Origin: an uncultured Gammaproteobacteria bacterium
GTDB taxonomy: Bacteria; Patescibacteriota; Patescibacteriia; Magasanikbacterales; GWA2-37-8
DNA length: 64,000 nucleotides
Assembly (NCBI GenBank): GCA_964634875.1
Contig: CAZWKA010000004.1
Location: 15,640-79,639, forward strand
Direction: 5' to 3'
The position numbers were made by a program, and so were the translations under genes. Under the pieces are notes generated by a model that made no database searches, was not told where the DNA came from, and saw only the letters and a list, made by a program, of their open reading frames with translations. Every line of letters starts with the position of its first letter. Within the stretch, counting starts at the first letter, position 1. Below are positions 1-64,000 of this stretch, piece by piece.

Positions 1-2063
1 TTTAGTCTCACCATTAGCACACTTCATCTCATGAAGAAAACGACTTACTTTCTTGGCCCGGACACCGCCATAGTCACTGGCACTCGTGCAGTACAACCGA
101 TCTTTAGCGCGCGTTACAGCCACATACATCAGACGCCGCTCTTCTTCATAGTGACTGTCGCCACTCGGCAACTGTTCTTTAATAAGCGCTAAAGGCAACT
201 CAATCGCTTCACTTCGCCGACGAGTAGGAAAGCGCTCTTCCACAACATTTACTACAAAAACATATTTAAATTCCAAACCTTTGGAGGCGTGCACTGTCAT
301 AACACGGACCGCTTCGTGTGTAACATCCAGATTTTGTTTAAGACTTCCTTCGTCTCCTGACTCCACAATATGGTTAAAATGATCTAAGAAACCGGCCACG
401 TGTGCTGCGCCAGGATGAGAAATTTCGTACGCTGTAATTTCTTCCAAAAATTGGGTCAGCAGAAGTGCTTGACGGCTAATTGACATGCGCCCCGCAACAT
501 CTTCATCAACTAAAAATTGTTTGTAACCACTTGCTTCAAGGAAGCCTAAAAGCAAAATAGAAGGTTTTTTCGCGGTCACTTCTCGTGCTCCTGTGTTTAA
601 GAAGGAACGAACACGCTCAATAACTGCGACCCCTTCTTCGGATAGCCCAAACTCTCGAGCACGCTTCAAAGCTTCGGCATAGGGTACGCTTTTTTTCTTT
701 GCAAAATACGTAAATTTTTGTAAATCATGCGCACTTAAATGTAAAAACGGCATGGTAATTAAACGGTAAATAGCCGTAGAGTCTTGATTGTTAACGATAG
801 CCTTAAAAAAATTAAGGCAGTCCAAAATACTACTCTGGCTATAGAGGCCGCTGGAAGCCAAAAATTCGTACGGTATTCCCGCTTTAGCAAGCGCGTCGAC
901 AAACGGATCAAGGTGACCATTCGCCCGCGCTAGCACCGCAAAATCAGACCATGACGTTTCAGGATTAAGGTTTTTCAGTTCGGCAATTTTTTCTATAACC
1001 GCCCCCACTTCTTGGTCAGCGGAGGCGACACTGATGTGTTCGATAAGACCCTTTTCGGTAACAGGCAATTGCGCACTCAGGTGTTTGTCGATATTTAATT
1101 TTATTTCTAAACGGTCAGGGTTATTATTCTGGATCAAACAATAGGCTGCATCGAGAATAATTTGCTGGGAACGGTAATTATCGGTGAGGACAATATTTTT
1201 AGCATTAGGAAAATCATCCTTGAAACGCAAAATATTGGAGACCGACGCGCCGCGAAAAGCATAAATACTTTGGTCGTCATCCCCTACTACCGTCAACTGG
1301 CTCTGGTCATTCGCCAAAAGTCTCACCAGCACATACTGCGCCCAATTCACATCCTGGAACTCATCTACCAAAATATACTTAAAATGCTTTTGGACTTTGG
1401 CCAAGATCTGCGGGCGTTCACGAAACAGTTTTACGGCGTAAAATAATAAATCACCAAAATCAAAGGCATTATTTTCGAGTAGCACCTGGTTATAGACGTG
1501 ATACGCGTTGGCTACTTCGGTGAGGCGGTTTTTCTCGACCGCATTCATATCCCCCGTTTCCATCGCTACGCCTTCGGCATAAGCTAGATACTCATCAGGC
1601 GTGACAAGCTCATCCTTACACTTACTAAAATGCTTGATGAGCTCATGAATATGGCGTTCGGGATTCGCCATGGGCCGATAGTAATTAAGCTTAAAACGAT
1701 CCAGTCGTTCACGGATTAAAAGCCATGTTTCAGTAGTTGTAAGCAATTTAAAACGATTAGGAAGACCTATGTCCAGCGCATAATCTTCCAAGATGCGCTG
1801 ACAAAAAGAGTGGAATGTCGAGACCTCTATTGAAGAATAGCCAGAACCGACCAAACTATCGGCGCGCTCACGCATTTCGCCAGCTGCTTTGTCAGTAAAC
1901 GTCAATGCCAAAATCTCCTCTGGGAGGGCAAGCTTTCGTTCAATAAGGGAAGCGATTTTTTGCGTAATAACGGCTGTTTTACCAGTTCCCGCCCCTGCTA
2001 CGATCAGGAGGGGTCCACCGACGTAATCGACCGCTTCTTGCTGCGCTGGATTAAGTGTTTTCA
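1..2063 (-). CDS. ATP-dependent DNA helicase, UvrD/PcrA/Rep family. The N-terminus is at 2063 and the C-terminus runs off the window edge.
   Basis: Minus-strand translation from the ATG at 2063 gives MKTLNPAQQEAVDYVGGPLLIVAGAGTGKTAVITQKIASLIERK (Walker A, GTGKT) followed by helicase motifs. The ORF is open to position 1 and is missing from the track only because it is partial. Confidence 0.8.
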
Positions 2064-2116
2064 TAGAAAGTATGGCTAGTATATCGCAGCCGCCTTGGAA
2101 GAGCAATCCTAAAATT

Positions 2117-2158
2117 GTAAACTAAAAAACAGGTGTTTACACCTGTTTTTTAGTTTAC
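2117..2158. terminator. Bidirectional rho-independent terminator. It is a 42-bp near-perfect palindrome: gtaaactaaaaaacaggtg-ttta-cacctgttttttagtttac.
   Basis: GC stem acaggtg/cacctgt flanked by an A-run and a T-run, downstream of the rlmN stop. Confidence 0.5.
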
Positions 2159-2162
2159 AAGA

Positions 2163-3236
2163 CTACATTTCTGCTTTATTCCTGAGCTGCCCACATGCTG
2201 CAGCAATATCTTGCCCCTGTGAATAGCGAATGGTAGCAGTAAAACCAGCTTTCATAATCTGTTCATGCCAGTGCACAATCTGCTCATGTGGCGTACGGCC
2301 AAAAATACTTTTGTTATCAACAACTTCGTCAGAAATATTATTATACGGAATAAGATTAATACGAATATGCGGCATACGCTTCGCAAGGGCGATCAATGCT
2401 TGCAGATGCTTTTCGTCATCATTAACGCCGCCCAACATAATATACTCTAGTCCAATAAAATGTTTACGACTAGGGAAGCGCTTATCGTAGGCATTGGCCC
2501 ACTTCACCACAAACTCCAAAAATCCAGCCGGGTTAGAAGGCATAATTTGTTTGCGTGATTCTTCAATTGCACTATGGAGCGACAGTGCCCAGCGTACGGG
2601 CGGAAAATCATCAGTCAACATTTTTTCCATGGCTGGAACGACACCGGCAGTGGAAACGGTAATTTTAGTTTCTCCCAAATCGGTATTTTCTAGTAAAATT
2701 TTAATTGCTTCTTTTACATTTTCGTAATTAAGCATTGGTTCACCTTGACCCATGAATACGATATTAGCAACGCGCGCACCTTCCCCAACCAAAATTTTCT
2801 GGGCATAGCGATATTGGTCAACAATTTCTTGAGCTGACAAATTACGCTTAAAACCCTGCTTCCCCGTAGCGCAAAAGGCACACTTCATCGGACAACCAGC
2901 TTGGCAGGAAACGCAAATCGTATACCTATCCGGGGCATTGTCCCCGGCATCTTTTTTAATATTTTCGCGGCCCATGATGACCATTTCAACATACTGCTTG
3001 TCATGGAGCTCAAGAAGGACTTTGCGAGTATTATCTTCTTTACTCGTTAAAAGTGTGTGGGTATTTACCGAAAACCACGGAAAGCCTTTAAGCTCTTCGC
3101 GCAGGGTAACGGGTAATGTGGTAATTTGATCATACCCGGAGATATTCCAATCAAACCAAGCCTTTTGGACTTGATTTTGGCGATACTTTGGCTCTTTAGA
3201 GAGAATTTCTTTTAGAAGTTGGTATTGAGAAGCCAT
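2163..3236 (-). CDS. rlmN: 23S rRNA (adenine2503-C2)-methyltransferase RlmN, a radical SAM enzyme.
   Basis: 357 aa with the radical SAM motif CPMKCAFC and the conserved GQGEPM and C-terminal Cys of the RlmN/Cfr family. Confidence 0.8.
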   Translation of the reverse strand: MASQYQLLKEILSKEPKYRQNQVQKAWFDWNISGYDQITTLPVTLREELKGFPWFSVNTHTLLTSKEDNTRKVLLELHDKQYVEMVIMGRENIKKDAGDNAPDRYTICVSCQAGCPMKCAFCATGKQGFKRNLSAQEIVDQYRYAQKILVGEGARVANIVFMGQGEPMLNYENVKEAIKILLENTDLGETKITVSTAGVVPAMEKMLTDDFPPVRWALSLHSAIEESRKQIMPSNPAGFLEFVVKWANAYDKRFPSRKHFIGLEYIMLGGVNDDEKHLQALIALAKRMPHIRINLIPYNNISDEVVDNKSIFGRTPHEQIVHWHEQIMKAGFTATIRYSQGQDIAAACGQLRNKAEM

Positions 3237-3287
3237 AGATACTAGATACTACCAGAATCTATTAAAATAATCAATAAAAACACAGAA

Positions 3288-3306
3288 GCCGGCTTTGCAA
3301 GCCGGC
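3288..3306 (-). terminator. Hairpin gccggctttgcaagccggc followed on the minus strand by a T-rich run. Likely terminator for the gene at 3309-3737.
   Basis: Perfect 7-bp GC stem. The minus strand reads gccggcttgcaaagccggcttctgtgttttta. Confidence 0.4.
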
Positions 3307-3308
3307 AG

Positions 3309-3737
3309 TTATCTGGTGGTAAGAAAATCGGGATTGAGCTTGCCCTCACAAACGGCAAACCCGCATTCTTTAAGGCGCACCATGGGCTGGAACCATAGGA
3401 AATAGCTGTACGTATAGGTCAAATATGCTTGCGGCCAGCACTGGTAGATTTGCGGATCAGTACGACTATCGTACCGGGACACCCGATACCAGTAGCTGCC
3501 CGCATGCCGCCAGACCACCGACCAGAAGGCAGCATTACCGTCTTCAAAAATCCGCTCACCCCCATAGCTGCAACGCCAATCATAGGTAGCCACAAACAAC
3601 TCTTCGGAGGTGAGTTCAACACACCAGGGTGCAGGTGTTTCATACGCACACTGATCCTGGGCACGCGCTAAACCAAAGAAGGACATGAGAGCCATGAGGC
3701 CAGCCACAAGAGCACCACGACAACGAAGACACATTGG
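3309..3737 (-). CDS. Small secreted cysteine- and aromatic-rich hypothetical protein.
   Basis: Internal start MCLRCRGALVAGLMALMSFFGLARA/QDQ is a canonical signal peptide. The mature part has 6 Cys and many W/Y residues. GC is slightly elevated at about 52%. The ORF-track start at 3818 would overlap the upstream ABC transporter gene. Confidence 0.4.
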   Translation of the reverse strand, partial: PMCLRCRGALVAGLMALMSFFGLARAQDQCAYETPAPWCVELTSEELFVATYDWRCSYGGERIFEDGNAAFWSVVWRHAGSYWYRVSRYDSRTDPQIYQCWPQAYLTYTYSYFLWFQPMVRLKECGFAVCEGKLNPDFLTTR

Positions 3738-3801
3738 TACACACCTCCAGCATAACTGCCCGGATGCTACCAAAACCACCTTTTTTTGTCTAGGAGAAGG
3801 A

Positions 3802-5580
3802 TTAGGCAATAAACCCACCCGCCTGGAGACCCCACAGGTTTTTGTACATTCCTGATTTTTTCCTTAACAGTTGCTGGTGCGTACCATTCTCAATTATTTC
3901 ACCATTATTTACAACAATAATTCGGTCCATTTTCATGATTGTCGACAGCCTGTGCGCCACAACAATAACTGTCTTGTTTTTCATTAAATTATTCAAAGCA
4001 TCTTGGATCAAAGATTCTGATTCAGAATCAAGACTCGAGGTAGCCTCATCAAGGACTAAAATTGGCGCATTCCTAAGGATGGCTCGGGCAATTGCAACAC
4101 GCTGACGTTCGCCACCCGAAAGTTTAACTCCCCGCTCACCCACAAATGTTGCATAGCCTTCTGGGAAGCTGCTGATAAATTCATGACAATGCGCTTGCTT
4201 TGCAGCTGAAAATACCTGCTCATCAGTTGCATCAGGTTTTCCGTAACGGATATTTTCCATAAGGGTACGATGGAACAAGATCGGATCTTGCGGCACCAAA
4301 CTGACCGCTGCCCACAGACTTTCTTGGGTAATATGATCAATTTTTTGGCCATCAATCATAATTTTTCCTCTTGCTACATCGTGCATGCGCAAAAGCAACT
4401 TAACAATTGTTGACTTACCTGCCCCAGAAGGCCCAACAAAAGCAATTTTTTCACGCGACTTAATGAGCAAATTAAAACGAGAGAATATCTTCCGGGTAGT
4501 GTGGTAATAAAAATCTACTTCTTTAAATTCAATCTGACCCTTGGTCACCTTTAACTCTTTAGCATTGTGGACATTCTGGATCTCATGCGGCGTAGAGAGC
4601 ATAACCGTCATTTCTTCAGCATCAGCCAAATCAGAGTACACATGACGAATAATTTTGCCAAAGTCCCACACCTTATCGAAGATGATAATAACGTAGGATT
4701 GAATAAGTACAAAGTCACCAATTGTTAAAATACCTTGTTGCCAAAGACGGATGGCCAGATAAAAAATCCCGGATTCTAAGACAATAACTAAAAGTCCCTG
4801 TACTCCATCGAAAATATTATCTAGCGTCCAGGTAAATTTACGTAATTTCCGGACTTTTTCTACAGCCGCAGCAAAACCACTCACTTCCCGCTCATAACCG
4901 CAAAATAATTTGACGTTGACGTTGTTCGTGATCGTATCTGCCAATATACCCGTTGAGACAGTTTCGGCTTCGTTACGCTGAATATCGTACTTAAGTTTAT
5001 ATTTGGTCAAAAACCAATTAATTACCAGAAAAATAATGATCCAAATAGCAATACCCAGGCCAAGCCAATGGTTTTTACGGGTTAAAACATAAAAAATTAC
5101 CACCATGTTAGTGATGAGCGGCAAAAGATTGAAGGTTATGCGATCCGCAATTCCCTCAAAAGCCCGGGTAAACCAATTTACCCGTTTTACCAACGAACCA
5201 ACAAAATTATTGTTAAAATAGGTAAAAGAATGTTTGTGCAAGTATTCAAAACAAAGCCGGGATAAATCCGCCAAAACAAGCGGTTGATAACGGGCGTTGG
5301 CAATAAGGGCAATGCGCCAAAAAAGCCACCGCAGAAATTCTAAACCAACAATTGTTGTAAGTGTTGCAACCAACATGGCCACTGCGCCGGCAGCGGTCGA
5401 CGAACCAGACAAAATATCAAAAAAAATTTTAAAGTAGAGCGGCACTACTACACCCATAGCAGAGGCACCGACCGTAAAAACCAGCGAAAGTGCTGCCAGG
5501 CCTCGATGCTCCCAAGTTTTTTGGGCATAAATCGCTAAAGTCCGTTTGGTATGGGTTAAATTAAGTACAGCGGCACGCAT
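3802..5580 (-). CDS. ABC exporter with a fused permease and ATPase (MsbA/lipid A export type).
   Basis: N-terminal 6-TM domain. The C-terminal NBD has Walker A GPSGAGKST, signature LSGGERQRVAIARA and Walker B ILVLDEATSSLD. Confidence 0.85.
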   Translation of the reverse strand: MRAAVLNLTHTKRTLAIYAQKTWEHRGLAALSLVFTVGASAMGVVVPLYFKIFFDILSGSSTAAGAVAMLVATLTTIVGLEFLRWLFWRIALIANARYQPLVLADLSRLCFEYLHKHSFTYFNNNFVGSLVKRVNWFTRAFEGIADRITFNLLPLITNMVVIFYVLTRKNHWLGLGIAIWIIIFLVINWFLTKYKLKYDIQRNEAETVSTGILADTITNNVNVKLFCGYEREVSGFAAAVEKVRKLRKFTWTLDNIFDGVQGLLVIVLESGIFYLAIRLWQQGILTIGDFVLIQSYVIIIFDKVWDFGKIIRHVYSDLADAEEMTVMLSTPHEIQNVHNAKELKVTKGQIEFKEVDFYYHTTRKIFSRFNLLIKSREKIAFVGPSGAGKSTIVKLLLRMHDVARGKIMIDGQKIDHITQESLWAAVSLVPQDPILFHRTLMENIRYGKPDATDEQVFSAAKQAHCHEFISSFPEGYATFVGERGVKLSGGERQRVAIARAILRNAPILVLDEATSSLDSESESLIQDALNNLMKNKTVIVVAHRLSTIMKMDRIIVVNNGEIIENGTHQQLLRKKSGMYKNLWGLQAGGFIA

Positions 5581-5662
5581 GAAATTTATTTTAAATAAAA
5601 ATCCTAAGACACAGTGTCTCAGGATTCAGTATATCAGAAAAAAAACACCAACGCTATCGACC

Positions 5663-6076
5663 TTAAGGAAGACGACGGTATTTTTTTCCAACTTTAAGGC
5701 GATTAAGTTCTTTTTCGAGGCTTGCTTGGATACTCGCATACTCTTGTGAATCTGCTCGCACCTCACTTTTCATAGTTTCGAGCGCTCGATCTCTTGCTGC
5801 TTCAGCACGAACAAAATCAATTTCCGTAGCATGCTCTGCAGTATCTGCAAGAATGACAATTGAATTGTTCGCTTTAACTTCAGCAAAACCACCTGAGACG
5901 GCAATTACTTTTTCTTGTCCATCTTTTTTATATCGAAGCTCTCCAGGTCGTAAGACAGTTACTAAAGGAATGTGGTGAGCCATAATTGTAATTTCACCAG
6001 CACTCGTAGTTAAGCTTACCTGATCAACTTCATCAGCGAACACAATTCGTTCAGGAGTTATAATTTGAAAATGCAT
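5663..6076 (-). CDS. atpC: F0F1 ATP synthase subunit epsilon.
   Basis: 137 aa reading MHFQIITPERIVF...VSGGFAEV, typical of an epsilon N-terminal beta-sandwich. It is the last gene of the atp operon. Confidence 0.85.
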   Translation of the reverse strand: MHFQIITPERIVFADEVDQVSLTTSAGEITIMAHHIPLVTVLRPGELRYKKDGQEKVIAVSGGFAEVKANNSIVILADTAEHATEIDFVRAEAARDRALETMKSEVRADSQEYASIQASLEKELNRLKVGKKYRRLP

Positions 6077-6084
6077 ATGAATTT

Positions 6085-6207
6085 GTCATTGCGAGGAGCG
6101 CAGCGACGCGGCAATCCCCTGGATTACAGGAATATTTATTTATAAGTATCAAGTTTTGGAACCAAGGGGATTGCCGCGTCGTCGCTTGGGCTCCTCCTCG
6201 CAATGAC
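6085..6207. repeat. Long GC-rich imperfect inverted repeat (arms of about 38-45 bp, AT-rich spacer of about 40 nt) in the atpD-atpC intergenic region.
   Basis: Arm A 6085-6122 is gtcattgcgaggagcgcagcgacgcggcaatcccctgg. Arm B 6162-6207 is ccaaggggattgccgcgtcgtcgcttgggctcctcctcgcaatgac. The core ggggattgccgcgtcg and cctcgcaatgac are exact reverse complements. Confidence 0.5.
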
Positions 6208-6212
6208 AATTA

Positions 6213-7592
<1,380 letters not shown>

Positions 7593-7667
7593 TTAGTTGA
7601 TTATTTTAGTTGTTTATTGGTTGCGCTTGTTAATCGAATACAATGTACTAATACACCAATAAACTTC

Positions 7668-8561
7668 TTACTCCAAAGCAGCCGCCCCACCAATTACCTC
7701 CGCAATTTCCTTGGTAATTGCTGCTTGACGGGCATTATTAAATGTCGTATTTAATTCTTTAATCATATCCCCTGCCGCGTCTGAGGCGCTTTGCATCGCC
7801 ACCATACGAGCACTGTGCTCAGATGCGTCAGATTCAAGTACCGCTTGGTAGAGCTGCATTTCAATAAGTCGAGGCAATAACATTTCCAGAACCTTAAGCG
7901 GATTTGGTTCAAAAATAAAATCAGTTGGTCGCCCCTCACTTTTGTTATTTTTTTCAACAATAGTTACATGATTTTTTTGTTTTATAGGAAAAATTGGTTT
8001 TATAACCGGTACTTGCTTGATAGCTGAAATATATTCCATGTACGCAACACCAATTTGGTCATACTTGGCATTAATAAAGTCAGCGGCTGCCATTTGTGAA
8101 AGTGGCAAAATTTCAGCGAGCGCTTTCGTAACGTCTACTTTTTCAAACTCAGCAGCAATAGTATGTCCAAAATTTTGATAAATCTTGCGTCCTTTTTTAC
8201 CCATTACCAAAACCTCTACATCAACATTTTTTTCTTTTTTAATTTTATTAATAAAAAGATCAACTTCCTGCACTAGTTTCGAACTAAAACCGCCAGCCAG
8301 CCCACGGTTGCTTGTTATCAGAATAAGACCCATTTTTTTAACCGCACGTTCTGCTAAGAGCGGGTGGTGCCGGGGCCCAGCTTTACGTGTGACATCCTGG
8401 AGCATCTGCCAGGCCAACTCAGCATAATTTCGGGTCGCCGAAGCGCTAGCCACAGCGCGACGCATTTTGACAGCGCTAATCATCTCCATTGCCTTGGTAA
8501 TTTTTTTGGTATTGGCAATAGATTTGATACGGCGTTTAATTGTTTTTGTTGATAAAGCCAT
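7668..8561 (-). CDS. atpG: F0F1 ATP synthase subunit gamma.
   Basis: 297 aa. The N-terminal ...IKRRIKSIANTKKITKAMEMISAVKMRRA and the C-terminal ITKEIAEVIGGAAALE are gamma-subunit hallmarks. Confidence 0.9.
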   Translation of the reverse strand: MALSTKTIKRRIKSIANTKKITKAMEMISAVKMRRAVASASATRNYAELAWQMLQDVTRKAGPRHHPLLAERAVKKMGLILITSNRGLAGGFSSKLVQEVDLFINKIKKEKNVDVEVLVMGKKGRKIYQNFGHTIAAEFEKVDVTKALAEILPLSQMAAADFINAKYDQIGVAYMEYISAIKQVPVIKPIFPIKQKNHVTIVEKNNKSEGRPTDFIFEPNPLKVLEMLLPRLIEMQLYQAVLESDASEHSARMVAMQSASDAAGDMIKELNTTFNNARQAAITKEIAEVIGGAAALE

Positions 8562-8620
8562 AAATTTTAAAGAGTGCTATGGTCAGGAGGGGGGGGGTAC
8601 GAGTAATGACAAACTTGGTT

Positions 8621-10108
8621 TTATTTCCGAAACTCCTCCAGTGCTTCTTTTAATTCTGTTTCAATTGCTTTGTCCCAGCCACCTTTACTAATCCTGTCAA
8701 GCAAAACACCTTTCGACTTGTTCATGAATACATGCAAACGGTTTTCCCAATCGCGAATATCCTTTACAGCCACATCACTCGCATAAGCATTATTTAAGGC
8801 ATAAATAATTACAACCTGATTAGCTACCGGTACTGGCTGGTACTGAGGTTGCTTCAAGATTTCAACCAAACGCTGACCAAGATCGATCTGTCTTTTTGTT
8901 TCAGAATCAAGGTCGCTGGCAAATTGCGCAAAGGCTTCCATTTCACGGAACTGGGCCATATTAAGCTTCATTTTACCCGCAACTTTCTTCATTGATTTAA
9001 CCTGGGCAGATGACCCAACACGCGACACCGAAATACCAACGTTTAAAGCCGGGCGGATACCGCGAAAAAATAAATCACTTTCCAGAAAAATTTGACCATC
9101 CGTAATTGAGATAACATTAGTCGGGATATACGCTGAGACATCGCCAGCTTGTGTTTCAATAATGGGAAGTGCAGTAATCGAACCGCCGCCCGACTCACTA
9201 TTACGACGGCAAGCACGCTCCAGCAAACGTGAGTGGAGGTAGAACACATCTCCCGGAAATGCTTCGCGACCGGGTGGACGCCGCAATAAAAGTGAGATTT
9301 CACGGTAAGCCCAGGCTTGCTTAGAAAGGTCATCGTAAACGACTAAAACGTCTCGTCCGTTGTCCATAAAGTATTCGGCCATCGCGACACCAGCATAGGG
9401 AGCAATATACAAAAGCGAAGCAGGATCAGACGCGCCAGCACTCACAACAACAGTGTATTCCATTGCACCCGCCTCTTTAAGCTTGGTAACAATGCGGGCT
9501 ACTTTGGATTCCTTTTGCCCAATGGCCACATATATACAGACCATATTTTGACCTTTTTGATTGATGATCGTGTCGATCGCAACCGCGGTCTTGCCTGTCT
9601 GACGATCACCAATAATAAGTTCGCGTTGTCCACGACCAATTGGAATCATAGCGTCAATGGCCTTTATACCGGTTTGCAGCGGTTCTGTAACCGGTTCACG
9701 CGACATTACGCCCGGAGCAATCTTTTCAATGGGATAGAACTTCTTTGAAGTAATCTGTTCACCTTTATCCTTAGCGATTCCAAGCGGATTCACCACCCGG
9801 CCGATTAGTTCGTCACCAACTGGAACAGACAAAATACGACCAGTCCTTTTTACCACATCACCCTCTTTAATATGGGTATAGTCGCCCAGAATTACAGCAC
9901 CGATAGTTTCTTCTTCAAGGTTTAATGCAACACCAAAAGTGTTATTAGGAAATTCAAGCATTTCACTAGCCTGACAGTTCGTTAGGCCACTAAGACGAGC
10001 AATGCCGTCGCCAACTTCGAGCACAGCACCAACTTCTTCTACCTCAACCTTTTTCTCAAAAGTACTAATAGTTTTTTTAAGTTCTTCAACTATGAAATTC
10101 ATTGACAT
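8621..10108 (-). CDS. atpA: F0F1 ATP synthase subunit alpha.
   Basis: 495 aa with Walker A GDRQTGKT and conserved alpha-subunit blocks. Confidence 0.95.
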
Positions 10109-10110
10109 AC

Positions 10111-10503
10111 TTATGCGGTTAATTGAGTCTTTAAAAGCTGCAGCTGCTTTTTGATGCTTCCATCTAAAATAATATCTTCAGCAGTAATTATTACTCCACC
10201 AACAATATCCGGATCAATACTTTCCACAAGCTCAACTTTTCCACCAAAAACACTAATAATTTTATTTTTATTTTTTTCCGCAAGAAGTTTGGCTGTAATT
10301 ACTTTTAGTGGAATAATTCCGTTTTCTCTTTGGTATATTTTTTCAAAATGTTCCAGGATAAGCGGCGCTTTCTTAAGCTTGTTATCGCGTACCAAAAGTT
10401 TAACGAACTCTTGGAGAGCCTCATAAACATCAGCCTCTTTAAGGTCTTTCGTTACCTCATACAGGGCTGCGGCGTAATCTTTATAATTATTTTTCTTCGG
10501 CAT
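10111..10503 (-). CDS. atpH: F0F1 ATP synthase subunit delta (OSCP), short form.
   Basis: 130 aa between atpF and atpA in conserved operon order. It is helical and K/E-rich. The assignment rests mainly on position. Confidence 0.6.
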
Positions 10504-11140
10504 ACCTTATTTTAGAAACCATTTCTTCAACTAATTTTTGATCTTTTGTTGAATCTAATTTTTCACTAAGCATTTTTTCCGTAGCCGCAAGCACCATATC
10601 GGCGGCACTATTTTTTATGAGTCGAATAGTTGCATCCCGCTCGGCTTCAATGGTGCGCCGTGCTTGTTCTGTCAAAATCTCAATATCTGCTTTTGCCGCC
10701 GCTTTCATGTCTTCGCCCAGCTCGGCCGCCTCGACACCGGCCTTTTCAATTATTTTATTAGCCTCAACTTTTGCCGTATCAATCCGCGCCTGGTAGTCAC
10801 GCTCTCCTTTTGCCATTTTATCTTGTACTTTTCGGGCATTTTCAAGACTCTCGTCAATTAGTTTTTGTCGTTCAGCCATTTTTTTAGTTAGCGGCTTTAA
10901 AATAACGAACCACACAACTCCCGCAACAATTAAAAAGTTTACTAGCTGCGAAATAAATACGCTTACATTGATGCCGAGCGACGCAAAAACGCTTTCATCG
11001 GCCACAGCGGTTTCGTGCGCTGCAGTATTCTCCTGAGTTGTCGGGAGCGTGGCGCCACTGGCAACATCAATTAAAACCAATTTCATATACAGATGACTAA
11101 AATAATCCAAAATAATTGGACGTGTGTTTGCGGCGCACAT
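10487..11140 (-). CDS. atpF: F0F1 ATP synthase subunit b.
   Basis: A single N-terminal TM helix (FISQLVNFLIVAGVVWFVILKPL) followed by a long charged coiled coil. The true start may be the internal MKLV at 11086. Confidence 0.7.
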   Translation of the reverse strand: MCAANTRPIILDYFSHLYMKLVLIDVASGATLPTTQENTAAHETAVADESVFASLGINVSVFISQLVNFLIVAGVVWFVILKPLTKKMAERQKLIDESLENARKVQDKMAKGERDYQARIDTAKVEANKIIEKAGVEAAELGEDMKAAAKADIEILTEQARRTIEAERDATIRLIKNSAADMVLAATEKMLSEKLDSTKDQKLVEEMVSKIRYAEEK

Positions 11141-11153
11141 CCAATCGATCGGA

Positions 11154-11459
<306 letters not shown>

Positions 11460-11528
11460 TTACGTCACTTACCGATTAATTAATAGGACAGTTTACTACT
11501 TCCACAAATAGTAAACTATTTTTTATAA

Positions 11529-12314
11529 TTAATGATCTTCTACTTGGTGCGGTTCGGCTGAAGCAACCGTCATATACACAATGGTGAGTATCGCAAAAAC
11601 TCCCGCCTGAATCATACCCACTAAAAGCTCGAGCAGCATAAACGGAGTAGGGATCACTGCAGCAACCAAGCCCGTTATAACCGTGAGCAAGACTTCTCCG
11701 GCAAATATATTACCAAACAAACGAAGCGACAAGGAAAGCACCTTTGATAACTCACCCACAATCTCGATTAAACCAACAGCAAATTCGACCAGTGCAGTAA
11801 AAATAGCAATCGGCCCTTTACGTAAACTTTTTAGGACAGACCCGATTTGGATAAATTTATTAAAATGAGTAAAGATGCCTACTGTAAAAAAACCAAATAG
11901 ATGTGAAGAAATAACCGTAACTAACGCCATAGCGAGCGTCAGATTTAAATCAGTGGTGGCCGGACGTAATAAAAAGGAGTGACCAAAAGTAATACTTCCT
12001 GTTCCCGGTAAAAGGCCGAGCCAATTTGAAAGCAAGATAAAGAAAAAAACAGATCCGGCTACAGGCAAAAAACGTAGTGTCAATGCACGATTACCAGTAA
12101 CCTGGTCAAAATACCCAAGAAGAATTTCTAAAAAATATTCTACTCCATTCTGAAACTTTCCAGGCCTGACCGAAAGACGTTTGCGAAGCGCTAAACCAAC
12201 GACCAAAAAAATAAAAAACGCGAGCCACGCGTTTATAATGGTATTGGTGATAGTGAGTGGACCCCACTGAAGTAGAACTTCCGGGGCAAGCGTGGGAACA
12301 TGAGCTTCGGTCAT
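11529..12314 (-). CDS. atpB: F0F1 ATP synthase subunit a.
   Basis: 261 aa polytopic protein with the conserved LSLRLFGNIFAGE motif (the essential Arg of subunit a). Confidence 0.85.
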   Translation of the reverse strand: MTEAHVPTLAPEVLLQWGPLTITNTIINAWLAFFIFLVVGLALRKRLSVRPGKFQNGVEYFLEILLGYFDQVTGNRALTLRFLPVAGSVFFFILLSNWLGLLPGTGSITFGHSFLLRPATTDLNLTLAMALVTVISSHLFGFFTVGIFTHFNKFIQIGSVLKSLRKGPIAIFTALVEFAVGLIEIVGELSKVLSLSLRLFGNIFAGEVLLTVITGLVAAVIPTPFMLLELLVGMIQAGVFAILTIVYMTVASAEPHQVEDH

Positions 12315-12329
12315 ACTGTAGACATAAGA

Positions 12330-12740
12330 TCATTCTTTCTTAACAAGTCTATCGTACTGTTCACCGTATTTTTTTGCTTTAGTATAAATTATTTTTCCAG
12401 AAAGAACTGCAGCCAATAGAAAACCGCCCAGCATTCCAAAAGGAGAAAAACCATAACGCTGCTCTATAGCGCGACCCAAAAAAACAAAAAAGACTACAGG
12501 GATGGCAATGTTGGCGCCAAAATCACCAGCGATTCTAAGGGCTAAAAGGTAATACTCGCGATCCGATGAATCAAAAGATGAATTTTGTTGCTTTTGCTTC
12601 ATAACAATGAAAGCATACTCCGCTACACTTCGAATGTCAAACCAAACCTTATTTTGCTCTAAACAAACAGAAACAACTATTTTACTCAGTAAAAAATAGT
12701 CAGTGCTAAAAAAGCTTGTCAATTCCAACTGAGAAAACAA
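12330..12740 (-). CDS. Putative AtpZ/AtpI-like small membrane protein, the first gene of the atp operon.
   Basis: Two TM helices (IAIPVVFFVFLG, GMLGGFLLAAVLSG) in a small protein upstream of atpB. The likely start is the internal MKQKQQ at 12602. The assignment rests on position and topology only. Confidence 0.35.
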   Translation of the reverse strand: MFSQLELTSFFSTDYFLLSKIVVSVCLEQNKVWFDIRSVAEYAFIVMKQKQQNSSFDSSDREYYLLALRIAGDFGANIAIPVVFFVFLGRAIEQRYGFSPFGMLGGFLLAAVLSGKIIYTKAKKYGEQYDRLVKKE

Positions 12741-13203
12741 GCGTTAAAAATGTTGACCCGGCAATTCCGGCAAAAATGAATGGCCAGGCTTTTTTAAAAG
12801 GAAAACCGAAGGCAACTGCAGCGGCTGCCGCCGTCCAAGCTCCGGTGAGCGGGAAGGGTAAAACCACAAAAAACATTAGAGCTGGTAAGCCATATTTTTC
12901 ATAATCACCTTTAAACTTGGTATGTGCTCGAGCCAGCTGGTAGGTCCAAATCCGACTGACAATCCAATTAGGCTTTTTTTCAGCAACATAACGATGAAAA
13001 AAATCGCCAAAAAGTAAGATAAGTGTTGCCGGAACCATATTACCTGCAAGCGACAAAAAGAAGGCTTGTCCGGGAGGAACTTGAAAGTGCAAAATAGACA
13101 CTGGGAGCGCCAACTGACTTTCACCAAGCGGAACCATCGCCATAAGAAAAGTCGCCAAGCGAGGTGGGAACTGAGAAAAAAAAGTAACAATAGTCTCGGT
13201 CAT
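12706..13203 (-). CDS. Small membrane protein, possibly of the small multidrug export family (COG2426-like).
   Basis: Four TM segments. The sequence MAMVPLGESQLALPVSI...FGDFFHRY...GLPALMFFVVLPFPLTGAWTAAAAAVAFG resembles the Sm_multidrug_ex family. The start is set at the internal MTETIV to avoid overlapping the ATPase gene. Confidence 0.35.
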   Translation of the reverse strand: MTETIVTFFSQFPPRLATFLMAMVPLGESQLALPVSILHFQVPPGQAFFLSLAGNMVPATLILLFGDFFHRYVAEKKPNWIVSRIWTYQLARAHTKFKGDYEKYGLPALMFFVVLPFPLTGAWTAAAAAVAFGFPFKKAWPFIFAGIAGSTFLTLVFSVGIDKLF

Positions 13204-13210
13204 AGACGCT

Positions 13211-15871
13211 TTAAACTTTATAGCGCTTAAGCAGACGCTTAACCACCTCCAAAATAATAGAAACTGTACTAGCAAGGAATACCACTATTGCCCAATCCTG
13301 CCAGCTAAGACTAAAGGTGCTAAATGGTTTATGCAGCCAAGGCACATAGATAATGAGCACTAGTAAACTAAGCTCCCAGAGCACCGCACGGTTTAGCCAC
13401 TTATTGGCAAAGGGCTTGCGTAGCACCGAGTGGTGGTCGGAACGGAAATTATAGGCTTTAAAGAATTGAATTAAAACCAGCGAAACAAAAACCATGGTCA
13501 TAGTCTCGGCGATGCTTCGCCCAGAATGGCTGGCCCACAAGAAAAGGCTGATATTGACGATTGCCGACCACAGACCGCCCGCTACCATCAAAATACCGAC
13601 CGATTTTGTAAAAATACCACTTTTTAGAGGTCGGGGCGGGCTATCCATGAGATCGGTTTCCGGCGGATCAACGGCTAAAGCCAAAGCTGGCAGCCCATCG
13701 GTGGCTAAATTGACATACAAAATTTGTACGGCGGTAAGCGGCAGCGGCAACCCAAGTAAACTAGCTCCCACAAAAAGACCTATCTCACCGATATTCGATG
13801 AAAGCAGGTACATGAGATATTTTTTGATATTTCCATAGATAATCCTCCCCTCCTCTACTGCGGCAACTATTGAAGCAAAATTATCATCCGTCAGGGTCAT
13901 AGCCGCAGCTTCTTTGGTAACATCCGTTCCTGTAATCCCCATCGCCACACCGATATCAGCCTTCTTAAGTGCTGGAGCATCATTAACACCGTCACCTGTC
14001 ATCGCCACAACATGCTCGTTTGATTGCAAGGCGCCCACAACACGTAATTTGTGTGCGGGTGAAACCCGGGCAAAGACATCGACATTCTCAACTTCTTTTT
14101 GCAATTTTTCATCACTCCAGGTGTCAAGCTCTACACCCGTAACGACTAAACCTGTTGGTCGAAGTAGTCCCAATTCTCTTGCGATTGCTTGCGCTGTAAT
14201 TGGGTGATCGCCGGTAATCATCATGAGCTTGATTCCCGCCGCCTGACATTTTTTAATTGCTTCCTGGGCTTCTGGGCGTGGCGGATCAATCATGCCAACC
14301 ATACCCAAAAAAACCATTTCCTTTTCAGCTGTCGCAAGCTCTGCCCTGGGTTTACACGCCAAACCAATCAGCCGCAAAGCTTGATTTGCCATTCCATGCG
14401 CTGTATCAAGTATAGTTTTACGTACCGCTTCAGTTAGCGGTACCGGACCCTTAGCTGTCATAAACAAAGTGCAGGAAGCTAAAATTATTTCAAGTGCTCC
14501 CTTACTGTAAGCAACAGTTTCATCGGTAGTACGATGAAGCGTTGTCATACGCTTAGTTTCTGAACTAAAGGGAATTTCCGCCGTACGCGGATTTGCTTCA
14601 TCCAATAATTCCTTATCAATACTAAGCTTGGCCGCCAAAACTACCAACGCTCCTTCTGTAGGATCTCCTTTCATGTCCCATTGGCCATCGTTTGTGCATA
14701 AGCGCGCATCAGAAGACAAAACACCGGCATGCAGCAACTGGGTTAATGATGATGTTGTGCCAAAAGGTTTTCCGTCGACAGTCAACTGTCCTTCAGGGGC
14801 ATAACCGCTGCCAGAAACGTCAAGCAAGATTCCTTCAGGAAGATACACCTTTCGAACTGTCATTTCATCTTTAGTCAGTGTACCTGTCTTGTCTGACGCA
14901 ATCACCGAAGTACTCCCCAATGTTTCAACCGCCGGCAGACGCCTCACCAGAGCGTTGCGTTTTACCATTCGCTGCACGCCGATAGCGAGCGAAATAGTAA
15001 CTACAGCTGGCAAAGCTTCAGGAACGACTGCCACCGCAAGTGCAATACCAAAAATAAACATTTCTAAAAATGGCTGACCGCGCAAGAGCCCAAGCCCAAC
15101 AATAATAACTACTACCACTAAAGCGGCTCGAGCAATAGTTTTGCCCACTTTATCCAAATTCTTTTGGAGCGGTGTTTCTGCTGTTTCTACTTTCTGTAAA
15201 AGCCCGGCAATTGCCCCAAACTCTGTTTGCATACCAGTTGCAACCACCACCGCATTTCCGCGCCCATACGTTGCATGTGTGCCGGCGTATAGCATGTTTT
15301 TTCTATCTCCGACCGGTAGTTTCTCCGCTGTTAAGGTAGTGTTATTTTTTTCTACCGGCACCGATTCGCCGGTTAACGAGGCTTCGTCTATTTTTAAATT
15401 TACTGCCTCAATAATTCTGGCATCAGCCGGAATCTTGTTACCGGTAGCAATAAGTATAATATCACCCGGAACAACTTCCTTGGCCGGAATTTCCACTTCT
15501 TTACCATCACGAATAACCAAAGCAGTTGGTGCTGCCATCTCCTGCAAGGCTTCCAGTGCTCGGCCTGCCCGAAATTCCTGAACAAAACCAAGAATAACTG
15601 CAAAAAGAACAATAACAGCGATCGCAATAGCTTCTGTACCATGTCCTAAAATCCCGGAAAGCGTACTGGCAACCAACAAAATAATTACCAAAGTATTCTT
15701 AAACTGCTCCAACAACAACTTCCACCACCGCACCTTTTCAGCTGCGGTTAATTCGTTGGTACCGTACGTAGCTAAGCGGTTCTGTGCCTCGACAGTCTTC
15801 AAGCCGTTGTTACTATCAGTTTTTAACTCATCAACAAGACTTAAAGTTTCACGAGTGTGCCAGACTGACAT
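13211..15871 (-). CDS. Cation-transporting P-type ATPase, type IIA (Ca2+-ATPase-like).
   Basis: 886 aa with the phosphorylation site DKTGTLT, hinge motif TGDGVNDAPALKKADIGVAMG, TGES in the actuator domain and about 10 TM helices. Confidence 0.9.
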   Translation of the reverse strand: MSVWHTRETLSLVDELKTDSNNGLKTVEAQNRLATYGTNELTAAEKVRWWKLLLEQFKNTLVIILLVASTLSGILGHGTEAIAIAVIVLFAVILGFVQEFRAGRALEALQEMAAPTALVIRDGKEVEIPAKEVVPGDIILIATGNKIPADARIIEAVNLKIDEASLTGESVPVEKNNTTLTAEKLPVGDRKNMLYAGTHATYGRGNAVVVATGMQTEFGAIAGLLQKVETAETPLQKNLDKVGKTIARAALVVVVIIVGLGLLRGQPFLEMFIFGIALAVAVVPEALPAVVTISLAIGVQRMVKRNALVRRLPAVETLGSTSVIASDKTGTLTKDEMTVRKVYLPEGILLDVSGSGYAPEGQLTVDGKPFGTTSSLTQLLHAGVLSSDARLCTNDGQWDMKGDPTEGALVVLAAKLSIDKELLDEANPRTAEIPFSSETKRMTTLHRTTDETVAYSKGALEIILASCTLFMTAKGPVPLTEAVRKTILDTAHGMANQALRLIGLACKPRAELATAEKEMVFLGMVGMIDPPRPEAQEAIKKCQAAGIKLMMITGDHPITAQAIARELGLLRPTGLVVTGVELDTWSDEKLQKEVENVDVFARVSPAHKLRVVGALQSNEHVVAMTGDGVNDAPALKKADIGVAMGITGTDVTKEAAAMTLTDDNFASIVAAVEEGRIIYGNIKKYLMYLLSSNIGEIGLFVGASLLGLPLPLTAVQILYVNLATDGLPALALAVDPPETDLMDSPPRPLKSGIFTKSVGILMVAGGLWSAIVNISLFLWASHSGRSIAETMTMVFVSLVLIQFFKAYNFRSDHHSVLRKPFANKWLNRAVLWELSLLVLIIYVPWLHKPFSTFSLSWQDWAIVVFLASTVSIILEVVKRLLKRYKV

Positions 15872-16011
15872 AGGAGTAAGTTGCTTATAAACAAGATAAA
15901 AATAAAAAGGTACCTGCTAAAATCTGGTAGCAGAAAGTATATCACAGAATTTTACACCACAGAATGAATGCCGTAAAGCGAAGAGCAAAGATCTTAAAAC
16001 ACGCCTACTTT

Positions 16012-16875
16012 TCAAGCGTGCTTTAGGTTAAATAATACCACAGCATTGTTCGTTGTTGCCGTCTCTACAAGACCCGCATCACATTTTTTTATTTCTGCAA
16101 TTTTTTTAGCCACCTCTGCCACCATCCACGGTTCAGCGCGCTTACCACGATATGGGATTGGGGCAAGGTATGGAGAATCGGTTTCAAGCACCATGCGATC
16201 AAGCGGACAGTTTTTAACAACCTCTAGAAGTGCCTGTTGTGCCGCCGGATCACTCTTTTTTGGCGGGAAGGTAATAATACCGGTGAAACCAAGATAAAGT
16301 CCAAGCTCCAAAAGTTGCTCGGCGAAGTGCCAATTACCAATATAACAATGGATAACCCCCCTCACCTGTGTTTCTCCGCGTTTCGCGAGCTCTTCTTTCA
16401 ATACATCAATCATTTCCTGATACGCGTCACGGACATGGATTGCGAGCGGCAACCCGGTTTCAAACGAGAGTCGAAGATGCTCACGAAATACTGCTTGTTG
16501 TTTGGCAAGCACCACTTCCTTAGAAACACCTTCGGGAATTCGATATAAATCCAGACCACACTCCCCGATCGCAATTGTTTTAGGGCTCTTCGTTAATTCC
16601 TTATAATATTCATAATCAAAATCCTCTTCTCTCGTAGTAAACGAGGATTCTTCTTCATCAAGATGTTGTGAATGTAAGTGCACAGGGTGCAACCCCACAC
16701 TTGCGTACACTCCGTCATATTTTTCTGCCATTGCGACACCACGCTGACTCGTATCACGCTGGGTGCCAACTAAATTCATAATCACACCCTTTTCTAAGGC
16801 ATGCTTAATAACCGCTTCGCTGTCGAGCTTAAAGGCATTAAAGTGTACGTGGCAATGGGTATCAACAAGCTTCAT
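16012..16875 (-). CDS. TatD-family metal-dependent hydrolase (DNase).
   Basis: N-terminal MKLVDTHCHVHF with the HxH motif and a TIM-barrel amidohydrolase pattern. Confidence 0.8.
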   Translation of the reverse strand: MKLVDTHCHVHFNAFKLDSEAVIKHALEKGVIMNLVGTQRDTSQRGVAMAEKYDGVYASVGLHPVHLHSQHLDEEESSFTTREEDFDYEYYKELTKSPKTIAIGECGLDLYRIPEGVSKEVVLAKQQAVFREHLRLSFETGLPLAIHVRDAYQEMIDVLKEELAKRGETQVRGVIHCYIGNWHFAEQLLELGLYLGFTGIITFPPKKSDPAAQQALLEVVKNCPLDRMVLETDSPYLAPIPYRGKRAEPWMVAEVAKKIAEIKKCDAGLVETATTNNAVVLFNLKHA

Positions 16876-16881
16876 GCATTT

Positions 16882-17622
16882 TTAACGTAAAGAGAACGAA
16901 GCGCGGACTACAGCCGTTACTTGTTTATCAACTGAGGACGTATCATAATAACCATAATCAGAAATTTCCGTTGAGTTAATAGGGGTTACCTGGAATACTC
17001 CAACCGCCGCTGAACGCAAGCTACCAACCGCTGATCCGCTGCTAGCAGCAATTTTTTCAGCGCGTTCTTTGGCATTTTTGGTTGCGTCCGCTAACAGATC
17101 CAGCTTAAGGTCATTGAGCTTGGAATAGTAAAATTCCAGAGGGTCACTTGCAAAAATAATACCCTGGTTAATAAGTACCCCGGAATCTTTAGCAATTTTA
17201 ATAATTGTATCAATATCGCCTGATTCCACAATAACAGTTTGCGTCAAATTATAACCAATAACTTTACCATTACTCCCAAAACTATCCTGTTGATACTGAG
17301 GATAAATACTTACGGGATTTATAGTAATTTCATTTTCAGCTATTTTATTCTGTTTAAGATACTGAAGAATAGTATCACTTTCCCACTTCATTCGGGCATA
17401 TCCATCTTGCAGATCATCAATCGCAACTGTACGCGAAAAATTGCTGCGCCATTTGACCATATCAGAACGCACACTGATTTGCGAAGAGCCGGTAACACTG
17501 ACCGTATCTTGAAAACTCTTTGAGCGATAAAAAGTTCCCGCAGCGATAAGGGCTACGATAATAAGACCAAGCGCTAATATCGTCCCAAACCGCGACAAAC
17601 CTTTATTCGTAATAGTTTCCAT
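16882..17622 (-). CDS. SIMPL-domain (DUF541) periplasmic protein.
   Basis: N-terminal TM or signal anchor, then a ...YNLTQTVIVES...AKERAEKIA...GVFQV pattern typical of SIMPL/26 kDa periplasmic immunogenic proteins. Confidence 0.6.
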   Translation of the reverse strand: METITNKGLSRFGTILALGLIIVALIAAGTFYRSKSFQDTVSVTGSSQISVRSDMVKWRSNFSRTVAIDDLQDGYARMKWESDTILQYLKQNKIAENEITINPVSIYPQYQQDSFGSNGKVIGYNLTQTVIVESGDIDTIIKIAKDSGVLINQGIIFASDPLEFYYSKLNDLKLDLLADATKNAKERAEKIAASSGSAVGSLRSAAVGVFQVTPINSTEISDYGYYDTSSVDKQVTAVVRASFSLR

Positions 17623-17646
17623 AGAGATTGGTAAATAAATAGTATG

Positions 17647-18237
17647 TTATTTTTTGGTGGTGGTGGCCATGTTTTTCCAATCAAAATCTTTAGGGAGTGC
17701 TAGGCCGTTGGGCAACTTAATTCCAGACAGATCACCTACCAGATCAACAAGTTCCTTCGGCAACAGCGGCCACAGAAATGACGCTGCCTGCATTGCTTTG
17801 GGCGCCATGCGAGACTCCCCAAGTTTCGTCATGAACCCGCTACTGGGAGGATACCGGGTGATAAAGAAAATAGCAATTCCGACTACTAGAATACCTTCAA
17901 TTACACCAACAATTCCACCTAAAATTTTATCAATAGTACTGAGGAATGGTAGACGAGTGACTATACCAACCGCCTTATCAATAAACCAAAATATGAGCCC
18001 AATCAGTCGATTACTAATTATAAAGAGCAGTAAGAAGACAACAATCCGAATAAAGTTTGGCGACCAGCCGGTAAAGCCAATTAAAAGGTCGGTCAGTGGA
18101 GTATAGTAGCGCCCCGCAACATAGACACCGAGCACCGTGCCAAGAAGCGATCCTAACGTCTTGATAAGCCCCGAACGAAGCCCGGATAACGCAAATAAGG
18201 CGACTACGACGATAATTACTATGTCCCCCACTGGCAT
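17647..18237 (-). CDS. CvpA-family membrane protein.
   Basis: N-terminal DIVIIVVVALFALSGLRSGLIKTLGSLLG with four TM helices resembles colicin V production protein CvpA. Confidence 0.55.
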   Translation of the reverse strand: MPVGDIVIIVVVALFALSGLRSGLIKTLGSLLGTVLGVYVAGRYYTPLTDLLIGFTGWSPNFIRIVVFLLLFIISNRLIGLIFWFIDKAVGIVTRLPFLSTIDKILGGIVGVIEGILVVGIAIFFITRYPPSSGFMTKLGESRMAPKAMQAASFLWPLLPKELVDLVGDLSGIKLPNGLALPKDFDWKNMATTTKK

Positions 18238-18277
18238 ATGTAAAAATTAGAAATAAATACTTTTATGCTGCCAAAAC

Positions 18278-19825
18278 CTATTTTTCATTTTTCTCTTCGA
18301 GTCTTGGAAACAACATTGCCGTTTTCTCGATTTTATTCCCAACCACTAATCCAACCCATTGGTTGAGCTCAGCAAGTGGTTTGCCCAATTCTTTTTCTAC
18401 CTCAAGACCAAGTTGACGGAAAATACTTTCCGCGGTTTCCGGCATAACTGGCCACACCATGACCGCGATATGGCGAAGACTCTCTACTAGATGGTGGAGA
18501 AGATCATTAACCGCTTCGGTATCCCCCGCTTTCGCTAGTGCCCACGGCTGCTTATCAGAGATTAGTTGGTCGCAATGGGTAACAAATTGCATTACTGCCT
18601 CCAGGGCATGGTCAAAACGCCAGCGGTTCATACCCTGTGTGTACGCCGGCCAAATTTTGGTGCTTAAAAAATCGATTAATCCCTGGTTCGCCACAGAGAC
18701 TGTCGGAACGACGCTCCCACAATATTTCTCCACCATCGTTAAGATACGGTTGGTGAGGTTACCAATACCATTGGCCAAATCGCCCTGGTATCGGTTTAAA
18801 AAAGCCGTTCTCGAAAAATCACCATCATTATCAAACGGGATCTCACGCATTAAAAAATAGCGCACCGCCTCAAGAGGGAATTCTTCCACCAACTTGAGCG
18901 GGTCAATAACATTACCGATTGTTTTACTCATTTTTTGACCTTCGACGGTGATCCAACCATGGACAGCAATTTGTTGTGGCGGCTCTATTCCGGCAGCCAT
19001 AAGCATTGCTGGCCAAAGAAGGGAATGAAATCGGTTAATCTCCTTACCAACCAGATTCGTACCTGGCCAAAACTTTTTAAACAGCGACGCATCCGCACTA
19101 CCATAACCGAGTGCCGTAATATAGTTTGTCAGGGCATCAAACCACACATACATAACTTGCGCTTCGTCCCCAGGCACTGGCACCCCCCAGGATAACTTTT
19201 CCCGAACACGTGAAATACTGACGTCTTCCAGCCCCGCTTTTAGCATGTTGTACATCTCATTGTATTTGCTGTCGGGATAGATAAAATGTTTATTTTTCTC
19301 AAATAAAAACAAAAGTGGCTCCTGGTAGCGGGTCAAACGGAAAAAATAATTTTCTTCAGTCAAAAGTTCCGGGACGGTATGGTGATCAGGACATTTGCCG
19401 TCCACCACGTCTTTCTCGGTCTTAAAGCTCTCACAACCCACACAATACAGTCCGGTATAGGCTTTTTTATAAATGTCACCATTTTCGGTAACTGCTTGCC
19501 AAAATTTTTGCGCACCTTGTTTATGTCGCTCTTCGGTGGTGCGAATAAAATCATTATTGGAAATATTCCACGTATCCGCCAGATTTTGGTACAAGGCTGA
19601 CATAGCAGCCACATGCACCTCCGGACTTCTGCCAGCATCTTCGGCTGCCTTAAGGATCTTTTGTCCATGCTCATCAGTACCGGTAACGAAACGTACGTCA
19701 TTACCAAGCAGTCGTTGGTAACGCGCCATCACATCCGCATACAGCATCTCAATGGCATGCCCGATATGCGGCGGTGCATTACAATAAAAAATAGCGGTAG
19801 TAAGGTAATATTTATTTTTTTCCAT
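18278..19825 (-). CDS. metG: Methionine--tRNA ligase, short form without the C-terminal tRNA-binding domain.
   Basis: HIGH motif (PPHIGHAIEM), KMSKS motif (KMSKTIGNV) and a Zn knuckle CVGCESF...C. Confidence 0.9.
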   Translation of the reverse strand: MEKNKYYLTTAIFYCNAPPHIGHAIEMLYADVMARYQRLLGNDVRFVTGTDEHGQKILKAAEDAGRSPEVHVAAMSALYQNLADTWNISNNDFIRTTEERHKQGAQKFWQAVTENGDIYKKAYTGLYCVGCESFKTEKDVVDGKCPDHHTVPELLTEENYFFRLTRYQEPLLFLFEKNKHFIYPDSKYNEMYNMLKAGLEDVSISRVREKLSWGVPVPGDEAQVMYVWFDALTNYITALGYGSADASLFKKFWPGTNLVGKEINRFHSLLWPAMLMAAGIEPPQQIAVHGWITVEGQKMSKTIGNVIDPLKLVEEFPLEAVRYFLMREIPFDNDGDFSRTAFLNRYQGDLANGIGNLTNRILTMVEKYCGSVVPTVSVANQGLIDFLSTKIWPAYTQGMNRWRFDHALEAVMQFVTHCDQLISDKQPWALAKAGDTEAVNDLLHHLVESLRHIAVMVWPVMPETAESIFRQLGLEVEKELGKPLAELNQWVGLVVGNKIEKTAMLFPRLEEKNEK

Positions 19826-19831
19826 ACAGAA

Positions 19832-20509
19832 TTATTGTTTGGCGTTAATAATGACAACAAATTCACCTCGATCATCCCCCATTTGTCCGCTTATTGTGGC
19901 AACGGTACCGCGGTACACTGTCTCAAATTTTTTAGTGAGTTCACGGCAAACCATAATTTCACGATCCGTCGAAAAAAAACCAGGCAACTCAGCCAAACAT
20001 TTTTTAATCCGATGCCCTGATTCATAAAAAACAATGGTATACGGGCTCTCAGCCGCTTCTTTAAAAAACTTCTGCCGTTTTGTCTTGTGCGGTGGGAAGC
20101 CTAAAAAAACAAACTTATCCGTAGGGAAACCCGAAATAGACAGTGCCGCAACGGCTGCACACGCACCCGGTATTGGCACCATAACACTGTCGGGTACCGC
20201 TTTTAAGACTGCCCGGATCAAAACGTTACCCGGGTCACTAATACCGGGTGTGCCAGCATCGGTCACCAAGGCAATATTTTTTCCTTCATCCAGAAGAAGT
20301 TGGATTTCCTTTATTTTTTTAAGGTCGCTATGTTGGTGATAACTAAGCGTTTTAGCGCTAATACCAAAATGATCAAGTAAATTCCTGGTAACCCGGGTAT
20401 CTTCACACAAAACCAAATCTACTGATCGGAGCGTCGTCAAAGCCCGTTCGGAAACATCTCCCAAATTACCAATAGGCGTTGCTACAACAAATAAGATTCC
20501 CTGAGCCAT
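19832..20509 (-). CDS. rsmI: 16S rRNA (cytidine1402-2'-O)-methyltransferase RsmI.
   Basis: Tetrapyrrole-methylase fold. N-terminal FVVATPIGNLGDVSERALTTLRSVDLVLCEDTR matches RsmI. Confidence 0.85.
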   Translation of the reverse strand: MAQGILFVVATPIGNLGDVSERALTTLRSVDLVLCEDTRVTRNLLDHFGISAKTLSYHQHSDLKKIKEIQLLLDEGKNIALVTDAGTPGISDPGNVLIRAVLKAVPDSVMVPIPGACAAVAALSISGFPTDKFVFLGFPPHKTKRQKFFKEAAESPYTIVFYESGHRIKKCLAELPGFFSTDREIMVCRELTKKFETVYRGTVATISGQMGDDRGEFVVIINAKQ

Positions 20510-20618
20510 AGTGGCACTATACTAGCAAAAAAGCCTTAAAACGTAAAGTTTGTTCTTTGGCTGCACTCCTTCCTTTTTTAGCGGCTGCGTGCTAGAGTAG
20601 TTTTACACTTAAAAATGT

Positions 20619-20975
20619 ATGAAAAAAATCATCTTTGCCCTCACGCTTTTAGCCTTCTTAGGCGCTCCTTACACAGCCCAGACAGCTGAAGTAGCTGCTA
20701 AAAAGGCTGTTACAACAAAGGCCGCAGCCAAAACTACACCAGTCAAAAAAACCATTACACCAACGAAAGCTCCGACCAAAAAAATTATTCCCGCTACAGC
20801 TAAAGGACAGACCGCTCCCCCACCGACTTATTTTGAACTCGTTAAAAAGGCACAACAGGAATATCTAACCGCCAGTAAAAAGGCGAAAGCCAGTAAATCT
20901 AAAGCTGGACTAGAAGCAGCTGAAAAGGCGTATAGTCAGGCACTGGAAAAAGCTTCTGCACTTCTCGGTGTATAA
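20619..20975 (+). CDS. Small secreted low-complexity (K/A/T/P-rich) protein.
   Basis: Signal peptide MKKIIFALTLLAFLGAPYTA followed by AKK/TKK repeats. Confidence 0.4.
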   Translation: MKKIIFALTLLAFLGAPYTAQTAEVAAKKAVTTKAAAKTTPVKKTITPTKAPTKKIIPATAKGQTAPPPTYFELVKKAQQEYLTASKKAKASKSKAGLEAAEKAYSQALEKASALLGV

Positions 20976-20985
20976 GAAATAATTA

Positions 20986-21012
20986 AAAAAGACCGATTCT
21001 ATCGGTCTTTTT
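20986..21012. terminator. Bidirectional rho-independent terminator aaaaagaccgattctatcggtcttttt between convergent genes.
   Basis: 8-bp stem agaccgat/atcggtct flanked by A5 and T5. Confidence 0.55.
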
Positions 21013-21023
21013 ATTATCTCTTA

Positions 21024-21653
21024 TTAAAGCGCTGGCGGAGTGCTGGGCGGCGCACTTATGAGCGGAACGTCGTTCTCAAGCGCACCGTTAAATGCCTTTA
21101 CAACATACACGACAATACTCTGTGCGCTCAGAATAATGACCAGCCCAATAATCGCATTGAAGAAAGTCCGTTTGGCTGCACCAGTCCGTTCACTATTGCC
21201 ACCAGCAGTCAAAAAAGTAAAGCCGGAAAGCAAGATCATAACCACAAAAATAATACCCAAAAACCCCAATGCCACCCGGATCAAGCTAGCAACAATCATC
21301 CGGGGATCCGTGCTTCCTAACCCTAAAAACTCGCCCAAAAGATTAATCCCACCCATAACGGTCGTGTCGTGAGTCGGAACAGATACCACCGGACCGGGTT
21401 CAATTGGTGGCGCTACTGTAGGTTGCGGCTGCGGCTCAGCAACGTCAGGCTGCGGGGTAATCGGCGGAATATCAGTTTCATCCGCTGCCAACTCGGGTTC
21501 GGCAGTTTGAGCTAAAACGAAAAAACGTGGCGCAGCCAAGCCAACACAGACAAAGAGTGAGATGCATATAACGGCTAAGACTTTTCGAATCATACGGAAA
21601 ATATCTAACTCAAAAAAAGAAACAACGTCAGGAATGCGTTGCCTTTGAGGCAC
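21024..21653 (-). CDS. Membrane protein with a Pro-rich spacer and a C-terminal two-helix hydrophobic hairpin. Possibly a VirB2/TrbC-like pilin.
   Basis: N-terminal TM, a PQP-rich linker, and a C-terminal ...ASLIRVALGFLGIIFVVMILLSGFTFLTAGG..FFNAIIGLVIILSAQSIVVYVV, two TM helices separated by a short loop as in conjugative pilin subunits. Confidence 0.3.
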   Translation of the reverse strand: MPQRQRIPDVVSFFELDIFRMIRKVLAVICISLFVCVGLAAPRFFVLAQTAEPELAADETDIPPITPQPDVAEPQPQPTVAPPIEPGPVVSVPTHDTTVMGGINLLGEFLGLGSTDPRMIVASLIRVALGFLGIIFVVMILLSGFTFLTAGGNSERTGAAKRTFFNAIIGLVIILSAQSIVVYVVKAFNGALENDVPLISAPPSTPPAL

Positions 21654-21904
21654 TAAGAGCGCATTAAAATCAGAAAAAATGCATAATGAAGCTACTAAGT
21701 TCGACTGTCCAAGCCCATCCGTCCAACCAACTCAACTAGCCGGCAGAGCTTAGAGCAGCGAAATTGTTCACCTCTATTACACACTCATTTCTGATCTTAA
21801 TGAACGTGCCTCTCTAGGTACCGTACTCCCCTCATTAAAAAGTACAAGTGGATAACTTTTTACTGCTTTAAAATCTTAAAACTAGTTCATGCCTCAAGAA
21901 AAAA

Positions 21905-22579
21905 TTATTTTTCTTTATCAGCTTTAACGCGCAACTCACCGACCGCTTTCAAGATAGCTTGCTCCTCTTTTTGTGCATCAGTATTTTTAGCAAAACCGTT
22001 ACTATAGCTTGTACCGGCCACACGCCATGTCCCTTCTACTTTATTGAAAACGAGAACGCTCACTAAAGTAAAATTTTTATCTTCGAGGTCATCCAAAAAA
22101 TAGTAATAAGCTCGAGTAGCACTTTTTTGTTCGACTGAAATAAATTTTGTTTCGGCAAGTTTTGGATATGAATCTTGTAAATAAGGCAGTGCCTGCTTCC
22201 ACTCATCATCGCTCGGGACTGGTGTTTCTTTTGCAGGATCAATAAAATTTAAAAAGCTTTCTTTGTTACCAGCGGCTAAAATAGCAATGAGTTCCTGGTA
22301 TGATGCCTCAAGTTCAGCGCGTAATCCTACGTTAAGTGTTGGAGCAACAGCTGGTTTTTTAGCAACCATCACTGTATCAGCAGTAACGTTGGCAGCCACC
22401 ATCGCTCCATTATTTTGGGGAGCTTCATCGGTTGGTGAAATTGGAGTCTCATCCGTTGGCATACCATCCTTTACGGCTGAGTTACCCTCAATTTCTTGGG
22501 TAACCTGCGTACTGCACCCTGCCCCCACAAGCATAAAAACTACAGCAAACACCACACCTGCACGAATTAGTTTTTGCAT
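21905..22579 (-). CDS. Hypothetical lipoprotein.
   Basis: MQKLIRAGVVFAVVFMLVGAGC is a lipobox-type signal. Confidence 0.4.
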   Translation of the reverse strand: MQKLIRAGVVFAVVFMLVGAGCSTQVTQEIEGNSAVKDGMPTDETPISPTDEAPQNNGAMVAANVTADTVMVAKKPAVAPTLNVGLRAELEASYQELIAILAAGNKESFLNFIDPAKETPVPSDDEWKQALPYLQDSYPKLAETKFISVEQKSATRAYYYFLDDLEDKNFTLVSVLVFNKVEGTWRVAGTSYSNGFAKNTDAQKEEQAILKAVGELRVKADKEK

Positions 22580-22716
22580 ACATCATTTTAATAATGAGGG
22601 AATAAAGTACAAAACTTAAAGTATCATAACATGCCTTAAGGCTAAAATCAAAAAACCTCGACAGCACACCAGAATCAGCTTACACCATACGGCGATAGTT
22701 CTTTGCATTTTAAAAA

Positions 22717-24321
22717 CTAGCTTCCGACGACGCTAAAAGAGCTAAGGGGAATTTCAAATAGTTTAATTATTTTTTCATTTTGCGGATTACGTTTTAAAAA
22801 AACAATGGTGTAACGATTAGCAAAAACTGGAGCCCAAGCCGGATCTTGAAGACGTCTAATAATAAAAGGAAATGTCCACGGTGATTTATTTGAAAAAGAA
22901 TACACCAGAGCATTAAAGCCATACATCTCGTTCACCTCTTTCCAGACCTCTTCATTCTGATGGAGAGGCGCATAAACCTCGTTGTAGAAAGCAGCCCGGT
23001 ATGCTTCCGGACGGTTATCAACAAAAGGGCGGATACGGGGGAACACATACCAAATCAGATAACTTCCGCTATCAAAATCGTTGAAGAGCGGCCCCGCAAT
23101 GCTCTGCTGCCTGATGAACTCACCTGCGCCGGCGGAGTCGTGTGCTACTGTAATTCCCAGCGCCCTGTACGACCTGATTATTTCCGCACGATTGATGAAG
23201 AAGGTGCTGAGGAGGACGATACCTATACTCAAAAACCAGTTTCGGGACCGGACATTGTTTAGAGACGGAAACAATCTACTACATTCAACAATTAGCAGTC
23301 CGGCAAATGGGATGCTAAAAAAACCAAACAGCGCAATATTACGCACCATCCGCCAGGTAAGCACGAAAAAAACAACAAAAAGAATGACTTGCAGCCATGG
23401 TACAAGAGTACGTTTTTTAACAAACAACAGTACTGAGCCGACTACTAGCAAAATACTAATACTTTTAAAAATAACAATCGGCCCATGCCAGGGATAACGG
23501 GCTGCTACTGCTGGCAGGGGTAAATTTTCTTGGATTTCAAAACCATACCCTTCTAAAATAGCGAGCGGATAAAACAGGCCCGCGCCTCCCGCGGGATTAG
23601 CAAGCCCTACTAGTACTACAAACACCAGTAACAACCCCAACGAGAGTCGTTCCTGATGCTGGCGAAGTGACGAAAAAACACTTCTTAAAAAATATAGCCC
23701 TACCAAGCAGGGGCCTAAGAAAAAATAAATATGGAGGTTTACCCAAAGTACTTGGATGATGGGAAGAAGAAGTAAAAAAGCATTCTTTAAGTTGCCTCGA
23801 CGGTACCTCTCCAGAATATAATAAAAAATCCCAACAAATAAATAGCTAAATATTTCCGGACGGATCTCATTGCGTTCAGCCAGAAGCGGAACAATTAAAA
23901 ATCCAGCAATTAAGGCTCCGAAACCCCGTTTATCGACCGGGATCACCGCCCAGAACAACAGAAGAGCAGCAACCAGAGTACAAGCCGAAAAAAATATCAG
24001 CCCAGTATAACCCGCAAGCTGCCACACTAAGAAAAAAATAACACCACTCCCCCAATGATGGTTAATAAAGGGCGCGTCGCTAAGGGTCGCAGCATAAAAA
24101 TTTGTCCGTAAAATAGGTTCAAGCGACTCTCCTTGGCGGACAGCTTCGACAATGATTCTTCCATTCTGCAAATGCCGCCCCAAATCCCCGCCACTAATAT
24201 CAATTTGATGGAACAGAAAAAAAGCATACCAGCCAACCAAAAAAAGCAGGTATAGTACGGACGGTTTCCGGAGAAGAGAAAATTTTTGTTGTAGCCAGTT
24301 TAAAGATACGGTGATACCCAC
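22717..24321 (-). CDS. Polytopic membrane protein, possibly a GT-C fold glycosyltransferase or other envelope-assembly protein.
   Basis: 534 aa with at least 10 TM helices and a roughly 130-aa C-terminal soluble domain. No catalytic motif could be confirmed by eye. Confidence 0.35.
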   Translation of the reverse strand: MGITVSLNWLQQKFSLLRKPSVLYLLFLVGWYAFFLFHQIDISGGDLGRHLQNGRIIVEAVRQGESLEPILRTNFYAATLSDAPFINHHWGSGVIFFLVWQLAGYTGLIFFSACTLVAALLLFWAVIPVDKRGFGALIAGFLIVPLLAERNEIRPEIFSYLFVGIFYYILERYRRGNLKNAFLLLLPIIQVLWVNLHIYFFLGPCLVGLYFLRSVFSSLRQHQERLSLGLLLVFVVLVGLANPAGGAGLFYPLAILEGYGFEIQENLPLPAVAARYPWHGPIVIFKSISILLVVGSVLLFVKKRTLVPWLQVILFVVFFVLTWRMVRNIALFGFFSIPFAGLLIVECSRLFPSLNNVRSRNWFLSIGIVLLSTFFINRAEIIRSYRALGITVAHDSAGAGEFIRQQSIAGPLFNDFDSGSYLIWYVFPRIRPFVDNRPEAYRAAFYNEVYAPLHQNEEVWKEVNEMYGFNALVYSFSNKSPWTFPFIIRRLQDPAWAPVFANRYTIVFLKRNPQNEKIIKLFEIPLSSFSVVGS

Positions 24322-24323
24322 AT

Positions 24324-24992
24324 TTATTTTTTGGAAGCAAAGGCGTGTTTACCGCTCCGACGGGAAAAATGCCAATATACTACCGCGCTGAGCAAGGCTG
24401 AAAAAAAGCACCAGACGGAAATAGCATTTTCCTTATACTGATACAGTGTAAATAAAAGCGACCCTAAAAGGACGATACCAAATACCTGAACTGTTTTTTT
24501 ACTCGACACTGCCCCCGATCCAACAACCACAAGCACATAGGCTGCCCACAGCAATTCAACATAGGGCGTCACAATGGAATACTGGATGCATTTGTTGAGA
24601 ATAAAAGCGGTTGGCGGATAAAGAAAAATTCGATAGAGTAAAAAGCTTCCCACACCGATACCCGCTAAACTAACGACCATAAGAATCTTTTGCCGGAGCA
24701 CGTTGTTTTCTAACAGTAAAATTGCAATGGGTAAAAATATTGGCCAGACACAAAGGGCAAAAATGGAATAAACAACAGCAAAAATATGCTGCGCCGGCAG
24801 AGCCCAACCAAACGAAAGCCAGACAAAGCCTTCGATAATTTGCTGCAAACCGAAAAGTAACGGCACGGCGGCAAACGGAATTTCATGGGGTGATTTTGCT
24901 TTTTTGAGTGTAGCCACCCCAATAGTGCTGAGAGCGACACCAGCGGCGAAACTGGCAACAGGTGAAAAACACATAGCATTATATATGACCAC
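24324..24992 (-). CDS. Hypothetical 6-TM membrane protein.
   Basis: Hydrophobic throughout. Its stop is 2 nt from the start of the downstream membrane protein gene, suggesting an operon. Confidence 0.35.
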   Translation of the reverse strand: MVIYNAMCFSPVASFAAGVALSTIGVATLKKAKSPHEIPFAAVPLLFGLQQIIEGFVWLSFGWALPAQHIFAVVYSIFALCVWPIFLPIAILLLENNVLRQKILMVVSLAGIGVGSFLLYRIFLYPPTAFILNKCIQYSIVTPYVELLWAAYVLVVVGSGAVSSKKTVQVFGIVLLGSLLFTLYQYKENAISVWCFFSALLSAVVYWHFSRRSGKHAFASKK

Positions 24993-25062
24993 AGTTTAGC
25001 ATTAAAAAACGCAAAAATCAATCTTTAAAAAAAGCCCTGGGTAGCCAGGGCTTTAAAAATAC

Positions 25063-25734
25063 TTATTGCTGAATTTTTTGCATGAGTTTGCTAAACGACG
25101 GGCGAAGTTTAATTTTTTCGTACCAGGCCAAAATATTCTGGTAAGCACCAAGTTCCATAGTGCATTGCAGTGCTGTAAGCACAATTGAAGCCAAGCACAC
25201 ATCGGCCACCGTAAAACTGCTACCAACCACAAAATCTTTGCCTGCCAGATGCGCATCAAGCACTTCAAAGTACCTGACCACATCGGCCCGACCCTGGTCT
25301 GCAGCCTCTGCCGTACCCATGCTAAACATCATAAAATATAACACCGGGTCAATATTACGTTGGAGGTGATTAAGACCCCACAGCAACCACTGCGAAACAA
25401 GTGCCCGCTCTTCAATTGTCGTACCAAGCATTTCGGGACGGTATTTTTCGGCGAGATAATTATTGATGGCACACGATTCCCATAGAACAAACTCACCATC
25501 AATCAACGTCGGCACCTTGCCATTGGGGTTAAGTTTTAAATACCACTCAGCCTTATGTTCTTTTTCTTTAAAATTAAGCGACTGTTGTTCATAAGGAACT
25601 GCTAATTCTTCAAGCATCCAGATGCAACGTGCCGCGCTGCCTTGAGCTGAGCCGTAAATTTTGATCATACCAAAATGATTAGGTGAATAAGAAAGTAGCG
25701 TACGCGATACACTGACTGGCGTCAACTCGCACAA
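25063..25734 (-). CDS. Glutathione S-transferase.
   Basis: Thioredoxin-like N-domain MIKIYGSAQGSAARCIWMLEELAVPYE...NPNGKVPTLIDG..VLWESCAINNYLAEKY and a helical C-domain. The likely start is MIKIYG at 25668. Confidence 0.75.
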   Translation of the reverse strand: MCELTPVSVSRTLLSYSPNHFGMIKIYGSAQGSAARCIWMLEELAVPYEQQSLNFKEKEHKAEWYLKLNPNGKVPTLIDGEFVLWESCAINNYLAEKYRPEMLGTTIEERALVSQWLLWGLNHLQRNIDPVLYFMMFSMGTAEAADQGRADVVRYFEVLDAHLAGKDFVVGSSFTVADVCLASIVLTALQCTMELGAYQNILAWYEKIKLRPSFSKLMQKIQQ

Positions 25735-25747
25735 CTCACTTTTCAGT

Positions 25748-25781
25748 TAAAAAAGAAGAACGCGACCCTGGTGGGTCGCGT
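25748..25781 (-). terminator. GC-rich hairpin acgcgaccc-tggt-gggtcgcgt followed on the minus strand by a T-rich run. Terminator of the GC-rich gene at 25854-27293.
   Basis: 9-bp perfect stem. The minus strand reads acgcgacccaccagggtcgcgttcttcttttttaac. Confidence 0.55.
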
Positions 25782-25853
25782 TCGCGTGTTCGAGCGCAGC
25801 TCGCAGCGTTGGCCGCGAGTGTGCGCTACAGGTTGGCGCCTGGTGGCGCGAAC

Positions 25854-27293
25854 CTACTTCTGCTTCTTGCCCTTCTTGAAGTGGTTGCCGCGCCCGCCTT
25901 CGTTCGGGATCTGCGCCTTCTGCGCCGCCCCATTGGTCTTGGCCTGCTGCGTCTTGTCCTGCGCCCTCTGGATCACACCAGCGAGCATGGCGAGGACCTC
26001 GGCCTGGAGCTCGGGGCTATCGGCGCGCACGAGGTCCGTGCGATCCGCGTCGTCCGCGAGGTACTTGTCCTCGCAGCGGGAGGCCACAACGTAGATGATG
26101 GCGCTGCCCAGGCGCTGCGGGTACGCCTCGTCGCTGGTCTTGAGGCCGACGAGCGAGGTCAGCTGGCCCTGGGCGGCCTCGTGGAAGAGCCGCTCGCGGG
26201 AGTGGCTGGGCTCGCCCTTGGCGTCCATGGTGTAGACGCGCATGACCTTGTGCGTCATGCGCTCGACCTTGGGGTCGTTCGAGGACGTGCCGATGACGAG
26301 CGCCAGCGCGCGTCGGACATGGTTCGTGAGGTTCTTCTTGGCCTCGGCGAACTCGCCGATCCGGCGCTCGTCCTCGGGCGAGAGCGGTGTCTTCTCCTTC
26401 TTCGTGGTGGCCACGGTGGTGGCCGGAGCCGGGTAGTTGTCCCACACCCAGCTGAACGCGGCGTCGTCCCGCATCAGGTCGTAGACCCGCTGCTTGGTGG
26501 ACCCGCTGGCGAACATCTCGGGCGGGCTGACCTGGAAGAACTTGGTCATGGCGATGTTGACGCCGCCGTTGATGAGGTCGAGGATCCGACCCCGGTGGAC
26601 GGCGAGGGCCTGGCGGCGGCCGGTGTCCTGCTCGCCCGTGAGCTCGAGCTCGATGCTCATGTCCTTGACGACATTGAGCAGGTGGAAACGGATCGCAGCG
26701 AGGGTCATGCAGTCCTCGTCCTCGCCGATCGCCTGGAAGGTCCAGAGGGGCAGGCACTGGATGCCCACGTTGTGGATCTTCAGGTTGCGGACCCGGATAT
26801 CCAGCAACCGCGCGAGGCGGAGGCGCTCGACCTCGGCCTGCTGATCCTTCTGGCGCTGCTCGGCTTCGGCCTTCTCGGCGGCGGCCTGGAGGTCGCGGGC
26901 GGCGACGCTCTTGAGCTTGGTGCTGGCGCCCTTGGCCGCGATGTGGTGACCCTTGACCTGGATCTCGAGCTGCTGGAGCTGCGCGGAGAGCTGCTGGTGC
27001 TCCTTCACGTAACCCTGGAACTCCTCCAGGATCTCGCTGGGGATCACACCCCCGTCCTTCTCAATCTGGGTGATGGCCTCGTCGGCCGGGACGATGAGCT
27101 CGTCGAGCTCCTTGACCTGCACGCGCAGCTGATTGATCTGATCGGACAGCTTGTCACCCGCGCTCTGGCAGCCAAGCTGGATGCGGAGCAAGAAGTCGCG
27201 GGGCGACGAGATGACCTTCCCACCATCCGACTGCCCGGTGGGGGCGTCGGCGTGGATGGCGGCGGAACCGGACAGTGCGGTGGACTGCGACAT
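25854..27293 (-). CDS. High-GC (about 65-67%) foreign-composition gene encoding a 479-aa protein with a roughly 150-aa N-terminal coiled coil and a basic C-terminal tail. Function unknown.
   Basis: Strong GC3 bias in this frame only; the overlapping ORFs on the opposite strand translate to L/G/A/D/R low-complexity junk. The start is set at MSQSTALSG (ATG 27293), which is preceded by a strong RBS AAGGAGAGG, absent from native genes. The C-terminus reads ...NEGGRGNHFKKGKKQK. Candidate capsid-like or scaffold-containing structural protein (inference). Confidence 0.5.
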   Translation of the reverse strand: MSQSTALSGSAAIHADAPTGQSDGGKVISSPRDFLLRIQLGCQSAGDKLSDQINQLRVQVKELDELIVPADEAITQIEKDGGVIPSEILEEFQGYVKEHQQLSAQLQQLEIQVKGHHIAAKGASTKLKSVAARDLQAAAEKAEAEQRQKDQQAEVERLRLARLLDIRVRNLKIHNVGIQCLPLWTFQAIGEDEDCMTLAAIRFHLLNVVKDMSIELELTGEQDTGRRQALAVHRGRILDLINGGVNIAMTKFFQVSPPEMFASGSTKQRVYDLMRDDAAFSWVWDNYPAPATTVATTKKEKTPLSPEDERRIGEFAEAKKNLTNHVRRALALVIGTSSNDPKVERMTHKVMRVYTMDAKGEPSHSRERLFHEAAQGQLTSLVGLKTSDEAYPQRLGSAIIYVVASRCEDKYLADDADRTDLVRADSPELQAEVLAMLAGVIQRAQDKTQQAKTNGAAQKAQIPNEGGRGNHFKKGKKQK

Positions 27294-27347
27294 GAGCCTC
27301 TCCTTGGACAATGGGACTCTTGGATCTAGGGCACTTCGCCTTTTGAT

Positions 27348-27401
27348 CCTGAACCCCCCAAAGCGTTGCACAAAACTTCTGCACTGCTGCGGGGGGTTCA
27401 A
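27348..27401. repeat. Inverted repeat gaacccccc ... ggggggttc (9-bp arms, about 36-nt spacer) in the AT-rich divergent intergenic region of the GC-rich island.
   Basis: gaacccccc at 27348-27356 and ggggggttc at 27393-27401. Confidence 0.4.
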
Positions 27402-27714
27402 AATATAAGTATGTTTTAGTGTAAAAGAGCGACCTCACAAGATAGCACAAAAATCACCTTTTGTCAAGAGTAAAAAAGACTTATTCTAAGCCAAAAAGAT
27501 TGTAACCGGAACCGAACTTTTACACTTTTGTAACTAAAAATAGCCAACTAGCAGTTTTTTTGCTAAAAATAAACCTTTTTAAGCCCGGGCCCCTTGACAT
27601 ACCTATGTATGAGATGATAGAAAAATCATCGTCAGCTCAGTGCAGCTGGCGTAGCAAGGGGTTTAAAGCAATGCGCACCGTGAATAAAACGTTCAATTTG
27701 AGCAGGGGGAATCA

Positions 27715-27930
27715 ATGTCTTTGAAGCCGGAAATGGTGGACACCGGAATGGGCGGCCTTCGGGTTGACCCGCAAGCCCTCCGCCGACACGAGGCCGAGCA
27801 AGCGGCGAACCAGGTCGCTAGCGGCAAGCTCCTCAAGCACCGCCCCAGCCGAACCGTCCTCTTCACGCTCGCACTCCTCGTTCTGCCTATCGTGGTCACC
27901 ACGCTGATCGCGATCCTGGGTCGTCGCTAG
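27715..27930 (+). CDS. Small high-GC tail-anchored membrane protein (71 aa).
   Basis: Soluble N-terminus and a single C-terminal TM helix LFTLALLVLPIVVTTLIAILGRR. Same GC-rich codon usage as the neighbouring foreign gene. Confidence 0.35.
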   Translation: MSLKPEMVDTGMGGLRVDPQALRRHEAEQAANQVASGKLLKHRPSRTVLFTLALLVLPIVVTTLIAILGRR

Positions 27931-28041
27931 CCCCACCCCTTCCCCGGAACCTCCCCGCCACCGTGCAGGTTGAGGTACGCCAACCGGGATCTTTCTCAGT
28001 TTTCTACTCTTAGAAAATCGAGATTGGTTCCGGTTTTTTAA

Positions 28042-28069
28042 TTGAAATAGATTTAAAACCTGCTATACT
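28042..28069 (+). promoter_or_regulatory. Sigma70-like promoter TTGAAA-N16-TATACT upstream of the FkbM methyltransferase gene.
   Basis: -35 at 28042-28047 and -10 at 28064-28069, with the ATG at 28079. Confidence 0.35.
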
Positions 28070-28078
28070 AGGCGCACT

Positions 28079-28774
28079 ATGGAAAAACGAACTTTTACGT
28101 TTAACAACCAAACCCTGCACGTCTCACTGCGTGACGAAGCTGACAACAGCGTCTTTGCAGAAATTTTTAAATTGCGCGAATATCGGCGGGCAGAAGAAAA
28201 AATTATTACAGCCACCTCACCCATTATCGATGTCGGTGCTCACGCTGGGTTTTTCAGTCTGTACACCCGGGCACTCAATCCAACTGCCCCTATCTTCGCA
28301 CTTGAACCAGAAGCGAATAACCTGGAGGCATTAGAAAAGACGGTTGAACAGAATAAGCTTGCTGGAGTCAGCATAATTCCGAAGGCGCTCCACGACCAAA
28401 CCGGTCGCGCTAATTTAATGTTGGCAGCAGATAATCACAATCATTATATTGAACGACCTTTTAAGGGCGATGGCAAAAAAATTCGCGTGGCAACAATTTC
28501 TTTGAGTGAATTATGCTCACTGTATGCTATTACTAAAATTTCCCTTGTTAAAATGGATATTGAAGGTGGCGAATACGTTATTTTTGACAGTTGGGACGAT
28601 AAAGATTTCGGCATGATCGAAACGATTATCCTTGAATACCACAACACCAAATCCAAAACCTACAAATTAATCGAGACGCGCCTGCGTGAACATGGATTTA
28701 GCGTTGAAGTATTCCCTTCAAAGTTTGAAAAGACCATGGGCTTTCTTTTTGCGCAAAATAAGCGAAAGTCATAA
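28079..28774 (+). CDS. FkbM-family SAM-dependent methyltransferase.
   Basis: IDVGAHAGFFSLY is the Gly-rich SAM motif of Methyltransf_21/FkbM; ...LVKMDIEGGEY is also present. Confidence 0.65.
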   Translation: MEKRTFTFNNQTLHVSLRDEADNSVFAEIFKLREYRRAEEKIITATSPIIDVGAHAGFFSLYTRALNPTAPIFALEPEANNLEALEKTVEQNKLAGVSIIPKALHDQTGRANLMLAADNHNHYIERPFKGDGKKIRVATISLSELCSLYAITKISLVKMDIEGGEYVIFDSWDDKDFGMIETIILEYHNTKSKTYKLIETRLREHGFSVEVFPSKFEKTMGFLFAQNKRKS

Positions 28775-28862
28775 AAAAGTTGCGCTAGAAATTCTACATT
28801 CCGTAGAATTTTTTTTATTTCTGTAGTATACTTACCTCGCTTGTTACATTTTTGAATCTCAC

Positions 28863-30230
28863 TTGATAATTTCGAGTACGTTCAAAAGTTTTCTCTCGTT
28901 TATTATGAAAAAGGAGGCTTGGGTAGTGGCTGTCGACATGGGATATGGCCATCAACGTGCAGCGTATCCCCTGCGCCACCTCTCCCCTACGGGGAAAGTT
29001 ATTATCGCCAACAAATACGAAGGTATTCCGGCAAGTGACTACCGGCTGTGGCATGGCGGGCAAAAATTTTATGAAACCATTTCTCGCCTTAGTAACGTGC
29101 CTGTCGTTGGGAAATTGATTTTTGGACTCCTGGATAAATTCCAAGAAGTCCCCCCTTTTTATCCTCGCCGCGATTTATCGGCTCCTAATTTACAGGTTCG
29201 CCAAAATTATTATTTAGTTAACAAGGGCTGGGGCAAAGATTTGGTAAACTTCCTCAACAAAAGAAACATTCCCCTTATTACCACTTTTTTTACGGTCGCC
29301 TTCATGGCTGAAGAACATGGATTTAAAAACGATATCTATGTCGTCATTTGTGACTCGGACATCAGCCGCGCCTGGGTACCACTTCACCCAGCAAAAAGCC
29401 GCATTAAATATTTTGCTCCCTGTAGGCAGGTTGTTAGCCGTCTCAAGCTCTACGGTATTAAAGATGAAAACATTTTTTTAACCGGCTTTCCTCTGCCCGA
29501 AGAAAATATAGGGACAACTCATTTGAAAACGCTACAACACGACCTGGCTGAACGCATTATTAATCTCGATCCCGAAAAACGCTATCGTCAAAAATACGCC
29601 TCGACTATCAAGCAATTTATTTCCAAAATAAAACTCAACGTCAAACACAATCACCCGCTCACCCTTACGTTTGCCGTCGGCGGAGCCGGTGCCCAGCGTA
29701 AAATCGCGGATGCTATTTTATATAGCCTTAAAAATAAAATTCTTAAAAAGGAAATCAACCTGAACCTCGTTGCCGGCAGCCGCAATGACGTATTTTTGTA
29801 TTTTAAACAACGTATTTGCGAACTAGGGCTTGATAAGCGCCTAGGGAAAAACTTACAAATACTTTTTGCGGTTGATAAAGAGGATTATTTTAAACTGTTT
29901 AACGAAGCGCTTCATACTACCGACATCCTTTGGACCAAGCCGAGTGAACTCGTTTTTTACTCAGCGCTCGGCCTCCCTATTATTATGGCACCCTCCCTGG
30001 GTAGCCAGGAAAAGTTCAACCGCATCTGGCTCAAGACTATTGATGGTGGCATTAGCCAAAACGACCCTCGGTATACGCATGAATGGCTTTTTGACTGGGT
30101 TAACTCCGGCTGGCTGGCGGAAGCGGCTATGTCGGGGTACCTGGATGCCCGGCAATTTGGGGTTAAAAACATTGTGGATGTGGTTTTTAATGGCGCACGG
30201 CAGCTTGATAAGAATTATCAACTACTCTAA
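28863..30230 (+). CDS. Putative GT-B glycosyltransferase, MGDG-synthase/UgtP/MurG-like (GT28-like).
   Basis: N-terminal VAVDMGYGHQRAAYPL resembles the GxGH..A motif of the MGDG synthase N-terminal domain. The C-terminal half is Rossmann-like. Assignment is tentative. Confidence 0.3.
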   Translation: MIISSTFKSFLSFIMKKEAWVVAVDMGYGHQRAAYPLRHLSPTGKVIIANKYEGIPASDYRLWHGGQKFYETISRLSNVPVVGKLIFGLLDKFQEVPPFYPRRDLSAPNLQVRQNYYLVNKGWGKDLVNFLNKRNIPLITTFFTVAFMAEEHGFKNDIYVVICDSDISRAWVPLHPAKSRIKYFAPCRQVVSRLKLYGIKDENIFLTGFPLPEENIGTTHLKTLQHDLAERIINLDPEKRYRQKYASTIKQFISKIKLNVKHNHPLTLTFAVGGAGAQRKIADAILYSLKNKILKKEINLNLVAGSRNDVFLYFKQRICELGLDKRLGKNLQILFAVDKEDYFKLFNEALHTTDILWTKPSELVFYSALGLPIIMAPSLGSQEKFNRIWLKTIDGGISQNDPRYTHEWLFDWVNSGWLAEAAMSGYLDARQFGVKNIVDVVFNGARQLDKNYQLL

Positions 30231-30278
30231 GGTTGACAGTGCCCAACCCATTATATATACTAACGCTACTCAATTTAT

Positions 30279-30350
30279 TCCCGGGTAGCGCAGCGGTAGC
30301 GCAGTTGGCTGTTAACCAATTGGTCGTCGGTTCGAATCCGACCCCGGGAG
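30279..30350 (+). tRNA. tRNA-Asn (anticodon GTT).
   Basis: Cloverleaf folded by hand: acceptor tcccggg/cccggga, D-arm gcgc-agcggta-gcgc, anticodon stem gttgg/ccaat with loop ctGTTaa, T-arm gtcgg-ttcgaat-ccgac, discriminator G. Confidence 0.8.
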
Positions 30351-30495
30351 CGATCAAAAATAATGGCTAGAATTAGCCATTATTTTACTTTTTACTTAAT
30401 TAAGTAAAAAGTAATGACTTGACAAGCGAAGACAAATCGGTTGAGAAAACAGCGGCATTAGAGCAGTATTGCGTTGCGTTTAATTTTAAAATTCT

Positions 30496-31179
30496 ATGAA
30501 AAAAATATATTTTTTACTTCTTGGACTATTGTGTTTTGGCATGAGCGGGTGTGCGTTAAGTGGAAAGACCAATCAAAACTCTAATAACAATACCCCTTCA
30601 TCAACACTCGCCTCGTCTTTTGATATTAATAATCTAGATACCTGGGATACTTTTAGCTCTAAAGAATGGAATCTTAGTTTTAAGCATCCTCAGCAATGGA
30701 AGCTAGCGAAAGAAGAGGGCGCCCAGTATCAGCATATTTTTATTTTTAAAGATGAAATAACTGATAAAAACTTATTTCAGGTCACGATCGAACCACTCTC
30801 TTTCGCACCAGTTAAAATAGAAAGTGATTCGGATGGTGATTTTACTACGAAAACACAGCAAGAAATAAATTCTTTACGTGAAAAAATTAAAAAGAGTCCG
30901 TCTTTGATCCTTGCCAGCAAGACACCTGCTCTGCTAAGCACAAACTACGACATTCCAGGTGGCGGATTCCATCGTCGTGCACAATTTTATATAAATAATG
31001 ATCTGGTAACAATTACTCTTGTCTTGGGCATAGAATCACCCACCATACCTTGGGGAGAAGAAAAAAGAAGAATTGTTCAAAAAACTATAGATGATATTAA
31101 CCAAGGAAATGGAGGTCCTGAGGCAAAGGAAAGCTTAGCTATTTTTGAAAACATAATTAATTCTTTAGAAATATTATAG
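30496..31179 (+). CDS. Hypothetical lipoprotein.
   Basis: MKKIYFLLLGLLCFGMSGC lipobox. Confidence 0.45.
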   Translation: MKKIYFLLLGLLCFGMSGCALSGKTNQNSNNNTPSSTLASSFDINNLDTWDTFSSKEWNLSFKHPQQWKLAKEEGAQYQHIFIFKDEITDKNLFQVTIEPLSFAPVKIESDSDGDFTTKTQQEINSLREKIKKSPSLILASKTPALLSTNYDIPGGGFHRRAQFYINNDLVTITLVLGIESPTIPWGEEKRRIVQKTIDDINQGNGGPEAKESLAIFENIINSLEIL

Positions 31180-31665
31180 ATAAGAAAGGATCGCTGCTTA
31201 CTTAGGTTAGCAACCGGGGATCTATCTACGAATATTTTAAAAAGTATTAAGAGACAGATAATTGTTCGGACAATTTTTCCAATCAATAGATCTAAACTCG
31301 CCCAACCAAGGGAGCGCAGTAGCATGAAGGGCTAATTGAAGTACGGTATCAAAGGGTTTTCTTAGCTCAAATTCTAATTTTCTTCCATTTACAAACGGGT
31401 TCTGAATTAGTAATCTAATCAGAGCTCGTTTTTCGTTAACTTCAGAACCATCAAAAATCTGTTTAACCCTACGAGAGAAATTTAATACAGTGGACAAGTG
31501 AATATGATACTCGTGGTCGGCCTTGCGTACTCTTCTGGCTCAACACTAAGACGATATTGCTTGTCTTTAAACTCTTACAGTTTTTGTCATAGTCGTCCTT
31601 AGTACCCCCCGAGTGAAGACGTGGTGAGTTCATGACTAGTATGGTATGCTCAATAGAATAATCCT

Positions 31666-32706
31666 ATGTTTCTAAAATTACCCACAGAAGAAAGGTCCGA
31701 AAAAATTGACTTCCTACGAGGAAGCGCAGTCTTTTTCATGCTTGCCACTCATATTAATGTGGTTTTTGTAAAAGAATATACTTATATCTTAGATAGATTA
31801 ACATGGTGGGGAGCAACCGTAAGTTTTAGTGTTTTCTTATTTTGCTTTGCTTATATCTATGGCTTAAAATTATCTGACACTAAAAAATTAAGCAGAGAAA
31901 AACAAGTTAAAAGAATTTTTCTTTTGCTTTTTATTTATTATATAACAACTTTTTTCAGCCATTTTTTTCTTTTTAACAGCATCTCAATCGACGAATTACA
32001 GTCTATTTTAACCTTTCAATATTTACCTCTCTTCACTGAATTCATTATTCCTTTTTTTCTTTATACTATTCTAATTTTAATTTTTTATCCAGTTTTAAAA
32101 AAAATGCTAAATCGACCAATACTATTTATTATAATTTCTCTTATTATCTACTTTTTGGGTGGGTGGCTTTATATGCTTGATGGAATGGGTAATTTTTTAA
32201 ATGTTGTAAAAACTTTAATGGTGGGTAATGGGCATATTCATAGCTATGGTGTCATATCTTACTTTCCCATCTTTGTTCTCGGATTCATTGCTGGTGGAAC
32301 ACAAAAAAATAGCGAGGGCAACTCGTCAACTCTATCAATGTTTATACTATGTTCGATTTTATTTGTTTTTTTAAAAATTTCAGGACTTTCCGAGTGGTAT
32401 AGATTCCCGCCGTCTGTCCTATTTTTACTCTATGGAGTTATTTATAGTTTTGGAGTAATATTACTATACAAATATATCAAAAGAGCAAGCATCCTAGATA
32501 AATATTTTATATTTTTAGGCAAAAGAGCCTTGTTTATCTTTTTGATTAATGTGCTCCTGATTTTAGGTTTATCTAGTTTTTTAAATCATGAAAAATTTGC
32601 CGTAAAAACAGTCTTGTTATTGCAATTTTTAATTATTACAAGCATATCTCTGGTAACCTATTTTTATGAAAAAATGGCTATTATTTGGCAGAGAGAAAAA
32701 ATCTAG
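31666..32706 (+). CDS. Acyltransferase family 3 (OpgC/OatA-like) membrane O-acyltransferase.
   Basis: N-terminal KIDFLRGSAVFFMLATH matches the conserved IDxLRG...H start of Acyl_transf_3, with about 10 TM helices. Confidence 0.5.
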   Translation: MFLKLPTEERSEKIDFLRGSAVFFMLATHINVVFVKEYTYILDRLTWWGATVSFSVFLFCFAYIYGLKLSDTKKLSREKQVKRIFLLLFIYYITTFFSHFFLFNSISIDELQSILTFQYLPLFTEFIIPFFLYTILILIFYPVLKKMLNRPILFIIISLIIYFLGGWLYMLDGMGNFLNVVKTLMVGNGHIHSYGVISYFPIFVLGFIAGGTQKNSEGNSSTLSMFILCSILFVFLKISGLSEWYRFPPSVLFLLYGVIYSFGVILLYKYIKRASILDKYFIFLGKRALFIFLINVLLILGLSSFLNHEKFAVKTVLLLQFLIITSISLVTYFYEKMAIIWQREKI

Positions 32707-34228
32707 AAAATTTTGGTATACTTTAGTTGGACTAGTGCTACTGTTATTTTGTAGTTTTTTTATAATACTTTTTTTAAGTATTAAACCTCAAAATCTAAAC
32801 GATCTTTTTTTTAACAATTGGACGTGTAATACTTTTGAGAATGACAAAAATGAGCTGGTTGAGTCAGTAAAGCCCGATAAAAAGTGGATTTTAATTGGGG
32901 ATGAATTTACAAAAGAAGAAAAACTAGTAATTTTAAAAGTGAAGCTTGCTGATAAAGCAACAAGATATTTTGATCGACCGGATTCTGTAAAAATTTTTTA
33001 TGAGCTGGTAAATACAGAAAATGAACAACTGACAGATAGTGTGGTGTCCGGTTATTTCGCTACGAGCTCGCTGATACATGTAGGCGAACTTTTGTTTGAG
33101 GAAAAAATAAATATAAGCAGTTTGCCTGTCGGCGAATACAGGGTCAATCTAAAAGCACAGTTTGACTGTGGTGAGTCATTGGCCTTTTTTGAAAATATTT
33201 TTATTTCCTATCCATTATACGTCGTATGGAGTTTTGATTGGGAGGGGTATGCTGTAAAAAATGAATATTTGGAAAAAATAGATGCACTTACTGAAAAACA
33301 TGATAATTTTCCTCTGAGCCACGTCATTAATCCAAGGTTATTTATTACCAAAACTATTCCGCAAGCACAGCGAGATCGTATGAAAGATTGGTTGGTAGAA
33401 AGAAAAAATAATAAAGATCATAGTTTGGGTTTGCATTTGCATATGTTTTATGAAAATCTTGAGGCTGCAAAGATACCTATTCCAAAAAAAGATATACTTG
33501 ATCTTGAGGCAGATTTTTATGCTTCGGTCACGACTTCACCTACGAGCTCGCCAGTAAGCTCATCGAGCACTACGACTTTATTTGATGCGAGTAAATTACA
33601 AAAGAAGCAACTGTATGATCTTGTATACTGGGGTACTAAGTATGATGACGGTTATGATATTTTGGTAACAAATTTTGGTTATCGTGAGCTAGATAAAATA
33701 GTAAAATGGTCAAAAAAACTTTTTACAGAGCTTGGTTTCGGAACACCAACCACATATCGATCCGGTGGTTGGTTTGCAGATTCAACTACCTTAGAGGTTT
33801 TACAAGACAATGGCTTTACTGTAGATACTTCTGGTAGGACAAAATATAATTTTGGTACAAATAAAATTCCTGGATTTTGGGATTTATCAATTACTTCACA
33901 GCCCTATCAGCCCAATGTGAAGGACCAAAATTCAGCTATGGCACCAAATATGAAGATATGGGAATTTCCAAATAATGGAGGTGATTCGTGGTGGTATACC
34001 GCAGAACAAATGATAGAGCGGTTTAATGCAAATTGGGGAGTAGTTGGTAAACCGCTTGAAAAAAGAACCGTTGTAGTTTTTTTAAGTCACCCAGACTGGT
34101 TTCATGTAGATGAGCCGAAAGTTGACAAGCTCTTTAATTATACCGATGCTTATTTGAATTCAAGAGACAATGGCCCAGTATCATATCAAAATTTAGAAAA
34201 ATTATATACAATATGGACTCAATTTTAA
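32666..34228 (+). CDS. Membrane-anchored extracytoplasmic protein of unknown function, possibly a divergent polysaccharide deacetylase (CE4)-like domain.
   Basis: N-terminal TM and a Ser/Thr-rich linker (TSPTSSPVSSSSTTT). Weak CE4-like elements VWSFDWEG and LHLHMF. Overlaps the upstream and downstream genes, suggesting an operon. Confidence 0.3.
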   Translation: MKKWLLFGREKKSRKFWYTLVGLVLLLFCSFFIILFLSIKPQNLNDLFFNNWTCNTFENDKNELVESVKPDKKWILIGDEFTKEEKLVILKVKLADKATRYFDRPDSVKIFYELVNTENEQLTDSVVSGYFATSSLIHVGELLFEEKINISSLPVGEYRVNLKAQFDCGESLAFFENIFISYPLYVVWSFDWEGYAVKNEYLEKIDALTEKHDNFPLSHVINPRLFITKTIPQAQRDRMKDWLVERKNNKDHSLGLHLHMFYENLEAAKIPIPKKDILDLEADFYASVTTSPTSSPVSSSSTTTLFDASKLQKKQLYDLVYWGTKYDDGYDILVTNFGYRELDKIVKWSKKLFTELGFGTPTTYRSGGWFADSTTLEVLQDNGFTVDTSGRTKYNFGTNKIPGFWDLSITSQPYQPNVKDQNSAMAPNMKIWEFPNNGGDSWWYTAEQMIERFNANWGVVGKPLEKRTVVVFLSHPDWFHVDEPKVDKLFNYTDAYLNSRDNGPVSYQNLEKLYTIWTQF

Positions 34229-36144
34229 GTTTTGGAATACTAAATTTTAACATATTAATTTCGATAATTTTTATTGCTATTGTAATTTTAGCTGTCTTTA
34301 ATTTTGCTATTTTTGTTCTTAAAAAAGAAAAATATTATCGCCTTTTGGTTATATTAAATACGGCTAGTATTGCTTTAATTTTATTTTTTTCTTTCGTTAC
34401 TTTATTTTCAAGGCCTTTTGCTCGGTTGGAAACGGTGACCGAAGGCGGAAATTTGATAGAGGCGCACCAACCGATTGAAATATCTTTTACGGTTCCTATT
34501 AACCCGGAGAATACATCTTTTCGGATGTCCCCTGAAGTCGATGGTGATTGGGTTTTCCAAAATGCCTCGCCATTTTCTTCTCGAAAATACAAAGATAGAG
34601 CAATTTTTATTCCCAAAGAATCTTTTTATCCTGAGACTAAAATTGTAGTATATATTGTGGGATTGAAACGATTGTTTCCTGGAGGTAAAAGACATGAGCA
34701 ATCTACTGAGTTTTTTTCTCCCAAACTACCTATTATTACAGAGGTATACCCTAAAAACGGTCAAGAAAATGTAAGCACAAAGGATCCATTTGAAATAACT
34801 TTTGACGCGCCGAGCGGAGAATTCATAAACTGGGTGTACGAGATCAACCCACCAGTTGATTTTACTGTCGACAAATCGGAAAATAAGCATAAACTAGTAT
34901 TTTCTAAACCTCTGCTACAAAATCATGAATATTCCTTATCAATCTCCAGATCTGGACGTTCGTATCGAGTTGAAGATTTTTCTGATCTTGAAAAGGGCGA
35001 TGTAGAATTAATGGATAAAGTTACTTTTAAGACTACCGCTTCGCCATTAGTTAAATTTTTCGATCAGCAAGGGAATGGTGTGCGAGCCGAAAGCCCTATC
35101 AAAATAGTTTTTTCTGAAGAAATGAACCAGACAAGTGTGGCAGAAAAGTTTACCCTTAGTCCAGCAACGACAGGTAAAATAAATTGGGAAGATGGAAAAA
35201 CTTTTATTTTTGTACCAGATGTTGAATTTAAAAAAGGTGTTGATTATACAATTAAATTTTTAAGTGGGATGGAAAATAAATATGGAGGCAACACCGACCA
35301 CGATATAGAGCTGCATTTCAGCCCGGTGGGAGTAGTTAAAATTTTATCAATATCCCCCAAAAATGCTTCTCAGGGGCAATCTGTCGATTTATCAAGAGTG
35401 GTAATTGAATTTGACCAAGAAGTAGATCATACTTCAGCGCAAAATTCTTTTTCTATATCTCCAAATATTCCAGGGTCTTTTTCTTGGGAAGGTAATAAAA
35501 TGATATTCTCTCTTAGTTCTAGTTTGGAAAATTCAACAAAATATAGTATAAAATTAAAAAAGGGTATCAAAACTGTTTATGGATTAGACTCGGCCGAAGA
35601 CTATAATTATTCATTTACTACAAAAAATAAGGTTTTTTCTTTGGACATACCTTTGTATGACCAAAGCGAAACTTTTACCTGCAATATTGCTGCGACCAGA
35701 ATGGTACTTGCTTACAAAGGAATCGCTCTTTCAGAAAATTCTATTAAAGTAACAATTGGTGAAGGTGTAGATCCGAATGTAAACTGGGTTGAGGGCTACG
35801 GCGTGCATTGGGGGCCAATATATAATTTTATAAGTAAATATCGCACTGTATCTTTAAAAAATAATTGGAATATTGAAGATCTTGTACAAGAAGTACAGCG
35901 AGGTAACCCCGTAATAATTTGGGGGCACAATCAGTTTAGTTCGACAGGCACATTTGAACTTGATTCAGGGGCTACTGGTTATCACGGAATGCATTCGGTA
36001 GTGGTAAAAGGTTTTGTTGGAAACGTAGAAAATCCAACTTCTATAATTGTAAATGACCCTTGGCTCGGATCAAGAACTATTAGTCTTTCAAGCTTTAAGA
36101 GCCTCTGGGCTTATATTGACAATACAGCTCTCGTAGTTTATTAA
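34213..36144 (+). CDS. Surface protein with four Big_5 (SbsA-like Ig) domains and a C-terminal C39-like papain-fold peptidase domain (Peptidase_C39_2/YvpB-like).
   Basis: Two N-terminal TM helices. Four roughly 100-aa repeats of the pattern I..F...(M/V)...S......SP...G...W.......F.P........Y.I.(L/F). The C-terminus has QSETFTCNIAATRMVLAYKG (catalytic Cys context of C39-like) and GYHGMHSVVVKG (His). Confidence 0.55.
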   Translation: MDSILSFGILNFNILISIIFIAIVILAVFNFAIFVLKKEKYYRLLVILNTASIALILFFSFVTLFSRPFARLETVTEGGNLIEAHQPIEISFTVPINPENTSFRMSPEVDGDWVFQNASPFSSRKYKDRAIFIPKESFYPETKIVVYIVGLKRLFPGGKRHEQSTEFFSPKLPIITEVYPKNGQENVSTKDPFEITFDAPSGEFINWVYEINPPVDFTVDKSENKHKLVFSKPLLQNHEYSLSISRSGRSYRVEDFSDLEKGDVELMDKVTFKTTASPLVKFFDQQGNGVRAESPIKIVFSEEMNQTSVAEKFTLSPATTGKINWEDGKTFIFVPDVEFKKGVDYTIKFLSGMENKYGGNTDHDIELHFSPVGVVKILSISPKNASQGQSVDLSRVVIEFDQEVDHTSAQNSFSISPNIPGSFSWEGNKMIFSLSSSLENSTKYSIKLKKGIKTVYGLDSAEDYNYSFTTKNKVFSLDIPLYDQSETFTCNIAATRMVLAYKGIALSENSIKVTIGEGVDPNVNWVEGYGVHWGPIYNFISKYRTVSLKNNWNIEDLVQEVQRGNPVIIWGHNQFSSTGTFELDSGATGYHGMHSVVVKGFVGNVENPTSIIVNDPWLGSRTISLSSFKSLWAYIDNTALVVY

Positions 36145-36324
36145 AGTAAATAATTAACTTTTAATCTTGAGTTGGATTACTTTACAAAACAAGTCCTAAT
36201 TTCACCTACTAGCCGGAACCGGGAAAAAAGTAACTTAATAAGCAGTATTTTATATACTCTATAGGGGATTTGAACCTTGTGGTAATCTTTGCTGCTGATT
36301 TCACCTTAAATTAGCTAAGTTAAT

Positions 36325-36918
36325 ATGATAAAAGAGCGTAAAGTATGGACCATTTTAGCAGTGGTTGCGGGAACCACTTTATTGTTTACAGGAATTCTCA
36401 TTGGAAAATCATTTTCAAAAGCAGTACCGGTAACAACCTTTCAACAAAATAGTATCGGTACAAGCTCTACCCCCTCTGCCAACATTCAAAAAAATAGTAT
36501 TTTCGATCTTGCAAATGAGTACAAACCGTACTCGATCGGAGAAAGTCGAGAATTAAAAAGCGTCGACACAGCTAATACTGATTTAAACATTCAACTTGGT
36601 GTCATGCATGATACGGCAAATATTTTTGATGAAAAAAATAAAATTACATACCGATTATTTAGAACAGGATACGATGACACCCCACCAACCTACTACGCTG
36701 GCAGAATCATCGTGGAGGTGGCTGTTGCGTCAGGGGGGCCTATACAGTGGCTGTATTTTGTGACCGAGATAGCAGATATGAATAGCTTGGGCAAACTTCA
36801 AATCCAAGGCGACGATCTTATTGCAACATGCGACCAAAATAACAATTCGACAACCTGCAGCTACTCAATTACTTATCAAAGTAAAAGCTCAAAATTACTA
36901 GTAAAAAAGTTAAAATAA
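36325..36918 (+). CDS. Hypothetical secreted or membrane-anchored protein.
   Basis: N-terminal TM WTILAVVAGTTLLFTGILIG. No recognisable domain. Confidence 0.35.
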   Translation: MIKERKVWTILAVVAGTTLLFTGILIGKSFSKAVPVTTFQQNSIGTSSTPSANIQKNSIFDLANEYKPYSIGESRELKSVDTANTDLNIQLGVMHDTANIFDEKNKITYRLFRTGYDDTPPTYYAGRIIVEVAVASGGPIQWLYFVTEIADMNSLGKLQIQGDDLIATCDQNNNSTTCSYSITYQSKSSKLLVKKLK

Positions 36919-37124
36919 ACACACTACACCTGTTTTTCTAAACCATTCACCCTGTTCCATACGAGCGCAGATCAAGTTTACGTTTGTTACCCATTAGTAT
37001 CGTACTTTACATATTTTAAAAAAACAGATACCATGTTTGCAGCCTTGGATAGTGCTGAGTAACAAACGATAGGTCTTAATCATACACCCCTTGATTAAGC
37101 GTTTGAAACGATGATGTGCTATCA

Positions 37125-37153
37125 ATTAAAACCGGCATTTGCTCGGTTTTTTT
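37125..37153 (+). terminator. Weak hairpin plus T7 (aaaaccggcatttgctcggttttttt) in the 5' leader of the second P-type ATPase gene. Possible terminator or attenuator.
   Basis: 5-bp stem aaccg/cggtt with a 9-nt loop followed by seven T, located 17 nt upstream of the likely ATG at 37170. Confidence 0.25.
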
Positions 37154-37169
37154 ATTTAACACTAAAACC

Positions 37170-39800
37170 ATGTCCTATCATACAAAAACAATCGAGGAGT
37201 TGGTGAATTCTTTTCACACTTCAAAAAATAACGGACTTTCTTCCGAAGAAGTTATAACTCGCCGGGAACATGATGGATTAAACGAGCTTCCACCCGCCCA
37301 AAAGGATAGTCTATTGCAAAAAATTTGGCACCAATTTCGGGATGCCCTGGTGCTCATCTTAATTACGGCCGCAATCATTTCATTTGTCCTCGGCGACTAT
37401 AAAGACGGCATTGTTATCAGCATCATTGTTATTGCCAACGCCATTATCGGGCTGTTACAGCAAGCCAAAGCTGAAAACGCCATTGCTGCGCTACAAAAAA
37501 TGTCAGAATCGACTGCTAAAGTCATTCGTGACGGGGACAGACAGACCATTCCCACACGTGAAGTTGTGCCGGGAGATATCGTTGTCATTGAAGCGGGCGA
37601 TAAAATTCCTGCTGACGGACGAGTAATCGAATCTGCTCACCTAAGAGTTACTGAGGCTGCTTTAACCGGAGAATCTAAGTCGATTGAAAAACATACCAAC
37701 CCCGTGCCACAAGAAAATGTTCCTCTCGGCGACCGAACCAACATGGTGTATAAAGATGCCGTGGCCACATATGGACGCGGCAAAGTCATCGTCACCGCCA
37801 TTGGAATTAAAACCGAAATTGGTAAAATTTCCCAATTACTACAACAACAGAAAAAAAGTCTTACCCCTTTAGAGAAGGAACTAAACCAGGTGGGAAAAGT
37901 GCTTACCAAAATAGCGCTAATCTCAGCATTTGCCATTTTTCTATCTCTGATTTTTTTTACTACTATTCACATTAAAGATGTATTTTTTACAGCCATGTCG
38001 GTTGCCATTGCTGTAATACCAGAAGGAATTCCAACAGTCGTTATTACCGTACTTGCTATCGCTGTCACCAAATTAGCCAAGCAAAACGCCATCATACGAA
38101 GATTATCAGCGGTTGAAACGCTCGGGAGCACCACACACATCCTTACCGATAAAACAGGTACACTGACAAAAAATGAGATGACCGCCATCGAAGTAGTGGT
38201 TCAAAATAAAAATTTTTCTATTCAAGAAAATGGGCAGTGGGTCGTAAATAAAAACACCGTACAACCTCTACAAGACAAAGACATAGTATGGCTCTTAACC
38301 TGCGCCGTTCTTTGTAATGACGCGCATCTCACGAAAGAAGGAGGGCTAATGGGTGACCCAACAGAAACGAGCCTGATTCAACTGGCACTACACGCCGGCA
38401 TGAACATACGCACCGTCTCCAGTCAATATGAACGCGTAGACGAAATTCCTTTTTCTTCAGAAACCAAACGAATGATTGTGGTAGTAAAAGATAGTGAGGA
38501 AAATTATTTTTCCATTTCCAAAGGCGCTGTTGAAGTTATCTATGATCATGCTCAGCAAAAAGATGCCACAACCCTGAACCAGGCCTCTACCCTGTCTCAA
38601 AAAGGCATTCGAACACTGGCTTTTTCGTATAAGGCGCTGCCTAAAAATTGGAAAAAGGACGAGACCTTCGAAGATCAGCTTACCGATCAACACACGCTGA
38701 TTGGTTTAATCGGACTTAAAGATCCCCTACGCCCTGGAGTTAAACGTGCGGTTGAGCAGGCTGCCACAGCAGGCATACAAACAATCATGATTACCGGCGA
38801 TCACAAATTGATTGCAGCAAATATTGGTAAGGAACTGGGTATTATACAGAATGATACCGAGGTTATGGACGGAACTGTTTTGGGTGAGGCTACTGTCGCC
38901 AATATCCAAACAATGCTCGCCCAAACGCGTGTGTTCTCTCGTGTTTCGCCTGAACAAAAACTACACATCGTACAAGCAGTGCAGGCAAACGGACATATCG
39001 TAGCAGTCACCGGCGACGGGGTAAATGATGCTCCGGCCATCAAAACCGCCGATATCGGTGTCGCCATGGGTATTTCAGGAACTGATGTGACGAAGGAAGT
39101 GGCGGATGTGGTTTTGCGCGATGACAATTACTCCACTATCGTCGATGCTGTGCATGAGGGGCGCATTATATTTGGTAATTTCATAAAATTCTTGCGTTAT
39201 CAAATTTCCTGCAACCTTTCTGGAGTCTGTATTATTTTTTTTCCAACACTTTTTGGACTTGCCTCACCGCTCTTACCTATTCATATCTTACTATTAAATC
39301 TGGTTTCAGAAACCGGTCCGTCCATTGCCCTTGGTTTAGAAAAGGGAGAGAAAGATGTGATGTCCAAACCACCCCGCAAAAGAGCGGAAAGATTACTCAC
39401 CCCTATACGCTGGAAAGAAATTATAGGTGAAGCAGTCCTTTTAGCCATCGCCTCACTTGGGGTTTTGTTTGTGGGCTTACAGTGGGCACCAGAGGCCACA
39501 ACCACCATGACTCTGACCACAGCTTTTTTTTCTCGCTTATGGCACGCATTTAACAGCCGCTCAGAAACCCACTCTATTTTTTCGGGGTCCGTGTACCGCA
39601 ACCAATCGCTGAATGTGATTGTCGGCATTACGCTGGTAATATTCTTATTTGCTGTCTATACCTCCTTGGGTAATACATACGTAAGCACCACCCCGTTATC
39701 AATGTCACTTCTTGGCGTCTGCGTAGCTTTTTCGCTTATTCCAGTCATCGGAGTAGAAGCCTACAAATTATTCAAAAAAAATCGGCAGCAATCCAAATAA
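37170..39800 (+). CDS. Cation-transporting P-type ATPase, type IIA (Ca2+-ATPase-like), second copy.
   Basis: DKTGTLTKNE, TGDGVNDAPAIKTADIGVAMG and TGES. The start is set at MSYHTKTIEELV, the canonical N-terminus; the ORF-track start at 37116 is 18 codons upstream. Confidence 0.9.
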   Translation: MSYHTKTIEELVNSFHTSKNNGLSSEEVITRREHDGLNELPPAQKDSLLQKIWHQFRDALVLILITAAIISFVLGDYKDGIVISIIVIANAIIGLLQQAKAENAIAALQKMSESTAKVIRDGDRQTIPTREVVPGDIVVIEAGDKIPADGRVIESAHLRVTEAALTGESKSIEKHTNPVPQENVPLGDRTNMVYKDAVATYGRGKVIVTAIGIKTEIGKISQLLQQQKKSLTPLEKELNQVGKVLTKIALISAFAIFLSLIFFTTIHIKDVFFTAMSVAIAVIPEGIPTVVITVLAIAVTKLAKQNAIIRRLSAVETLGSTTHILTDKTGTLTKNEMTAIEVVVQNKNFSIQENGQWVVNKNTVQPLQDKDIVWLLTCAVLCNDAHLTKEGGLMGDPTETSLIQLALHAGMNIRTVSSQYERVDEIPFSSETKRMIVVVKDSEENYFSISKGAVEVIYDHAQQKDATTLNQASTLSQKGIRTLAFSYKALPKNWKKDETFEDQLTDQHTLIGLIGLKDPLRPGVKRAVEQAATAGIQTIMITGDHKLIAANIGKELGIIQNDTEVMDGTVLGEATVANIQTMLAQTRVFSRVSPEQKLHIVQAVQANGHIVAVTGDGVNDAPAIKTADIGVAMGISGTDVTKEVADVVLRDDNYSTIVDAVHEGRIIFGNFIKFLRYQISCNLSGVCIIFFPTLFGLASPLLPIHILLLNLVSETGPSIALGLEKGEKDVMSKPPRKRAERLLTPIRWKEIIGEAVLLAIASLGVLFVGLQWAPEATTTMTLTTAFFSRLWHAFNSRSETHSIFSGSVYRNQSLNVIVGITLVIFLFAVYTSLGNTYVSTTPLSMSLLGVCVAFSLIPVIGVEAYKLFKKNRQQSK

Positions 39801-39885
39801 GTTAGCCCTTTTACTTGTTAATCCGACCGACTTCCCGTCCGGTCGGATTTTGCTTTTGTTTACCCAAAAGTAACGAGAAGATTTA

Positions 39886-40311
39886 TTACTTCGTCAACGC
39901 TTCCCATAACAATCCCCAAAATGATTTTTTCTTCACTTCTGCCTGTTTAGAAACCTCAGCCTTCTGAACCTCTTTATTTTCAACTTTTACGGATTCTTTC
40001 GAAGGAGCCGAGTCTACCTTGGGAGGAACGACTTTGGCTGCCGGAGGCTCCCCTACTGCTTTTGACTGTTTATATTCCGGAGCAGGGGTAGTTACTCCCC
40101 CATTCTCATTATAATGGCTTTTAACGGGTTCTTTTGGTTGCGGAAGAGCTTTAGCGTTATGACAGTGGTACTCCCCAGTAGAAAGACCCCATTTGGCACA
40201 GTTAGTCCGGCAGGTATGACAGCCATAAGCGTCAGTTCGACCAGGGTGAGCTAGAACCGGTGTCAAGAAGGCAGAGCTACAAAAAAAGGTTAATAAAAAG
40301 ACTTTAAACCG
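39886..40311 (-). CDS. Secreted Cys/His-rich metal-binding protein (YHYH-like motif) with a low-complexity K/E/P/V C-terminal tail.
   Basis: Signal peptide MRFKVFLLTFFCSSAFLTPVLA followed by HPGRTDAYGCHTCRTNCAKWGL..GEYHCH. Confidence 0.4.
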   Translation of the reverse strand, partial: RFKVFLLTFFCSSAFLTPVLAHPGRTDAYGCHTCRTNCAKWGLSTGEYHCHNAKALPQPKEPVKSHYNENGGVTTPAPEYKQSKAVGEPPAAKVVPPKVDSAPSKESVKVENKEVQKAEVSKQAEVKKKSFWGLLWEALTK

Positions 40312-40470
40312 CATATTTAACTCGAGATTAACGAATACTACCTTTAAACTAGCCAATCTTACCTTATATAAAACTAAATAACCATGCACGTCAACAGTAA
40401 TCTTTTAGCAACCCTAGAAACGGTTTGAATCTCATGGTATTGTTAAAAACAATTAGATTAAATACATAGT

Positions 40471-40824
40471 ATGACAAAACACCGGATCTATACCATGAGC
40501 TTCTCCAGCGTCTACCCGCTGTATGTCGCCAAAGCCGAGAAAAAGGGGCGCACAAAAATAGAGGTCGATGAAATTATCTGCTGGCTAACAGGGTACAGCC
40601 AAAAAAAGCTAGAAGTAGAACTGAAAAAACAGACTGACTTTGAGACGTTCTTTGCGAAAGCTCCCCACATGAACCCGTTACGGCGTTTGGTTAAAGGTGT
40701 GGTGTGCGGTGTCCGAGTAGAAGACATTGAGGAACCAACCATGCGGGAAATCCGCTACCTCGATAAATTAATAGATGAGCTCGCCAAAGGGAAAGCAATG
40801 GAGAAGATTTTACGAAAGGAATAA
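40471..40824 (+). CDS. Conserved hypothetical protein, DUF2200-like.
   Basis: The sequence [39 protein letters not shown] recalls the DUF2200 family signature as I remember it. Confidence 0.4.
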
Positions 40825-40862
40825 AATGTCACTAGTATTTTAAGTAGCCTAACATACCACAT

Positions 40863-41243
40863 ATGAAACGAGTTACAGGTATCGGTGGAATTTTCTTTAA
40901 AGCCAAGGATGCTCCGGTAATGCACGCCTGGTATAAGAAACATCTCGGGATCGACGTCCAAGACTGGGGAGGTACGGCTTTCCGATGGACAGATGAAGCC
41001 GGACAACCGACAGGAGGCACGACCATCTGGTCAGTTGGTGATAGCAGCAACTTTGAACCAAGCACCGCATCATTTATGGTGAACTATCGAGTTGCAGATC
41101 TACGAGGCTTGCTCGCAGCGCTTCGAGCAGAGGGGTGTCAGGTGCTCGATAAGACAGATGAGTCTGAGTTCGGTAAGTTTGGCTGGGTCATTGATCCCGA
41201 AGGCAACAAGATTGAGCTCTGGGAACCACCGTCCGGGCAATAG
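40863..41243 (+). CDS. VOC-family protein (glyoxalase/bleomycin-resistance/dioxygenase fold).
   Basis: 126 aa with a beta-alpha-beta-beta-beta module. The ...GWVIDPEGNKIELWEP C-terminus is typical. Confidence 0.6.
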   Translation: MKRVTGIGGIFFKAKDAPVMHAWYKKHLGIDVQDWGGTAFRWTDEAGQPTGGTTIWSVGDSSNFEPSTASFMVNYRVADLRGLLAALRAEGCQVLDKTDESEFGKFGWVIDPEGNKIELWEPPSGQ

Positions 41244-41266
41244 CAAAATTAACTACAGACTATTTT

Positions 41267-42016
41267 ATGGAAAGACGAGATGTATTAAAAATTATCGCCT
41301 CGGGGTTGTTATCATCAGCAACAGAAGCTTGCACCCCAACTTCGAGCGGAATAAAACCTGATAGAATATTAGAGCCAAAAAAAGGTGGTGCTCAACAAAA
41401 GAATACTCGCGAACATGAATTAAAACGAGAAATACCAGCAGACATCGCTGTAGCAATTAAAAAACTAGAAGCTCGCTTTGGGTTAAAAAAAGACGAATAC
41501 GCCATAATAATCGACCCTGCTTCCCAGCGATTATTCTTGATAAAAAATGGTGAAACACTTAAAGAGTATTCTGTATCAACTGGGAAAAAAGGTATAGGGA
41601 ATACTGTCGGTAGCCAAAAGACTCCATTTGGAACCCATCGTATAAAAGAAAAAATAGGTCTGGGACAAAAAATTGGTACGATTTTGGTTGGGGAAGGCGA
41701 TAAAAACGGCACCATTGCACCCATCATCGCCGATACTATCGACACCCCCTTTGACTACGTCACCACACGACTTATGCGCCTTGACGGGCAAGAACCGCGT
41801 ATTAACAAAGGGGGTGAAACCGACTCTCACCAACGAGATATTTACATTCATGGCACCCCTGAAGAAGGACTCCTAGGAAGGCCGGCTTCACATGGCTGCA
41901 TTCGGATGAAGAACACCGACATTGTGAAGCTTTTTGATGTATTACCACCACGAACTTTGGTTGAAATTTTAAACAAAGAATTTATTAACGATCATCGTAT
42001 AGCTTCAGGAAAGTAA
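41267..42016 (+). CDS. L,D-transpeptidase (YkuD domain) with a Tat-type signal peptide.
   Basis: Catalytic motif HGTPEEGLLGRPASHGCIRM and an N-terminal MERRDVLKIIASGLL twin-arginine motif. Confidence 0.75.
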   Translation: MERRDVLKIIASGLLSSATEACTPTSSGIKPDRILEPKKGGAQQKNTREHELKREIPADIAVAIKKLEARFGLKKDEYAIIIDPASQRLFLIKNGETLKEYSVSTGKKGIGNTVGSQKTPFGTHRIKEKIGLGQKIGTILVGEGDKNGTIAPIIADTIDTPFDYVTTRLMRLDGQEPRINKGGETDSHQRDIYIHGTPEEGLLGRPASHGCIRMKNTDIVKLFDVLPPRTLVEILNKEFINDHRIASGK

Positions 42017-42038
42017 GCAGTACTTCTAATGTAATTTC

Positions 42039-42878
42039 TCAATGCAAAATCGCTAGACTAAACAATGCAAAACCAACCGCGGCATTATACGCCGGAAAAT
42101 ACCAATACACTCGCTGTAGTAGCGCTGGTCGACCAACAAGAAAAAGTGGTACCAACGGGTACGCCAAACAAATGGCGCCCAACCAATAAACGTGCAAAAT
42201 TGCCACAAAAATCACCAGGCTAGTTAACCAGAGCAGCGAACAAATATATAGCGATGCCTTTTGTCCAAAAAAAATTGCGCTCGTGGTGAGCCCGGCCTTT
42301 TGGTCGCTTGCAATATCCGGAATTGCAGAAAAAAGATGCATAGCACTCGTCCAAAAAAATACCGCAATTACTATTGGCCAGGATGGCAAATGACCGCTCG
42401 TTTGAAGATAACCAATAATACCCGGTAAGCCGTACAAAATATTGGACGCAAAATCGAGCACGGGCCGAGCCTTGAATCGAAGGGGTGGTGCGCTGTAAAA
42501 ATACGATAGCACTAAAAAAATACCGAACAACGAGGCGAGCATTGCTGAATGACTGAGGGTTAAAATAACAATGCACAACCCAGCAATAACGCACAGGCTT
42601 AGCCGTAGTTTTTTGCGCTCAGTCGTTTGCAACAAGTTCTCTTCATTCCCTTTTTTAGTGTTAAATTGGTCCGTATCGGCATCATAATAGTCATTGATAC
42701 CATACAAAAAAATATTTGCCGGGACTAAAAAGAAAAAAAGATATACCCAAAAATATAACTCTGTAAACGCTTGCACATTTGGTGCGCCCGCAGCAAAGCC
42801 CACGACATACGTGCCACCCAGATACAACCAGAAACGGGGGCGTGATGTTCGATACAGAAAAATTAAAAACTCTTTCAT
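42039..42878 (-). CDS. UbiA-superfamily prenyltransferase, the last gene of the carotenoid operon. Candidate lycopene elongase or carotenoid prenyltransferase.
   Basis: About 8 TM helices and the Asp-rich motif NDYYDADTD (NDxxDxxxD). There is a 4-nt start/stop overlap with the upstream polyprenyl synthase gene. Confidence 0.65.
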   Translation of the reverse strand: MKEFLIFLYRTSRPRFWLYLGGTYVVGFAAGAPNVQAFTELYFWVYLFFFLVPANIFLYGINDYYDADTDQFNTKKGNEENLLQTTERKKLRLSLCVIAGLCIVILTLSHSAMLASLFGIFLVLSYFYSAPPLRFKARPVLDFASNILYGLPGIIGYLQTSGHLPSWPIVIAVFFWTSAMHLFSAIPDIASDQKAGLTTSAIFFGQKASLYICSLLWLTSLVIFVAILHVYWLGAICLAYPLVPLFLVGRPALLQRVYWYFPAYNAAVGFALFSLAILH

Positions 42879-43960
42879 GCCGATCGATTAAGATTGTACT
42901 CGAGAAGTTCGTACAGCATCTTTTTCTGACCCGCCGCCCCATCGTAAGCAGCAACTACTTTTTTTACCGCCGTAATTCGATATGACAAGATTTTGGCTAT
43001 CTTTTTTTGTATGCCGTACTTCATAATCAACTCACGCACCAGCGCCACTTCATTTTGTGTCATTGAAGTATTGCCAAAAATACCTTCCAACTTTTTTCGC
43101 TCAGCAGCGCTCGACTGTTTAAATAAAAAGTAATAGTAGAGTGTTTTTTTGCCTTCACGAATATCTGACCCTACGGGTTTTCCGATCTTTTGTTCGTCCC
43201 CAAACATGCCAAGCTCGTCATCTTTAATCTGGAAAATAATACCAAGGTGTTCACCAAATTTTTCTAGCAACCGCACACTACCGGACGGCTGACCCGCCGC
43301 CAAACCACCCAGCATGAGCGGGAGTGAAAATGTGTAGCGGGCTGTTTTATAACAATACAACCGGAGTATATCTGCCTGCGAAGGCATAGTACTCACTGCC
43401 CCAGAGTACACATCCTGCATTTGGGCAAAACCAACTTTTATAATTTCTTGTGAAAAAATACCAACGATCTCTTGAAGTGCTGGTGTTTTCGTTTGCGGAA
43501 GCGATGATAAAAGATTAAAACTTAAAAAAATAGCCACATCGCCAACGCATATACCGAGCGACTCACCGACATGCCCAGCATTATGACCTGCATGCTTTCT
43601 GGTAAGTATTTCGTACTGTTTATAGAGGGTCGACTCACCGCGCCGAAGCTCATCTAAATCCATAATATCATCGTGAACTATAAGCGCTGTGTGGACAATT
43701 TCTATTGCCGCTGCCAGGCGAAGACATGCTTCGTCAGGTCGTTTTCCGGCAAGTTGATACGCCAAAAACACCATACCACCCCGCACCATCTTGCCTTTTA
43801 TAATCGTAGCATAGAGCCGCCGCAAAGCGTCTTTTGACCAACGGTTTACCGGACGATATATTTTTATCTGTTCGTCAAAAAAATCTTTTAAAAACGGCCG
43901 GAGTTTATTGCTCGCCTCGGCATAGAAAGAATTCATAGTGCGTTCAAGAATAGCTGCCAT
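42875..43960 (-). CDS. crtE: Polyprenyl diphosphate synthase (GGPP synthase, CrtE/IdsA-like).
   Basis: First Asp-rich motif LIVHDDIMDLDELRRG and second motif FQIKDDELGMFGD. Confidence 0.8.
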   Translation of the reverse strand: MAAILERTMNSFYAEASNKLRPFLKDFFDEQIKIYRPVNRWSKDALRRLYATIIKGKMVRGGMVFLAYQLAGKRPDEACLRLAAAIEIVHTALIVHDDIMDLDELRRGESTLYKQYEILTRKHAGHNAGHVGESLGICVGDVAIFLSFNLLSSLPQTKTPALQEIVGIFSQEIIKVGFAQMQDVYSGAVSTMPSQADILRLYCYKTARYTFSLPLMLGGLAAGQPSGSVRLLEKFGEHLGIIFQIKDDELGMFGDEQKIGKPVGSDIREGKKTLYYYFLFKQSSAAERKKLEGIFGNTSMTQNEVALVRELIMKYGIQKKIAKILSYRITAVKKVVAAYDGAAGQKKMLYELLEYNLNRSA

Positions 43961-44763
43961 ATAATTTTTGTCTTGCTCGGTTTTACTTTCTTTCTAAAAA
44001 TAATAAACGGGTCGCGTTCAATGACATCAGCCGTAAAGCGGTACATATCAGCAGCGGTTTTAATCGGGAGCAAAAACCGTTTAGGGATAAAAGAAAAACC
44101 CGCTTCCCCTGCTGCTTGCCACGCCCGATAACGCTTCAGTTCCTGAGCAATAAGCGCTGCAAAGTCTGGTGCACGGCATTGTGCTGACTTTTCAGTTAGG
44201 TGTTCAAAACCAAACGGACGGAGTACTTCAAACGGTATATATTGTCTACCCAGCTGAATATCTTCGGCAATATCGCGAATAAAATTAATATATTGAAAGC
44301 CTCTACCGAGAAGCTGGGCGGTGCCATACGACTCAGCGGGCAAATTCATGAGCCGCGCCATTACCAGACCAATTACTTCCGCTGAACCATAGATATAATC
44401 ACCAAGTTCAGTGAACGTAGCATATGTTTTCTTCTCCGTGTCGCTTGTCATTGCCTGCAAAAATGAGTCTATCCATTCCCGGGGAATCGACCGGCGGTTC
44501 ACAAGATCAACAAAAGAATCGATAATTATGTTGCCAGATACCGTTCCTGCCAGGGCTGCAGCATACTGCTTTTTAAACAAAACAAAATCGCTGAGCTTAG
44601 CCGGCACGCTGTCAACCAAATCATCAGCCACCCGAACAAAGGCATAGAAAATAAAAACATCTTCACGAACAGCGCGAGGGAAAAACAGGCTGCTCGTAAA
44701 AAAGGTTTTACTCCCCTTCTTAAATGTTTGATAAATTTCCTGATCAACCATATTTTTTTTCAA
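43933..44763 (-). CDS. crtB: Phytoene synthase (squalene/phytoene synthase family).
   Basis: YAFVRVADDLVD (DxxxD substrate-Mg motif) and a second DD motif FIRDIAEDIQLGRQYIP. Confidence 0.8.
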   Translation of the reverse strand: MKKNMVDQEIYQTFKKGSKTFFTSSLFFPRAVREDVFIFYAFVRVADDLVDSVPAKLSDFVLFKKQYAAALAGTVSGNIIIDSFVDLVNRRSIPREWIDSFLQAMTSDTEKKTYATFTELGDYIYGSAEVIGLVMARLMNLPAESYGTAQLLGRGFQYINFIRDIAEDIQLGRQYIPFEVLRPFGFEHLTEKSAQCRAPDFAALIAQELKRYRAWQAAGEAGFSFIPKRFLLPIKTAADMYRFTADVIERDPFIIFRKKVKPSKTKIIWQLFLNAL

Positions 44764-46216
44764 TAGCTTCAGCTACCAGCCCGGAAGCGATGAGGCACAT
44801 TGGCATACCGATACCAGGGTGCGTGTACTGCCCCGTATAATAGAGGTTAGTGACTTTTTTACTCTGGTGACGTGGACGGAAAACAGCTGTTTGCATGAGC
44901 GTGTGGCTGAGGCCAAGCGCCGTACCCTTGTAGGCATTAAACATGCCGGCAAAATCACGCTGACTGAAAATCTTTTGAACAACAGCGTCGTGTAGATTTT
45001 GGCCCAAAAGGGATTCCAAATGAACCAATACTTTTTCAGTATATTTTTCTCTTGTTTCATCCGTGTCTTCAAGGCCAGCCGCCACGGGAACTAAAATAAC
45101 CAGCGCTTCCCCTCCGGGCGGCACGATTGTCGGGTCAGTTTTTGATGCGCACGAAACATAATATGACGGATGTTCCGGCCATTCGGGGTGTTCAAAAATA
45201 GCGTCAAAATGTCGCACCCAATCGTTGTCAAAAAATAACGTGTGATGTTCTAAGCCGGCGATTTTTCTGTCATAGCCGAGGTACAGCATAAAAGCGGATG
45301 GCGCGAGCGTTCGCCTCTCCCAATATCTTTTAGAATACGTCTGATCGCCCTTAGCCAAAAGGGTGCTTTCGGTATGGTGGTAGTCAGCTCCGGAAATAAC
45401 AATATCCGCCTCAATCACTTTTCCGTTCACTACTACTCCCTTGGCTTGTGTATCACTAACAACAATTTTTTCAACCGGGCTGTTAAATTCGAACCGTGCT
45501 CCATAGGAACGAGCCAAATCTTCCAGGCCTCGTACCACAGCACCTATGCCACCGGTTGGATACCACACCCCCAAATTGAAATCAATATGAGACATGAGCG
45601 AATAAATCGCCGGCGTATTTTTGGGAGCTCCGCCTAAAAACACCATACTATATTCCAAAATTTTGCGCAGCTTATCACTCTTAAAGTAACGGCGCGTATA
45701 CGCATCAAGCGATTCAAATACATGGAGTTTCCTACCTTCCACAATCATGCGGCGATTAAAAAAATCCATGAGCGATGTATACTCTTTGTACAAAAAGTCT
45801 TTCATGGATACGTCGTATTGATACTTTGACTGCGCCAAGTAGCGTGTCAGTGCGGCAGCAGCGCCAGGTTCCAGAGCTTCAAAAACAGCCATGTTTTTTT
45901 CAAGATCGGCTGAAAGGTCCACAAAGTCGTTTTTGCCATGGAAAATCCGGTACGCCGGGTCAAGACGCTGCAGTTTAAAAAAATCAGTTGGCTTTTTACC
46001 GAACTCTGCAAAAAATTTTTCAAAAACATCAGGCATCAAATACCATGACGGACCCATGTCGAACGTAAACCCCTTTTCGCGATAGACGCTGGCTCGCCCG
46101 CCGGACTGATCGTTTTTTTCAAGCACCAGTACGTCAAACCCCTTGTGAGCCAAGAGGGCTGCAGCAGACAAACCGCCAAAACCAGCGCCAATGATAACAA
46201 CTTTCTTCTGCGACAT
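44744..46216 (-). CDS. crtI: Phytoene desaturase (CrtI family FAD-dependent).
   Basis: N-terminal KKVVIIGAGFGGLSAAALLAHKGFDVLVLEKNDQSGGRA dinucleotide-binding motif, about 490 aa. Confidence 0.8.
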   Translation of the reverse strand: MSQKKVVIIGAGFGGLSAAALLAHKGFDVLVLEKNDQSGGRASVYREKGFTFDMGPSWYLMPDVFEKFFAEFGKKPTDFFKLQRLDPAYRIFHGKNDFVDLSADLEKNMAVFEALEPGAAAALTRYLAQSKYQYDVSMKDFLYKEYTSLMDFFNRRMIVEGRKLHVFESLDAYTRRYFKSDKLRKILEYSMVFLGGAPKNTPAIYSLMSHIDFNLGVWYPTGGIGAVVRGLEDLARSYGARFEFNSPVEKIVVSDTQAKGVVVNGKVIEADIVISGADYHHTESTLLAKGDQTYSKRYWERRTLAPSAFMLYLGYDRKIAGLEHHTLFFDNDWVRHFDAIFEHPEWPEHPSYYVSCASKTDPTIVPPGGEALVILVPVAAGLEDTDETREKYTEKVLVHLESLLGQNLHDAVVQKIFSQRDFAGMFNAYKGTALGLSHTLMQTAVFRPRHQSKKVTNLYYTGQYTHPGIGMPMCLIASGLVAEAIEKKYG

Positions 46217-46490
46217 ACCTAAAAAATTTAAACTTTTATTGATAGTACTAGCTCTGCTTAACCGGACACTTTAACACTAAAAATTACAGCACTAGAGCGC
46301 GTGGATACGCCACGGACACAGTATACTTCTTAGCGCAATTATACACAACTGCCAGCTCGCTTTCATGTGAAATAAAATTATCCACCGCCTAATTGCTGCT
46401 TTCAAAAATTTCTGATATAGTGTATAAAATACAATAAGTAGTGATAAAGACTATTCTTTGGTACTACATATAGAAAATGGTTTCCAAAAT

Positions 46491-46700
46491 ATGACGACTA
46501 TTTGTCTTAAAGAATACCGTTGCCAGGAATGCAAAAAGTTATTATTTAAAGGCGCCCTCGTCGAAAGCGTGGTTGAAGTTCGCTGTAAGCAGTGCCATAG
46601 CATGAATACTGTAAAAAGCAGCGCGCTTAACGAGCTTCTTTGTGCAGTAGTACCCTGTCCCCACCGCATCACAGTTGAAACCGCAGTAGCTAAAAAATAA
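46491..46700 (+). CDS. Small Com-like zinc-ribbon protein (Mu Com family-like).
   Basis: MTTICLKEYRCQECKKLLFKGALVESVVEVRCKQCHSMNTV contains CxxC-X18-CxxC with KLLFK, the hallmark of Mu Com translational regulator-like proteins. The start is set at MTTIC. Confidence 0.45.
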   Translation: MTTICLKEYRCQECKKLLFKGALVESVVEVRCKQCHSMNTVKSSALNELLCAVVPCPHRITVETAVAKK

Positions 46701-46772
46701 TTTTAATACTTTTCATTATTTTAACCTGAAGCTCTAGAAGCTCCTACCCAAGGGAGTTTTTTTATTTTTACT

Positions 46773-47864
46773 ATGCTTTATAAAAATTTTATCCGCCCAC
46801 TCCTTTTTAGACATGCTGATCCCGAAAGCATTCACGGTACCGCCCTTCACGTACTCAATACCGCGAGCAAATGTGCCCCAATAAACAAAATGGCAGCACG
46901 CCTGTTACAGGTACACGATAATCGTCTCCGAATATCACTAGGCCATCTTCGTCTTCCGAACCCTATTGGGCTCGCTGCCGGTTTTGACAAATACATTGAC
47001 GCACCGCTTGCGTACCCCATGCTGGGGTTTGGCTGGGCAGAGTTCGGCTCAATAACTTATTCCGCTCAAACAGGAAATCCAAAGCCGCGATTATGGAGGC
47101 TGCCTGAGGATAAAGGATTGATTGTGCACTATGGACTCGCCAATGATGGTGCCCAAAAAACCCTGGATAGATACAACAAAACACAACCACATACGATCCC
47201 TTGCGGAATCAGCATCGCCCCGACAAACGGACTTAGTGGCGCGGCAATGGCCGAAGACTACCTTAAAACTTTTCAAACAATAGAAAACAGTGCCGATTAC
47301 ATCACGCTTAATGTAAGCTGCCCTAATGTCGCGGGAGCAAGTATTTTTTCCCAGCTTTCATTTATAAAACTTTTACTAACCATTGTATCTGAGAGAAAAA
47401 AAATTATGGATATTCGAAAAGATATTTTTATTAAAATTGGTCCGCGAATGAGCGACGCAGATCTGGCAAAAATAGTTGAATATGCGATCGACGCAAAAAT
47501 AACCGGAATTATTGCTACAAACCTGCTTAAAGACCGTAACGATATTGCTTTTAGAAGCACACCAAGCGAACTCAATCACCCGGGGGGAATTTCAGGTAAG
47601 CATTTACAGACCATGAGCACCAGAACCATTCGCACACTTTACCAACTAGCCAAGGGAAAGATTCATATAGTGGGAGTAGGAGGTATTTTTACCGCTGAAG
47701 ATGCATACCACAAAATTAAGGCAGGGGCTACTGCAGTACAGCTTATTACCGGCTTTATTTATGGAGGGCCAACAGCGATACACGCCATTAATAAAGGTCT
47801 CTTAAGACTTTTGGTAAAGGACGGTTATAAAAATATTTCCGAAGCAGTCGGCGTAGAAGCTTAA
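46773..47864 (+). CDS. pyrD: Dihydroorotate dehydrogenase (quinone), class 2.
   Basis: N-terminal membrane-association extension, then LGHLRLPNPIGLAAGFDK and the GG.V..GPTA FMN-binding C-terminus. Confidence 0.85.
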   Translation: MLYKNFIRPLLFRHADPESIHGTALHVLNTASKCAPINKMAARLLQVHDNRLRISLGHLRLPNPIGLAAGFDKYIDAPLAYPMLGFGWAEFGSITYSAQTGNPKPRLWRLPEDKGLIVHYGLANDGAQKTLDRYNKTQPHTIPCGISIAPTNGLSGAAMAEDYLKTFQTIENSADYITLNVSCPNVAGASIFSQLSFIKLLLTIVSERKKIMDIRKDIFIKIGPRMSDADLAKIVEYAIDAKITGIIATNLLKDRNDIAFRSTPSELNHPGGISGKHLQTMSTRTIRTLYQLAKGKIHIVGVGGIFTAEDAYHKIKAGATAVQLITGFIYGGPTAIHAINKGLLRLLVKDGYKNISEAVGVEA

Positions 47865-47889
47865 ACTAGTATTTCTTATAGAAACATGT

Positions 47890-50007
47890 ATGCCAGTCTA
47901 CAAAATACAAAAAAGAAACGGCGCTATTGTTGATTTTAATCTTGACAAAATTGTCATCGCACTACAAAAAGCAGTGCTTGCCACTCAGCAGGTTCCTAAC
48001 GTTTCCATTTTGACATTAGCCACAACCGCACAAATAAAGCTCGAACAGCATTATAGCAGCACCATACCTTCGGTAGAAGCCGTGCAGGACATTATTGAAG
48101 AAACCCTGATTGAAGCAAACCTGTCTGCCGTTGCCAAGGCGTATATTTTATACCGGGCTAAACGTGGCACGGCGCGGAGTGAGAAAAATGTTGTTGTGGA
48201 AGTTGAAAAAACTATCGCTGAATACTTACATCGCCTGGACTGGCGTGTCAATGCCAATTCAAACCAAGGATACTCGTTGGGCGGCATGATTTTGAACACA
48301 GCCGGTAAAGTTACTGCGAACTTCTGGCTCTCTCACATTTATCCCGCCGAAGTTGGTGACGGCCATCGTAACGCAGACATGCACATACATGACTTAGACA
48401 TGTTTTCAGGCTACTGTGCGGGGTGGAGTTTGCGGGTTCTACTTGAAGAAGGATTTAATGGCGTACCGGACAAAATAGAATCGGGGCCACCAAAACATCT
48501 ATCCTCAGCCGTAGCCCAAATGGTTAATTTTCTGGGTACGCTTCAGAACGAATGGGCTGGCGCTCAGGCTTTTTCCAGTTTTGACACCTATCTCGCCCCA
48601 TTTGTAAAAAAATATGCGCTTGAACTAGAAAATGATATAGAAAAAGAACTAATAACTTTTCCTTCACTTGAAGCGAAAGAAAAATATATAGACCGGAAAG
48701 TATATGAATACGTTTACCAAAACATGCAGTCATTTGTTTTTAATCTCAATATTCCTTCACGGTGGGGTACACAAACACCGTTCACGAATATCACGCTCGA
48801 CTGGAATTGCCCGGAAGATTTAAAATCAAAACAGCTTATTCTCGATGGCAAGCCCTTTGCTTATACTTTTGGCGAACTTGAAAAGGAAATGAATAGTATT
48901 AACAAGGCCTTTATCGAGGTCATGACCGAGGGCGACAGCAAAGGTCGAGCCTTCACTTTTCCAATTCCAACCTACAATATTACTAAAGATTTTGACTGGG
49001 ATGACCCAAGAAACCTGCCATTGTTCGAAATGACTGCCAAATATGGCACACCATACTTTCAAAATTTTGTTAACTCGAGCCTTAACCCCGGCGACGTGCG
49101 CTCAATGTGTTGCCGATTACAGCTTGATATGAAGGAACTGCGTAAACGTGGTGGTGGATTATTTGGCTCCGCCGAAATGACCGGATCAATCGGAGTGGTC
49201 ACTATAAATAGCGCCCGCATTGGTTATCTGGCGCGTGGAGATGAAGAAAAATTTTTTTTACGTCTTGCTCACCTTATGGAGCTCGCAAAAACATCGCTGG
49301 AAATAAAACGCAAAGAAATTCAAAAATGGATTGCTGCAGGACTGTTTCCTTACACGAAACGTTACCTTGGCTATTTAAAAAATCATTTTTCCACCATTGG
49401 TATTAACGGTCTTAATGAAGCAATCCGCAATTTCACTGGTGACCAAGAAAATATCGCCACACCCTCGGGGCAGGAATTTGCATCTCGCGTTCTTGATAGT
49501 ATGCGCTCCAAACTTCAAGATTTTCAGGCGGAAACAAAAAATCTTTACAATCTTGAGGCTACCCCCGCCGAAGGTACGACGTACCGTTTCGCTAAGGAAG
49601 ACCAAAAACGTTTTCCGAATATTCTCCAAGCAGGCACGAAAGACGCACCCTACTATACCAATTCGTCACAACTTCCAGTTGGGTATACTGACGATGTGTT
49701 CGAAGCACTTACCCTTCAGGACAAGCTTCAAACTAAGTATACCGGAGGTACAGTTCTGCACTGTTATATGACTGAACGCATTTCAACCGCCTCTGCTTGC
49801 CGAAACTTGATCCGTAAAATTCTGACAAATTTCAAGCTTCCTTACATTACTATAACACCGACATTTTCTATATGCCCAAAGCACGGCTACTTACCCGGTG
49901 AATGGGATTGGTGCCCGACGTGCGACACGGCACTCGGTATTTACCAGGGAGAGCGACATGACGCTGAACGTATCGAAAAATATCTAAGTCCGACACCGGC
50001 GCAATAA
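47890..50007 (+). CDS. nrdD: Anaerobic ribonucleoside-triphosphate reductase NrdD, large fragment. It lacks the glycyl-radical C-terminus.
   Basis: N-terminal ATP-cone (VYKIQKRNGAIVDFNLDKIV), a class III RNR body, and a C-terminal Zn site CPKH-X12-CPTC. The ORF terminates about 10 residues before the expected glycyl-radical loop. Confidence 0.8.
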   Translation: MPVYKIQKRNGAIVDFNLDKIVIALQKAVLATQQVPNVSILTLATTAQIKLEQHYSSTIPSVEAVQDIIEETLIEANLSAVAKAYILYRAKRGTARSEKNVVVEVEKTIAEYLHRLDWRVNANSNQGYSLGGMILNTAGKVTANFWLSHIYPAEVGDGHRNADMHIHDLDMFSGYCAGWSLRVLLEEGFNGVPDKIESGPPKHLSSAVAQMVNFLGTLQNEWAGAQAFSSFDTYLAPFVKKYALELENDIEKELITFPSLEAKEKYIDRKVYEYVYQNMQSFVFNLNIPSRWGTQTPFTNITLDWNCPEDLKSKQLILDGKPFAYTFGELEKEMNSINKAFIEVMTEGDSKGRAFTFPIPTYNITKDFDWDDPRNLPLFEMTAKYGTPYFQNFVNSSLNPGDVRSMCCRLQLDMKELRKRGGGLFGSAEMTGSIGVVTINSARIGYLARGDEEKFFLRLAHLMELAKTSLEIKRKEIQKWIAAGLFPYTKRYLGYLKNHFSTIGINGLNEAIRNFTGDQENIATPSGQEFASRVLDSMRSKLQDFQAETKNLYNLEATPAEGTTYRFAKEDQKRFPNILQAGTKDAPYYTNSSQLPVGYTDDVFEALTLQDKLQTKYTGGTVLHCYMTERISTASACRNLIRKILTNFKLPYITITPTFSICPKHGYLPGEWDWCPTCDTALGIYQGERHDAERIEKYLSPTPAQ

Positions 50008-50030
50008 TTATTTTTAATACTATAAAAAAT

Positions 50031-50213
50031 ATGGAAAATCAACAGTTAGCCGAACGCACACGGTGCGAGGTATGGACTAGAGTTATGGGGTACCACCGTC
50101 CGGTATCACACTTTAATACCGGCAAGAAGTCGGAACATTATTCACGCAAACATTTTGAAGAATGTGTGGCGGCCAACACTGAATTCACCGCTCAATATAC
50201 TCGCACCATTTAA
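50031..50213 (+). CDS. NrdD C-terminal glycyl-radical segment encoded as a separate 60-aa ORF.
   Basis: CEVWTRVMGYHRPVSHFNTGKK matches the class III RNR C-terminal consensus E(V/I)(Y/W)(T/S)R(V/T)xGY.RPV...N.GK that carries the radical Gly. It lies 23 nt downstream of the nrdD stop in a different frame. Confidence 0.5.
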   Translation: MENQQLAERTRCEVWTRVMGYHRPVSHFNTGKKSEHYSRKHFEECVAANTEFTAQYTRTI

Positions 50214-50225
50214 CGAATTAACGTT

Positions 50226-50933
50226 ATGCTAATCTCAGGCATTGAGCAATGCACACTTGTCGACTATCCCGAAAAGACTGCTTGTGTCATCTTTACTCCT
50301 GGCTGTAATTTTCGCTGCGGCTACTGCCATAACCCAGAATTTGTTTTACCAGAAAAAATTATCCAGTTGAAAAACAGTTTTATCCCTGAAACTGCTATTT
50401 TTAACTTTTTAAATAAACGCATCGGCTTATTAGATGGCGTCGTTATCAGCGGCGGAGAACCTACAACCATGCCGGATCTTATTCCTTTCATGGACACACT
50501 TAAATCGCTGGGATATCTGATAAAACTAGATACTAATGGCAATCGTCCAGAAGTGATTAAGCAAGCTGTTGATTTGGGTCTTGTAGACTATGTTGCTATG
50601 GATGTAAAAACGAGCCTGAGCGAGTACCCAGCGCTTGTCGGCCCAGGCATAAACCCTGTTGCTCTACAGGAAAGCATCGCCTTTCTTAAAACCGAGCGCG
50701 TTGACTACGAATTTCGCTCGACACTTGTCAAAGAAATTCATTCATCCCCCATTCTTAATGACATGGCTGATTTAATTTGCGGTGCTAAACAAGTTTTTTT
50801 ACAACAATTCCGAAATACTCTCACGCTCAAACCGGCGTTTAAAAACTTTACCGCATTTTCACAAAAGGAAATGAAAGCGATAGCCTCCATTTTCTTAAAA
50901 AAAGCGCAAAAAGTAACTATTCGCTTAGCTTAA
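50226..50933 (+). CDS. nrdG: Anaerobic RNR-activating protein NrdG (radical SAM).
   Basis: CNFRCGYCHNPE (CxxxCxxC) near the N-terminus, about 235 aa. Confidence 0.8.
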   Translation: MLISGIEQCTLVDYPEKTACVIFTPGCNFRCGYCHNPEFVLPEKIIQLKNSFIPETAIFNFLNKRIGLLDGVVISGGEPTTMPDLIPFMDTLKSLGYLIKLDTNGNRPEVIKQAVDLGLVDYVAMDVKTSLSEYPALVGPGINPVALQESIAFLKTERVDYEFRSTLVKEIHSSPILNDMADLICGAKQVFLQQFRNTLTLKPAFKNFTAFSQKEMKAIASIFLKKAQKVTIRLA

Positions 50934-51025
50934 TTTACTACAGCCAGACTTAACCCCTCTCCGACCCCTGGTACGCACACCCGAAACATGAGCGACCCTT
51001 TGCAGAGCCGCAGCACGGGCAATGC

Positions 51026-51068
51026 AAGCTTTTTATTTATTTTGTTACAAAAAATAAATAAAAAGCTT
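51026..51068. terminator. AT-rich perfect inverted repeat aagctttttatttatttt-gttac-aaaataaataaaaagctt downstream of nrdG. Probable bidirectional terminator.
   Basis: 18-bp perfect arms. Confidence 0.4.
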
Positions 51069-51168
51069 GAACCGCAATGTGAACACTCTTGACAAAAAAC
51101 TTTACTTTACTTCGATTTTGCTTATACGATACCTTAAAGGTCGCTTTTTACTCTTAACTAATACGCTT

Positions 51169-52836
51169 ATGAAAAAACATGTTGAGCTGACAATCTTTCT
51201 TGTCACGCTCTTGTTCGGTGCGCTGAGCCTCAATACTGCTGAGGCAGCTAACCGCCCCACACTGGTAGCCACTTCTTTGAGCGGAGATTGGGTAGAGACC
51301 CGAGTTATCGGCGAACCCAATAGCCCTGTAGAATTATCATTCTACAAGCCGGGAAATACTATTTCCACAACGATATCGAACTTAGGGTCAACCGATACCA
51401 GTGGCAATCTAACCCTGAATGTCAGCAGTGGTTTATACGGGATACCCCAGGGTGCTACAGCATCAGTAACCGTACAAGGAATGCAGTCTTCATCTATCCT
51501 ATGGCCCGATTATTCCGTCAGTGGACTTACCATAACTCCCACCAGCGTACACCTGCTGCCAGGCCAAAATTTTACAGTAAACGCATCGGGGCCAGTGTAT
51601 GTTGCGAGTAATACAAACACTGCCGTGACTACCGCTTCCACCACTAACAACCAAATAACGATACATGGTTTAAGTGCCGGATCAGCCCAACTAATAATCT
51701 GCCAAAGCACAACAGGCTGCCTCACTCTACCCGTCACTGTAGGACAATCCGGGACAAGCACCAGCACTACGACTTCTACAGTTACCCTAGGACAAAATAA
51801 CCTTACCCTCTACAACGGCCAAAATACCAGTATTTCCATTTTGGGTGGCGGTGACAACTACGTATTCTCAAACCCTTCAACGAGCAATGCTTCGTTGTTC
51901 AATGCCATTATTAACGGGAGCGTCTTAAACCTGCAGGGAAGGGCAGACACTGGGACGGGAACTGTAACAGTTTGCGCCGCTAACGATGCCAATAACTGCA
52001 GCACTCTCACAATTACCACTGCCTCCCCAGCTTCGGTACCGCTTGTACTTAGTGGCAATAATCTTGTCCTTGCGTCAGGACAGAACCAAACTATCACTAT
52101 CTCCGGAGGTGCAGGAAGTTATTACGTTTCGAGCAACTCGAACATTGGCGCCGTCGGGACAACCATTAACGGCGGAACCCTTTCACTCCAGGGAAACGGG
52201 ACAAGCCCCGCGAACATTGTGATCTGCGCCCAAAACGCGCCAGCCAATTGTATCACGCTCTACGTTAACCCCGCCGGAAATATTCCATCGTCAGGTACAA
52301 CCGATCCCGGACTCGTACTGAGCATTCCATTACACATCGGACAGACCTTCCCCTTTTCAGTCTGGGGCATGGGCACTGAAAATTTCACGGTAACATCAAA
52401 CTCAGATTCCGGCGTTGCAACTGCGAGCGCTACAGGCAATATCCTGACCATCACCGGACGAAGTGCTGGCCAGGCAGACATTAAATTCTGTCGAAGCTCT
52501 AATGGCACTTGCGGAATAATTTCGATTACCGTTGGCACAGCTCCTTCCAGCGCCTACACCTTTCCATTTGTTCCAGCTGTAACAGTACAGAAAGCCAGTA
52601 ATCGCACCATGCTCACATGGAACAAGGATACGGCCGTTACTCACTACGATGGTTACATCATATATCGTTCTGAGAAACAAAATATGCGTGGTAGCGAGAT
52701 TGCGCGTATCGATAAAAACCAAACTACTTACTTCGATATGAATATCGAAAGCGCCCATCGCTACTATTATACGCCTGTGTACTATCGGGGTGGATTAATT
52801 TCGAATGCTGACACACAAGTATCAATCCAACTATAA
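51169..52836 (+). CDS. Secreted surface protein with four Big_2-like Ig repeats (each with a conserved Cys pair) and a C-terminal FN3-like domain.
   Basis: Signal peptide MKKHVELTIFLVTLLFGALSLNTAEA. Repeats of the pattern G.A.(I/V).(I/V)C........C..L.(I/V)... occur four times. The C-terminal TWNKDTAVTHYDGYIIYRSE is FN3-like. Confidence 0.5.
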   Translation: MKKHVELTIFLVTLLFGALSLNTAEAANRPTLVATSLSGDWVETRVIGEPNSPVELSFYKPGNTISTTISNLGSTDTSGNLTLNVSSGLYGIPQGATASVTVQGMQSSSILWPDYSVSGLTITPTSVHLLPGQNFTVNASGPVYVASNTNTAVTTASTTNNQITIHGLSAGSAQLIICQSTTGCLTLPVTVGQSGTSTSTTTSTVTLGQNNLTLYNGQNTSISILGGGDNYVFSNPSTSNASLFNAIINGSVLNLQGRADTGTGTVTVCAANDANNCSTLTITTASPASVPLVLSGNNLVLASGQNQTITISGGAGSYYVSSNSNIGAVGTTINGGTLSLQGNGTSPANIVICAQNAPANCITLYVNPAGNIPSSGTTDPGLVLSIPLHIGQTFPFSVWGMGTENFTVTSNSDSGVATASATGNILTITGRSAGQADIKFCRSSNGTCGIISITVGTAPSSAYTFPFVPAVTVQKASNRTMLTWNKDTAVTHYDGYIIYRSEKQNMRGSEIARIDKNQTTYFDMNIESAHRYYYTPVYYRGGLISNADTQVSIQL

Positions 52837-52850
52837 AACCTCTACCGCTC

Positions 52851-52878
52851 AAAAAACCTCCTTCCTTGGAGGTTTTTT
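52851..52878 (+). terminator. Rho-independent terminator aaaaaacctccttccttggaggtttttt.
   Basis: 7-bp stem aacctcc/ggaggtt followed by T6. Confidence 0.55.
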
Positions 52879-53120
52879 GTTAGGCCGGAAAAAGCACAAG
52901 CTACATCAAAGAATAGTTGTAAAAATTCTTCATTTAGAACATTCTTAAGTAAATTGACAAAAAATTACTCCTTGGTATACTAAAAATAATGGTGGCCTCA
53001 CCGCTAACAGATTATTCAGTAATATTGTCACTATGGTGCTCAATACTTTTGACGGAGAAGAAACAAACCCTACAACTGAACCAGCTACAGAAGAAACAAC
53101 ACAAGCCTAACTTCCAACGT

Positions 53121-53160
53121 ACCAAAAACACCTTCCTGTAACCAGGAAGGTGTTTTTAGT
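53121..53160 (-). terminator. Bidirectional terminator aaaaacaccttcc-tgtaacca-ggaaggtgttttt downstream of the minus-strand hydrolase gene.
   Basis: 9-bp stem flanked by A5 and T5. Confidence 0.5.
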
Positions 53161-53172
53161 ATATCTAACTAT

Positions 53173-54186
53173 TTATAAATTCTTTTTAAAAAATTCAACG
53201 GTTCTTTTCCAAGCTACGCCAAAATTACCGCTGATGTTATGATTATCGCCGCGATATTCATGATACACCACGCTTTTACCTTCCTTAATTAGCTCTTCCT
53301 TTAAGCGACGCGAAAGCTCGACCGGCACACTTGCATCACCCGTCGCATGCTGAAGCTCAATTCGAGCAGTTATATCTTTAAGGTATGTATAAGGATCAAT
53401 TGTATTCCAAAATTCCAGGTTTGTACTTGGAAGCCCATTATTCACAACAAGGGGGTGAGTCGTATTTTTTAAGAATGGGATCTTAGCATTATATGTTTCC
53501 AACATGTCAGGAAAACTCCCTACTACCCCGGCCCAGAGTGAAGCCGCTTTGATATCTTTTGAGATAACCAGCGCCCGAAGACCTGTTTCTCCACCATTAG
53601 AATGACCCCAATACCCTATCCTGGTCGGATCAACTGCCGAATGCTTTTTTAAATAAGCAACCGCCTCTAGAGTATCAATAACATATTTTTCAGAAAAATG
53701 CGCTGACACGGGTTCGCCCTCGGACGCACCATGCCCCCGCAAGTCGGGCTTAAAGGTAACAAAACCGTTTCGAGCTAGGACTGCCTGGTAGTTGGCATAA
53801 TTTTTGGTGGTAGAATATTGGGCGGGCGGGATATAGCCATGAACAAAAATAATTGCCGGAAAACCATTGGCTGGTTTTGGGGCAGTGGGGATCGTCAAAA
53901 GACCATAAATTTTGAAACCATCAGCACGGTACGAAGCGATAAATTGCTGATAATCTGATCCTTCGGATACTGTTTTTTCAATCACGAAATCTCCACCCGC
54001 ATATTCACGTTGGCGCAGCGCGGCAATTGCCATAGGAGTAACTTCGGAGGGCTTTTGTTCAACAAACGGGGTGATCGCTGTGGCTGGGCTACCAGCGATG
54101 TTACCCGACATGTATCGGCTAAAAAATACCAAACCGACCCCAATAAAAATAAATACTATGAGCACTATTTTTTTCTGATGTTTCAT
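53173..54186 (-). CDS. Alpha/beta hydrolase, S9 peptidase or dienelactone hydrolase-like.
   Basis: N-terminal signal anchor. Nucleophile elbow GWGHSNGG (GxSxG) and a C-terminal ...HEYRGDNHN His. Confidence 0.65.
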   Translation of the reverse strand: MKHQKKIVLIVFIFIGVGLVFFSRYMSGNIAGSPATAITPFVEQKPSEVTPMAIAALRQREYAGGDFVIEKTVSEGSDYQQFIASYRADGFKIYGLLTIPTAPKPANGFPAIIFVHGYIPPAQYSTTKNYANYQAVLARNGFVTFKPDLRGHGASEGEPVSAHFSEKYVIDTLEAVAYLKKHSAVDPTRIGYWGHSNGGETGLRALVISKDIKAASLWAGVVGSFPDMLETYNAKIPFLKNTTHPLVVNNGLPSTNLEFWNTIDPYTYLKDITARIELQHATGDASVPVELSRRLKEELIKEGKSVVYHEYRGDNHNISGNFGVAWKRTVEFFKKNL

Positions 54187-54282
54187 ATCATTTTTATATA
54201 TTTCAAGTGTAGCATTAAACCTCTCTTCTGAAAATAAAGTTGACTAATTCCCTGGATCTGGTCTACTAAAGACTAGGAGGAT

Positions 54283-54801
54283 TTGATGAAAAAAATTGCC
54301 TACCCCGCGTTCGCTTGCGTTGCCGCAATTTGTATCAGTGCGCTCAGCGGCTACCAAATCTGTCGGCTCAGAGCCGGAACCGAAATCCAAACACACTGCA
54401 GCCAAAAACATGGACAGCCGTGCTACAGCGAAATAACGGGCGAAGTGTCAGTTGGCAGCCACTGCCGTTACCTGGATGAATCATTCCGGGAAACGGATCG
54501 CTTCACTGCTGCGACAACCTATGGCGAACTGCTCATTGGCCGAACGTTCATTGGCACCGCCAACGCTGTTGCGGTAGTCTGCACAAGAAATAACCAGCTC
54601 TTTTGGCCAGAAGCTCGCGGCCTACCTCGCCAGTCTTGGCAGGCAAATGCAAGTAACCGTCATTGGCAAAAACGTGGCGAGGAATATTTATTATCCTCTA
54701 GCAAAAAACGCTTTGAACAGGAGCGTTCGTGCCACTCTTTTTCCACAACTTCCCCACCCTCTCACAAACAGTCACCAAACGAGTCACTCGGCACCATCTA
54801 A
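54283..54801 (+). CDS. Hypothetical secreted Cys-rich protein with slightly elevated GC.
   Basis: Signal peptide MMKKIAYPAFACVAAICISALSG. No recognisable domain. Confidence 0.3.
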   Translation: MMKKIAYPAFACVAAICISALSGYQICRLRAGTEIQTHCSQKHGQPCYSEITGEVSVGSHCRYLDESFRETDRFTAATTYGELLIGRTFIGTANAVAVVCTRNNQLFWPEARGLPRQSWQANASNRHWQKRGEEYLLSSSKKRFEQERSCHSFSTTSPPSHKQSPNESLGTI

Positions 54802-54993
54802 AGTCTCTGACGTTCCTGTTAGAGACTTCTTCTTTGCTAAAAATTGATGCATCAAAAACTACAGGAGGCATATGAATTACTTTACTTACTAAAATAACCC
54901 CGGCAAATACCGAGGTTATTTTTTGAGCGCCCTCTCAAAACTACCATCTGAAGTATCCTGCATTTCCTACAAATAAGAAAGGCGGGAAAGGCT

Positions 54994-55521
54994 TCAGGTG
55001 GAAGCCAGAGGGGTTGTAGAATGCGAGGGCTGCGCCGGAGGTCGTGGAGGAGGGATAGTAGCCGAGCTGCGCAGATACCGCTCCGACCAACAATCATCAC
55101 TTCCTTGGGCACGATAGCGGACAATTAAATTAAATCCGCTTGGGGTCAAAGTGCCACTAAGCACAGCCTCGAGCTTAATTGGCCAAGGCGGCAAGATAAG
55201 TTTCGTCTGCAGTGGACCATGGTACCATATCGTACCATTAACCGGTTTGTACTGAAGCGGCAAACGAAGCCTGTACCTGTGTAAACCGGTCTGTCTGCCT
55301 TCAGCGACTAATTGCTTATCAGAAAAAAAGATCTCTACTTCACCTAAAACAGGTGTCCGAAGCTTGTAAGCCGAATCGGTGCAGGCATTACTGGCACCGT
55401 AGGCCTGGTAACGAAACTTGAACTTGCCAAAAGGCTGTTCCTCGGGCGAAGCGGCCGAAAGCGGCTGGCCAACGAGAAGGCCGACAGCTAGAGCAATTGC
55501 AAATATTTTCTGCGCCATCAT
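54994..55521 (-). CDS. Hypothetical secreted protein with slightly elevated GC and a Pro-rich C-terminus.
   Basis: Signal peptide MMAQKIFAIALAVGLLVGQPLSAA. Convergent with the gene at 54283-54801. Confidence 0.3.
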   Translation of the reverse strand: MMAQKIFAIALAVGLLVGQPLSAASPEEQPFGKFKFRYQAYGASNACTDSAYKLRTPVLGEVEIFFSDKQLVAEGRQTGLHRYRLRLPLQYKPVNGTIWYHGPLQTKLILPPWPIKLEAVLSGTLTPSGFNLIVRYRAQGSDDCWSERYLRSSATIPPPRPPAQPSHSTTPLAST

Positions 55522-55822
55522 CTGCCTCCTTATCTGGCATTAGTAGACACTATTTTTAACTTTTTGTCAAGGTAAAACCAGATTAAAAAGCACGCCCCAA
55601 GTAAAAGTGGCGTGCCAATGGTAAGCAAATCAGTCCTTAGCGGAAAAAGATAAAATAAATAATCAGTGCCAAGAAAAAACCTCCACCTAGAAACCAGGCA
55701 ATAAAATACGACTTAATGAAATCAAACATACTTTTCTTATTATGAATAAACCTTACAGGTACACTACGCCACCCCAAAATAAAAAGCAACCTGGCATCAT
55801 TTAGAATAGTTAAAGATAAAAA

Positions 55823-56926
55823 TTGACAAAAAGCTTAAACCACTTCATAGTTATGAAGGCTATGACAAAAAAAATTTCTCCATCAAAAAATAAAAAAACA
55901 CCTTCGTTACAAAACGGACTGCGCTATGTGCATCCTGAAAAATTAACTATTACCCGGGTCAAAGTCGGTAAAAATTTTACTTATTACGAAACTGACGGGA
56001 ACCAAATAACCGATGCAGACGTACTTAAGCGCATTGAAGACCTCCACATTCCTCCTGCCTACCACGAAGTCCGTATTTGTCCGTTTAGCAACGGCCACCT
56101 GCAAGCTACCGGTAAAGATGAGCGGCAACGAACGCAATATCTGTACCACCCGGAATGGCGCACACTGCGTGATACCAATAAATTCCATCGCCTGCTTAAA
56201 TTTGGCCAGGTGCTTCCGAGCGTTCGCCGCACTGTCCGGGAACAACTAAAGCTGCGAGGCAGCCCCCGTAAAAAAATTTTGGCGACAGTAGTTTCGATCT
56301 TGGACAAAACTTACATTCGTATCGGCAACGAAGCCTATGCTAAGGCCAATAAGTCCTATGGACTCACCACTCTTCACAACCACCATGCCCGTGTTACTGG
56401 TGACGACATAGAATTTAGTTTTCGTGGCAAACGTGGTATTGCGCACACCATCAAACTTCACGACCACCGACTTGCCAAAATTATCCATAATTGCCAAGAG
56501 CTACCCGGCTATGAACTTTTTGAATACAAAGATAGTCGGCACAACATTCATTCAATTGAATCAACCGACGTTAATGATTACCTCAAAAGCATTTGCCGAG
56601 ACGACTTTACTGCCAAAGATTTCCGCACCTGGCACGCCACAGTTTTGGCCTTAAAATACTTACTCGATCTTTCTCCTGGACAAACAACAACGGAAATCAA
56701 AAAAAATATTATCGAAACAATCAAACAAGTTGCCGCGCAACTTGGCAACACGCCGACAATTTGTAAAAAATCATACATTCACCCCGGTGTCTTAACCAGT
56801 TATAGCAACAATCGTTTGGCGGCGCTCTCCAAAGCAATAAACCACAGTAAATTTGCGCGCCTGAGTCTTACGGCCGAAGAAAAAATGACATTGATATTTT
56901 TGGAACAACACGATAAAAACATCTAA
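55823..56926 (+). CDS. Type IB DNA topoisomerase (poxvirus/eukaryotic-type TopIB, bacterial form).
   Basis: Blocks ILDKTYIRIGNEAYAKANKSYGLTTL, RGKRGI..T, TWHATV and the C-terminal active-site Tyr context CKKSYIHP resemble the bacterial TopIB pentad (R, K, R, H, Y) as I remember it. Confidence 0.65.
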   Translation: MTKSLNHFIVMKAMTKKISPSKNKKTPSLQNGLRYVHPEKLTITRVKVGKNFTYYETDGNQITDADVLKRIEDLHIPPAYHEVRICPFSNGHLQATGKDERQRTQYLYHPEWRTLRDTNKFHRLLKFGQVLPSVRRTVREQLKLRGSPRKKILATVVSILDKTYIRIGNEAYAKANKSYGLTTLHNHHARVTGDDIEFSFRGKRGIAHTIKLHDHRLAKIIHNCQELPGYELFEYKDSRHNIHSIESTDVNDYLKSICRDDFTAKDFRTWHATVLALKYLLDLSPGQTTTEIKKNIIETIKQVAAQLGNTPTICKKSYIHPGVLTSYSNNRLAALSKAINHSKFARLSLTAEEKMTLIFLEQHDKNI

Positions 56927-57053
56927 ACAATTCACAACGTATCATGTGCGCATGGTATAAAAAAATAAACTTATCCACCGCACGTCTTTACATTAAAAAA
57001 ATATAAGCTTACCGTACCTATAGGGAAGCATTTTTATTATTAATGCAAATTTT

Positions 57054-58736
57054 ATGAGCAACCGTTTTAAAAAAATAAGCAGCAGCTTACTCATCCTCAG
57101 TTTTTTGGTAACCGGCACTTTATTTTCACCACTACCACCGGTAAACGCCGCAGTTCCACCGACGATTACGAGCCCAACAAACAATCAGGTATTCTCAAAT
57201 TACCCACGACGTTTCGAGCTCAAATGGAATACCGTGGCTAATGTAAATAATTATACCGTCAGCATCGAATGTGATCTATGCAAGGACCCGCGCTACGACG
57301 GGTTCTGGCCTGAAGTCGCAAACTTTACCACCGGAAGCACAAGCTACACATATGATGCGCTACCTATCGACACCACCTACCGTGTCCGTGTACGAGCCAA
57401 CTACTCAAACGGTGAAAATGCCTGGTCAGAATACCAATATTTTCGTTTTGCCACACTCAACCTGCCTACCCCAACACTGCAAAATCCAACCGCTAATCAA
57501 GTGATAACCGCCCCTACCCCCGCCGTAACCTGGACAAGTGTACCCCAAGCAACACGTTATGCTTTGCAATGGGAATGCAAGACCTGTGGTGGCGGAGCAG
57601 ATTGGTCGGATAGCCATTTTATCGATACAAATACTGCTGTCACTAACTATCTTCTAACCTTGCCGCAAACTGCTAATGACTACCGTGTTCGCATACAGGC
57701 AATCGACATCCACTACAACCGCAGTGTTTGGTCTGATTACACCTACTTCCGTTATACTACCGGAACCCCCGGAACGACACTCCCAAACCCACCGACCATA
57801 ACGCGCCCGCAAAGCAATGACGTTATTACTGCCGCCTCGGTAAACATATCATGGAATGCCCTCGCCGGTGCTTCAACATACGATGTCGAACTTATTTGCG
57901 CTGATTGCTCAATCTCAGAAGCTAACAACGATCCTGATAAAATTATTTACCGCGCTTACGGTACCAACAGCACTTCACTCACCATCACGCTGCCTTCGCT
58001 CAATCGCCACTTCACCTTCCGGGTCAAAGGCAAAGCAACCGACGGAGCACAGAGCCCTTGGGCAACCGTTAACTTTGAGACCGCTTCAACCAGCAACCTG
58101 GCAACCACCATCACGTACCCAACCAACGGGCAAATCATCCAAAACAATGACCGAAGCGTGGACATAACTTGGCAAGCTGTCCCAGGTGCCACCGACTACC
58201 AGCTTGTTGTCGATTGCGCAAACTGCAGCAACTACGGGCCACTTCCCACATCTGGTTACTTCACCGGAATTCAGGGAACCTCAAAAACACTCCAACTCGC
58301 ATCGTTCAAAAACTACACTGTCATGGTTCGCCCTCGCTTTGGCACCAACGCTTACGGCGCAATCGGACCCTGGGCCACAGTAACATTTGAACTACGCGGC
58401 ACAATCCCCAACCCTCCACCAACAACCGGCCTCGCCATTACAGCGCCTTTTAACGGCCAACGTATTAGCCAGACCTCCCGTCAAATCAGTAGTAACTGGC
58501 AAGGCGTCCCTACCAATAGTCAGGCAATCGTCTTCCTAGAATGCAACTCCTGCAGCGCCTTTGGCAGCGGTTGGCAAATGGTAACCCCTTATATTGCTGA
58601 ATCTGGCACGACCACCACAACCTTCACCCTTCCCGAAGGTAACCGTCGCTACCGCCTCCGAATCTGGACTCCTGGCACTGACCAAAGCTATGGAAAATGG
58701 AGCGCTTACAACACCTTTACCTTCGTCCAACGATAA
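57054..58736 (+). CDS. Secreted protein of six tandem roughly 95-aa FN3-like repeats, each containing a CxxC pair.
   Basis: Signal peptide, then repeats with (E/D/I)CxxC....W......T...L.......Y.(V/F)R(V/I) ... W(S/A)....F. For example ECDLCKD, ECKTCGGG, ICADCSI, DCANCSN, ECNSCSA. Confidence 0.5.
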   Translation: MSNRFKKISSSLLILSFLVTGTLFSPLPPVNAAVPPTITSPTNNQVFSNYPRRFELKWNTVANVNNYTVSIECDLCKDPRYDGFWPEVANFTTGSTSYTYDALPIDTTYRVRVRANYSNGENAWSEYQYFRFATLNLPTPTLQNPTANQVITAPTPAVTWTSVPQATRYALQWECKTCGGGADWSDSHFIDTNTAVTNYLLTLPQTANDYRVRIQAIDIHYNRSVWSDYTYFRYTTGTPGTTLPNPPTITRPQSNDVITAASVNISWNALAGASTYDVELICADCSISEANNDPDKIIYRAYGTNSTSLTITLPSLNRHFTFRVKGKATDGAQSPWATVNFETASTSNLATTITYPTNGQIIQNNDRSVDITWQAVPGATDYQLVVDCANCSNYGPLPTSGYFTGIQGTSKTLQLASFKNYTVMVRPRFGTNAYGAIGPWATVTFELRGTIPNPPPTTGLAITAPFNGQRISQTSRQISSNWQGVPTNSQAIVFLECNSCSAFGSGWQMVTPYIAESGTTTTTFTLPEGNRRYRLRIWTPGTDQSYGKWSAYNTFTFVQR

Positions 58737-58857
58737 GATACGTGGTTCTAAAAATAAGAAAACACAGCTTTACCAAGCTGTGTTTTTGCCCCAGCCCTTG
58801 CTATTTAAACCAATCTAGAGTAGCCTTGCTGGATACCTTATTAATTAAGCTCGTTCC

Positions 58858-59487
58858 ATGAAAAATTTTAGAGACAACAACGCTGGCGGTTTCGATCGCC
58901 CGCGCAAGCCTTTTGGCAAAGGAAACTTTGGCAACCGCCCTTTTGGTGGAGGCAACCGCAGCTTTGGCTCACAAGGCGGTGAAAAACGCGAAATGTTTGA
59001 CGCTACCTGCAGCACTTGCGGCAAAGATTGCAAAATTCCCTTTCGCCCATCAGCTGGACGTGCAGTTTTCTGCAGCAACTGTTTTGACCGTGAAGGTGGC
59101 GGCAGTGCACCGCGCTTTGGCGGGAATAACTTCAGCAAGCCCAGTTTTGAAGATAAAAAAATGTTCCAAGCCACTTGTGGCAAATGTGGCACAACATGCG
59201 AAGTTCCATTCCGCCCACTCGCTGGCAAGCCAGTATTTTGTAACAATTGTTTTGATAAGGGCGGGGTTAACGCCAATAAAAGCATTGAGAACCTCAAAGA
59301 ACAACTCGACCAATTGAATGAAAAATTGGACCGCATCCTCATCGCGCTTTTACCTGCGGAAAGCAAGGCAGCTGTCCTCAAAAAAGAAGAAGCCATCGGT
59401 AAGAAAAAAACCAAAGAAAAAGAAATAGATGCTGAACCAAAAGCAGTAGCAAAAAAGCCAGCTGCAAAAACAAAAAAGAAAAAATAA
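58858..59487 (+). CDS. Tandem zinc-ribbon protein with an RGG/FG-rich N-terminus and a K-rich C-terminal tail. Probable nucleic-acid-binding protein.
   Basis: Two copies of C-x2-CG-x2-C-x2-PF-x-P-x3-(K/R)(A/P)VFC-x-NCFD. The N-terminus is FGKGNFGNRPFGGGNRSFG. The C-terminus has a coiled coil and KKPAAKTKKKK. The overlapping antisense ORF at 58845-59513 has junk composition. Confidence 0.5.
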   Translation: MKNFRDNNAGGFDRPRKPFGKGNFGNRPFGGGNRSFGSQGGEKREMFDATCSTCGKDCKIPFRPSAGRAVFCSNCFDREGGGSAPRFGGNNFSKPSFEDKKMFQATCGKCGTTCEVPFRPLAGKPVFCNNCFDKGGVNANKSIENLKEQLDQLNEKLDRILIALLPAESKAAVLKKEEAIGKKKTKEKEIDAEPKAVAKKPAAKTKKKK

Positions 59488-59501
59488 TACTCTGTCATTT
59501 T

Positions 59502-59536
59502 CAAAAATACCATCCTGCCTAAGGATGGTATTTTTT
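59502..59536. terminator. Bidirectional terminator aaaaataccatcct-gccta-aggatggtatttttt between convergent genes.
   Basis: 10-bp perfect stem flanked by an A-run and a T-run. Confidence 0.55.
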
Positions 59537-59548
59537 ATAAAAGCGCAA

Positions 59549-60046
59549 TTATTCAACCCGCACAATCCTATACTCAATCTCCTTATTTGCCAATCGAACA
59601 CATACCCTATCCCCTACTTCGTGCCCAATAAGCGCCTTACCAACCGGTGAGTTATGTGAAATAATCCCCTGCCCTGGTTTTGTCTCGGTAGAACCTAAAA
59701 TCTGATACGTTCTTTCTTTGTGGCCATCAGTAATTGTAACCGTACTTCCTACTTGGACTTGTCCGTTCATCTGATGCTCGATGACCACTACTTGTTTTAA
59801 CTGGATCTCAATTGACAACATGCGACTGTTAATACCCCGCAAACGCCCTTTAGCCAGCTGATATTCAGCATTTTCTGAAAAATCACCCAGCTCTGCCAAG
59901 CGTTTTACTTCAGCTGCTGCTTCGGGACGACTAACGTTTTTTAGTCGATCCAATTTTCTTTCTAACTCCAAAAATTTTTCCTGCGTGACTAGTGGGTCGG
60001 TTTTCATTTGGGCGAACTTGCCCGGCTTTCGATAGGGTATTTGCAT
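59549..60046 (-). CDS. greA: Transcription elongation factor GreA.
   Basis: N-terminal coiled coil with LGDFSENAEY, and a C-terminal FKBP-like domain ending ...YRIVRVE. Confidence 0.85.
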   Translation of the reverse strand: MQIPYRKPGKFAQMKTDPLVTQEKFLELERKLDRLKNVSRPEAAAEVKRLAELGDFSENAEYQLAKGRLRGINSRMLSIEIQLKQVVVIEHQMNGQVQVGSTVTITDGHKERTYQILGSTETKPGQGIISHNSPVGKALIGHEVGDRVCVRLANKEIEYRIVRVE

Positions 60047-60171
60047 AAGATACTATACTAACATAATCCCTTTAAAACAAAAATATCCTCTTCTGTGAGA
60101 ATATTTTTGTACACCCCGAATCTCTTGCCTGCGGCTAAAAAAGATTCGGTGAGAAGCGGCAGTGCTGCAGC

Positions 60172-61011
60172 CTAGAAGCTGAACGAACGAGAACGAACAT
60201 CCTCAGGCAACTTGTCCGGATCAAAGGCAAGAATCCGACGGATCAAGACATCTTCGCCGAACAACGCCACCGTTGCCGGATATGGCCGCAACAAATGTGG
60301 CACGAGACGCTTAAAGAGGAGCCTAACGACCACCAATTGTAGCCAGTTAAGCTGGGTCTTGAGATAGAGCACGTGCCCAACCTCGTCCACCAGAATCTCA
60401 GTCAGGTTGGTGAAAACCCAGTCCCGAGCCCCTGGATGAGCAGCAAGCTGTCTTTCTCCTTCCTCACGGAGCACCAGGAAAAATTCTACACCAACAATCT
60501 CCGCCATAAAGACAAGTACGTTCCGGACGAACGCAGGCATCAAGCTGATAAGCATCAGGAAAAACCTCATAAATCCCCGGGGATCAGTTCGTTCCAACGA
60601 AACACCGCAAGCCCCGGCCGCGTCAGCGATAAGGGCGCCGTGCTCCAACTCCTCAAGCTCAATGTAGAACATGACGTCTTCCGGATTATCAGACTTTCGC
60701 CGAGCCAGAAAAAGCCTAACTCCGAAATCTTCAGCCTGGTTTACTCCGGCAAGCGCAGCAAGCCAGAGGGCAAATCGCCCAAAGCCAGCAAGCTCACAAG
60801 GAGACCCAGCTCGCCTGGCAGCAACGTACTCTTCGTGGGGCACCACACCCGTGAACATGGGCCTCATGCCACGACGCATCCGGTTTTCCGCGCGCCGCTT
60901 CAATCGACGGGTACAAAGATCAGGTTCGCCATCACGTTCTTTGGTGACCTCCAAGAACCTCTCGGCCAGTCGTCGTCTTTTCGCTCGTGGAATAGATTGG
61001 AAAAGAAGCAT
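60172..61011 (-). CDS. Ferritin-like di-iron carboxylate protein (two E..H motifs) with elevated GC of about 54%. Specific function unknown.
   Basis: YIELEELEHGAL and ILVDEVGHVLYL are spaced about 75 aa apart, typical of four-helix-bundle di-iron oxygenases (MiaE, AurF or COQ7-like). GC3 is higher than in the neighbours. Confidence 0.35.
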   Translation of the reverse strand: MLLFQSIPRAKRRRLAERFLEVTKERDGEPDLCTRRLKRRAENRMRRGMRPMFTGVVPHEEYVAARRAGSPCELAGFGRFALWLAALAGVNQAEDFGVRLFLARRKSDNPEDVMFYIELEELEHGALIADAAGACGVSLERTDPRGFMRFFLMLISLMPAFVRNVLVFMAEIVGVEFFLVLREEGERQLAAHPGARDWVFTNLTEILVDEVGHVLYLKTQLNWLQLVVVRLLFKRLVPHLLRPYPATVALFGEDVLIRRILAFDPDKLPEDVRSRSFSF

Positions 61012-61127
61012 GGCATACCACCTCCAATGGCTCCTCTATTAAACAGTAAACTGGGACGCTGTCAAACAAAAATTATTATAAATGGCAAGACTGTGTTATA
61101 CTGAAACCATATTTTTTATAATTAAAT

Positions 61128-62033
61128 ATGAAAAAAAATAAGACAAATTCAGCTAAGAATATTTTATTCTACGGTTTCGTAGCGCTGATCTGTCTTACCT
61201 TCAGCGGTATTACCGTGGCCGCAGCAACGGGAACGCTTAGTAAAAAAACTACTGTCGTTCGCACAATTAAATTACCAATTGTTCCAGCGCTCGCCGCCAA
61301 ACAAGCCGGTTCGGCTGTTGTACTTAAATGGGGCAAACCAGCGCGCGGCGTTAGCTTTGCTAATTACACCATTTATCGCTCCGAACAATCGGGCAAACTA
61401 GGCACCGCTATCGCGAGCCCTGCCAAAACCATTCTGACTTACACCGATAAAAAAGTCTTGGCGGGTAAAACATATTTCTATTCAATAAAATACGCTGGTA
61501 AAAATACCATCGCTCCAAACGGGCGACAAATCAAAATAAAAATAACACCTTCCAAAGCAGCTCCGACTATCACTGAAACAAAAACTGCCGAACCCTCATT
61601 CTCTACCTCGACTCTTAACGAACCTGTCCCAATTACAGCCAAAGAACCAGACATTTTTTCAAACGGAAACCCGATAGTTCCACCTATCAAAGACGTCAGC
61701 GTCACCGCTGCCGACAACGAACGAATAGTAACTCTTAAACAACTTCAGATTGCCCTCGCTGCTTATTTTGCAGCAACTGGAACCTACCCTGAGGGTACCG
61801 AACTGACACTCGGCCTTGATGAAACCTCGTGTCTTAATACCGATGGCTGGGGCATGGACACCGACTGCCCGTACCCTTACTTTGGCAAGATCCCTAAAGA
61901 CCCTGGCGCCGGCGCTTATGTCTACAACAGCACCGGAGATTATTACACCATTACTAACACCTTAGACGGCAAAGTTCTCGGTCTTAGTGGCAACATTGTG
62001 CTTACCCCCATTGGCTTCGAAAAAAGAAAATAA
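61128..62033 (+). CDS. Membrane-anchored protein with an FN3-like domain and a C-terminal pseudopilin (T2SS GspG-like) domain.
   Basis: N-terminal TM. The FN3-like segment reads VVLKWGKP..YTIYRSE...YFYSIKY. The C-terminal LKQLQIALAAYFAATGTYPEG...PKDPGAGAYVYNSTGDYYTI matches the conserved core of type IV pilin-like/T2SSG domains. Confidence 0.45.
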   Translation: MKKNKTNSAKNILFYGFVALICLTFSGITVAAATGTLSKKTTVVRTIKLPIVPALAAKQAGSAVVLKWGKPARGVSFANYTIYRSEQSGKLGTAIASPAKTILTYTDKKVLAGKTYFYSIKYAGKNTIAPNGRQIKIKITPSKAAPTITETKTAEPSFSTSTLNEPVPITAKEPDIFSNGNPIVPPIKDVSVTAADNERIVTLKQLQIALAAYFAATGTYPEGTELTLGLDETSCLNTDGWGMDTDCPYPYFGKIPKDPGAGAYVYNSTGDYYTITNTLDGKVLGLSGNIVLTPIGFEKRK

Positions 62034-62234
62034 CCCCCTTTTGTACTTTTTCCCCACCTAGCAGTATACGCCATACTGGTAAAGCAATAACTGCTGGGGG
62101 GGGGCAGCAATTGTACCCGGCAAAACTATTTCGACACAAAAATCAGCTTCACCGTGACAGAAATTGCTGAGCACAAAGGCCCTGCAAACTGCCGGAATGT
62201 AATCAACGACCTCGTCTACGACCTCATAAAATAG

Positions 62235-62275
62235 TTTTGGCTAAAAACCAAGATTTTCTTGATTTTTAGCCAAAA
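62235..62275. repeat. 41-bp near-perfect palindrome ttttggctaaaaa-ccaagattttcttga-tttttagccaaaa upstream of the AbrB-family gene promoter.
   Basis: 13-bp perfect outer arms plus an inner caag/cttg pairing. Confidence 0.45.
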
Positions 62276-62280
62276 TTAAT

Positions 62281-62322
62281 TTGACAAAAAGGCTAATATA
62301 TGATAAATATGATATATCATAT
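62281..62322 (+). promoter_or_regulatory. Sigma70-like promoter TTGACA-N17-TAAATA overlapping a perfect 16-bp palindrome ATATGATATATCATAT. Candidate operator.
   Basis: TTGACA at 62281-62286, -10 at 62304-62309, palindrome at 62307-62322, 20 nt upstream of the ATG at 62343. Confidence 0.45.
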
Positions 62323-62342
62323 ATCTCCTATTTAATGTTGCT

Positions 62343-62687
62343 ATGGTTCTAAAAAAACGGGTACAGCCCAGTAAAAAACTGCTGGCCGCACACAATCGTA
62401 TTCAGCGGGGCGACCGACTCTACGGCGCAGCAACCATCGGTGAGCGAGGTCAAATCGTCATTCCGGCTGAAGCCCGCAAAGACTTTGGGCTTAAGCCAGG
62501 CGACCAAGTCTTGGCCCTTGGCAATAAAGTCGGCAAAGTACTCACCTTTATTAAAGCTGATAACGTAGGCGAATTCGTGAACATGGTACTTGGCCACCTC
62601 TCGGGAAGCGGCCTCGAAGAAAACTTTAAAACACATTTTAAAAAAATACTTACTCCCGCCTCCGTAAAGAGGCTTAAAAATAAATAA
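62343..62687 (+). CDS. AbrB/MazE/SpoVT-family DNA-binding protein (swapped-hairpin barrel).
   Basis: GERGQIVIPAEARKDFGLKPGDQVL is the canonical SpoVT_AbrB domain signature. Confidence 0.65.
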   Translation: MVLKKRVQPSKKLLAAHNRIQRGDRLYGAATIGERGQIVIPAEARKDFGLKPGDQVLALGNKVGKVLTFIKADNVGEFVNMVLGHLSGSGLEENFKTHFKKILTPASVKRLKNK

Positions 62688-62697
62688 CTCACCCACT

Positions 62698-64000
62698 ATG
62701 GACAAAAAATTCCTTACGAAAAAAAGAATTATCTGGAGCATTATTATCTTGGCTGTAGCCGGGCTCATTATCTTCAGCTACATCAACAAAAAGAATGCAC
62801 CCAACACAAACATTCAGACTGATACAGTAAAAAAACAAGATATTGAGCAAACCGTCTTAACGACCGGACAAGTAGTCAGTAAAATTGATCTGGGCTTAAG
62901 TTTTCAAGGTAGCGGAGTTGTCCGCCAAATCCGCGTTAAAGAAGGTGACAAGGTACGCTCGGGTCAGGTTTTGGCTACGCTCGACCAAGCCAGTGCGGGA
63001 GCGAGCCTCACTAGCGCCCTTGGTTCGCTGGCTCAAGCAGAAGCCAACTACCAAAAAGTCCTTTCCGGCGCCAGCAACGAACAGATCATTGTTGCTCAAA
63101 AAGCAGTCGAAGCAGCTGAAACCACTCTCAACAATGCTAAAACAAACCTCGAAAGTATCAAGCAGCAGCAAGCTGTTTTAGTTAAAAATACCTATAACGC
63201 CCTTCTTAACACAACCCCCGCATTAGCTGCCGGACCAAGTAACCGTTCAAGCGCAAACCCTGTCATTAGCGGAACCTATACTGGAGCGGGGCAAGGCCAA
63301 TACAAGCTCACCATTTTTATGGCCGGCAACACTTCTTACATAATCAGTGGTCTTGGTAGCGGAACCGGGCCAATCCCCTTCAATGCTTCGAGTCTTGTTT
63401 CTATCGGTAACGGATTATTTATTCAGTTTCCTGCTGGAACTTACTATCCAGACGACTACTGGACAATCGACATACCGAACACTAAGGCCACCAACTATCT
63501 TACTAATTTAAGCGCCCACCAAAGCGCTCTAGAAACCGAGCGTACTACGCTTAGCACCAGTGAAGCGCAAGTCAGGAATGCGGAAATCGCCCTTGAACAA
63601 GCCAAAGCCAGTCTCGCCGTACAGCAAGCCAGCGCCCGCCCGGCTGATATCGCTGTCGCTAAAGCTCAGATCCTTTCCGCCCAAGGCCAAGTAGCTGCTG
63701 CCCGCGCTGCCCTCGGCAACCTCACTTTGCGTGCACCAGCAGCCGGCACAATCACCGAAGTAGCGGTTAAAGTCGGCGAACAAGCCAGCGCCCTGCAGGC
63801 GATCATGACGCTCCAGAATATTGGCGAACTCCATGCCGAAGCCAATGTAAGTGAAGCAAATGTTGCCTCACTCAAAATCGGACAAACTGTTGATTTCACT
63901 TTTGATGCCCTTGGCCCTGACCGCCATTCCAGCGGAACAATCCAAACTATCAACCCGGCTTCGACTGTTGTTTCCGGCGTCGTCAACTACAAAATCACAG
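62698..64000 (+). CDS. HlyD-family periplasmic adaptor (membrane fusion protein). Partial: the C-terminus lies beyond the window edge.
   Basis: Translation from the ATG at 62698 gives an N-terminal TM (IIWSIIILAVAGLIIF), a barrel-sandwich start GQVVSKIDLGLSFQGSGVVRQIRVKEGDKVRSGQVLATLD, long coiled-coil hairpins and ...TLRAPAAGTITEVAVKVGE. It is open to position 64000 and absent from the ORF track because it is partial. Confidence 0.7.
   Translation, partial: MDKKFLTKKRIIWSIIILAVAGLIIFSYINKKNAPNTNIQTDTVKKQDIEQTVLTTGQVVSKIDLGLSFQGSGVVRQIRVKEGDKVRSGQVLATLDQASAGASLTSALGSLAQAEANYQKVLSGASNEQIIVAQKAVEAAETTLNNAKTNLESIKQQQAVLVKNTYNALLNTTPALAAGPSNRSSANPVISGTYTGAGQGQYKLTIFMAGNTSYIISGLGSGTGPIPFNASSLVSIGNGLFIQFPAGTYYPDDYWTIDIPNTKATNYLTNLSAHQSALETERTTLSTSEAQVRNAEIALEQAKASLAVQQASARPADIAVAKAQILSAQGQVAAARAALGNLTLRAPAAGTITEVAVKVGEQASALQAIMTLQNIGELHAEANVSEANVASLKIGQTVDFTFDALGPDRHSSGTIQTINPASTVVSGVVNYKIT

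Follow-up and report, generated by a model that had tools for sequence, protein, structure and literature searches.

The window considered here (the whole stretch of 64 kb of DNA that was analysed) has a GC content of about 43%, apart from some 2.3 kb between a GST gene and an FkbM methyltransferase gene, where the composition changes four times around two GC-rich genes. The question raised by this locus is whether the segment is foreign DNA that is really present in the genome, whether it arrived in one piece, and from what kind of donor it may have come. The signs behind the host lineage call (small, Patescibacteria-like genome) are indirect: the T4SS_pilin family PF18895, relatives from groundwater and a relative's contig of 963 kb.

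The GC-rich blocks (25761-27396 and 27726-27988) have 66% GC versus 43% elsewhere in the window, and maximum-likelihood change points in GC were placed at 25761, 27397, 27726 and 27989. With 200-bp windows, GC content goes from 0.40-0.48 to 0.60-0.72 at about 25700-27400, down to 0.33-0.43 at 27300-27700 and back to 0.64-0.65 at 27700-28000, all other 1-kb bins of the 64-kb window being at or below 0.52. The large block has a mean GC of 0.667 in 300-bp windows, versus 0.432 +/- 0.053 (maximum 0.59) outside it. An abrupt high-GC island in a genome of about 43% GC, as described in the initial annotation, is thus borne out by GC windows and change points, and the tetranucleotide and GC3 comparison proposed there points the same way: the tetranucleotide L1 distance to the host is 0.84 for the large block versus 0.25 +/- 0.05 for host chunks of 1.6 kb (about 12 standard deviations), and the 479-aa ORF that it carries has a GC3 of 0.94. 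The four composition switches all fall within 2.3 kb and coincide with functional boundaries of intact genes, namely a terminator stem, the 5' UTR hairpin, a start region and a terminator. The features of the region are the following (window coordinates, strand, description):

25741-25761, no strand: left arm of the outer inverted repeat, TTTCAGTTAAAAAAGAAGAAC, overlapping the terminator T-run of the 479-aa gene
25748-25783, minus: intrinsic terminator of the 479-aa gene, with an 11-bp stem GAACGCGACCC/GGGTCGCGTTC and loop ACCA (stem-loop GAACGCGACCC-ACCA-GGGTCGCGTTC at 25758-25783), then TTCTTTTTT
25784-25853, minus: GC-rich 3' UTR of the 479-aa gene with two more stable hairpins, from folding of 25735-25860
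25809-27329, plus: antisense shadow ORF of 506 aa from the ORF list (GC1/2/3 = 0.92/0.41/0.66), not a gene
25854-27293, minus: 479-aa orphan gene with an ATG start (GC1/2/3 = 0.66/0.40/0.94; codon use)
27297-27305, minus: Shine-Dalgarno (SD) sequence AAGGAGAGG, 3 nt (ctc) ahead of the ATG of the 479-aa gene
27350-27400, minus: GC-rich hairpin UGAACCCCCC...GGGGGGUUCA in the predicted 5' UTR, marking the upstream limit of the GC-rich block (z = -4.05)
27397-27725, no strand: AT-rich, host-like spacer of 329 bp (about 39% GC), a predicted divergent promoter region
27439-27467, minus: predicted promoter of the 479-aa gene, TTGACA-17 nt-TATCTT (10/12 of the sigma-70 consensus, TG before the second hexamer)
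27594-27622, plus: candidate promoter of the 71-aa gene, TTGACA-17 nt-weak ATAGAA, below the promoter-scan criteria
27715-27930, plus: orphan gene of a 71-aa, tail-anchored membrane protein (GC1/2/3 = 0.71/0.43/0.79)
27982-28039, plus: hairpin AACCGGGAUC...GAUUGGUUCCGGUU followed by U6, the likely terminator of the 71-aa gene (z = -3.84)
28027-28047, no strand: right arm of the outer inverted repeat, GTTCCGGTTTTTTAATTGAAA, overlapping the -35 box of the FkbM methyltransferase gene promoter

The minus-strand ORF of 479 aa is the real coding frame, as shown by its GC1/2/3 values, and its codon use is extreme (AAG 33 and AAA 0; CAG 37 and CAA 0; CTC 29 and CTG 12). By the same measure, the 506-aa ORF on the plus strand is an antisense shadow. 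Public gene calls are found on this shadow strand (502 aa in Logan, L001 7743-9251; 482 aa in NCBI), the NCBI shadow protein P0001, on a contig of 106,709 bp, being 100% identical. Since callers annotated the shadow ORF, the real 479-aa protein is absent from public protein sets (a collection of 15 billion proteins). Homologs called on the wrong strand were also searched for with the shadow protein, which retrieved the same locus and nothing else. This is an annotation blind spot, and similar GC-rich inserts in AT-rich genomes may receive the same wrong-strand calls.

The translation signals of the 479-aa gene also set it apart. Among 37 gene starts checked (35 of them native), an SD-like motif is absent from 32 of the native ones and from 33 overall, the 71-aa island gene being without it in this test; many native starts have a TATA-like box 6-10 nt upstream of the ATG in place of the SD. 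The strong SD that the initial annotation had placed before the 479-aa ATG is present, and such a motif is mostly absent at native starts, but the spacing is 3 nt and not the 5 nt given. The GC-rich hairpin with T-run said to end this gene was recovered with its 11-bp stem, and the whole 3' UTR (25735-25860) folds into three hairpins of -64.1 kcal/mol (z = -7.2), with 0 of 200 shuffles as stable. A gaacccccc/ggggggttc inverted repeat had likewise been pointed out, and both folding and repeat search place it at 27350-27400. Counted from the predicted promoter, the 5' UTR would be about 140 nt long.

Codon-position GC and hydrophobicity agree with the earlier description of the second gene as GC-rich, divergent and tail-anchored, its 71-aa product having a single C-terminal hydrophobic segment (residues 50-68, Kyte-Doolittle 19-residue maximum of 2.72). 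CTC exceeds CTG in this gene too (7:3, versus 29:12 in the 479-aa gene), and this bias towards C-ending codons, common to both island genes, is consistent with one donor. The TTGACA of its candidate promoter reads as a perfect hexamer. The AT-rich, host-like nature ascribed to the stretch between the two genes is supported by its GC content and by its tetranucleotides, with a distance to the host of 0.70 versus 0.62 +/- 0.06 for host chunks of 240 bp. Composition, SD comparison and hairpins together support the proposal of a foreign gene pair with an SD and terminators amid native genes that lack SD sequences.

An imperfect inverted repeat lies at the outer ends of the island. Its arms of 21 nt, paired at 17 of 21 positions (81% complementary), coincide with both terminator T-runs; when the two boundary windows were shuffled 2000 times, a score of 17/21 was reached once, and of 287 T-run contexts compared across the window this one matches best. 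Considered against the features of an IS or MITE, the island has this 17/21 terminal inverted repeat, with no target-site duplication, transposase domain or second copy. Mobility genes (integrase, transposase, phage genes) were not found near the island, nor was a target-site duplication or an att-type direct repeat; a search of its boundaries for att or direct repeats, as suggested initially, returned none. Neither the same sample nor the window nor the fetched loci showed a second copy. Among the ORFs tested from 6 to 62 kb, none has a phage or integrase domain. The neighbours of the island are GST, DUF6629, FkbM methyltransferase and DUF6938 genes, and a tRNA-Asn gene is located 2.3 kb away, past two host genes. 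A classical genomic island or integrative element was rejected (no integrase, no boundary direct repeats, not at the tRNA gene), as were an IS200/IS605-type element with subterminal hairpins (TnpA and TnpB absent) and an integron cassette (no integrase found, 3' structures that are T-run terminators, and a hairpin motif seen in one relative, L004, that is absent from the window).

The 479-aa protein has no match in Pfam, PHROGs, NCBIfam, PADLOC or PDB sequences. It has no relative in a word-indexed search of 5.8 billion proteins or in an exhaustive phmmer search against 1.84 billion representatives, no tblastn match in phages or plasmids, and no match when contigs from viruses, genomes and metagenomes were scanned by pattern and tblastn. 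The 71-aa protein retrieved itself alone in database searches. About 15 billion proteins, and the DNA of viruses, genomes and metagenomes, gave no relative for either island protein. Rfam models over the island gave nothing at the gathering score and one chance match of 25 nt at E <= 1; a structured non-coding RNA was rejected, there being no Rfam family and a strong codon periodicity.

Residues 31-177 of the 479-aa protein make up a helical hairpin near the N-terminus, the C-terminal tail is basic (FKKGKKQK), and there is no transmembrane segment (Kyte-Doolittle maximum of 1.02). The architecture proposed initially held for the N-terminal coiled coil, which AlphaFold2 reproduces, and for the basic tail; the "large alpha/beta body" is unsupported, helices being predicted there, though at a pLDDT of only 27-60. 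For the full protein AlphaFold2 gave a pLDDT of 51, with confidence in the helical hairpin alone, and for residues 190-467 a pLDDT of 44. Foldseek searches of PDB and BFVD with these models (pLDDT 51 and 44) returned coiled-coil noise (best E = 0.012, TM <= 0.24), and these negative results have no weight against any fold since the models are poor. The virion or structural role proposed initially (capsid fold, encapsulin) is not supported by any match to a capsid or other virion family in Pfam, PHROGs, PDB or phage tblastn searches, and PADLOC defence models gave LmuB at E = 0.08 only, also coiled-coil noise. An LXG/T7SS polymorphic toxin with its immunity protein was dismissed (insignificant Foldseek match, 0 LXG Pfam matches, small gene divergent rather than downstream), as was a PspA/Vipp1-like identity (no PF04012 match). 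The 479-aa product looks cytoplasmic, with a long coiled-coil hairpin at its N-terminus, about 270 aa of body that could be assigned to no family, and the basic tail; as a guess, it may be an accessory protein of mobile-element or phage origin that is a partner of the small membrane protein.

For comparison with relatives, 37 loci were found by means of MetRS, and the shared gene order stops at window position 20509. The 534-aa neighbour protein was found on two distant contigs only, without synteny, and the GST and FkbM proteins, looked up by exact match, were found on only one contig in one sample. GC-rich inserts that are analogous, and non-homologous, to the window island were found in two relatives. 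L022 has two separate ones, of which one occupies about 530 bp between atpF and atpH and consists of a 94-aa ORF (64% GC, GC3 0.81) and a hairpin; in five other genomes inspected at base level, namely four relatives and the window, atpF and atpH abut (1-100 nt apart), and the spacing seen with tblastn is consistent with this in about five further genomes. In L004, GC-rich ORFs lie in tandem; some have an SD site (GGAGG or AGGAGA), and one encodes a 76-aa tail-anchored protein like the 71-aa one of the window. Behind each of two tandem ORFs come a similar hairpin, its stem arms conserved and its loop variable, and a 53-nt AT-rich repeat (79% identity). The gene beside them looks, by eye, like an ImmA/IrrE-type peptidase with an HELGHY motif. 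Across the window, the fetched loci and viral contigs, the L004 repeat motif occurs in L004 alone, and the GC-rich orphan ORFs of the window and the relatives have no relative in 2.9 million viral contigs. These two relatives suggest that GC-rich orphan insertion recurs in the lineage.

Segment 25741-28047 is most likely a real, very recently acquired foreign two-gene module from a donor of about 65-70% GC that uses SD-led translation, a conclusion held with good but not full confidence, and the best reading of this module is that of an unameliorated, moron-like two-gene unit. The genome around it is small and Patescibacteria-like, and the region would be a flexible one. The central AT-rich region would supply sigma-70-type promoters in both directions (consensus predictions), and both island genes are presumably transcribed from them. 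The leftward transcript would contain the 5' stem-loop, the strong SD, the 479-aa ORF and the three-hairpin intrinsic terminator, and the rightward one would encode the tail-anchored membrane protein before its hairpin and U-run. Both terminators would end just ahead of the promoters of GST and the FkbM methyltransferase, the host genes on either side; stopping short of these, the module would add two autonomous transcription units and leave its neighbours undisturbed. One insertion would have brought in both genes, in line with the outer inverted repeat (17/21), which favours a single unit. The acquisition is most likely recent, given a GC3 without amelioration and a population seen in one sample only. 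As no donor or homolog was found, the donor type is pure inference.

The spacer (329 bp, about 39% GC) would be hard to obtain from a uniformly high-GC donor, which leaves room for two insertions or for prior assembly on an AT-rich mobile element. Two independent acquisitions, a 1.64-kb block (25761-27396) and a 0.26-kb block (27726-27988) that each captured a host promoter of a native divergent region, would account for a spacer that is host-like in GC and tetranucleotides, for a large block delimited precisely by its own hairpins at the 5' and 3' sides, as a promoterless unit of transcript length would be, for the smaller GC3 of the small block (0.79 versus 0.94) with its partly AT-rich terminator, and for the single-ORF GC-rich inserts of relatives. 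This history is nevertheless unlikely, as it demands two rare events within 330 bp, each outward-facing and beside a TTGACA box, and as the outer inverted repeat and the CTC over CTG bias common to both genes speak for one unit.

A broader, rather improbable proposition is that this SD-less, AT-rich lineage repeatedly captures single, transcript-sized, SD-bearing ORFs from high-GC partners or their phages, behind resident AT-rich promoters. The large block spans exactly the interval from 5' stem-loop to terminator hairpin, as expected of an RNA-mediated capture (reverse-transcribed mRNA) or of another ORF-precise one. If repeated capture were true, the inserts would be natural tags to the hosts of uncultivated epibionts, and they would be systematically hidden, since callers trained on an AT-rich genome pick the wrong strand.

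It is quite doubtful that the module belongs to a lineage-specific pool of mobile elements, in which GC-rich, SD-bearing orphan ORFs in AT-rich spacers are carried by phages or plasmids of small bacteria and dropped into chromosomes, so that it would come from an AT-rich element and not directly from a high-GC cell. The L004 tandem ORFs with hairpins and 53-nt repeats, beside a gene that is ImmA/IrrE-like by eye, the two separate L022 inserts and the host-like window spacer are in line with such a pool, but none of these ORFs is related to anything in the 2.9 million viral contigs, the L004 repeat motif is seen nowhere else, the support comes from three genomes only, and it is unexplained how ORFs would keep a GC3 of 0.8-0.94 on an AT-rich element.

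The reality of the junctions was addressed with Logan contig SRR12762304_221371 (12,453 bp), which is identical to window 18079-28851 at 10,771 of 10,773 bases, a comparison that may be between independent assemblers and not between independent samples, since the reads are possibly those of the deposited genome; the two mismatches (28836 and 28847) are at the contig end, outside the island. The assembly or binning chimera mentioned as an alternative in the initial annotation, in which high-GC fragments of another organism were misjoined into a low-GC contig, is very improbable, for although the composition contrast is extreme and the sequence comes from one sample only, it would require four switches within 2.3 kb, all at functional boundaries of intact genes, the second assembler reproduces the same junctions base for base over all of them, no repeat common to other DNA that could cause misjoining was found at the island, and a source organism with the fragment is absent from all databases searched. 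A synthetic construct was rejected, the same sequence being found in an environmental read set.

The proposed recent acquisition of a single two-gene module can be compared with several known systems. Phage morons of the HK97/HK022 type are extra DNA relative to related genomes, with a GC content differing from the surroundings and with their own promoter and factor-independent terminator (Cumby, Davidson and Maxwell 2012, PMC3594210). The island resembles them by its GC of 0.66 versus 0.43 with sharp change points and by a predicted promoter and terminator of its own (consensus only) between undisrupted genes, and the atpF/atpH insert of L022 shows the classic filled-versus-empty pattern. Unlike a moron, the island has two divergent genes and neighbours chromosomal housekeeping and accessory genes, not a prophage; its locus is not common to any relative, and the empty site was not found among the 37 related loci. 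Integron cassettes are similar in that a short ORF unit has a hairpin-forming site behind it, and L004 has two such units in tandem, but no integrase, attI or attC consensus was found and the window unit has predicted promoters and T-run terminators. ORFans of phages and mobile elements are similar in having no homolog, an atypical composition, a variable region and a coiled-coil protein with a small membrane protein, and they differ in that no phage or plasmid link was found for the island genes. Horizontal gene transfer into aquifer Patescibacteria is documented (mSystems 2025, PMC12455944), with foreign genes in flexible regions of reduced genomes as here. The donors in that survey are mostly other Patescibacteria, with 1 event assigned to Actinomycetota, and donor and recipient genes diverge by 23.7% on average, so that most of the transfers surveyed are not recent; recent cross-phylum transfers are inferred there to be rare (PMC12455944). 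The island differs from these transfers in that it is unameliorated (GC3 0.94), has no detectable donor or homolog and covers 2.3 kb only. The island adds another instance to a kind of event already known, and is a clean case of very recent transfer into a reduced, probably symbiotic bacterium, from a donor that would have had a very different composition and very different translation signals; a survey of such GC-rich inserts could reveal the DNA-exchange partners of these organisms.

In 200-bp windows, the GC content rises from 0.40-0.48 to 0.60-0.72 from about 25700 to 27400, falls to 0.33-0.43 at 27300-27700 and returns to 0.64-0.65 at 27700-28000, and no other 1-kb bin of the whole 64-kb window exceeds 0.52. 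Change points were placed by maximum likelihood at 25761, 27397, 27726 and 27989, and delimit three segments:

25761-27396, large GC-rich block, 1,636 bp
27397-27725, AT-rich spacer, 329 bp
27726-27988, small GC-rich block, 263 bp

The tetranucleotide comparison with the flanks, proposed in the initial annotation, gave an L1 distance to the host average of 0.84 for the large block (equal-size host chunks, 0.25 +/- 0.05), and of 0.70 for the spacer, which is inside the host range (240-bp pieces, 0.62 +/- 0.06). The abrupt GC-rich island described there is confirmed by the GC windows and change points and is a real feature, and its neighbours were verified as GST and FkbM-type methyltransferase genes.

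An assembly chimera, raised earlier as an alternative, is unlikely. A 12,453-bp Logan contig of run SRR12762304, assembled independently, covers window positions 18079-28851 and matches at 10,771 of 10,773 bases, although its reads are possibly the same as those of the deposited genome; the two mismatches (28836 and 28847) lie at the contig end, outside the island. The second assembler thus gives the same island sequence, and four composition switches that each fall at a functional boundary of intact genes are not a pattern that misassembly yields.

Both strands of the GC-rich DNA hold long ORFs, as is expected at such composition, and the coding strand was assigned by positional GC content (GC1/2/3):

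25854-27293 (-), 479-aa gene, 0.66/0.40/0.94
25809-27329 (+), 506-aa antisense ORF, 0.92/0.41/0.66
27715-27930 (+), 71-aa ORF, 0.71/0.43/0.79

The values of the 479-aa frame are the signature of a genuine gene of a high-GC genome, and those of the 506-aa ORF are therefore their mirror image. Codon use in the 479-aa gene is extreme and C-ending (AAG 33/AAA 0, CAG 37/CAA 0, CTC 29 vs CTG 12, GTC 20 vs GTG 9), and the preference of CTC over CTG is common to the 71-aa gene. In both public annotations the gene call at 25809-27329 (+) is the antisense ORF:

Logan contig, antisense ORF, plus strand, 502 aa
NCBI protein P0001 (106,709-bp contig), antisense ORF, plus strand, 482 aa

The true 479-aa product is consequently missing from the 15-billion-protein collection.

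The 479-aa gene carries a Shine-Dalgarno (SD) sequence, AAGGAGAGG, ahead of its ATG as had been claimed, at a spacing of 3 nt instead of 5. No SD-like motif was detected at 33 of the 37 gene starts checked in the window (e.g. 28079, 19832-20509, 59549-60046), in agreement with the claim that native genes are nearly devoid of them. At many native starts a TATA-like box is seen instead, 6-10 nt ahead of the ATG, which suggests that much of the host genome relies on leaderless or SD-independent initiation. The GC-rich hairpin and T-run reported at the end of the 479-aa gene were found as an 11-bp GC stem (GAACGCGACCC/GGGTCGCGTTC) followed by a T-run; two more hairpins precede this terminator in the 3' UTR, and the hairpins jointly fold at -64 kcal/mol (z = -7.2). 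A sigma-70-type promoter with an extended -10 element is predicted for this gene at 27467-27439 (10/12 consensus match) and, if used, would make the 5' UTR roughly 140 nt long; within this UTR the inverted repeat noticed between the two genes, GAACCCCCC/GGGGGGTTC, is recovered as a stem-loop (z = -4.05). Upstream of the 71-aa gene, a perfect TTGACA (27594-27599) is accompanied by a weak putative -10 element (read by eye), and a long hairpin with U6 lies 3' of the gene; the predicted FkbM gene promoter (28042-28069) begins immediately past this probable terminator.

The island encodes two new orphan proteins. The 479-aa protein had no match in Pfam, PHROGs, NCBIfam, PADLOC or PDB, among 5.8 billion clustered proteins, in an exhaustive HMMER search over 1.84 billion representatives, by tblastn in 50,697 phage and 72,556 plasmid records, or in viral, genome and metagenome contigs; the antisense protein, used as a query for relatives mis-called likewise, retrieved only its own locus. 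The sole database match of the 71-aa protein is itself. The tail-anchored divergent ORF of the initial annotation stands: the 71-aa protein has one strongly hydrophobic C-terminal segment (residues 50-68), and no comparable segment was found in the 479-aa protein. In the AlphaFold2 model of the latter, the sole confident part is a pair of long helices (residues 31-79 and 86-177, pLDDT 75-87), and the other 300 residues are at pLDDT 27-60; the C-terminal part modelled alone was worse than in the full-length run. Foldseek against PDB and viral models, queried with these low-confidence models, returned only coiled-coil-type matches (E >= 0.012, TM <= 0.24). These results speak neither for nor against the virion or structural role proposed in the initial annotation, and the large alpha/beta body described there is not borne out by the models.

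The island is best read as a recently acquired, divergent two-gene module, self-contained and still unameliorated, whose donor had a high GC content and used SD sites. No donor copy was found, the same sample included, which argues against an abundant co-resident donor. The main loose end is the host-like AT-rich spacer. Insertion as one unit, with the AT-rich promoter core already present beforehand, is favoured because of the codon bias common to both genes and of an inverted repeat at the outer ends (25741-25761 / 28027-28047, 21 nt, 17/21 match). Other options are that the module was put together earlier on an AT-rich mobile element, or that the GC-rich blocks were inserted separately.

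The outer-end repeat may represent the ends of one inserted unit. When the two boundary windows were shuffled 2000 times, its score was reached once, and it ranks first among the 287 T-run contexts of the window; it also overlaps the tails of both terminators, and may instead be merely two alike terminators, or the halves of one split AT-rich palindrome. Direct or att-like repeats had been suggested as a check, and no direct repeats occur at the island boundaries. No integrase, transposase or phage domain was detected among the ORFs tested from about 6 to 62 kb.

A MetRS search retrieved 37 related loci (39-76% identity; closest 64-76%), apparently, to judge by record names (e.g. Hainich wells), from groundwater-type metagenomes, one of them on a 963-kb contig. 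We infer the host identity from these groundwater-type relatives, the relative on the 963-kb contig and a T4SS_pilin (PF18895) gene in the window, a family used for tracing VirB2-like pilins across Patescibacteria (PMC12102498). Gene order is common to the relatives and the window at 3800-20509 and not beyond, and no empty site for the island locus was found among the related loci retrieved. The 20.5-30 kb part of the window looks like a flexible, HGT-rich region. Other features of the window are:

13211-15871 (-) and 37116-39800 (+), P-type cation ATPase paralogues, both full-length, at most 25 kb apart
22717-24321 (-), 534-aa membrane protein
25063-25668 (-), GST gene adjoining the 534-aa gene, unusual for such genomes
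30279-30351, tRNA-Asn
31000-37000, 6 kb at GC 0.28-0.37 (vs 0.43), just past tRNA-Asn
42039-46216 (-), UbiA prenyltransferase, polyprenyl synthetase, squalene/phytoene synthase and amine-oxidase/phytoene-desaturase-like protein
55823-56926, bacterial type IB topoisomerase

Among species-representative genomes, the 534-aa protein has relatives (41-44% identity) only in two assemblies that bear the label uncultured Gammaproteobacteria, and these show no synteny with the window. The 31000-37000 segment is possibly another island, in this case of low GC; within it lie genes for an acyltransferase_3 protein and for a Big_5 + Peptidase_C39-like protein, together with several family-less ORFs. The four-gene isoprenoid/carotenoid-type cluster is unexpected for a reduced genome.

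GC-rich orphan ORFs were also found within 39%-GC DNA in two relatives. In L022 (contig Ga0074198_1000277), a 94-aa orphan ORF (64% GC, GC3 0.81) and a GC-rich hairpin together make up an insert of some 530 bp (19447-19979) that separates atpF and atpH. Base-level inspection of the five other genomes examined in this way (four relatives and, at 10440-10520, the window) gave a distance of 1-100 nt between the two genes, and the spacing of tblastn matches is consistent with this in about five further genomes. A second GC-rich ORF (122 aa, 12226-12594) lies downstream of cvpA. In L004 (contig JACCDN010664668.1, 1-900), tandem ORFs of 105 aa (GC3 0.91, truncated at the contig end) and 76 aa (tail-anchored) are each followed by a GCGACCG/CGGTCGC-type hairpin and by a 53-nt AT-rich repeat (TTTCCAGTG..TATAAAA..ATAGAAGATAGTG, 79% identical), with SD sites (GGAGG or AGGAGA) at some of the GC-rich ORFs. 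The L004 ORFs had no relatives among viral contigs, and the repeat motif was found only in L004 among the window, fetched loci and viral contigs searched. These inserts are analogues, not homologues, of the island genes, and show that small GC-rich transcription units do insert in this group. This recurrence and the annotation blind spot are the points most deserving of further work.

The layout of ORF, hairpin and repeat in tandem in L004 resembles a cassette array. HGT into aquifer Patescibacteria is known; for the most part such transfer is old and stays inside the phylum (PMC12455944); the island is therefore striking, not unprecedented. With no prophage around it the island does not count as a moron, but it resembles by its anatomy a phage moron, that is an extra gene unit of phage genomes with its own promoter and terminator (PMC3594210).

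Follow-up and report, generated by a model that had tools for sequence, protein, structure and literature searches.

A compact operon predicted to encode an acyclic C50 carotenoid pathway in a Magasanikbacteria-like bacterium

Results

Gene organization of the locus

Four intact, overlapping open reading frames (ORFs) occupy 42039-46216 of the 64-kb stretch of DNA analysed here (the window), exactly where the original prediction had placed them (Table 1). Their products belong to the Pfam families Amino_oxidase/NAD_binding_8 (2.6e-42 for Amino_oxidase), SQS_PSY (2.1e-51), polyprenyl_synt (3.5e-51) and UbiA (1.6e-24), with E-values spanning 1e-24 to 1e-51. Pfam and NCBIfam agree with the earlier assignments of all four genes at family level, and each of the motifs named at that time (GAGFGG, YAFVRVADDLVD, DDIMDLD, KDDELGMFGD and NDYYDADTD) was found.

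Table 1. Genes and upstream region of the carotenoid locus, with positions in the window.
Feature	Position	Strand	Description
crtI/crtD ("CrtID")	44744..46216	-	FAD-dependent carotenoid desaturase, 490 aa
crtB-like squalene/phytoene synthase family gene	43933..44751	-	272 aa from ATG 44751
trans-prenyl diphosphate synthase gene	42875..43936	-	predicted GGPP synthase, 353 aa from ATG 43936
lyeJ-type UbiA prenyltransferase gene	42039..42878	-	predicted lycopene elongase/1,2-hydratase, 279 aa
intergenic region 5' of crtI	46217..46457	-	AT-rich, 241 nt, probable operon promoter

The longest ORFs of the crtB-like gene (43933-44763, 276 aa, start TTG 44763) and the prenyl diphosphate synthase gene (42875-43960, 361 aa, start at 43960) yield the overlaps of 20, 28 and 4 nt given originally. 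At the related loci L081-L085, the homologues of both genes encode 272 and 353 aa, the overlaps with neighbouring genes amount to 8 (11 in L085), 4 and 4 nt, and the start-shortened window proteins align end to end with these homologues, the CrtB-like protein over the full length of those from L081, L083 and L085. Given these lengths and the junction letters, which in operon order read ATGGTTGA (crtI/crtB), ATGA (crtB/prenyl synthase) and ATGA (prenyl synthase/lyeJ), every junction would still overlap, probably by 8, 4 and 4 nt, with the two ATG codons listed in Table 1 as the likely real starts. The overlap at each junction thus stands, while its size was probably overestimated at two of them.

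The region upstream of crtI contains two minus-strand pairs of sigma-70-like hexamers (46405-46377 and 46366-46338), each matching the consensus at 10/12 positions; sigma-70-like sites there number 13 against a shuffled expectation of 9.4 +/- 2.8, which is not above expectation, and the promoter is placed here tentatively. At least seven independent loci (L001 from Magasanikbacteria, L003 and L008 from Saccharibacteria, and L081-L085) have the genes in the same order, which argues against a chance arrangement.

Host and genomic context

The methionyl-tRNA synthetase (MetRS) encoded in the window has its best named matches in Magasanikbacteria or Patescibacteria, which points to Magasanikbacteria as the host and fits the reduced genome proposed for it. 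The earlier remark on native GC was likewise upheld, as the cluster has 44.8% GC and 44.0% GC3 compared with 43.8% GC in the window, both values being equal to those of the surrounding housekeeping genes. Islands of deviating composition occur elsewhere in the window (65.7% GC at 25854-27401; 29-35% GC at 31666-36144). The genes flanking the cluster encode an anaerobic ribonucleotide reductase (nrdDG), an arrangement in common with the Magasanikbacteria metagenome-assembled genome (MAG) L001, and ykuD is a flanking gene shared with L081. Because of its native GC and its position next to nrdD/nrdG as in the MAG, the cluster looks inherited.

Desaturase and UbiA protein

The desaturase attained 707.2 bits on the NCBIfam model NF058655 (CrtID) and thereby passed the curated cut-off of 640, which is also reached by C40 enzymes of haloarchaea and Flavobacterium; the Natrinema orthologue adjoining lyeJ attained 766 bits. 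It is 85.5% identical to the L081 protein, and its nearest solved structures are a phytoene dehydrogenase (4dgk) and a gamma-carotene desaturase (4rep). C0507 of Haloarcula japonica, a member of the CrtID family encoded beside lyeJ, has been described as bifunctional, combining CrtI and CrtD activity (PMC11946383), and Haloferax volcanii became colourless upon deletion of HVO_2528, annotated as crtI (PMC7714787). The window desaturase is predicted to perform both the conversion of phytoene to lycopene and the 3,4-desaturation of elongated intermediates.

As judged from its sequence, the UbiA protein belongs to the LyeJ family of haloarchaeal lycopene elongases/1,2-hydratases. It passed the cut-off of NF009516 (301.6 bits; cut-off 205), on which LyeJ from the Natrinema crtID-lyeJ-cruF cluster scored 466 bits, although the specificity of this model is not perfect: a paralogue on a haloarchaeal plasmid (L088), not located in a crt cluster, passes it as well with 231 bits. 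The actinobacterial CrtEb type was rejected, as the protein reached 110 bits on NF009608 (cut-off 217); CrtEb from the Arthrobacter crtE-B-I-Ye-Yf/Eb cluster scored 469 bits on this model and only 134 on NF009516. Fifty columns of the alignment with haloarchaeal LyeJ are invariant, among them N62-D63-D66-D70, YSxxPxRFK and D188-D192 and with these both Asp-rich motifs, and homologues in JGI are named "lycopene elongase/hydratase". In a bootstrapped neighbour-joining (NJ) tree rooted with Arthrobacter CrtEb, the only type of tree computed and one with weakly supported deep nodes (19-83/100), the protein fell within the LyeJ-type group.

Discussion

Proposed pathway and product

We consider it likely that the four genes form a co-translated operon, complete in itself, whose product is an acyclic C50 carotenoid belonging to the bacterioruberin series, and that the host is a Magasanikbacteria-like member of the CPR (Patescibacteria); substrate chain lengths, product and cellular role are what we infer. 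The prenyl diphosphate synthase would form GGPP from IPP/DMAPP, the CrtB-like enzyme would condense two GGPP to phytoene, and the CrtID desaturase would convert phytoene to lycopene. The LyeJ-type UbiA enzyme would then transfer a C5 unit from DMAPP onto C-2 and hydrate the 1,2 bond, and the same CrtID would introduce the 3,4 double bond. With elongation/hydration and 3,4-desaturation repeated at the opposite end, the final product would be bisanhydrobacterioruberin (BABR), a long, red C50 pigment of the membrane with two hydroxyls and 13 conjugated double bonds. An acyclic product is expected because the C50 cyclase is missing; unlike in Arthrobacter, no lycopene-cyclase-domain gene is present in the cluster. 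Bacterioruberin has been described in haloarchaea and Arthrobacter as a membrane-spanning stiffener and antioxidant, and the pigment would likely play this role here. To our knowledge, biochemistry for these enzyme families is confined to halophile and actinobacterial members.

BABR rather than bacterioruberin is predicted, unless the genome has a cruF at another place, because the CruF hydratase is missing from the locus. The gene was absent from the window, its ~9-kb extension (together ~73 kb) and the nearest relative. A complete pathway to bacterioruberin with its four hydroxyls, with cruF encoded at a distance, is an unlikely but serious alternative. The searched DNA makes up only 64 kb plus ~9 kb of a genome of ~1 Mb, related Magasanik-like loci have kept the gene, and in a Saccharibacteria genome from Lake Baikal cruF and lyeJ/crtD are reported to lie far apart (PMC9948471). 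However, relatives that possess cruF have it at the head of the operon, immediately upstream of crtI (L001, L083 and L085), and this slot is empty in the window and in the nearest relative L081/L082, where neither tblastn nor profile HMMs detected a remnant.

Electron acceptor and precursor supply are among the points that count against the C50 reading. CrtI-type desaturases require O2 or a quinone as electron acceptor, and the genes next door encode an anaerobic ribonucleotide reductase. Genes of the MVA or MEP pathway for IPP were absent from the window and the L086 extension. Most CPR of the Parcubacteria side are reported to lack the MVA pathway, and the MEP pathway to be sparse (PMC6107057, PMC9166423).

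It is very improbable that the UbiA protein prenylates a non-carotenoid substrate (a quinone, haem, chlorophyll or lipid precursor), so that the operon would yield only a C40 pigment such as lycopene or 3,4-didehydrolycopene. Such a role would be compatible with a superfamily membership defined by fold only, with the paralogue outside crt clusters that passes NF009516, and with the closest solved structure, a generic Archaeoglobus prenyltransferase (4tq3, 55 bits). Yet the protein reached just 19-48 bits on the UbiA, MenA, MqnP, ChlG, homogentisate and DGGGPS models, whose cut-offs are 212-555, and quinone, haem and chlorophyll prenyltransferases were rejected as candidates. Moreover, in every relative the lyeJ-type gene has a 4-nt overlap with the carotenoid genes; it also shares its operon with cruF in sister loci, and is fused to CrtB in L007 (Doudnabacteria). 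Four independent lines, namely the score on the LyeJ model, the low scores on the other models, the NJ tree and this gene context, support the original prediction of a terminal lycopene elongase leading to C45/C50 products.

The two central enzymes are less clearly assigned. The CrtB-like protein remained below all NCBIfam equivalog cut-offs (HpnD 119.8/278.6; CrtB 104.8/500), so its designation as phytoene synthase rests on context, and the prenyl synthase attained no equivalog cut-off either; this weak equivalog support counts against the C50 reading. A C30 (diapocarotenoid) pathway, in which FPP would be the product of the prenyl synthase and the SQS_PSY enzyme would act as a CrtM-like dehydrosqualene or HpnC/D-like synthase, would accord with the slightly higher scores on HpnD and HpnC than on CrtB models and with solved-structure matches to CrtM and dehydrosqualene synthases and, as best match of the prenyl synthase, to an FPP synthase. 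This is nevertheless a still remoter prospect, given that the desaturase exceeds the CrtID cut-off together with C40 enzymes, that no CrtN model is among its best matches, that the prenyl synthase has no aromatic residue at -5 and that the HpnC/D/E trio is absent. The first motif of the prenyl synthase (DDIMD) lacks a two-residue insertion and is preceded by Leu at -4 and Ala at -5, where the solved FPP synthase 8f8f has an aromatic residue (Trp at -5) and the Corynebacterium glutamicum GGPP synthase 3lk5 has Cys. These small residues were counted in favour of the C50 reading, and GGPP is the predicted product; the second motif, DDELGMFGD, is of the type found in both actinobacterial enzymes. 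The Asp-rich motifs of the CrtB-like protein (ADDLVD and RDIAEDI) are kept across relatives.

A foreign origin of the cluster, whether by mis-binning, contig chimerism or a very recent horizontal transfer into the CPR genome, is the least probable of the alternatives: although the window contains composition islands and the LyeJ and CrtID trees intermix bacteria and archaea, the cluster matches the surrounding housekeeping genes in GC and GC3, the same contig carries Magasanikbacteria-type MetRS, ATP synthase genes and NrdDG, the nrdDG/ykuD neighbourhood recurs in L001 and L081, and CrtI and LyeJ give congruent trees inside a Magasanik-like clade with 100/100 NJ bootstrap.

Comparison with known systems

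The Haloarcula japonica bacterioruberin cluster is given as crtI/D(c0507)-lyeJ(c0506)-cruF(c0505) (PMC11946383, Yatsunami et al. 2024, citing Yang et al. 2015), and haloarchaea such as Natrinema have equivalent clusters (L031 etc.). The window operon resembles them in combining a desaturase and an elongase of the same families (CrtID NF058655 and LyeJ-type NF009516), both above equivalog cut-offs, in one operon devoid of a C50 cyclase. In contrast to the haloarchaeal cluster, it lacks cruF, and its crtID and lyeJ are separated by crtB plus a dedicated gene for a prenyl diphosphate synthase. Identity to the haloarchaeal proteins is only ~39% (LyeJ) and ~49% (CrtID), its CrtB is of another subfamily than the haloarchaeal one (~118 bits vs 250-330 among non-halophile clusters), and its host is an ultra-small bacterium and not a halophile.

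With actinobacterial C50 clusters of the decaprenoxanthin type, such as crtE-crtB-crtI-crtYe-crtYf-crtEb of C. glutamicum (PMC3598387) and that of Arthrobacter (L087), the operon has in common a prenyl synthase, sharing the DDxLGxFGD motif with 3lk5, as well as CrtB, CrtI and a terminal elongase of the UbiA family. It differs in the absence of CrtYe/Yf cyclase genes, in an elongase outside the CrtEb family by its NF009608 score, and in a desaturase above the CrtID cut-off, under which Arthrobacter CrtI remains (453 vs 640).

Close counterparts are the operons L001, L003/L008 and L081-L085, in which the genes are in the same order, the proteins have the same lengths (490/272/353/279-283 aa), the overlaps are likewise short and identity is 54-86%; unlike the cruF-crtI-crtB-prenyl synthase-lyeJ operons of L001, L083/L084 and L085, those of the window and L081/L082 have no cruF at their head. 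Pigment genes had been regarded as unexpected in such a genome, but there is precedent: lyeJ, crtD and cruF were reported in 2023 from Lake Baikal Patescibacteria, with crtB and the prenyl synthase undescribed and the genes unclustered in "Baikalibacteria" (PMC9948471). The enzymes themselves are of known kinds.

Results

Organization of the carotenoid operon

Four translationally coupled minus-strand genes for carotenoid biosynthesis, in the order crtI, crtB, crtE and a UbiA-family prenyltransferase gene, had been proposed in the original prediction. The same coordinates were recovered here (see table), every sequence motif quoted at that time was found in the proteins, and Pfam families were assigned to all four with E-values of 1e-24 to 1e-51. 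The claimed overlap was found at every junction, but the lengths quoted for it are those of the longest possible ORFs. In the nearest-relative and Magasanik-like loci L081-L085, the four homologues measure 490, 272, 353 and 279-283 aa and overlap by 8 (11 in L085), 4 and 4 nt. When started at ATG 44751 and ATG 43936, the CrtB-like protein and the prenyl synthase of the window match these relatives end to end (272/272 and 353/353 residues). Together with the junction sequences of the window (ATGGTTGA, ATGA and ATGA), this indicates that the genes overlap at all junctions, by 8, 4 and 4 nt.

The cluster has a GC content of 44.8% and a GC3 of 44.0%, which fits the 43.8% GC of the window and the earlier view of a native composition. 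A scan for promoters and terminators at the cluster yielded consensus-level matches only, their count not being above chance expectation. Upstream of crtI lie a 241-nt spacer, a Com-like zinc-ribbon ORF and then pyrD.

Coordinates of the operon genes and of other features in the window and in related loci
Feature	Locus	Positions	Strand	Details
Desaturase gene	window	44744-46216	minus	490 aa; Pfam Amino_oxidase/NAD_binding_8
crtB-like gene, longest form	window	43933-44763	minus	276 aa; Pfam SQS_PSY
Prenyl synthase gene, longest form	window	42875-43960	minus	361 aa; Pfam polyprenyl_synt
UbiA-family gene	window	42039-42878	minus	279 aa; Pfam UbiA
Region upstream of crtI	window	46217-46772		
Com-like zinc-ribbon ORF	window	46458-46700	plus	
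DUF6629 membrane protein	window	24324-24992	minus	17 kb from the cluster
High-GC ORF	window	25854-27401	minus	515 aa; 65.7% GC, 91.7% GC3
Small high-GC ORF	window	~27716-27930	plus	C-terminal hydrophobic helix
tRNA-Asn	window	30279-30351		
Low-GC island	window	31666-36144	plus	29-35% GC, GC3 ~27%
Type IB topoisomerase	window	55823-56926	plus	Pfam Topoisom_I, Top1B_N_bact
cruF	L001	8597-9364		Caroten_synth; first operon gene
cruF	L083	5923-6522		Caroten_synth; first operon gene
cruF	L085	334-1125		Caroten_synth; first operon gene
DUF6629 membrane protein	L085	6771-7466		two genes downstream of the operon
TspO_MBR gene	L081/L082	1-239		~6.5 kb upstream of the operon
CrtB-LyeJ fusion	L007	11421-13136		571 aa, single ORF
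LyeJ paralogue	L088	4968-5837		NF009516, 231 bits

Desaturase, CrtB-like protein and prenyl diphosphate synthase

The window desaturase carries the FAD-binding motif GxGxxG as GAGFGG at residues 10-15, close to its N-terminus. It is matched over the full length (1-478/478) by NF058655 ("CrtID, bifunctional phytoene desaturase/3,4-desaturase") with 707.2 bits at a cut-off of 640, and is predicted to be a bifunctional CrtID. The same model scores 766 bits for the Natrinema gene adjoining lyeJ and 453 bits, below the cut-off, for the Arthrobacter CrtI. Both desaturase activities have been demonstrated only for C0507 and D1086 of Haloarcula japonica, C0507 being encoded beside lyeJ (c0506) and cruF (c0505) and combining the activities of CrtI and CrtD (Yatsunami et al. 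2024, PMC11946383). Deletion of HVO_2528, annotated as crtI, results in colourless Haloferax volcanii (PMC7714787). Both findings indicate that a single desaturase gene suffices for the entire route. When one genome per species was searched, the desaturase proved to have at least 590 relatives. The nearest belong to CPR bacteria, namely Magasanikbacteria (70% identity), Saccharibacteria (58-59%) and Doudnabacteria (55%), followed in order by Armatimonadota, Thermoplasmatota, Thor- and Bathyarchaeia and spirochaetes, and then by haloarchaea (46-50%) and Bacteroidota (44-48%).

The claim of a phytoene synthase and a GGPP-synthase-type enzyme stands with regard to folds and motifs. The CrtB-like protein scores 175.6 bits with Pfam SQS_PSY and conserves both Asp-rich motifs (ADDLVD, RDIAEDI), and the prenyl synthase scores 174.3 bits with polyprenyl_synt, its motifs DDIMD and DDELGMFGD being kept in all CPR homologues. 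The names, however, are context-based assignments drawn from the operon, because no NCBIfam equivalog cut-off is reached by the CrtB-like protein (HpnD 119.8 against 278.6, HpnC 112 against 250, the best CrtB model 104.8 against 500) or by the prenyl synthase (GGPP_syn 131.5 against 500, FPPsyn 107 against 275). The subfamily of the CrtB-like protein accompanies crtID in non-halophile clusters, with 250-330 bits, whereas haloarchaeal CrtB scores about 118 and the flavobacterial enzyme about 80.

In the prenyl synthase of the window, the first motif DDIMD is free of insertions, the second, DDELGMFGD, is typical of actinobacterial enzymes, and the best solved relatives are the FPP synthase 8f8f and the Corynebacterium glutamicum GGPP synthase 3lk5. 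Before the first motif, Leu is found at -4 and the small residue Ala at -5, where 8f8f has Trp and 3lk5 has Cys; by the established chain-length rule for this class of enzymes, Ala is consistent with, though not proof of, a product of C20 or longer. A C30 pathway is considered unlikely in view of these residues and of the CrtID model score.

The UbiA protein is of the LyeJ type

It had been pointed out that the terminal UbiA gene occupies the position of lycopene elongases. The protein has the UbiA fold (Pfam UbiA, 1.6e-24) and both Asp-rich motifs (NDxxDxxxD, DxxxD), with N62, D63, D66, D70, D188 and D192 invariant in comparison with three haloarchaeal LyeJ. NF009516 (PRK12875; "lycopene elongase/hydratase" in KEGG) reports it with 301.6 bits at a curated cut-off of 205, the next-best models being NF010119 (110 bits, cut-off 248) and NF009608 (110 bits, cut-off 217). 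As the NCBIfam UbiA models are named merely "prenyltransferase", they were calibrated with proteins of known gene context. A Natrinema protein encoded between a crtI/D homologue and cruF, the canonical haloarchaeal arrangement, scores 466 bits with NF009516. The Arthrobacter protein that ends a cluster of crtE, crtB, crtI and cyclase-domain genes, the CrtEb arrangement, scores 469 bits with NF009608 and only 134 with NF009516. This calibration identifies NF009516 as the LyeJ-type and NF009608 as the CrtEb-type model and assigns the window protein to the LyeJ type.

A CrtEb-type cluster for a cyclic C50 carotenoid such as decaprenoxanthin or sarcinaxanthin would combine a CrtEb-family elongase with CrtYe/Yf C50 cyclase genes. 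This reading is rejected by the NF009608 score in the light of the Arthrobacter calibration and by the missing cyclase gene: no ORF with a lycopene-cyclase domain lies in or beside the cluster, whereas the Arthrobacter C50 cluster has cyclase-domain genes along with its CrtEb-family elongase. A quinone or other prenyltransferase is rejected on the model scores, those for 4-hydroxybenzoate prenyltransferase, MenA, MqnP, chlorophyll synthase, homogentisate prenyltransferase and DGGGP synthase amounting to 19-48 bits.

The assignment to the LyeJ type was supported by a neighbor-joining tree rooted on the Arthrobacter CrtEb, in which the window protein falls within the LyeJ-type ingroup. It forms a clade with its homologues from L081, L083, L085 and the Magasanikbacteria contig L001 (bootstrap 100/100; 93/100 for window and L081) within a non-halophile clade (76/100). 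The alignment with sequences from CPR bacteria, Armatimonadota, Bathyarchaeia, Thorarchaeota and the three haloarchaeal LyeJ contains 50 invariant columns, including N62-D63-D66-D70, a YSxxPxRFK stretch, D142, N146 and D188-D192. Several homologues are annotated by JGI as [quoted passage not shown], and the LyeJ-type family is of moderately large size: a search of 1.84 billion representatives yielded 257 clusters at the 50% identity level with E<=1e-30.

LyeJ paralogues with approximately 31% identity to the window protein are also present on haloarchaeal plasmids (L088, hits H4 and H5). The copy on a plasmid of Halomontanus rarus (L088) adjoins a methyltransferase gene outside any crt cluster and exceeds the equivalog cut-off, so that NF009516 is not fully specific and a match to it is by itself not proof of function. 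Taken together, model score and operon context support the prediction of a lycopene elongase/1,2-hydratase, which would add a C5 unit at C-2 of lycopene and hydrate the 1,2-bond.

Conservation of the operon and absence of cruF

The gene order crtI-crtB-prenyl synthase-lyeJ is shared by L001, the Saccharibacteria loci L003 and L008, and L081-L085, and crtI-crtB-lyeJ without the synthase occurs in Armatimonadota, Bathyarchaeia and others. In Candidatus Doudnabacteria (L007), one ORF joins an SQS_PSY (CrtB) domain to a UbiA domain of the LyeJ type; proteins of 558-630 aa whose C-terminal half matches UbiA also came up in the search of representatives.

In L001 and in the Magasanik-like loci L083/L084 and L085, cruF precedes crtI in a five-gene operon, detected with E-values of 2e-60 to 5e-73 by a 30-sequence profile HMM run on six-frame segments. 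With the same profile (best E ~1), jackhmmer and tblastn, no cruF (Caroten_synth, PF04240) was found in the window, its right-hand extension of about 9 kb or the nearest-relative locus L081/L082, and no cruF remnant was detectable in the window or in L081/L082. The four proteins of the window are 85.5%, 77.6%, 72.2% and 66.2% identical to those of L081/L082, both loci share a convergent ykuD downstream of the cluster (62.7% identity), and nrdD-nrdG adjoins the cluster divergently in the window and in L001. The trees of CrtI and LyeJ are congruent within the Magasanik-like clade. The simplest reading is vertical inheritance in Magasanikbacteria-like bacteria, with cruF lost or relocated in the sub-lineage of the window. 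Contamination or a recent transfer of the cluster is rejected on composition, synteny and tree congruence.

TspO (CrtK) is encoded in the carotenoid cluster of Rhodobacter. A TspO_MBR gene is present upstream of the operon in L081/L082, and none was found among the scanned window ORFs. A DUF6629 membrane protein is encoded in both the window and L085, and a link to the carotenoid operon is possible.

Host genome and surroundings

The assumption of a reduced-genome host was supported by inference from related proteins. Every named relative of the methionyl-tRNA synthetase among the best 120 of 8000 (66-73% identity) is from Candidatus Magasanikbacteria or a "Patescibacteria group bacterium", some of them on contigs of 1.0-1.3 Mb, and the window shares a DUF6938 protein (72% identity) and NrdG (63%) with L001. 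Further genes encode an F-type ATP synthase, TatD, an RsmI-like methylase, UvrD, the anaerobic ribonucleotide reductase NrdD/NrdG, PyrD, GreA, two P-type ATPases and many secreted or unknown proteins, as well as a topoisomerase that is a bacterial type IB enzyme in a CPR genome. An 11 kb Logan contig prolongs the right end of the window and carries MacB-type ABC transporter genes.

Two regions deviate in composition. The 515-aa ORF has a coiled-coil appearance, a Lys-rich C-terminus and no Pfam family; together with the small ORF beside it, both flanked by AT-rich spacers, it resembles a two-gene island of foreign origin or extreme composition. The genes of the low-GC island following tRNA-Asn specify an Acyl_transf_3 protein, an uncharacterised membrane protein of 520 aa and a protein with Big_5 and Peptidase_C39_2 domains; this island could be a module for surface modification, gained by horizontal transfer beside a tRNA gene.

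Discussion

We propose a pathway in which GGPP would be provided by the GGPP synthase, converted to phytoene by the CrtB-like enzyme and desaturated to lycopene by CrtID. The LyeJ-type enzyme would then put C5 and water on one end, CrtID would introduce the 3,4 double bond, and repetition of both steps at the opposite end would lead to bisanhydrobacterioruberin. In Haloarcula japonica, CruF hydrates both added units to form bacterioruberin, and low expression of lyeJ and cruF results in an accumulation of bisanhydrobacterioruberin (PMC11946383). Given that cruF is absent over about 73 kb, bisanhydrobacterioruberin is the predicted end product, its acyclic nature being suggested by the missing lycopene-cyclase-domain gene.

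The operon poses the question of which electron acceptor serves the desaturase, as a CrtI-type enzyme requires one and the anaerobic ribonucleotide reductase encoded alongside is oxygen-sensitive. It also raises the questions of the source of IPP/DMAPP and of the reason for the loss of cruF in one sub-lineage. Pfam searches of 44 window ORFs, including nearly all of at least 150 aa, revealed no genes of the MVA or MEP pathway and none for a cyclase, Blh/Brp or rhodopsin, and the right-hand extension is likewise free of MVA and MEP genes. Within the CPR, MVA genes occur mostly in Microgenomates and in only a few phyla on the Parcubacteria side, with MEP genes being sparse (Hoshino and Gaucher, PMC6107057), and most freshwater CPR classes possess only the C10-C20 isoprenoid steps (Chiriac et al., PMC9166423). 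As a speculative and, in its entirety, rather doubtful proposal, the Magasanikbacteria sub-lineage comprising the window and L081/L082 might have dropped cruF and form bisanhydrobacterioruberin, the C50 carotenoid with fewer hydroxyl groups, as its final product from host-derived IPP/DMAPP that it cannot make.

According to the prevailing view, CPR bacteria cannot synthesize membrane lipids of their own and rely on hosts. If the proposal were true, bisanhydrobacterioruberin would be one of the few self-made membrane components of a lipid-auxotrophic CPR cell, a bilayer-spanning "rivet" well matched to the strong curvature of very small cells. An intact operon, inherited vertically and equipped with its own prenyl diphosphate synthase, suggests that some CPR bacteria invest in a self-made membrane-spanning isoprenoid, and its four genes would also be a short route for producing a C50 carotenoid in a heterologous host. 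As to the probable role of the pigment, stiffening of the membrane and adaptation to cold have been described for Arthrobacter (PMC8709818). The same role was put forward for Patescibacteria in work on Lake Baikal, which reported lyeJ, crtD and cruF in members of this group and discussed their role (Haro-Moreno et al. 2023, PMC9948471).

A putative lyeJ has also been described in an Asgard archaeon (PMC12137139), and a literature search combining "Magasanikbacteria" and "carotenoid" found nothing. NCBIfam offers curated models of the enzyme families, and haloarchaeal members of the two central ones have been characterised. Earlier publications also cover the logic of the pathway and the occurrence of genes of this kind in Patescibacteria. 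Added here are CPR operons that are self-contained, including crtB and their own prenyl synthase, an operon position conserved across Magasanikbacteria-like genomes, and a sub-lineage from which cruF is missing, which widens the known picture of these carotenoid systems and does not alter it.
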